From Snowella sp. (GTDB lineage: Bacteria; Cyanobacteriota; Cyanobacteriia; Cyanobacteriales; Microcystaceae): 15,796 nucleotides of DNA. Shown piece after piece: positions 1 through 15,796 of this stretch (the first letter of the stretch is position 1; the number at the start of each line of letters is the position of its first letter). The position numbers and the translations under genes were made by a program. A model generated the notes under the pieces. It saw only the letters and a program-made list of their open reading frames with translations, was not told the origin of the DNA and ran no database searches. The stretch spans positions 1 to 15,796 of the forward strand of contig QBMS01000102.1 in the NCBI GenBank assembly GCA_003249095.1, read 5' to 3'.

Positions 1-209
1 GTATTATACGTTTCTGAATATAGTGACTCACATTTTTGACAGATAAATATTTTTCTCTCTCCATTATTTTTCGTTTTGTAATGAGAATGAATTTTCACTT
101 CCTCGCTGTGACAATGAGGACAGTCTCGTTTAAATAATTCTTTTTCTTTCCCATTGCAAAATATAGAATCATTAAACTCTTGGATTGGCTTTATCTTTTG
201 GATTGACAT
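1..209 (-). CDS. Transposase, N-terminal 69 codons only; continues beyond the window.
   Basis: ATG at 209..207 on the minus strand, preceded by AAAGGAGAGAGAG. Translation is MSIQKIKPIQEFNDSIFCNGKEKELFKRDCPHCHSEEVKIHSHYKTKNNGERKIFICQKCESLYSETYN. The CPHC...CQKC zinc ribbon is typical of N-termini of IS1/IS1595-type DDE transposases. Confidence 0.7.
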   Translation of the reverse strand, partial: MSIQKIKPIQEFNDSIFCNGKEKELFKRDCPHCHSEEVKIHSHYKTKNNGERKIFICQKCESLYSETYN

Positions 210-367
210 ACTCTCTCTCCTTTTTTTACCGATTTATTTATAGTATTATTACCCTTAACACCCCTGTAAAGTTATAACCATTACTTCCAAGCTTATATTT
301 GCTTCTTTGTTTCTCTAATCCTTTGCCCAGTAATCCTTTCTGCCTTTAATCAGGCTGAACCATTGCC
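1..367 (-). mobile_element. Partial IS copy (inner end plus transposase 5' part), running off the left window edge. The family is tentative: IS1/IS1595-like.
   Basis: Positions 3..367 are the exact reverse complement of 15432..15796 (checked block by block). The inner terminus reads GGCAATGGTTCAGCC..., i.e. the GGnnnTG type of end seen in IS1/IS1595-like elements. It has subterminal AAAGGATTA direct repeats and encodes a zinc-ribbon transposase N-terminus. Confidence 0.8.
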
Positions 368-902
368 TACGATTATCTTTATCAAAATTCCATTGACCAC
401 CAATAGGTTTTTGGCCATCCATTAATATTTGAAATCTTTTCCGTCCTTCTCGATAAAAATCTTCTAGTAGTAAACGTTTTTTATTTGTAGCCCATGCTTC
501 AAAATCTTCTTTTGACCAGAGGAAATGATTATTGGCAATCAATTCAATTTTACACGGTAATACTAGATTTTCAATGAGCTTCTGGAAAGGCAAATCAGTA
601 GGAGTCATTATCCATAACTGTGTAATTTGATGCTCTTCAATCCAAGCTAATAAGGGATCCTGAAAAACATCGGTGACGCAGTAATTTACGGGCCAACCTT
701 CAGTGCGTAATTCTTCGGCAAAATGACGCATGGCAGACCAGACTAAAACTAATTTTTGGGCATGGTAGCGTCTTTGACGAACATAATCTAAGGATTCAAT
801 AAAAATAACAGGCGTTTCAGTTTTATGTTCCTGAAAACGGGCAAGAGCCGCCTGTTTTTCCCATAGTTGATCGCCTAATATCCAAATACCATTACTCATC
901 AA
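315..902 (-). pseudogene. Truncated PhrB/FeS-BCP-type (6-4) photolyase-related gene. Only about 179 native N-terminal codons remain. The last 16 codons and the stop are read out of the IS end.
   Basis: The motifs WILGDQL, SAMRHFAEELR, FYREGRKRF and GGQWNFDKDNR match the N-terminal third of roughly 500-aa PhrB-like photolyases. Homology stops exactly at the IS boundary (367/368, inside an AGG codon). The tail QWFSLIKGRKDYWAKD is IS-derived. Confidence 0.8.
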
Positions 903-949
903 AAGTTAGCCCGTAATATTTTTTCGGCACAATCCGATCGCATCAAAAA

Positions 950-1741
950 CTACTCGATATTGATCACGGTTGGGTTGCCCGTTCCCGTAGAAGCCGAAAA
1001 AGAGGATTTGCGATAGGTGCTATAGAGGCGATCGCGCCAAGCAAAGAAAGGTTCATAGGTGCTGTTATCGGCGAGTCCTGGAATCCCCTTACCCTTAAGT
1101 TCGGACGGAATTGACAGATAATCCCCCGTAGGAAACTTCAAGGTCATACTCAAACCTGCCACTGCCAAATCGGCCAAAGTGGGTTCATCGGTGACAAGGT
1201 AGGGGCGATGTTGTAAAATTAACGATAGTGCCTCTAGGTCTTGCTTTAAACCTTGAATCGCATCTTTTACTTCATTTCCCCCAAAACCAACCCCAGAACC
1301 GAAAAAATCCAGTATTTCCGACGGAACTGCTCCAACCAACGTTTTCAGGAAATCAGGTGTATTGCTCGGTAAAACAGAGGTACGGAAATTCGGGTTCTGA
1401 TTTAAGGCTCCAATCAATGCCTTGCGTCCCTTCAAACCAATGGATTCATCGGCCCATTCTTCAATCAATAAACACTGGCCACGCAGGACTGGATCGGTGG
1501 GAATAATCGGTTTTTCGGGAAATTTACGGTCTAAATAAAAGGCAATGTCCGTTGAGTCGGTAATGACTGTCTCCCCATCTTTTAATACAGGAACCTTGGA
1601 TTGTCCTGACAAACGAAAAAGCTCGATTTGTCCCACGCCAGGGGTAACTTCAATTTTTTTGTAGTCTAATTCCTTGTAATCTAAGATCAAACGAACCTTT
1701 TCGGAATATTGAGACAATTCAAATTGATAAAGTTCTAACAT
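950..1741 (-). CDS. Glutathione S-transferase family protein.
   Basis: 263-aa ORF. The N-terminal thioredoxin-like GST fold signature is LYQFELSQYSEKVRLILDYKELDYKKIEV...SKVPVLKDGETVITDSTDIAFYL, followed by a helical C-terminal domain. Confidence 0.8.
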   Translation of the reverse strand: MLELYQFELSQYSEKVRLILDYKELDYKKIEVTPGVGQIELFRLSGQSKVPVLKDGETVITDSTDIAFYLDRKFPEKPIIPTDPVLRGQCLLIEEWADESIGLKGRKALIGALNQNPNFRTSVLPSNTPDFLKTLVGAVPSEILDFFGSGVGFGGNEVKDAIQGLKQDLEALSLILQHRPYLVTDEPTLADLAVAGLSMTLKFPTGDYLSIPSELKGKGIPGLADNSTYEPFFAWRDRLYSTYRKSSFSASTGTGNPTVINIE

Positions 1742-1915
1742 TTTAATTTTTAATGGGGAATAATCTTTCTTAGTACGTTGAAAAAATTAAGCGCGATTCT
1801 CTTAATAAAAGTTAATATAACATAAAAGCCTGATTTTGTTTTCGGGTATGCTACAACTCAAAATAGTCTACATAACCAACCCTAATTGTCGTACAGACTC
1901 CTCGGTGATTTTCCT

Positions 1916-2770
1916 ATGTCTCTAGCTTTTACCAAATATCATGGACTCGGCAATGACTTTATCCTAATTGATAATCGTTACTCGAATATCCCGCTCATTT
2001 CTCCTGAACAGGCTGTCAAAATGTGCGATCGCCACTTTGGAATTGGAGCAGACGGGGTGATTTTCGCCCTACCTGGTCAAGACGGAACCGATTACACTAT
2101 GCGGATTTTTAACTCCGACGGTTCTGAGCCTGAAATGTGTGGCAATGGTATTCGTTGTTTTGCGCGATTTATTGCAGATTTAGAAGGAGAAGTCAGTATC
2201 GGTAAGTCCTATCGTATTCACACCCTCGCTGGTGTTATTACGCCCCGATTAGAGGCAGAGGGGCAAGTCACCGTTGATATGGGCTTTCCCCAACTGTTGG
2301 CCGCAGATATTCCCACGACCTTGGCTGCTGGCGATAAAAAGGTGATTGATGTTCCCTTGGAAGTTGCGGGCCAAAGCTGGTCAGTGACCTGTGTGAGTAT
2401 GGGGAATCCCCACTGCATTAATTTTGTTGAAAATGTCGATCAAATTCCCTTAGAACACATTGGCCCCCAGTTTGAAAACCACCCAGCTTTTCCCAAAAAG
2501 ACCAATACGGAATTTATTCAAGCGATCGCGCCTGACTATCTCAAAATGCGAGTATGGGAAAGAGGAGCGGGCATAACCCTCGCTTGTGGGACAGGAGCCT
2601 GTGCCTCCGTCGTTGCTGGTGTTTTAACGGGAAAATCTGAGCGTCGTTGTACCGTAGAATTACCAGGGGGATGTTTACAGATTGAATGGTCTGAGATCGA
2701 TCAACGGATTTATATGACAGGGCCAGCCCAACGGGTCTTTATCGGTCACTATGAAGATATTTCTGTTTAA
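1916..2770 (+). CDS. dapF: Diaminopimelate epimerase.
   Basis: [15 protein letters not shown], the catalytic [11 protein letters not shown] and the second catalytic Cys in [11 protein letters not shown] prefer the ATG at 1916 ([15 protein letters not shown]) over the in-frame TTG at 1886 used by the ORF track. Confidence 0.95.
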
Positions 2771-3117
2771 ACTCAGTAAATTAAAATTGAACAGATTTAA
2801 ACATAAACCCCATCTAAATTATTAAAACTCGTAGCGAATGAAAATCGCCCCCTAAATTCCCTAATTCTGGGGGACTTTGAACTCAAAAAACTTGTAACCT
2901 CCCCCCAAAGTTGGGGAACAAGGAGGACAAAAAACTTTGGTTCTCAAATTGAACGGACTTTATTACTAGGAATGCTTTTTTTTCTCTGATAAAAATTGTC
3001 TTCTCGAAAAAAAATTGAACCTTAACCAAAGAATAATCTTTATTATACTCTCGATCTTGTATCTTCTTTGAAGAGTACCATTTCCCCCTGTCCACTTTTT
3101 TATAGGCCCAACAGATT

Positions 3118-4278
3118 ATGACTCAATCTAGCCTAAGTCCTGAAGTTCTCCTGCGCCAATCTCTTACCAATGAAGAAGAGGAAGAAGAAGAAGAAGATTA
3201 TTTTGACTATTTTTATGATGAACCAGGAAGTGAGCCAGGGACATTAAGTATTGAACCAGATGCCCCCCCTTCTAGAATTGTTTTGATTGATTATAGCCAA
3301 GATCATGCCGTGCGTAAATCAGATTTAACGCCCAATGCTTTACGTCCCTATTTAGGAACAAATACGGTTTCATGGATGGATATTCAAGGGTTAGGAAGTG
3401 AGGAAGTTTTAAAACAAGTCGGTGAAATTTTTAAGCTCCATCCCTTACTTTTAGAAGATATTGTGAACGTTCCCCAACGGGCAAAAATTGAAGATTATAA
3501 TGATCACATTATGCTCATTGCCCATCGTGTTCGTCCCAATCGCGAAGAAGATGGTTTTGAAAGTGAGCAGGTGAGTTTTGTCTTAGGAAAACGCTATTTA
3601 TTGACGTTTCAAGAAGGCGAATTAAGCGATTGTTTTGATCCCGTTCGCGATCGCATCCGTGCCAATCAGGGAAAGGTTTGTCAGGAAGGAGCCGATTATT
3701 TAGTATATTTACTTTTAGATATGCTAATTGATGAATACTTTCCGTTGTTAGAAGATTATGAAGAGAGAATTGAGGCTCTAGAGGACACCATTATTCGGAA
3801 TCCTAGTAGTCAGTTAATGGAAGAAATCTATAATATTCGTCGGGAATTATTGGCCCTGCGTCGTCTGATTTGGCCCCTGCGCCATGTGATGAATGTGTTA
3901 TTGAGAGATACCAATTCTTTGATCAGTAGTGACGCTCGTATTTATTTCCGAGATTGCTATGACCACATTATTCAAGTATTAGATATTATTGAAGCTTATC
4001 GAGAATTGGCTTCGAGTTTAATGGAGGTCTATATGACTTCGATGAGCAATAAAATGAACGAGGTGATGAAATTTTTAACCGTCATTTCCACTATTTTTAT
4101 TCCCCTGACTTTTATTGCGGGGGTTTACGGGATGAACTTTGAATATATGCCCGAATTAAAATCTCGTTGGGGTTACATTATCACCTGGGGCGTGATGCTT
4201 GCGATCGCGGGTGGCTCTCTGATTTTCTTTTGGCGTAGGGGGTGGTTACAGCCGTCCTATTCCATCAAAGATGATTAA
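3118..4278 (+). CDS. corA: CorA-family Mg2+/Co2+ transporter with an acidic N-terminal extension.
   Basis: YGMNFEYMPEL (GMN signature) followed by two C-terminal TM helices. Size is typical at 386 aa. There is an E8 run near the N-terminus. Confidence 0.95.
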   Translation: MTQSSLSPEVLLRQSLTNEEEEEEEEDYFDYFYDEPGSEPGTLSIEPDAPPSRIVLIDYSQDHAVRKSDLTPNALRPYLGTNTVSWMDIQGLGSEEVLKQVGEIFKLHPLLLEDIVNVPQRAKIEDYNDHIMLIAHRVRPNREEDGFESEQVSFVLGKRYLLTFQEGELSDCFDPVRDRIRANQGKVCQEGADYLVYLLLDMLIDEYFPLLEDYEERIEALEDTIIRNPSSQLMEEIYNIRRELLALRRLIWPLRHVMNVLLRDTNSLISSDARIYFRDCYDHIIQVLDIIEAYRELASSLMEVYMTSMSNKMNEVMKFLTVISTIFIPLTFIAGVYGMNFEYMPELKSRWGYIITWGVMLAIAGGSLIFFWRRGWLQPSYSIKDD

Positions 4279-4283
4279 TTGTT

Positions 4284-4760
4284 TTAATTAAAATCTCTAG
4301 AATTGAGGGGAATCATTGCCCAGGTAACATAGGTTCCAATAGGACTCCAAAGCAAATAGGGAATTAAAAATTTCCCCGCGATCGCTGACACAGGAAACAC
4401 ACAAATTGCTAAAGCTAAACCAATAAAAAAACCTGTTCCTCCAATAAAAGTTCCGATCTTTAAACTACGGAATTTACACATAACAGGGGTGTAGGCCATA
4501 ACAAAAATTTCTAAGACCAGATAACCGAGCATTAATGCCCAGGTTCGTCCTTCATGGGGAGCATCTTGCCATAACAGAGTCGCTGATATCGCACAGCAAA
4601 TAAAAATAGAAATCCAGATCCAAGGAATTGCCCATTCAAAAGTTAACCAATTGGGTCGGCGTAAGCGATTAAACCAACGAATATCCCTGGGAGAAAGCCG
4701 ATTGAGTAACCAAGCAACTACAAAAGCCACCGTACCAATAATTAACCAAGCAGGAACCAT
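4284..4760 (-). CDS. TspO/MBR-family (tryptophan-rich sensory protein-like) membrane protein.
   Basis: 158 aa with about 5 TM segments. WFNRLRRPNWLTFEWAIPWIWISIF resembles the TspO W-x-x-L-x-K-P-x-W motif region, and the C-terminal PYLLW...LN matches the TspO C-terminus. Confidence 0.65.
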   Translation of the reverse strand: MVPAWLIIGTVAFVVAWLLNRLSPRDIRWFNRLRRPNWLTFEWAIPWIWISIFICCAISATLLWQDAPHEGRTWALMLGYLVLEIFVMAYTPVMCKFRSLKIGTFIGGTGFFIGLALAICVFPVSAIAGKFLIPYLLWSPIGTYVTWAMIPLNSRDFN

Positions 4761-5008
4761 AGGATTTTAGAAATTGTATTCTTCACCTCAAATTATACTC
4801 ACTGATAGAGTCCAGGAACGGATTGGGGCTACGTCCGACGGTAAATCTAGCTGATTCCAGACGGGAATTGTGCCTTAACAACACAAGCAATCAGGGATTA
4901 AGATGTTAGGAAGCGTGTTGTTATCCTATTCAAAAGCGGGTTTCAATTGGGATTAAAGCGTTAATTGGTAGGAATTGACGGTAACATATTTTTGTTATTT
5001 ATGGTGCA

Positions 5009-5854
5009 ATGATGGTTAGCAATTTTCAGATAGATAATCCAGACGGTTTAGCAGATGAAGCTCCCAATTATACCGTTGAAAAAGCGATCGCGAATATCCA
5101 ACAAAAAGAAGATCCTAGTGCAAGATATTACGCCGCTTGGTGGATTGGTCGATTTCGGGTAACAGAAACGATCGCCATTGATGCCCTAATTGAAGCTTTA
5201 CAGGATGAAAGCGATCGCTCTCCCGATGGGGGTTATCCGTTACGACGAAATGCCGCTAAAGCCCTGGGGAAATTGGGGGAAAATAGAGCTGTACCTGCCC
5301 TCATTGAGGCCCTATGCTGTTCGGATTATTATGTACGCGAATCTGCGGCCCAAGCCCTGGAACAGTTGGGAGATACTAGGGCAATTCCTGCTTTATTGAA
5401 TTTACTGGATGGCGGGTTAGATGCCGCTCAACAAATGGCAGATAAACCCCATTTGAATCAACCCTATGAAGCGATTATTGAAGCTTTAGGAATCCTAGAA
5501 GCTGTTGAAGCGATTCCCCTCATTGAGCCATTTTTAGCGCATTTTACCGCCAAGGTGCAGTATGCCGCCGCTAGAGCTTTGTATCAACTGACCAGTAACT
5601 CGGCTTACGGCGATCGCCTAATTGATGCGCTCAAAGGCCCTGATCTCCAATTACGACGGTCGGCCATGATGGATCTCGGTGCAACGGGTTATTTAAAAGG
5701 TGCAAACGCGATCGCCCAAACCTACGCTGAAAACAGTTTGAAATTAATTGCCCTGAAAGATTTATTGGAATCCCATTTAAAAAAACAAGCCCAAGAAATG
5801 GTTTTATCTGAGGAGAGTATTCAAATTATGACTTTGATGGACGAATTACTGTAA
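5009..5854 (+). CDS. cpcE: CpcE-type HEAT-repeat protein (phycocyanobilin lyase subunit E family).
   Basis: ARYYAAWWIGRFR, DRSPDGGYPLRRNAAKALGKLG, YYVRESAAQALEQLGD, QLRRSAMMDLGATGYL, ENSLKLIALKDL and a C-terminal MDELL. These are characteristic of CpcE as I remember it. No cpcF follows it here. Confidence 0.7.
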   Translation: MMVSNFQIDNPDGLADEAPNYTVEKAIANIQQKEDPSARYYAAWWIGRFRVTETIAIDALIEALQDESDRSPDGGYPLRRNAAKALGKLGENRAVPALIEALCCSDYYVRESAAQALEQLGDTRAIPALLNLLDGGLDAAQQMADKPHLNQPYEAIIEALGILEAVEAIPLIEPFLAHFTAKVQYAAARALYQLTSNSAYGDRLIDALKGPDLQLRRSAMMDLGATGYLKGANAIAQTYAENSLKLIALKDLLESHLKKQAQEMVLSEESIQIMTLMDELL

Positions 5855-5909
5855 TGTATCCTACGCGCTTCTTTCCCTTATCTAGGTTTATTGACTTTCG
5901 GGTATGAGA

Positions 5910-6065
5910 TTAAGATAAACAAGAGCGATCAATGGGATCTGCCTTATCTCCTAATTTGACCACTGTGCCATTTAAGCGGACTCTACCCTGTAAAATTAAT
6001 TCTTCGGCATGACGACGGGAAGCCACTCCCCATTGCGATAAAATCTTTTGAATACGTTCGGACAT
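5910..6065 (-). pseudogene. Stub of an RsuA/RluB-type pseudouridine synthase: S4 RNA-binding N-terminus only, 51 codons.
   Basis: Minus-strand ATG at 6065..6063. Translation is [51 protein letters not shown]. This is the canonical S4 domain that opens pseudouridine synthases of about 240 aa or more. The catalytic domain is absent. It is too short (under 60 aa) to appear in the ORF track. Confidence 0.6.
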
Positions 6066-6311
6066 GAATTTTCAGACTCCATTTTTAATCAAAAAAAGAA
6101 AACATTGCCATTAAACGAGGAAATCATTTGTGGGGTTACAAATCGTCTTTTAGATCCCTTGGGCGTGATCAATGAATTCTGTTAATCTCCCCAACTTTTT
6201 ACTATACAAGAGTTTTGAATATTTTGTCAGATATACGTAGGTAAAATAATACTTTTAATCTATAAATAATTATTTTTAATCATCAGTTTCTCAAAAAAAG
6301 AGTAATTATTT

Positions 6312-6464
6312 ATGAAACTTTTTACCGCGATCGTTGAAAAGGATATAGATACGAATCTCTATGTCGGTTATGTACTTGGAGAAGCTTTAATGAGAGCGAT
6401 CGCAGAAGGTCTTGATGGTGAAAATGTTAGTCGAGAAGAAATTTTTACTGTATTATCTGAGTAA
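6312..6464 (+). pseudogene. HicB-like antitoxin N-terminal stub fused to an unrelated helical tail (50 codons).
   Basis: Translation is MKLFTAIVEKDIDTNLYVGYVLGEALMRAIAEGLDGENVSREEIFTVLSE*. The first ~22 aa resemble the start of cyanobacterial HicB-family antitoxins (..TAIVEKD.DT.LYVGYVPG..). The rest does not continue that fold. No hicA partner is visible. Confidence 0.35.
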
Positions 6465-6477
6465 TCCCTAAAAAACT

Positions 6478-6500
6478 GTAGGGACGTAAGGCTTACGCCC
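6478..6500. repeat. Solo GTAGGG-plus-hairpin repeat unit directly upstream of the STAND gene ribosome-binding site.
   Basis: GTAGGGACGTAAGGCTTACGCCC, with CGTAAG/CTTACG self-complementary. It has the same GTAGGG-plus-hairpin design as the two ends of the element at 8958..9061. Confidence 0.3.
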
Positions 6501-6522
6501 AAACCTAGCAAGGAGTTAGAGC

Positions 6523-6870
6523 ATGGAACCGTTGACGCTATTGGCTACAGGAGCCACGATTATTTTGACGGGAGCGTTGACCCGTTTGGGGGAGCTTTCT
6601 TTGGATGGTTCGGTTGAAAAACTGAAAAATTTAATTGCGGTGAAGTCTCCTGATACGTTGAAAAAGTTGCAATCTGCTAATCAAAATCCTGCTTTGTTAC
6701 CTGAAACGATTGAGGCAGTGGCGACTTTACTGGAAGATCCAGAAATGCAAAGAGTTGCGGAACAAGCAGTTAAGGAAAATGAATCTAATCCTTACGTTAT
6801 TAATATGATGAAAAATGTTGGGATTGTTAATCAAGGAACAATTAATAATCCGACTTTTAATTTCCACTGA
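6523..6870 (+). CDS. Hypothetical 115-aa protein. It is most likely the N-terminal module of the downstream STAND NTPase (same frame, separated by one TGA).
   Basis: Strong SD AAGGAG (6510..6515) lies 7 nt before the ATG at 6523. The start is hydrophobic and rich in small residues (LTLLATGATIILTGALTRLG), followed by helical segments and an Asn-rich linker (GIVNQGTINNPTFNFH). The stop TGA at 6868..6870 is in frame with 6943..8961. Confidence 0.6.
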   Translation: MEPLTLLATGATIILTGALTRLGELSLDGSVEKLKNLIAVKSPDTLKKLQSANQNPALLPETIEAVATLLEDPEMQRVAEQAVKENESNPYVINMMKNVGIVNQGTINNPTFNFH

Positions 6871-6942
6871 CTACAGCCGCCTGTTCAGGAGCAGGTTAAA
6901 CAAAACCTTCACAATTTACCGAATAGTGGTGTCGCGCAATTT

Positions 6943-8961
6943 GTGGGACGTGATGATGTTTTAGCGCAATTAGATCAGCAATTACAGCAAAATGATCGCG
7001 TTGCCATTTCCACTTTGACGGGGATGGGTGGCATTGGGAAGTCGGAGTTGGCGTTGCAGTATGCTTGGCAGGAATGGAATAAAAAAACTTATTTGGGGGG
7101 AATTGCCTGGTTAACGGTGGCGGATGGTGATCCTGGGTTAAGTCTTTTAAGTTTTGCTCAGTTGCATTTAGGGTTAACGTTACCGACGGAAGGAGAATTA
7201 AGCGATCGCGTTCGTTTTGTTTGGCAACATTGGTTTAAAAATGAACAGGATCAAGGGTTAATTATTTTTGATGATGTGCGAAATTATCAACAGATTAAAG
7301 CCTATTTACCGCCTCAAGCAGAAAAACGCTTTAAGGTCATTATTACAACCCGCAATAAAAATTTATCAGCAACGATTCAGACGTTACATTTAGAGCTTTT
7401 AGATCAGGATTCAGCCTTAGATTTATTGCGTTCCTATGTGACGGATGGACGTATTGATCAACAGTTAGAACAAGCAAAATTACTCTGTCGAGATCTGGGT
7501 TATTTGCCCTTAGCCTTGGAATTGGTAGCGCGATTATTAAGGCGACGGAAAAATTGGACAATTCAATCTATTCGAGAACGGTTAGCAGAAAAGGGATTAG
7601 CGGATCAAAGTTTACAAAAAAATCCGAAGTTTGATGCAGAAATGACGGCTAAAAATGGGGTTAAAGCGGCTTTTGATTTGAGTTGGGAAGCATTAGATAG
7701 CAATGCTCAACAGTTGGCCATGTATTTGAGCTTGTTTGCCCTCGCTCCTTTTTCTAAATTTTTAATTGATGCGTTACTTACTGAGCAAGATCCTGATGAC
7801 TTGGAGGAGTGGTTGACAGATAGTTTGGTTAATCTCAATTTAGTTAGCGATCTGGGAGATAATTGGTATGAATTGCATACGTTGATTCGGTATTATTTGC
7901 GGGAAAAGTTAGAGGAATCGCCGTTGAAAGAGGAAGCAAAACGCGCCTATGGTCGGGTGATGGTCAGTATTGCTCAAACGATTAAGCAAACTTTGACGTT
8001 GGAAGATATTGCTAATCTAGAGCCGTATATTGAGCATTTAAAAGTAGCGGCTGAGGAGTTTCATCAATGGTTAGAAGGAGAATATTTAACCTGGCCTTTT
8101 TACGGTTTAAGTGCATTTTATCGAGCGCAGGGACTTTATCAACAAGCGGTTCCTTATTATGAACGCTGTTTAACCCTGAGTGAGCAACGCTTCGGCAAAA
8201 ATCATCCTAAAGTGGCAACCAGTCTCAACAATCTGGCGGAACTTTATCGCGTTCAAGGGAAATACGCAGAAGCCGAACCTCTTATGGCGCGATCGCTGGC
8301 GATTAGGGAAAAGCAATTAGGAGAAAATCATCCTGATGTTGCCCAAAGTCTCAACAATCTGGCGGCTCTTTATGAGTCCCAAGGGAAATACGCAGAAGCC
8401 GAACCTCTCTATGGGCGATCGCTGGCGATTAGGGAAAAGCAATTAGGAGAAAATCATCCCCAAGTGGCAACCAGTCTCAACAATCTGGCGAGTCTTTATT
8501 ATGCCCAAGGGAAATACGCAGAAGCCGAACCTCTCTATGGGGGATCGCTGGCGATTAGGGAAAAGCAATTAGGAGAAAATCATCCTGACGTGGCAACCAG
8601 TCTCAACAATCTGGCGGAACTTTATCGCGTTCAAGGGAAATACGCAGAAGCCGAACCTCTCTATCGGCGATCGCTGGCGATTTGGGAAAAGCAATTAGGA
8701 GAAAATCATCCTCAAGTGGCAACCAGTCTCAACAATCTGGCGGCTCTTTATGACTCCCAAGGGAAATATGCAGAAGCCGAACCGCTTTATCAAAGAGCGA
8801 TTGCTATTTTCTTAGAAAAATTAGGCGAAAATCACCCCAACACTCAAACTGTAATGATGAATTATTTTCAAATGTTAGCCAAACTTCCCGACGACGAATT
8901 AAACCAACGCTTTGACCCCGAAACGGTGGAAATGTTGCATAACCTACGACAACAATTGTAG
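6943..8961 (+). CDS. STAND NTPase: NB-ARC (AP-ATPase) domain followed by a kinesin-light-chain-type TPR array.
   Basis: Walker A GMGGIGKS (7021..7044), Walker B LIIFDDV (7258..7278), IITTRN (7339..7356), GLPL-like GYLPLALEL (7498..7524) and an MHD-like ELHTLIRYYL. These are followed by at least 6 TPR units of 42 aa (GENHP.VA.SLNNLA.LY..QGKYAEAEPLY.RSLAIREKQL). The GTG at 6943 has no SD. The upstream in-frame peptide NLPNSGVAQFVGRDDVL is the usual pre-P-loop segment, so the true start is probably 6523. Confidence 0.9.
   Translation: MGRDDVLAQLDQQLQQNDRVAISTLTGMGGIGKSELALQYAWQEWNKKTYLGGIAWLTVADGDPGLSLLSFAQLHLGLTLPTEGELSDRVRFVWQHWFKNEQDQGLIIFDDVRNYQQIKAYLPPQAEKRFKVIITTRNKNLSATIQTLHLELLDQDSALDLLRSYVTDGRIDQQLEQAKLLCRDLGYLPLALELVARLLRRRKNWTIQSIRERLAEKGLADQSLQKNPKFDAEMTAKNGVKAAFDLSWEALDSNAQQLAMYLSLFALAPFSKFLIDALLTEQDPDDLEEWLTDSLVNLNLVSDLGDNWYELHTLIRYYLREKLEESPLKEEAKRAYGRVMVSIAQTIKQTLTLEDIANLEPYIEHLKVAAEEFHQWLEGEYLTWPFYGLSAFYRAQGLYQQAVPYYERCLTLSEQRFGKNHPKVATSLNNLAELYRVQGKYAEAEPLMARSLAIREKQLGENHPDVAQSLNNLAALYESQGKYAEAEPLYGRSLAIREKQLGENHPQVATSLNNLASLYYAQGKYAEAEPLYGGSLAIREKQLGENHPDVATSLNNLAELYRVQGKYAEAEPLYRRSLAIWEKQLGENHPQVATSLNNLAALYDSQGKYAEAEPLYQRAIAIFLEKLGENHPNTQTVMMNYFQMLAKLPDDELNQRFDPETVEMLHNLRQQL
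8200..8829 (+). repeat. Five tandem, near-identical 126-bp units (42-aa TPR units) inside the STAND gene.
   Basis: Units start at 8200, 8326, 8452, 8578 and 8704, each with AATCATCC. They share long identical blocks (GGGAAATACGCAGAAGCCGAACCTCT, GCTGGCGATTAGGGAAAAGCAATTAGGAGAA). A degenerate sixth unit follows from 8830 and a diverged unit precedes 8200. Confidence 0.9.
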
Positions 8962-9061
8962 GGGCTTGGTCTCCAAGTCCAATCATTTAAAGGTTGAGAA
9001 ACCCATAATTCAAGAATTTGTTAACCATTAAAGTTAAAGGATTTGGAAACCAAACCCCTAC
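8958..9061. mobile_element. MITE-like 104-bp element with 23-bp imperfect terminal inverted repeats.
   Basis: The left end is GTAGGGGCTTGGTCTCCAAGTCC (8958..8980). The reverse complement of the right end (9039..9061) is GTAGGGGTTTGGTTTCCAAATCC, matching at 20/23. Each end contains its own hairpin (CTTGG-TCT-CCAAG and TTTGG-AAA-CCAAA). Two of the three differences are compensatory. Confidence 0.5.
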
Positions 9062-9151
9062 TATTACGTCGATTTACATTATTTTAAAATTAATCAAGGC
9101 CACTTCTTTAGTGTAAATTATTGGTTTGGCTTCTCCCAACTTCACTATTTT

Positions 9152-9868
9152 ATGACCCAAAATCAGCCCAGTAAACTTATTAGCAAAATTCTTTCCCCCG
9201 CCCTACGGCTTTGGTTGCGATCGCAGGTCGAACACGCCGACCAATTAGACATCCAGATCGAAGGACAAGACCGCCAACTGTTGCGGGGTCATGTTCCCCA
9301 GGTTTATTTGACCAGTCAACGGGCGATTTACCAAGGACTCCAATTAGGCAAAGTTTTACTCAAGGGTGAAAATATCCGCGTCAATATTGGTCAGGTGATC
9401 AAAGGAAAACCCCTTGAACTGCTTGAACCGATTCAAGTCAGTGGAGAAATTCAGTTAGCCGAGACAGATTTACAAGCTTCCCTCACTTCCCAGATTTTAG
9501 CCAATGCCTTCACCGAATTACTGCTTGCCCTGCTGGAACTCAAAGGTGTTGCTAATGCCACCGACTTTTTAGCTCCTTACCAAATTCATTGGCACGCGAT
9601 CGCCTTGTATCCTAACGCTTTTGGCTTAAAAGGAACCCTTTCCCAGCAGAATGAAGAAAAACTTCTGCTAGAAATTCGGTCAAAATTAACCCTCCTCAAT
9701 CCCCAAACGCTCCATCTCCAGGACATTGAAATAACGGGATTTCCTGGACTAGGAGAAAACGAGACCAATAACTTTCCCGTCGATTTAGGCACTGACGTAG
9801 AAATTGAGACTCTCCAACTCAGTCAAGGAGAACTATCCTGCCTGGGACGGTTACTGATTCGCCCCTAA
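9152..9868 (+). CDS. DUF2993 (LmeA-like) family protein.
   Basis: 238-aa ORF. LRLWLRSQVEHADQLDIQIEGQDRQLLRGHVPQVYL...YQGLQLGKVLLKGENIRVNIGQVIKGKPL.LLEPI matches the conserved cyanobacterial DUF2993 pattern as I recall it. Confidence 0.6.
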   Translation: MTQNQPSKLISKILSPALRLWLRSQVEHADQLDIQIEGQDRQLLRGHVPQVYLTSQRAIYQGLQLGKVLLKGENIRVNIGQVIKGKPLELLEPIQVSGEIQLAETDLQASLTSQILANAFTELLLALLELKGVANATDFLAPYQIHWHAIALYPNAFGLKGTLSQQNEEKLLLEIRSKLTLLNPQTLHLQDIEITGFPGLGENETNNFPVDLGTDVEIETLQLSQGELSCLGRLLIRP

Positions 9869-9869
9869 T

Positions 9870-10598
9870 TTAAGAATCCGCAGGCACTTCGGGAGTGGTT
9901 TCGCTGGGAGCATCAACGCTAATGGCCGCTTGAGCCTTCTTTTCCCGTTTTTTCCGTTCCGCTTCCATTGCCTCATCCAAGACCTTGAGCAATTGATCTG
10001 CCTTATCCAGATTATTACGGTACAACTCCAGATCTTTTTGCAATTTCTCGCTCGACAAATTTAACGCCCCCGATAACTGGGCAAGGACTTGATTTCGTTT
10101 TTCCTCTTCCTTGAGTGCGTCAGGATCAACGGTATTGAGAATGGTATAGAGTCCGATCGCAAACAGACGACTATATTTAAAATTAGAATTCTGGTGGATA
10201 TTGACCAGCGTTTGCAGAAAATAGTTATCTCCTGCTGATTCTGGGGTTAAATTAGTCACTTTATCCATCAGATCAGACACCGAGATCGCCTGGGAAGAAG
10301 CCAGTACATCCTGAGCATTTTGGCGATATTGATGGGGATCAGCAGCAACGGAGCGACAAACTGCGTTAAAAATCGAGCCTTTATCTTCTTCAGGGCGATA
10401 TCCCTGCATAAACCGATCAAAGGAGGTAACAACCCCCAATGCAAAAATCGGATCATAGCGAAAATCCACGTTAACCGTGAATAAATGCATTTCAACCATT
10501 AATTCTTCCACAAATCGCCGATAAATCGAATTTATGGGACGATGATGATGGACATGAAACTCACGCTTGGTCTCGGAAACGGTACGAATTTTAGCCAC
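9870..10598 (-). CDS. thf1: Thylakoid formation protein Thf1 / Psb29.
   Basis: RTVSETKREF..HRPINSIYRRFVEELMVEMHL..VNVDFRYDPIFALGVVTSFDRFMQGYRPEEDK, with a coiled, charged C-terminus. I prefer the in-frame GTG at 10598 (MAKIRTVSETKR, 242 aa, the usual Thf1 length) over the GTG at 10652 in the ORF track. Confidence 0.85.
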   Translation of the reverse strand: MAKIRTVSETKREFHVHHHRPINSIYRRFVEELMVEMHLFTVNVDFRYDPIFALGVVTSFDRFMQGYRPEEDKGSIFNAVCRSVAADPHQYRQNAQDVLASSQAISVSDLMDKVTNLTPESAGDNYFLQTLVNIHQNSNFKYSRLFAIGLYTILNTVDPDALKEEEKRNQVLAQLSGALNLSSEKLQKDLELYRNNLDKADQLLKVLDEAMEAERKKREKKAQAAISVDAPSETTPEVPADS

Positions 10599-10736
10599 AA
10601 ATCTAACTTTACAAATAGCAATATAATTCTCATTCTCCCTTGTAAAGTCCACTTTGCCAAGCCTAAAAACCGAAAGGCAATTCAGGGCAGAAACGGCGGG
10701 CAGTTGTTTTTTTGTGTTAAAGTGGTTGGATATAAG

Positions 10737-10808
10737 GGGTTACTAGCTCAACGGTAGAGCACTGGACTCTTAATCCATTGGTTCAGGGTTCGAGTCCCTG
10801 GTGACCCA
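10737..10808 (+). tRNA. tRNA-Lys, anticodon CUU (no encoded CCA).
   Basis: Manual cloverleaf fold. Acceptor stem GGGTTAC/GTGACCC with one U-G pair. D arm GCTC-AACGGTA-GAGC. Anticodon arm CTGGA-CTCTTAA-TCCAT (one mismatch), with anticodon CTT at 10769..10771. Variable loop TGGTT. T arm CAGGG-TTCGAGT-CCCTG. Discriminator A. The overall sequence is close to bacterial tRNA-Lys. Confidence 0.9.
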
Positions 10809-10865
10809 TCTTTTAACGCTATATCTAGTCCAGTAATGGGCTATCTTTAGAAATGCTTTTCTATT

Positions 10866-11297
10866 TTAACTGGGGAAATATTCTGAATCTAGAATTTGTT
10901 CTTCAGTGAATGGGCAGTCCGTCGGGAAGGCTTCTGGGGTTAGTTTGGTTTCGGTTACTGCGTCTCGTTTGGCTTTTTTGTAAATTTCTTCGAGCTTTGA
11001 GGTTAGGTAGGGTCTAAGACTTGGGCTGTCTGCTAGGACTAACTCTATCTGGTCTCTTTGTTCGTTGATAGTTTTTATCCAACTGTTAGTTTTCTTTTGG
11101 GGTTGGTATTGGCATTTGAGCAGGTGCGTGATTAACACCTTCAAACGGTTAAAAATTTCTCTTTTGTCGCTACGGGTCATGGCTTCAATCTCTTCGATGA
11201 GGTTGTCCAGGTCAAGGGTTTGGATGTCACCACTTTTCAGGGCAGTAATGGTCTGCTCTATCCATAGATTGAAGTCGGTGCTGTAAAGGTTTGTCAT
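10866..11297 (-). CDS. DUF29 family protein.
   Basis: LYSTDFNLWIEQT...LDLDNLIEEIEAMTRSDKREIFNRLKVLITHLLKCQYQP...SWIKTINEQR..IE.VL.DSPSLRPYL...CPFTEEQILD is the classic cyanobacterial DUF29 pattern. Confidence 0.85.
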   Translation of the reverse strand: MTNLYSTDFNLWIEQTITALKSGDIQTLDLDNLIEEIEAMTRSDKREIFNRLKVLITHLLKCQYQPQKKTNSWIKTINEQRDQIELVLADSPSLRPYLTSKLEEIYKKAKRDAVTETKLTPEAFPTDCPFTEEQILDSEYFPS

Positions 11298-11323
11298 TGG
11301 TTTCCTCTATTTATCCTATCGGG

Positions 11324-11605
11324 CTAGGAGCTTGGGAAAAAAGCAATCTTACCCAGTAAGCCTAACAGTCCCCCAACGAGGGCAAACAGGATTCCAATCA
11401 ACCAACCTGTTAAGCCGTTGACCCTATTTTCGATAATGTCCATCCGTTTATCTAGCCCTGTTACTTTCTGGTCAATTTGTCCGACTGTGACTTTGAGATC
11501 ATTCAAGTCACCGTCTATTTTGTCCAGGCGTTGCTCTAATCGATCAAAGCGTTGATCAAGTTTGGTTAATACGTCTCTTAAATCGGTTTCTATCGTTGTG
11601 GTCAT
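11324..11605 (-). CDS. Small tail-anchored coiled-coil membrane protein (93 aa) with XhlA-like architecture.
   Basis: The N-terminal ~65 aa carry repetitive LD/RL heptad/hendecad-like repeats (LTKLDQRFDRLEQRLDKIDGDLNDLKVTVGQIDQKVTGLDKRMDIIENRV). A single C-terminal TM follows (GWLIGILFALVGGLLGLLGKIAFF). SD AGAGG lies 7 nt upstream and overlaps the stop of the upstream gene. Confidence 0.6.
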   Translation of the reverse strand: MTTTIETDLRDVLTKLDQRFDRLEQRLDKIDGDLNDLKVTVGQIDQKVTGLDKRMDIIENRVNGLTGWLIGILFALVGGLLGLLGKIAFFPSS

Positions 11606-11615
11606 TGGCTTACCT

Positions 11616-11849
11616 CTATCTGGCGAGGACTGCGGGAATGATTATGGCTAGGTTTGCTGTGGCTAACAGTCCGAAAGCTATGTTGACTACCTGCTGTGAG
11701 GCTTTTTGGTAGGCATCTAGTTTGCTGTCGTAAACATCTATTTTGGAAATTAATTTTTCTAGGGTGTTTTCAATTTGGTTTAACCTATCGCCTTGGACGT
11801 TCAGGCTTGAGTCAATACGGTCAAGGCGTTGATTATCGCCGTCTGTCAT
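11616..11849 (-). CDS. Small tail-anchored coiled-coil membrane protein (77 aa); first gene of the operon.
   Basis: The N-terminal coiled-coil-like segment is [40 protein letters not shown] and the C-terminal TM is [23 protein letters not shown]. The SD/start cassette is the same as in the two downstream genes. Confidence 0.55.
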
Positions 11850-11922
11850 TGGTTTACCTCTGTTTCTTCGGGGTCGGGCAATGCCAATATTAAATCACAA
11901 TACCTTCGCTAATATATCCGAG

Positions 11923-11939
11923 AGAGTATTATCTACTCT
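11923..11939. promoter_or_regulatory. Perfect 6-5-6 palindrome AGAGTA-TTATC-TACTCT upstream of the minus-strand three-gene operon; possible operator.
   Basis: Seen directly in the sequence. It lies about 75-90 nt upstream of the ATG at 11849 on the transcribed side. No binding protein is known. Confidence 0.2.
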
Positions 11940-12232
11940 AACGGTAAACTCCCTTTTAAGCGAGGTTTGGCAAAAACAGTAATTCTTAAAAATCTTTTTA
12001 GGGTTTTCCGAAAAGAATTTTTCATGTATTCCTTGCAGTATAAGGGTTTGAGTTTTTGTGCTACTTTTCAAACTAAAGACTTATGTATAGGGACTTGTAC
12101 GAGTTTTGCCAAATTTTTGTGGGCTTTTATTTTGGCTAAGTTATTGAAAAACAAGAAAAAATTTTAACCAAAAAGCTAAAACCCTTGTATAGTAAATATC
12201 ATAGAGTTTTTGGAGACATAGACCCTTACTCG

Positions 12233-12264
12233 ATTGGTTCAAGGTTCAAATCCCTGGTAACCCA
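12233..12264 (+). repeat. Degenerate direct copy of the 3'-terminal 32 nt of tRNA-Lys (att-like remnant).
   Basis: ATTGGTTCAAGGTTCAAATCCCTGGTAACCCA versus 10777..10808 ATTGGTTCAGGGTTCGAGTCCCTGGTGACCCA. Identity is 28/32, and all four differences are G in the tRNA versus A in the copy. The sequence 5' of 12233 shows no tRNA similarity. Confidence 0.6.
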
Positions 12265-12611
12265 TTCCCCTTTTTTTACTGTAAATTCAATAATGTTAAG
12301 TACCGCTATTTACAGGTTGTCGTCGCAATTCAACACCTTATTGTCGTTTCTGGTATGGAATAATTATTAACAAATTAAGGGTCATTTGTTTTGTATTGCT
12401 GGATTAAGCACCTATTTTTCTTTTCAATCCTTTTTAGATTAGACTTCTTCCAAAATACTTTCCCTTGCTCCCGAAATCTCTCTTTTAAAGGGGTGAGGCT
12501 TGATTCAATCGTCGTCGTGTATAAAGTCTTCAATTACGCCCAAAGGATCGTTAGAATTACGGCAAGGGCATATTTACCAAGAAGTTTCATTATTAGTCTA
12601 GGAAAATCATC

Positions 12612-14861
12612 ATGGATAATCTCATCCTGCAATTACGGGGAATGAGTTGCGCTTCCTGTGCTTCCACCGTCGAAAAAGTGATTCAAGCGGTTCCTGGTGT
12701 GATTGAGTGCCAGGTTAACTTTGGAGCGGAACAAGCCACTGTTCAATATAATCCCCAACAAACGGGACTAGAACAGATTCAATCAGCAGTCGCCAAGGCG
12801 GGTTATCAGGCATCCGTTCTTCAGGAAATTGGTGAAGAAGATGAAGAAAAGACTTTTCGGCAAGCAGAATTAAGGGATCTAAAACGTAAAATTTGGGTGG
12901 GTGGCATCATTAGTGTTCTCTTGATGTCGGCTATGATTCCAGGCATTTTTGGCGTAGATTTGCCCTTGATTTCTGTTGGGTTAGGGAATCCCTGGTTGCA
13001 ATTAATTTTAACGACTCCTGTGATGTTTTGGTGTGGACGCTCCTTTTTTATCGGCGGAGGTCAAGCTCTTAAACGTCATACTGCAACGATGGATACCTTA
13101 ATCGCCTTGGGAACAGGTGTTGCCTATCTTTATTCCTTATTTGTCACTCTGTTTCCCCATTTTTTTGCGACGGAAGGTGTAATGCCCCATGTTTATTTTG
13201 AAATAGCGGCTACGGTCATAACCCTTATTTTGTTAGGAAGATTATTTGAAACTATTGCTAAGGGTGAAACCTCGGAAGCTATCCGTAAATTAATCGGTTT
13301 GGGGGCAAAAACGGCGCGAGTCATTCGTAATAATCAGGAAGTTGATATTGCGATCGCCGAAGTGGTTTTAGGCGACATTGTTTTAGTGCGACCTGGGGAA
13401 AAGGTTCCCGTCGATGGAGAAATTATCGAAGGATCTTCCACGATTGATGAAGCAATGGTGACGGGAGAAAGTGTTCCTGTTAAAAAGCAAACGGGGGATG
13501 AGGTGATTGGTGCAACGATTAATCAGACAGGAAGTTTTAAATTTCGAGCGACGAGAGTAGGGAAAGACACGGTTTTAGCCCAAATTGTTAACATGGTTCA
13601 ACAAGCCCAGGGTTCTAAAGCTCCGATTCAGAAATTGGCGGATCAAGTGACTGCTTGGTTTGTGCCTGGGGTCATTGCGATCGCGATTTTAACTTTTATT
13701 ATGTGGTTTAACGTCATGGGTAATCTTACCCTAGCGATGATTACCACCGTAGGAGTTTTGATTATTGCCTGTCCCTGCGCGTTAGGCTTAGCAACACCTA
13801 CATCTATTTTGGTCGGAACGGGAAAAGGAGCAGAAAACGGTATTTTAATTAAAGGAGCCGATAGTTTAGAACTTGCCCATCAAATAAAAACCATCGTTTT
13901 GGATAAGACGGGAACCCTCACCCAGGGCAAACCGACGGTAACGGATTTTGTGACAATCAATGGAATTGCCGAGAATAACGAACTGGATTTGCTCAGACTC
14001 GCGGCTTCCTTAGAAAAAAATTCGGAACATCCCCTAGCAGAAGCGGTAGTCAGATACGCCCAATCTCAAAAGGTGAATTTTGCAGACGTTCAAGAATTTA
14101 AGGCGATCGCGGGCAGTGGGGTACAGGGAATCGTGGAAGGAAAAAGGGTGCAAATCGGGACTCAACGTTGGCTAAAGGAATTAGCCATTCCTACCCAAAA
14201 ACTCGAAGATTATCAACAAACCTGGGAAAATACGAAAAAAACGGTGGTCTGGATCGCGATCGATGGTCAAATTCAAGGGATTATGGGGATTGCGGATGCC
14301 CTTAAACCCACTTCTGTTGCAACCGTCAAGACTTTAAAGAAAATGGGTTTGGAGGTGGTGATGCTCACGGGAGACAACCAAGCCACCGCCGAAGCGATCG
14401 CCCTCGAAGTGGGAATTGTCCGTGTTTTAGCCCAAGTCCGTCCTGAACAAAAAGCCGCTAAAATCCAAGCTTTACAAGCGGAAGGAAAAATTGTCGCGAT
14501 GGTCGGGGATGGAATCAATGATGCGCCCGCCCTAGCCCAGGCCGATGTGGGGATTGCCATTGGCACAGGAACCGATGTGGCGATCGCGGCTTCGGATATT
14601 ACCCTAATTTCGGGAGATTTGCAGGGCATTGTGACTGCCATCCAACTCAGTCGCGCCACTATGCAAAATATCCGTCAAAATCTCTTCTTTGCCTATATCT
14701 ATAATGTGGCGGGAATTCCTATTGCGGCGGGGGTTTTATTTCCCATTTTTGGTTGGTTACTGAGTCCGATTATTGCAGGGGGTGCAATGGCCTGTAGCTC
14801 TATTTCGGTGGTAACCAATGCGTTGCGTCTGCGGAAATTTCAGCCGAAAGTTATCATTTAA
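12612..14861 (+). CDS. Copper-translocating P1B-type ATPase (PacS/CopA-like).
   Basis: N-terminal HMA domain with GMSCASCA and [17 protein letters not shown] motif ([13 protein letters not shown]), DKTGTLT phosphorylation site, SEHPLA (HP motif) and [11 protein letters not shown] hinge. Confidence 0.95.
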
Positions 14862-14872
14862 GGAGTGAATTG

Positions 14873-15379
14873 ATGGCAAGTAAAAACATGATTGTTAGTC
14901 ATATTATTCTGACAATTTTAATCTTGATGACATCAGGAAAGGGTGCGTTTTCGATGTCGTCGGATCATTCCATGACAAATCCCCAGTTTCGTCCCGTTGA
15001 GCAACCCTTAGTCCTGAAGGCGATCGTCACCTTGGGAGGATTGGGTTTAATCGGTTTAGAGTTATGGTGGTTTTTATTCAGTCAACCGAAGGCTCAAAAA
15101 ACGGAATCCCAGCAAGGAATTCAATCCTTAAATATCACCGTTGATGGAGGTTATGAACCGTCGCTAATTGTGGTTCAATCGGGACAATTGGTTCGTCTAA
15201 ATTTTTTGCGAAAAGATCCGAATAGTTGTTTAGAAAAGGTTCTATTTCCTGATTTTCACATTGCCCAGGATTTACCGCTTAATCAATCTGTCAAAATTGA
15301 GTTTACGCCCAAGGTTCCTGGGAAATATTCCTTTACCTGTGGGATGAATATGTTTCGGGGTGAAATAGAGGTTCAATAA
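14873..15379 (+). CDS. Membrane-anchored cupredoxin-like domain protein (copper ATPase accessory).
   Basis: SD AGGAG at 14861..14865 lies 7 nt before the ATG at 14873 (the ORF track starts at the TTG at 14870). Two N-terminal hydrophobic segments are followed by ITVDGGYEPSLIVVQSGQLVRLNFLRKD.NSC...IEFTP.VPGKYSFTCGMNMFRGEIEV. This is typical of cupredoxin_1-type domains encoded next to heavy-metal ATPases. Confidence 0.7.
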   Translation: MASKNMIVSHIILTILILMTSGKGAFSMSSDHSMTNPQFRPVEQPLVLKAIVTLGGLGLIGLELWWFLFSQPKAQKTESQQGIQSLNITVDGGYEPSLIVVQSGQLVRLNFLRKDPNSCLEKVLFPDFHIAQDLPLNQSVKIEFTPKVPGKYSFTCGMNMFRGEIEVQ

Positions 15380-15431
15380 AATTGGTTATACGCGATCGCC
15401 TCTAAAATTTATTGTCAACACCGCAATAACT

Positions 15432-15796
15432 GGCAATGGTTCAGCCTGATTAAAGGCAGAAAGGATTACTGGGCAAAGGATTAGAGAAACAAAGAAGCAA
15501 ATATAAGCTTGGAAGTAATGGTTATAACTTTACAGGGGTGTTAAGGGTAATAATACTATAAATAAATCGGTAAAAAAAGGAGAGAGAGTATGTCAATCCA
15601 AAAGATAAAGCCAATCCAAGAGTTTAATGATTCTATATTTTGCAATGGGAAAGAAAAAGAATTATTTAAACGAGACTGTCCTCATTGTCACAGCGAGGAA
15701 GTGAAAATTCATTCTCATTACAAAACGAAAAATAATGGAGAGAGAAAAATATTTATCTGTCAAAAATGTGAGTCACTATATTCAGAAACGTATAAT
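15432..15796 (+). mobile_element. Second partial IS copy, inverted relative to 1..367, running off the right window edge.
   Basis: Exact reverse complement of 3..367. The inner terminus GGCAATGGTTCAGCC starts at 15432. Confidence 0.8.
15590..15796 (+). CDS. Transposase, N-terminal 69 codons; continues beyond the window.
   Basis: Identical to the minus-strand ORF at 1..209. ATG at 15590 follows AAAGGAGAGAGAG. It has the CPHC...CQKC zinc ribbon. Confidence 0.7.
   Translation, partial: MSIQKIKPIQEFNDSIFCNGKEKELFKRDCPHCHSEEVKIHSHYKTKNNGERKIFICQKCESLYSETYN

What the first reader, a model, noticed from the sequence alone, without database searches (positions are those of the whole stretch)
6523..8961. 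NLR-like STAND NTPase (NB-ARC + TPR) headed by an unassigned hydrophobic/helical 115-aa module: candidate conflict or defence sensor
The sequence shows a complete NB-ARC motif set: GMGGIGKS, LIIFDDV, IITTRN, GYLPLALEL and ELHTLIRYY. A kinesin-light-chain-type TPR sensor array follows. In STAND conflict systems (Avs, bacterial NACHT, plant CC/TIR-NLRs, APAF-1) the N-terminal position carries the effector or adaptor domain. Here that position is a 115-aa module with no nuclease, protease, TIR, CARD or similar signature that I can recognise. It opens with a small-residue-rich hydrophobic helix (LTLLATGATIILTGALTRLG), then helices and an Asn-rich linker. One speculative reading is a membrane-directed effector, analogous to the N-terminal helix of CC-NLR resistosomes. 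The gene sits in an islet of gene stubs and small repeats, between conserved cyanobacterial genes. That is the usual setting for variable defence cargo.
Basis: partly seen in the sequence, partly recalled or inferred. Interest (0 to 1): 0.8.

Follow-up and report, generated by a model that had tools for sequence, protein, structure and literature searches.

The report
Cell-death effector and sensor, leaky stop
A cyanobacterial immune-type sensor gene (NB-ARC + TPR) and its small membrane-attacking "Bell" effector with an amyloid-type tail form one reading frame split only by a UGA stop followed by an RNA hairpin, both conserved across distant relatives, which suggests that ribosomes sometimes read through the stop to make effector and effector-sensor fusion from one message.

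Summary
Window 6523-8961 holds a 115-codon ORF, one in-frame TGA (6868-6870) and 696 further codons with an NB-ARC domain (Pfam E 1.4e-19) and six TPR_12 units.

The 115-aa module has no Pfam, NCBIfam or PADLOC family but is not unknown. It is a Bell domain (start MEPLT, hydrophobic helix 1, helical bundle) with a C-terminal N/Q/G-rich amyloid-signalling (BASS-like) tail, as described by Dyrka et al. 2020.

The new point is the stop codon. In 25 distinct homologous junctions (35-96% identity; Microcystis, Dolichospermum, Crocosphaera and others) the Bell ORF ends in TGA (24) or TAG (1), never TAA. The NLR always follows in frame and has neither a conserved start codon nor its own BASS copy. 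A covarying 5-7 bp hairpin starts 8 nt after the stop in most of them. Four relatives with the classical two-gene layout (NLR with its own ATG and BASS copy) use TAA (3) or TGA (1) and lack the hairpin.

Best explanation (about 0.6): programmed stop-codon read-through gives abundant free Bell-BASS effector and rare Bell-BASS-NLR sensor. This would be a one-gene variant of NLR amyloid signalling. It rests on comparative evidence only.

The parts
6510..6515 (+). Shine-Dalgarno-like AAGGAG, 7 nt upstream of the ATG of the Bell ORF
   Evidence: Read directly from the sequence. Its function is inferred.
6523..6810 (+). Bell-type helical domain, residues 1-96. It starts MEPLT and has a hydrophobic helix 1 (residues 4-22).
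   Evidence: There are 93 homologues, nearly all free-standing proteins of about 115 aa. An exhaustive profile search finds 174 cluster representatives, nearly all 110-170 aa. The AF2 model shows six helices and a disordered tail, pLDDT 63. hhalign gives 98.5% probability to the BASS7-type Bell protein P0276. The features match the published Bell description.
6811..6867 (+). BASS-like amyloid-signalling tail KNVGIVNQGTINNPTFNFH (residues 97-115)
   Evidence: The tail is N/G/V/I-rich and disordered in the AF2 model. Relatives carry the same kind of tail on the Bell side and again at the NLR N-terminus in L038, L053, L055 and L059. Related motifs BASS3, 5 and 7 are listed in Dyrka Table S2. Amyloid formation was not tested.
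6868..6870 (+). In-frame UGA followed by C: the conserved leaky stop and proposed read-through site
   Evidence: The stop is TGA in 24 and TAG in 1 of 25 distinct read-through-type junctions, never TAA. The next base is C or A in all but one, which has G. Background in 111 long ORFs of the same loci is 21% TGA. This is the only TGA among 15 ORFs of the window.
6871..6939 (+). In-frame 23-codon linker LQPPVQEQVKQNLHNLPNSGVAQ, which contains no canonical start codon
   Evidence: The linker is conserved at protein level from the first codon after the stop. pN/pS is 0.52 in frame against 1.28 and 0.85 in the other two frames. Linker length differs among homologues only by whole codons (23, 24, 26, 29).
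6879..6896 (+). RNA hairpin GCCUGUU-CAGG-AGCAGGU, which starts 8 nt after the stop
   Evidence: RNAalifold predicts it independently. Of cells in the alignment, 90.7% are paired against 77% in shuffles (0/500 shuffles reach it). Twenty cells have changes on both sides. Slid controls give 17-43%. A perfect stem of at least 5 bp starts at offset 8 in 13 of the 16 junctions scored, and by eye also in L057 and L060. It is absent in 7 classical or no-NLR controls.
6940..7896 (+). NB-ARC / NOD module, from FVGRD through the P-loop, Walker B, IITTRN and GLPL-like motif to the MHD-like ELHTLIRYY
   Evidence: Pfam PF00931 E 1.4e-19. Motif coordinates. pN/pS is 0.23-0.50 against homologues, with pS 0.4-0.97 for all but the closest pair.
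8026..8853 (+). TPR_12 / TPR_10 sensor array. It includes 4.7 tandem copies of a 126-bp unit at 8198-8790.
   Evidence: Pfam and TRF. The called NLR is 672, 756 or 840 aa in contigs that carry the identical Bell protein.
8959..8961 (+). TAG stop of the NLR reading frame

Best explanation
The locus is a one-gene version of the Bell/BASS-NLR amyloid-signalling cell-death system.

Shown: ribosomes that start at ATG 6523 would make a 115-aa protein. It consists of a Bell domain, with an N-terminal hydrophobic helix packed in a helical bundle, followed by a roughly 19-aa N/Q/G-rich tail.

Inferred: most ribosomes terminate at UGA 6868. The stop is weak (UGA, +4 C) and a hairpin lies 8 nt downstream. 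A minority of ribosomes therefore insert an amino acid, probably Trp from near-cognate tRNA, and continue in frame. This gives an 811-aa Bell-BASS-linker-NB-ARC-TPR protein.

Inferred by analogy with HET-S/NWD2, the Bell/NLR pairs and Bab/Agp: the TPR array senses a ligand such as a phage protein or a non-self cue, and the NB-ARC domains oligomerise. The clustered BASS segments then nucleate an amyloid fold, which templates the abundant free Bell-BASS protein. Helix 1 of Bell is released and attacks the membrane, and the cell dies.

Read-through would fix a low sensor to effector ratio. It would keep the amount of the toxic fusion low. It would also give sensor and effector an identical templating motif from a single copy.
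For: 1. The stop is conserved. There are 25 distinct junctions at 35-96% Bell identity, from Microcystis, Dolichospermum, Crocosphaera, a bin labelled Caenarcaniphilales and unnamed metagenomes. They have TGA x24, TAG x1 and TAA x0. Background is 21% TGA.
2. The downstream NLR is in frame in every case. This holds whether it is NB-ARC or, in L060, NACHT, and linker indels are whole codons.
3. There is no conserved start codon. The first ATG/GTG/TTG falls at linker codon 6, 8, 25, 27, 30, 41, 44, 52 or 55. In L010, L034 and L029 it is the Met inside Walker A.
4. The downstream part is under purifying selection. NB-ARC pN/pS is 0.23-0.50 with synonymous sites near saturation between lineages. 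The linker has its lowest pN/pS in the actual frame.
5. NB-ARC proteins of this clade that have their own start always carry an N-terminal module before the ..NLPxSGxxxFVGR boundary.
6. The two layouts exclude each other. Four relatives whose NLR has its own ATG and its own BASS copy (L038, L053/54, L055, L059) have TAA x3 or TGA x1 and no hairpin. None of the in-frame type has an NLR-side BASS.
7. A covarying hairpin lies exactly 8 nt after the stop. The third-position G of linker codon 3 is invariant, and compensating changes include non-synonymous ones.
8. UGA is the leakiest stop. UGA-A is misread by tRNA-Trp, and UGA-C is the poor context used in prfB (PMC5289835).
9. Bell and BASS identity.
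Against: There is no protein, Ribo-seq or reporter evidence, so everything is comparative.

No homologue with a sense codon at the stop position was found. The one apparent case, P0094 with 'W', is a gene-calling artefact of code 4 on a pseudogene.

Hairpin-stimulated read-through outside selenocysteine decoding is, to my knowledge, not established in bacteria.

The hairpin is short (5-7 bp, -5 to -11 kcal/mol). It is weak or absent in L009, L029 and L048.

The linker pN/pS of 0.52 is only modest.

The junctions are phylogenetically related, so the counts overstate the number of independent observations.

A common Microcystis allele (L001/L002 type) keeps stop, linker and hairpin but has lost NB-ARC. 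Conservation of the cassette therefore does not always go with an intact NLR.

Amyloid formation and membrane attack are inferred from homologues only. Foldseek found no significant PDB match.
Confidence: 0.6

Rival explanations
1. These are two ordinary adjacent genes. The Bell-BASS protein terminates at UGA, and the NLR is translated separately, by internal initiation or by termination-reinitiation (at GTG 6943 in the window). It then works with the free Bell protein without sharing a motif. The shared frame and the TGA are inherited accidents.
For: GTG 6943 exists in the window and gene callers use such starts. Bell/NLR pairs are normally two genes a few bases apart (Dyrka 2020). No fusion protein has been observed.
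Against: The first start codon is not conserved, and in three loci it lies inside Walker A. Protein conservation begins at the codon right after the stop. The frame is kept in all 25 junctions and through three whole-codon indels. TAA is never used although synonymous sites are near saturation. An NLR that started at FVGR would have no BASS and no N-terminal module, unlike every self-starting relative. This model leaves the hairpin unexplained.
Confidence: 0.2
2. The UGA encodes selenocysteine, and the downstream hairpin is a SECIS element.
For: The element is a UGA with a hairpin a few nucleotides downstream that has a G-rich loop.
Against: L048 has TAG at the same position. No homologue with Cys at the position was found. 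The site lies in an interdomain linker, not a redox centre. [quoted passage not shown] The stem is much shorter than SECIS elements as I know them. Rfam at gathering threshold finds only a tRNA in the window.
Confidence: 0.03
3. The stop is a nonsense mutation or a sequencing error in a formerly fused Bell-NLR gene, which is now a pseudogene.
For: All-in-one Bell-NTPase fusions exist (P0312, 909 aa). Some copies are clearly decaying: P0094/L044 has a second TGA and a degenerate GIDK P-loop, and L003, L009 and L029 have truncated ORFs.
Against: The same stop sits at the same place in 25 distinct junctions from several orders. The NLR ORFs stay open for 700-1068 codons and are under purifying selection. 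The window's exact Bell protein was found on 18 contigs.
Confidence: 0.03
4. The conserved stop-plus-hairpin junction is mainly a DNA- or RNA-level recombination or regulatory module, for example for shuffling Bell tails and sensors or for mRNA processing, and not a recoding signal.
For: The junction is nearly identical at nucleotide level among Microcystis paralogues. These combine different Bell tails (NPTFNF type, BASS5-like INIDKQINNF type) with different downstream parts (NB-ARC-TPR, or the 97-codon tail plus a TPR-only ORF). The pattern is mosaic.
Against: This does not explain the in-frame requirement, the avoidance of TAA, the missing start codons or the protein-level conservation in distant lineages whose nucleotide sequence differs. 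It is compatible with read-through and is not an alternative to it.
Confidence: 0.1

Closest known systems
Bell-BASS / BASS-NLR gene pairs of filamentous and colonial bacteria (Dyrka et al. 2020, bioRxiv 10.1101/2020.01.06.895854)
   Same: The effector is a small Bell-domain protein (acidic residue at position 2, hydrophobic helix 1, helical bundle) with a C-terminal N/Q/G-rich motif. It lies directly upstream of, and collinear with, an NB-ARC-TPR NLR. The host range matches (Microcystis and Crocosphaera are named in the paper). Close relatives (L038, L053, L055, L059) are textbook pairs with BASS3- or BASS7-like and related motifs.
   Different: The NLR here has no start codon and no BASS copy of its own. 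It is in frame behind a conserved UGA and hairpin. The tail motif (..IVNQGTINNPTFNF) does not occur in the published pair table, where 'VNQGT' and 'IVNQG' have 0 occurrences. That is expected if the published screen required an NLR-side copy. The paper does not mention read-through (0 occurrences).
Bab/Agp amyloid-based antiphage abortive-infection system of E. coli (Ibarlosa et al. 2024, bioRxiv 10.1101/2024.11.07.622273)
   Same: A small N-terminal helical cell-death domain with a conserved 'MEPIS'-type start and a buried hydrophobic helix 1, followed by an amyloid motif shared with the sensor. It kills the cell on infection.
   Different: Bab/Agp are two separate genes, the Babybell domain is shorter (about 80 aa), and the system was tested experimentally. 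Foldseek of the model made here found no significant PDB match.
Fungal HET-S / NWD2 (HeLo pore-forming domain, prion-forming domain, NLR with an N-terminal motif)
   Same: The same logic: NLR oligomerisation nucleates an amyloid fold that activates a membrane-targeting helical domain (as summarised).
   Different: It belongs to a different kingdom, consists of two genes, and shows no detectable sequence homology here.
All-in-one Bell-NLR proteins and plant CC-NLR resistosomes (e.g. ZAR1)
   Same: The read-through product would be exactly this architecture, an N-terminal membrane-directed helix bundle fused to NOD and repeats. P0312 is a true Bell-NACHT fusion in the same Bell family.
   Different: In this locus the fusion is interrupted by a conserved stop, so a free effector is the main product.
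Programmed stop-codon read-through in viruses (Q-beta coat/A1 at UGA; MuLV gag-pol with a structure about 8 nt downstream). This comparison comes from my own knowledge.
   Same: A leaky stop, a minor C-terminally extended product at a fixed ratio, and an RNA structure about 8 nt downstream of the stop.
   Different: This is a chromosomal bacterial gene family. The stimulator is a simple short hairpin. It is untested.
Avs / antiviral STAND and other NLR-like defence families in PADLOC
   Same: A STAND NTPase with a C-terminal repeat sensor and an N-terminal effector position.
   Different: No PADLOC model matches except generic TPR models (PDLC01169, PDC-S39).

Membership tests
NB-ARC STAND NTPase (Pfam PF00931) | Profile match above the gathering score, plus Walker A, Walker B, sensor-1-like TTR, GLPL-like and MHD-like motifs | tested here: met
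   E 1.4e-19, 70.8 bits against a cutoff of 23.5. Motif positions.
NLR-like architecture (NOD + repeat sensor) | C-terminal superstructure-forming repeats (TPR or WD) after the NOD | tested here: met
   TPR_12 E 3e-104 with 6 stretches. A 126-bp tandem array with 4.7 copies. Copy number differs between contigs.
Bell domain (Dyrka et al. 2020) | Short (about 100 aa) helical domain, mostly in free-standing proteins of 120-140 aa | tested here: met
   The protein is 115 aa. 93 close homologues and 174 cluster representatives are nearly all 110-170 aa. AF2 shows six helices and a disordered tail.
Bell domain (Dyrka et al. 2020) | N-terminal hydrophobic helix with an acidic residue at position 2-3 ('MEPIS'-type motif) | tested here: met
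   The start is MEPLTLLATGATIILTGALTRLGE. M1 and P3 are invariant, and E2, L4 and T5 are invariant or nearly so. The Kyte-Doolittle maximum is 1.49 for residues 4-22. Literature description.
Bell domain (Dyrka et al. 2020) | Sequence homology to proteins published as Bell | tested here: met
   The link is indirect. The family profile matches P0276 over its full length (E 2e-8; hhalign 98.5%). The tail of P0276..NENWQGICFKNANPTISNNTFNF, nearly equals that of the BASS7 Bell protein PAX60321.1 in Table S2. No accession-level identity could be shown.
Bell domain (Dyrka et al. 2020) | Fold like the solved Babybell structure (helices cupping helix 1) | tested here: inconclusive
   Foldseek against the PDB gives no match with E below 4. 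The model is only pLDDT 63. A profile search of PDB sequences gives nothing below E 0.1.
BASS amyloid-signalling gene pair | The same roughly 20-25 aa motif at the Bell C-terminus and at the N-terminus of the adjacent NLR | tested here: not met
   In the window and in all in-frame-stop relatives the NLR has no second copy. The feature is met in the classical relatives L038, L053, L055 and L059. The window is therefore not a classical pair, although the single copy would be shared if read-through occurs.
BASS amyloid-signalling gene pair | The motif forms amyloid and templates its partner | not testable with these tools
   Only the composition (N5 G2 V2 I2 Q1 in 19 residues) and the disorder in the AF2 model are available.
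Programmed stop-codon read-through | The stop is conserved at the same position with the downstream ORF in frame across diverged homologues | tested here: met
   25 of 25 distinct junctions.
Programmed stop-codon read-through | Leaky stop identity and context (UGA > UAG >> UAA; +4 base not U) | tested here: met
   TGA x24, TAG x1, TAA x0. The +4 base is C, A or, once, G, and never T. Background. Rules from PMC5289835.
Programmed stop-codon read-through | Protein-coding signature downstream and no independent start codon | tested here: met
   pN/pS is 0.52 for the linker and 0.23-0.50 for NB-ARC. The position of the first start codon is not conserved.
Programmed stop-codon read-through | Conserved RNA structure a few nucleotides 3' of the stop | tested here: met
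   A hairpin at an 8-nt spacing, with covariation and controls. Its effect on read-through has not been tested.
Programmed stop-codon read-through | The extended protein is actually made | not testable with these tools
   No proteomic or ribosome-profiling data were available.
Bacterial selenoprotein gene | UGA only, Cys-containing homologues, and Sec machinery in the host | tested here: not met
   TAG in L048. No Cys homologue was seen. Literature: the cyanobacteria surveyed lack the Sec-decoding trait. The host genomes themselves were not scanned.
Known anti-phage defence families (PADLOC-DB v2) | A match to a system-specific model (e.g. Avs, bNACHT) | tested here: not met
   Only generic TPR models hit.

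The most novel reading that the evidence does not exclude
A family-wide, conserved bacterial recoding cassette (a leaky UGA or UAG, an 8-nt spacer and a covarying hairpin) sits between a Bell-BASS cell-death effector and its NLR sensor. One mRNA then yields many free executioners and a few executioner-tipped sensors that share one amyloid motif. This would be a rare case of programmed, structure-associated stop-codon read-through in a cellular bacterial gene family outside selenocysteine decoding, and a third architecture of NLR amyloid signalling besides the gene pair and the full fusion. A further speculative step is that the read-through level itself responds to infection, for example to phage suppressor tRNAs or to altered RF2 activity, and so tunes the amount of sensor.
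Probability: 0.55. Interest if true: 0.85.

Novelty: new variant of a known kind. Interest (0 to 1): 0.78.

Why it matters
If read-through is real, it adds a recoding mechanism to bacterial immunity. It would show how the ratio of a toxic effector to its sensor can be set during translation.

It would also give an evolutionary bridge between two-gene amyloid signalling and all-in-one NLRs such as plant CC-NLRs.

The in-frame type is invisible to screens that require an NLR-side motif, and it causes systematic mis-annotation. NLRs get arbitrary internal starts, and one homologue was called with genetic code 4. Bell/NLR systems in bloom-forming cyanobacteria such as Microcystis and Dolichospermum are therefore probably under-counted.

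The prediction is directly testable with a reporter, a western blot or one junction peptide.

Tried and rejected
1. Fused homologue P0094. It appeared to have Trp at the stop position and I first took it as proof of UGA-to-Trp decoding. All four of its contigs in fact carry TGA there, plus a second TGA and a degenerate P-loop. The 'W' comes from gene calling with code 4. I withdrew this evidence.

2. Family libraries. Pfam, NCBIfam and PADLOC were searched with the 115-aa module and with all 20 members of alignment A4. Only sub-threshold noise came back.

3. Solved structures. A profile search of PDB sequences and Foldseek of the AF2 model against the PDB gave no significant match. The model is only pLDDT 63.

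4. The first genome scan, with alignment A1, failed because no stretch was conserved enough. It was repeated successfully with A2.

5. Accession-level cross-check of family members against Dyrka Table S2, using cluster look-up. No accessions were returned.

6. A consistent single-sequence MFE fold around the stop. There is no common MFE structure. The hairpin emerged only from alignment-based analysis.

7. Selenocysteine, pseudogene and chance explanations were considered and rejected (see the rival explanations).

8. Literature searches for read-through together with BASS, NLR or antiphage terms found nothing relevant.

The host genomes were not scanned for suppressor tRNAs or sel genes.


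Full report
**1. What is in the window**

The region 6523-8961 is one continuous reading frame with a single internal stop. ORF 6523-6870 encodes 115 aa, from an ATG preceded by AAGGAG at 6510-6515, and ends in TGA. ORF 6943-8961 lies in the same frame. Translating straight through gives ...GTINNPTFNFH*LQPPVQEQVKQNLHNLPNSGVAQFVGRDDVL....

The 696 codons after the stop carry an NB-ARC domain (PF00931, E 1.4e-19) and six TPR_12 units. The TPR part contains 4.7 tandem copies of a 126-bp unit.

**2. What the 115-aa module is**

It has no hit in Pfam, NCBIfam or PADLOC. It does have 93 close homologues, nearly all free-standing proteins of 112-119 aa from Microcystis, Snowella and other Microcystaceae. 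An exhaustive profile search finds 174 cluster representatives, again nearly all 110-170 aa.

The family starts with an almost invariant MEPLT followed by a hydrophobic helix. AF2 (pLDDT 63) gives six helices and a disordered tail from residue 98. This matches the published description of the Bell domain:
- short proteins with an N-terminal hydrophobic helix and an acidic residue at position 2-3;
- a helical bundle;
- a C-terminal N/Q/G-rich 'BASS' amyloid-signalling motif that is repeated at the N-terminus of the adjacent NLR;
- occurrence in Microcystis and Crocosphaera among others (Dyrka et al. 2020).

The start also fits the 'MEPIS' motif of Bab and related Bell domains (Ibarlosa et al. 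2024).

The family profile aligns over its full length with P0276 (hhalign 98.5%). The tail of P0276 is nearly identical to a BASS7 Bell protein in Dyrka's Table S2. Other members carry BASS3-like tails (..SGIGNSQNNTFSL) or BASS5-like tails (..LEKILNFANRDIN).

A fold match to solved structures could not be shown.

**3. The stop codon is conserved**

I fetched homologous loci from genomes (L001-L012), from metagenomes (L013-L037) and by exact-protein look-up (L038-L060).

Wherever a Bell homologue is followed by an NLR that lacks its own N-terminal motif, three things hold:
- the Bell ORF ends in TGA (24 distinct junctions) or TAG (one, L048), never TAA;
- the base after the stop is C or A, or G once, and never T;
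- the NLR continues in the same frame.

This holds down to 35% Bell identity. It holds in Microcystis, Dolichospermum (L008), Crocosphaera (L010), a bin labelled Caenarcaniphilales (L009), two NCBI assemblies (L057/58), and a case where the NTPase is NACHT rather than NB-ARC (L060).

For comparison, 111 long ORFs in the same loci end in TGA only 21% of the time. In the window the Bell ORF is the only one of 15 ORFs ending in TGA.

Linker length varies only by whole codons (23, 24, 26, 29).

**4. The NLR cannot plausibly start on its own**

The first canonical start codon after the stop falls at linker codon 6, 8, 25, 27, 30, 41, 44, 52 or 55, depending on the locus. In L010, L034 and L029 it is the Met inside Walker A.

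Protein conservation begins at the first codon after the stop ([LP]Q[PS]P..). The linker has pN/pS 0.52 in frame, against 1.28 and 0.85 in the other frames. The NB-ARC part has pN/pS 0.23-0.50 with synonymous divergence 0.4-0.97 between lineages. It is therefore translated, and the stop had ample time to drift to TAA if that were neutral.

Self-starting NB-ARC relatives always have an N-terminal module in front of the ..NLPxSGxxxFVGR boundary: a BASS motif, an EAD domain, TIR, a trypsin-like domain or a PNP domain.

**5. Complementary distribution of the two layouts**

Four relatives have the classical layout.
- Woronichinia L038: the Bell protein ends ..SQSGIGNSQNNTFSL, a hicBA pair is inserted, and the NLR starts MEIKIGQDGFGNVQHNTFNV.
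- L053/54: Bell-side ..KIGVVNQGTVVNQTNHLSF, NLR-side MTEPISNKTGVANLGPVYDQTNHITI.
- L055: Bell-side ..WKGINIKGGTTTINNPNFNF, NLR-side MITEKLQGINIGGGTTYIYNPRMSF.
- L059: Bell-side ..EKIGVVNQGTVVGQTNNISL, NLR-side MDSPIAKKLGIGNLGSVYGQTNNVTI.

In these the NLR has its own ATG and its own BASS copy. The Bell stop is TAA in three and TGA in one. None of the in-frame type has an NLR-side BASS.

The window's tail motif (VNQGT, IVNQG) does not occur in the published pair table. That is expected if the published screen required a second copy.

**6. A hairpin 8 nt after the stop**

RNAalifold on 16 and then 18 diverse junctions predicts a six-pair stem that starts 8 nt after the stop, at window 6879-6896 (GCCUGUU-CAGG-AGCAGGU). 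On the 18-sequence alignment:
- 90.7% of cells pair, against 77% in shuffles (0/500 shuffles reach it);
- 20 cells have changes on both sides, against 8.3 in shuffles;
- three pairs covary (CG/UA; UA/CG/GC; AU/UG/UA);
- slid controls give 17-43%.

Some compensating changes are non-synonymous: V to D with E to D, and a synonymous Pro change with Q to R. The third-position G of linker codon 3 is invariant. This points to selection on the RNA itself.

A perfect stem of at least 5 bp sits at exactly offset 8 in 13 of the 16 junctions scored, and by eye also in L057 and L060. Seven classical or no-NLR controls have no such stem, with MFE 0 to -4.3 against -5 to -11 kcal/mol. The stem is weak in L009, L029 and L048.

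The loop is G-rich and resembles a Shine-Dalgarno sequence. I cannot explain that.

**7. Mechanism proposed**

Shown: a free Bell-BASS protein is encoded, and the NLR lies in frame behind a conserved weak stop with a conserved downstream hairpin.

From established knowledge: UGA is the leakiest stop, UGA-A is misread by tRNA-Trp, and UGA-C is the poor context exploited in prfB. Cyanobacteria are grouped with species that have more RF1 than RF2 (PMC5289835).

Inferred: a minority of ribosomes read through and make Bell-BASS-linker-NB-ARC-TPR.

By analogy with HET-S/NWD2, Bell/NLR pairs and Bab/Agp: ligand-driven NB-ARC oligomerisation clusters the BASS segments. These nucleate an amyloid that templates the abundant free Bell-BASS protein. 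Helix 1 is released to the membrane and the cell dies.

Read-through would set the sensor to effector ratio, keep the toxic fusion rare, and give both partners an identical motif from one copy.

**8. Rivals**

- Independent initiation or reinitiation (0.2). It is contradicted by the non-conserved starts, the frame conservation, the avoidance of TAA and the missing NLR-side motif.
- Selenocysteine (0.03). It is contradicted by the TAG in L048, the absence of Cys homologues, the linker position of the site and the literature on cyanobacteria.
- Pseudogene or sequencing error (0.03). It is contradicted by conservation and purifying selection, although individual decayed copies exist.
- A recombination or regulatory role for the junction (0.1). 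It fits the mosaic Microcystis paralogues but does not explain the frame and stop rules. It can coexist with read-through.

**9. A correction made during the work**

P0094 looked like a fused homologue with Trp at the stop position. Its contigs in fact carry TGA there, plus a second TGA in the NB-ARC. The protein had been called with genetic code 4. No sense-codon homologue is therefore known, and the residue inserted on read-through remains unknown.

**10. Context**

The window matches metagenome contigs L040-L042 in gene order (cpcB, cpcA, a PBS-linker gene..., CorA, TspO, cpcE-like, S4 stub, 50-aa ORF, Bell, NLR, LmeA, a ThylakoidFormat-family gene). The called NLR is 672 aa in the window and 840, 756 or at least 659 aa (cut at the locus end) on those contigs, which is TPR copy-number variation.

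In L043 the identical Bell protein lies next to a full-length RluB-like gene, not the 51-aa stub. In Microcystis the flanks are different again, for example a transposase-like ORF in L002. I did not survey the cpcE-LmeA interval in related genomes.

**11. Novelty and verdict**

Bell/BASS-NLR amyloid signalling is known. A conserved leaky stop plus hairpin that joins effector and sensor is not mentioned in the Bell/BASS papers I read (0 occurrences of 'readthrough' or 'stop codon') or in the literature searches.

I rate this a new variant of a known kind, with interest 0.78 and confidence about 0.6 in read-through. The evidence is comparative only. One junction peptide or one reporter assay would settle it.

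Noticed in passing
window 8198-8790; L040, L041, L042: The TPR sensor is a 126-bp tandem array (4.7 copies, 87% matches). Contigs that carry the identical Bell protein have called NLRs of 672, 756 and 840 aa, which differ by steps of 84 aa (two TPR units). The sensor repeat number is therefore polymorphic in the population.
   Followed up: partly
window 5910-6065 (-); L043 367-1152: The 51-aa S4-domain ORF is the N-terminal stub of an RluB-like pseudouridine synthase. That gene is full length (261 aa, S4 + PseudoU_synth_2) next to the same Bell gene in contig L043. This points to a rearrangement or deletion at the left edge of the cassette.
   Followed up: partly
window 6312-6464; L038 3557-3992; L004 after 6358: The 50-aa ORF looks like a chimera. 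Its N-terminus, MKLFTAIVEKDIDTNLYVGYV, matches the start of the hicB antitoxin. Its C-terminus, ..AIAEGLDGENVSREEIFTVLSE, matches the end of a RelB-like antitoxin (PF25734 on P0089). An intact hicBA pair lies between Bell and NLR in Woronichinia, and a hicB-like start follows the Bell gene in Snowella. Toxin-antitoxin genes seem to travel with these cassettes.
   Followed up: partly
L001, L002, L006, L007, L013, L015, L017-L019, L022, L025 (e.g. L002 6001-7642): A common Microcystis allele keeps Bell, TGA, the same linker and the hairpin. It then continues into 97 codons with no Pfam match and a separate-frame TPR-only ORF (339 aa). NB-ARC is missing. It is either a decayed copy or a different sensor design.
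   Followed up: partly
L044-L047 (protein P0094): A public metagenome gene call translated TGA as Trp (code 4) and produced an artificial fused Bell-NB-ARC protein from a pseudogene with two in-frame TGAs. This is a trap for database users.
   Followed up: yes
window 6886-6889 and the equivalent loops in L005, L010, L037, L049, L060: The hairpin loop is G-rich and resembles a Shine-Dalgarno sequence (CAGG, AGGGGA, GAGG, GAGGGGCA, CGGGGAGGA) in almost all loci, yet no start codon follows it. The hairpin is followed by an A-rich stretch (AAAC or AAAG).
   Followed up: no
L060 610 onward: The same stop-spacer-hairpin cassette (TGA G, stem GUCCGA/UCGGAC) connects a Bell-BASS ORF in frame to a NACHT-type NTPase (GEPGAGKTT) rather than NB-ARC. 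The cassette therefore goes with the Bell side, not with one NTPase class.
   Followed up: partly
L040 19371-20156 (just beyond the right end of the window): A second NLR-type gene (NNH3 + NACHT + pentapeptide repeats, 957 aa) lies about 6.6 kb downstream of the Bell-NLR gene on the same contig.
   Followed up: no
window 10737-10808: tRNA-Lys(CTT) is the only Rfam or ARAGORN hit in the window. It lies near small unannotated ORFs and a DUF29 gene (10866-11297, minus strand).
   Followed up: no
L009 (bin labelled Candidatus Caenarcanales, 3.1-kb contig): A Bell-TGA-NB-ARC junction typical of Crocosphaera-like cyanobacteria sits in a bin labelled as a non-photosynthetic melainabacterial lineage. 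This may be a binning error or a horizontal transfer. The NLR there is truncated after 161 codons.
   Followed up: no

Follow-up and report, generated by a model that had tools for sequence, protein, structure and literature searches.

A conserved in-frame UGA, a putative read-through site, between a small Bell-like protein and an NLR-type sensor in cyanobacteria

A single UGA stop codon separates a small, putatively membrane-attacking protein, consisting of a Bell-like domain and a candidate amyloid-signalling motif, from the NLR-type immune sensor encoded immediately downstream. This stop is conserved in frame across many cyanobacteria, and hence it is most likely a programmed read-through site that would yield both proteins from one reading frame, rather than a dead gene or a sequencing error. 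The read-through itself is inferred from comparative data, and we consider it more likely than not.

Structure of the locus

We analyzed a 15,796-nt stretch of Snowella sp. DNA (assembly GCA_003249095.1, contig QBMS01000102.1, positions 1 to 15,796 of the forward strand), further referred to as the window. All features described below are on the forward strand. The first ORF (6523..6870) starts with ATG at 6523, preceded by the Shine-Dalgarno sequence AAGGAG (6510..6515) with a 7-nt spacer, and ends with CAC TGA C, the TGA occupying 6868-6870 and the +4 C being at 6871. The following 24 codons (6871..6942) are translated to LQPPVQEQVKQNLHNLPNSGVAQF without a stop and run in frame into VGRDDVL. 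The linker contains no canonical start codon, and its second half is the conserved pre-NB-ARC segment NxHNLPNSGVxxF. The first canonical start after the stop is GTG at 6943..6945, the valine of FVGR, which has no Shine-Dalgarno sequence. The in-frame ORF continues for 696 codons to TAG at 8959..8961 and is intact. It encodes an NB-ARC NTPase domain (6955..7593; PF00931, E 1.4e-19) with intact Walker A and B motifs, the Walker A motif GMGGIGKS being at 7021-7044, and a TPR sensor array (8026..8850; TPR_12, E 3e-104, and TPR_10), which includes 4.7 tandem copies of a 126-nt unit at 8198-8790.

The two in-frame ORFs, the TGA with its context, the stop-free linker, and the two starts had been noted in a preliminary description of the locus, and each of its statements about the sequence was confirmed. 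Its interpretation was supported only in part. Of the three options it offered, a sequencing error and a recent inactivation are rejected by the data below, while leaky read-through is the best supported one, although not demonstrated. The claim that the ancestral gene was one 812-codon ORF is not supported, as the stop is as old as the sampled family. The nature of the N-terminal module, which provides a functional rationale for read-through, had been missed.

Conservation of the in-frame TGA

For a single locus, the observed pattern is not improbable by chance. We estimate its probability at about 0.07, that is, 1/3 for the shared frame times about 0.2 for 24 stop-free codons at 40% GC. What takes it beyond chance is conservation. 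At least 14 distinct loci in five or more genera, from Microcystis, Snowella, Dolichospermum, Crocosphaera, a Caenarcaniphilales MAG, and metagenomes (45-96% identity), keep the in-frame TGA and a stop-free linker, while their flanking synonymous sites are near saturation; a metagenome scan added only two loci. The linker is 24 codons long, except for one locus (L037; the L numbers denote loci of our comparison) with 25 codons, a 3-nt indel that preserves the frame. The +4 base is always C or A, never U or G. One of these loci, L013, is the syntenic orthologue, with 92% nucleotide identity over window positions 5933-9746, and represents an independent assembly of the same locus. All loci share ancestry, and therefore the frame and the stop identity are partly inherited rather than independently evolved.

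To test whether the stop has ever been replaced by a sense codon, we searched for fused relatives with the 115-aa module, with an exhaustive profile against 1.84 billion representatives, and with the conceptual read-through product. No real fusion was found. All 92 close relatives of the module are stand-alone proteins of 63-152 aa, and all 45 remote ones, found in the profile search, are small stand-alone proteins as well; none has a sense codon at this position. The only apparent fusion, the protein P0199 with W at the junction, is a genetic code 4 gene call over a real TGA, and it contains a second in-frame TGA. Genetic code reassignment is also rejected, as TGA is a normal stop in the related loci, where gyrA, RNase III, and 7 of 41 long ORFs end in it. 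At the same time, the stop studied here is the only TGA among 15 ORFs of the window.

Orthologues with an independent Shine-Dalgarno sequence and start for the ATPase would have contradicted read-through, and so we looked for them. The orthologues keep the stop, but most lack any independent start. Of 15 loci, 11 have no ATG, GTG, or TTG in the linker. The valine codon of FVGR is GTG in seven loci including the window, GTT in five, GTC in two, and GTA in one. In L001, the next start is the methionine inside the P-loop, and in L001, L015, L019, and L021 the first canonical start lies inside or beyond the P-loop. The exceptions are L038 and L039, with ATG immediately after the TGA, L020 with ATG at linker codon 8, and L028 with GTG at codon 21; hence, independent initiation is possible in some lineages.

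The NB-ARC domain downstream of the stop is under purifying selection, with dN/dS of 0.08-0.30 at dS at or near saturation between clades, and ORFs of 696, 760, and 1068 codons remain open after the stop. However, many downstream NLR copies are truncated or disrupted (L001, L013, L016, L020, L032, L033-36), and a set of alternative Microcystis loci have lost NB-ARC altogether. Therefore, some loci keep only the small protein.

The small protein

The small protein comprises 115 aa and starts with MEPLT. Its residues 1-94 (6523..6804) form a predicted alpha-helical domain, with a hydrophobic helix 1 at residues 3-22 and six helices in the AF2 model (pLDDT 64, pTM 0.53). These features, including an acidic residue at position 2-3, match the published description of Bell, or "MEPIS"-type, domains, given for proteins of about 120-140 aa with a helical domain of about 100 aa. 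The assignment rests on such descriptive features only. Pfam and PADLOC searches yielded nothing for this module, a profile search against PDB sequences produced only chance-level hits, none below E 0.02, and Foldseek against the PDB found nothing below E 1; these searches were made without a Bell reference profile, and homology between Bell subfamilies is reported to be "exceedingly low".

The remaining residues (6805..6867) form the N/Q/G/V/I-rich motif MMKNVGIVNQGTINNPTFNFH, a candidate amyloid-signalling (BASS-like) motif which ends right at the stop. It is disordered in the AF2 model (pLDDT below 50 for aa 102-115), is hypervariable in the alignment of homologues, and behaves as a swappable cassette, being exchanged between the window and the syntenic orthologue L013. 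Motif cassettes and downstream modules are shuffled around the TGA and the linker in a 2x2 pattern, so that the TGA plus linker is a conserved junction.

Classical relatives from the same Bell family (L030/31, L005) have a separate NLR gene with its own ATG and its own N-terminal motif copy matching the Bell C-terminus. By contrast, in the TGA-type loci the NLR has no motif of its own, and the stop lies exactly at the motif-linker junction; in the window, only 24 linker codons precede FVGR. The motifs preceding the TGA in L013/L015 and L028 match N-terminal motifs of classical NLRs (scores 57 and 49, respectively, against a null maximum of 42). The motif of the window itself matches NLR N-terminal motifs only marginally, and no NLR with its exact motif type was found among the 105 closest NLRs.

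Sequence downstream of the stop

The linker is more conserved than the flanking coding sequence, with pS of 0.37 compared to 0.67-0.70 in the flanks, indicating extra constraint at the nucleotide level. A candidate 6-bp hairpin (6879..6896; GCCUGU, loop UCAGGA, GCAGGU) starts 8 nt after the UGA. In the alignment, 92.9% of cells are paired compared to 83.2% in shuffles (0 of 500), with compensatory changes and three pair types (UA, CG, and GC) at one position; however, the hairpin is small (about -7 kcal/mol), overlaps conserved codons, and has single-sequence z-scores of only -0.6 to -2.0. It is absent from classical NLR linkers. A second stem (AGGUU...AACCU) or a pseudoknot downstream of the hairpin was no better than shuffles, and no Rfam family, SECIS included, matched the junction. 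The hairpin loop carries an SD-like AGGAG, and an SD-like GGAG/GAGG/AAGG is conserved 13-20 nt after the stop, but no start codon lies 5-9 nt after it. The only tRNA gene in the window is tRNA-Lys(CTT), so within the window we found no suppressor or selenocysteine tRNA.

The nucleotide context agrees with published data. UGA is the leakiest stop, +4C and +4A raise read-through, and cyanobacteria share the pattern of species with more RF1 than RF2 (PMC5289835). In addition, 3' structures with 5-9 nt spacers stimulate recoding (PMC5009743). Stop-hopping, considered from the same source, is not supported, as no matching take-off and landing codons flank the TGA across the loci.

Proposed mechanism

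We suggest that the locus is a Bell/amyloid-motif-NLR cell-death signalling module encoded as one reading frame interrupted by a conserved, leaky UGA. In this view, most ribosomes would terminate at UGA-C and produce the 115-aa effector, that is, a Bell-like membrane-targeting helical domain with a C-terminal amyloid-forming motif. A minority would decode UGA with a near-cognate tRNA, probably tRNA-Trp, and continue through the linker into NB-ARC and TPR, yielding an 812-aa protein whose NLR part is preceded by the same motif. The small hairpin may raise the read-through rate. When the TPR/NB-ARC sensor is triggered and oligomerises, its clustered motifs would nucleate the amyloid fold, which would be templated onto the excess free effector, releasing helix 1 of the Bell domain to damage the membrane. 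One motif copy would thus serve both partners, and the sensor:effector ratio would be fixed by the read-through rate. What our analysis establishes is the conserved in-frame TGA and its context, the absence of a conserved start, purifying selection on the NLR, the location of the motif at the stop, the existence of classical two-copy relatives, and the cassette shuffling. That read-through occurs, the identity of the inserted amino acid, amyloid formation and its role in transmitting activation from the NLR to the effector, membrane killing, and any role of the hairpin are inferred.

Alternative explanations

The main rival, which we consider possible but unlikely, is that of two separate cistrons, the ribosome terminating at UGA and the NLR being translated on its own by termination-reinitiation or non-canonical initiation within the linker, or, in the window, at GTG 6943. 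This would give a motif-less NLR that cooperates with the small protein in some other way. The start codons in L038/L039, L020, and L028, the GTG at FVGR in seven loci, and the conserved SD-like element are consistent with it, and Bell and NLR genes in classical pairs are often tightly coupled or overlapping (Dyrka et al., 2020). However, no start codon is conserved. The first codon after the stop is CTA, CCA, AAG, ATA, CTG, or ATG, and the valine codon is not GTG in 8 of 15 loci. Moreover, re-initiation explains neither why the stop is always TGA with +4 C or A, nor why the frame is kept through a 3-nt indel, and the NLR would lack the motif that classical relatives carry.

A still less likely explanation is an ancient split with a relic NLR, when only the 115-aa protein is functional and is triggered in trans by another NLR with a matching motif, while the downstream ORF is no longer expressed and is decaying, or is kept open by gene conversion from paralogues. 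The truncated or rearranged NLR ORFs (302 aa in L013, 252 in L016, and 161 in L020; L032; L033-36 with a second TGA and a mutated P-loop), the Microcystis loci without NB-ARC, and motifs of the same types on N-termini of independent NLRs agree with this scenario. On the other hand, it is at odds with the purifying selection on NB-ARC, the long ORFs remaining open after the stop, the conservation of the linker, the intact Walker motifs and TPRs of the window copy, and the lack of an NLR with the exact motif type of the window among the closest NLRs.

A recent nonsense mutation or a sequencing or assembly error, although it would look like a single stop in an otherwise continuous 812-codon frame, is refuted by the same TGA in the syntenic orthologue and in at least 13 other diverged loci from independent assemblies, and by the absence of relatives with a sense codon. 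Selenocysteine insertion directed by the hairpin, whose loop contains GG, is very unlikely on present evidence, given the lack of an Rfam SECIS match, the hairpin length of only 6 bp, the absence of Cys at the equivalent junction in classical relatives, whereas selenoproteins normally have Cys homologues, and the position in a disordered linker with no plausible redox role.

Comparison with known systems

The closest systems are the Bell-domain/BASS amyloid-signalling gene pairs with NLRs in multicellular bacteria (Dyrka et al., 2020, bioRxiv 10.1101/2020.01.06.895854), Bab/Agp in E. coli (Ibarlosa et al., 2024, bioRxiv 10.1101/2024.11.07.622273), and fungal HET-S/NWD2. The locus resembles them in having a small protein with a helical domain of about 100 aa, an MEP-type N-terminus, a hydrophobic helix 1, and a short C-terminal N/Q/G/V/I-rich motif, followed immediately by a collinear NB-ARC and TPR NLR. 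Moreover, Microcystis and Crocosphaera are among the lineages where paired BASS motifs were reported. What differs is that the NLR has no motif and no start codon of its own, and that the single motif copy ends at a conserved in-frame UGA opening directly into the NLR. The published screen required a motif on both proteins and so would not have picked up these loci. Our literature searches for read-through in Bell, BASS, or NLR systems found nothing, and the papers we read do not mention stops or read-through.

The second parallel is programmed in-frame read-through that sets a fixed ratio of a short and an extended product, as in MuLV Gag/Gag-Pol (PMC5009743). In phage Qbeta, the coat and A1 proteins are produced in this way via UGA. 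Here, too, a putatively leaky stop lies between a short product that would be abundant and an extended one that would be rare, the downstream ORF is in frame without its own initiation signal, and a candidate 3' RNA structure is found at an 8-nt spacer; many effectors per nucleating sensor would parallel many Gag per Gag-Pol. However, this is a chromosomal gene of cyanobacteria rather than a viral one, and the stimulator, if real, is a 6-bp hairpin rather than a pseudoknot. Finally, the read-through product would have exactly the domain order of all-in-one NLRs with an N-terminal Bell/HeLo-type death domain fused to NOD and repeats (Dyrka et al., 2020; the Avast2 "MEPIS" N-terminus, Ibarlosa et al., 2024). 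The latter are single uninterrupted ORFs and need no amyloid motif, whereas here a stop and a motif lie between the domains, and the free effector would be the main product.

Implications

A more speculative possibility, which we regard as unlikely but not excluded, is that the UGA is not just a ratio-setting device but a part of the sensing logic. The amount of the fusion would depend on RF2-mediated termination, and anything perturbing termination or tRNA pools, such as phage takeover of translation, RF2 depletion, tRNA cleavage or modification changes, or stress, would raise the level of the nucleating sensor and lower the threshold for amyloid-triggered cell death. In addition, as a single cassette would encode both the sensor-side and the effector-side amyloid element, swapping one cassette, as seen between the window and L013, would create a new, automatically self-matched and mutually insulated signalling specificity, solving the co-evolution problem that two-gene amyloid pairs face.

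Gene callers currently start these NLRs at a methionine inside the P-loop or call them with genetic code 4. This class is therefore invisible to motif-pair screens and probably under-counted. Programmed stop-codon read-through is well established in viruses and eukaryotes, but very few cases are known in bacterial chromosomal genes. A conserved, context-optimised UGA linking a death effector to its immune sensor would be a clear cellular example. It would also add a third architecture to NLR amyloid signalling, beside two-gene pairs and all-in-one fusions, in which one gene makes both partners from a single motif copy at a fixed ratio.

The locus and the interrupted reading frame

The window is cyanobacterial chromosomal DNA. 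It encodes Thf1, PBS-lyase HEAT repeats, CorA, DapF and a P-type ATPase, and its closest relatives are Microcystis. ORF 6523..6870 is preceded by an AAGGAG Shine-Dalgarno (SD) sequence 7 nt upstream and ends in CAC-TGA-C, with the TGA at 6868-6870. The next 24 codons (6871-6942, LQPPVQEQVKQNLHNLPNSGVAQF) contain neither a stop nor an ATG, GTG or TTG, and the first canonical start is GTG 6943. The frame stays open for 696 codons up to the TAG at 8961 and encodes NB-ARC (Walker A GMGGIGKS at 7021-7044) and a TPR_12/TPR_10 array. The observation made in the preliminary description, a single in-frame TGA between the N-terminal module and the ATPase, is accurate. For one locus alone, however, we estimate the chance probability of such a pattern at roughly 0.07, so that the conclusion rests on comparison with other loci.

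The TPR array contains, at 8198-8790, 4.7 tandem copies of a 126-nt (42-aa) unit with 87% matches and no indels. Such high internal repeat conservation is of the kind discussed for NLR sensor domains that diversify by repeat recombination. Upstream of the locus, a 51-aa ORF on the opposite strand (5910-6065, minus strand) has a clear hit to an S4 RNA-binding domain (PF01479, E 2.9e-13).

A 50-aa ORF just upstream of the small gene (window 6312-6464, plus strand) ends in ...AEGLDGENVSREEIFTVLSE and is homologous (69% over 26 aa) to the RelB-like antitoxin ORF that sits between the small Bell-like gene and the NLR gene in locus L005. Other loci with separate Bell-like and NLR genes have HicAB inserted at that spot, and protein P0089 is a chimera of the Bell-like N-terminus with this antitoxin-like sequence. 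The regions concerned, besides that of the window, are L005 4514-4663, L030 2906-3341 and L004 4405-4665. Small toxin-antitoxin cassettes seem to insert repeatedly into these loci. Between the antitoxin-like ORF and the Bell-like gene lies an inverted repeat (window 6478-6500, GGGACGTAAGGCTTACGCCC, core CGTAAG-G-CTTACG), which may be a terminator or the end of a small mobile cassette. Among the 40 loci, an exact copy was found only in L013, the syntenic orthologue, while a similar sequence follows the HicB-like gene in L004, as read from its translation.

Conservation of the stop codon and of the junction

To determine whether the stop is recent, we searched for relatives of the 115-aa product. 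This yielded 92 homologues at 53-94% identity, all of them stand-alone proteins of 63-152 aa. A profile search through all 1.84 billion representative proteins yielded 45 hits, and all true matches are 49-193 aa long. One protein, P0199 (312 aa), appeared to be a Bell-NB-ARC fusion with W at the junction. However, its four contigs (L033-L036) carry TGA at this position, the gene had been called with a TGA=Trp code (genetic code 4), and the copy has a second in-frame TGA and a damaged P-loop. Hence, the stop is old and was not found as a sense codon in any relative. At the same time, TGA is an ordinary stop in these genomes, as it ends gyrA in Snowella, RNase III in the genome of locus L001, and 7 of 41 long ORFs. 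In the window, though, it is used only by this gene among 15 ORFs.

We then examined about 30 loci. At least 14 distinct sequences have an in-frame TGA followed by a stop-free linker and NB-ARC: the window; its syntenic orthologue L013 (92% nucleotide identity over 5933-9746); L015, L016 and L028; L019 and L038/39 (Dolichospermum type); L001 and L026; L020, from a Caenarcaniphilales MAG; L021, from Crocosphaera; L033-36; L037; and L040. Their Bell-like domains are 45-96% identical to that of the window. The linker comprises 24 codons in all loci but L037, which has 25, an indel of exactly 3 nt. The base following the stop is always C or A. In 11 of 15 loci there is no canonical start in the linker, the exceptions being L038/39 (ATG directly after TGA), L020 (ATG at codon 8) and L028 (GTG at codon 21). 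The valine codon of FVGR, proposed in the preliminary description as the only possible downstream start, is GTG in 7 loci, GTT in 5, GTC in 2 and GTA in 1.

In L001, the gene caller could only start the NLR at the methionine inside GMGGIGK. Many database NB-ARC proteins from Microcystis and relatives (P0184, P0156-P0158, P0190, P0218, P0225 and P0227) are likewise annotated as starting at the methionine inside the Walker A motif (MGGIGKTE...). Together with P0199, these look like annotation artefacts of further TGA-type loci.

Selection on the downstream NLR

Across 28 pairs of loci, the first 225 NB-ARC codons yield dN/dS of 0.08-0.30, with synonymous sites at or near saturation (pS 0.45-0.96). 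After the stop, ORFs of 696 (window), 760 (L021) and 1068 (L015) codons remain open. A neutral relic could not look like this. Still, some copies are broken (L013, L016, L020, L032, L033-36), and hence individual loci do decay. In L001 (4349-5880), the NLR frame after the TGA ends after 372 codons and the TPR part is a separate 126-aa call (5500-5880), suggesting a split or decaying NLR in that MAG, or an assembly error. L032 (830-2269) is a deletion derivative, in which the Bell-motif-TGA junction is followed in frame directly by LKQLQESERIAISTLTGM, the segment just before the P-loop, and then by an unrelated ORF of about 345 aa with no Pfam hit; a BrnT/BrnA toxin-antitoxin pair lies nearby.

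Features of the small protein

The small protein begins with MEPLT and has a hydrophobic helix at residues 3-22. It is predicted to form a six-helix bundle (pLDDT 64), with the last 14-17 residues disordered. The C-terminus is an N/Q/G/V/I-rich stretch that is hypervariable between homologues (NVGIVNQGTINNPTFNF, EKILNFANRDINIEEQNITF, NVGFVVQEGGKVEGVTQNFY, NKQITVSQSGIGNSQNNTFNL, and others). This matches the published description of Bell-domain proteins with bacterial amyloid-signalling sequences (BASS), which are short proteins of about 120-140 aa with a helical domain of about 100 aa, an acidic residue at position 2-3 and a "MEPIS"-type N-terminus. They end in a motif of about 25 aa, are followed by a collinear NLR whose N-terminus carries the same motif, and were reported in Microcystis and Crocosphaera, among others. 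However, we were not able to show sequence or fold homology to a reference Bell domain, and the name Bell is used here on the basis of these descriptive features.

Comparison with classical gene pairs

Within the same Bell family, some loci are textbook pairs. In L030/L031, the Bell protein ends in ...ITVSQSGIGNSQNNSFNL, and, after an inserted HicAB module, the NLR starts at a normal ATG with a good SD, its sequence beginning with MEIKIGQDGSGNTQTNIFNV-REQKKHQPNSHNLPNSGVAQFVGR. In L005-7, the Bell C-terminus (EQTGVTGLKVEGKAMIKIKQTIN) matches the NLR N-terminus (NQTGIKDTTIGDNAQISIEQKI). The motifs preceding the TGA in L013/L015 and L028 match the N-terminal motif of independent classical NLRs, P0143/4, with scores of 57 and 49 against a shuffled-motif maximum of 42. 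The motif of the window itself matches NLR N-termini only marginally (39 against a 95th percentile of 35).

By contrast, in the TGA-type loci the NLR frame has no motif of its own, and the stop sits exactly where the motif and the pre-NB-ARC linker meet. Read-through would therefore recreate the motif-linker-NLPNSG-FVGR arrangement of classical NLRs, with the Bell domain attached in front.

The TGA and the linker as a junction cassette

The window and its orthologue L013 differ by a clean swap of the motif, which lies between CCTTACGTTATTAAT and TGAC(T/C)ACAGCCGCCTGT. All four combinations of two motif types with two downstream modules, NB-ARC and an alternative ("alt") 97-aa extension, occur in Microcystis. 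The alt loci (L008, L009, L011, L012, L017, L018, L024 and L025; for example, L012 3501-5142) keep the Bell-motif-TGA junction and the first 13 linker codons (PQPPVGEQVKQNP), and then continue in frame for about 85 aa of sequence with no Pfam hit instead of NB-ARC. A separate 339-aa TPR-only protein with its own ATG follows, overlapping the end of that frame by about 20 nt, and its C-terminus resembles that of the window NLR. These loci could represent either a functional variant without NB-ARC or a deletion derivative.

The linker is more conserved at synonymous sites (pS 0.37) than the coding sequence on either side (0.67-0.70). A 6-bp hairpin begins 8 nt after the stop, at window 6879-6884 and 6891-6896. 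Across 14 sequences, it is paired in 92.9% of cells, against 83.2% in shuffles (0 of 500 shuffles reach this value), and pair 21-32 takes the forms U-A, C-G and G-C. Two classical NLR linkers lack the hairpin. As it is short, overlaps conserved codons and is individually unremarkable, we treat it as a candidate stimulator only. A second stem was tested and rejected, and no Rfam family matches the junction.

Possible mechanism

The interpretation offered in the preliminary description, a nonsense pseudogene, a sequencing error or leaky read-through, is partly supported, as only the last of these options agrees well with the comparative data. The best-supported reading is programmed UGA read-through, in which termination would yield the abundant Bell-motif effector and occasional near-cognate decoding would yield the Bell-motif-NB-ARC-TPR protein. 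The published data support the context: UGA is the leakiest stop, +4C raises read-through, +4A favours tRNA-Trp misreading, and cyanobacteria group with species that have more RF1 than RF2 (PMC5289835). Moreover, 3' structures at 5-9 nt spacers stimulate recoding, and MuLV uses in-frame read-through for Gag/Gag-Pol (PMC5009743). What the sequences themselves demonstrate is the conservation of the stop, its context and the frame, the lack of a conserved start, and the selection on the NLR; read-through itself is inferred from this comparison, no experiment yet showing the long protein, and so are the stimulatory role of the hairpin, amyloid formation and membrane attack.

The main alternative, which we consider possible but less likely, is termination-reinitiation or non-canonical initiation. 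It is favoured by the ATG after the stop in L038/39, by scattered starts elsewhere, and by the SD-like GGAG in the hairpin loop. However, it does not explain the exclusive use of TGA with +4 C/A, the non-start codons CTA, CCA and AAG after the stop, the preserved frame, or an NLR without a motif. A relic NLR, with the small protein activated in trans, is unlikely, as it conflicts with the selection data. A fresh pseudogene or sequencing error, as well as selenocysteine, are effectively excluded.

Both Bell/BASS-NLR signalling and stop-codon read-through are known, whereas their combination is not described in the papers that we could search and read. The published BASS screen required a motif on both proteins and would have missed these loci. 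The arrangement is conserved, mechanistically suggestive and directly testable. The subsequent steps are inferred by analogy with HET-S/NWD2 and Bab/Agp: oligomerisation of the sensor would nucleate the amyloid fold, which would be templated onto the free effector, and helix 1 would be released to attack the membrane. In this view, a fixed, low sensor:effector ratio and a single self-matched motif copy would be the obvious advantages.
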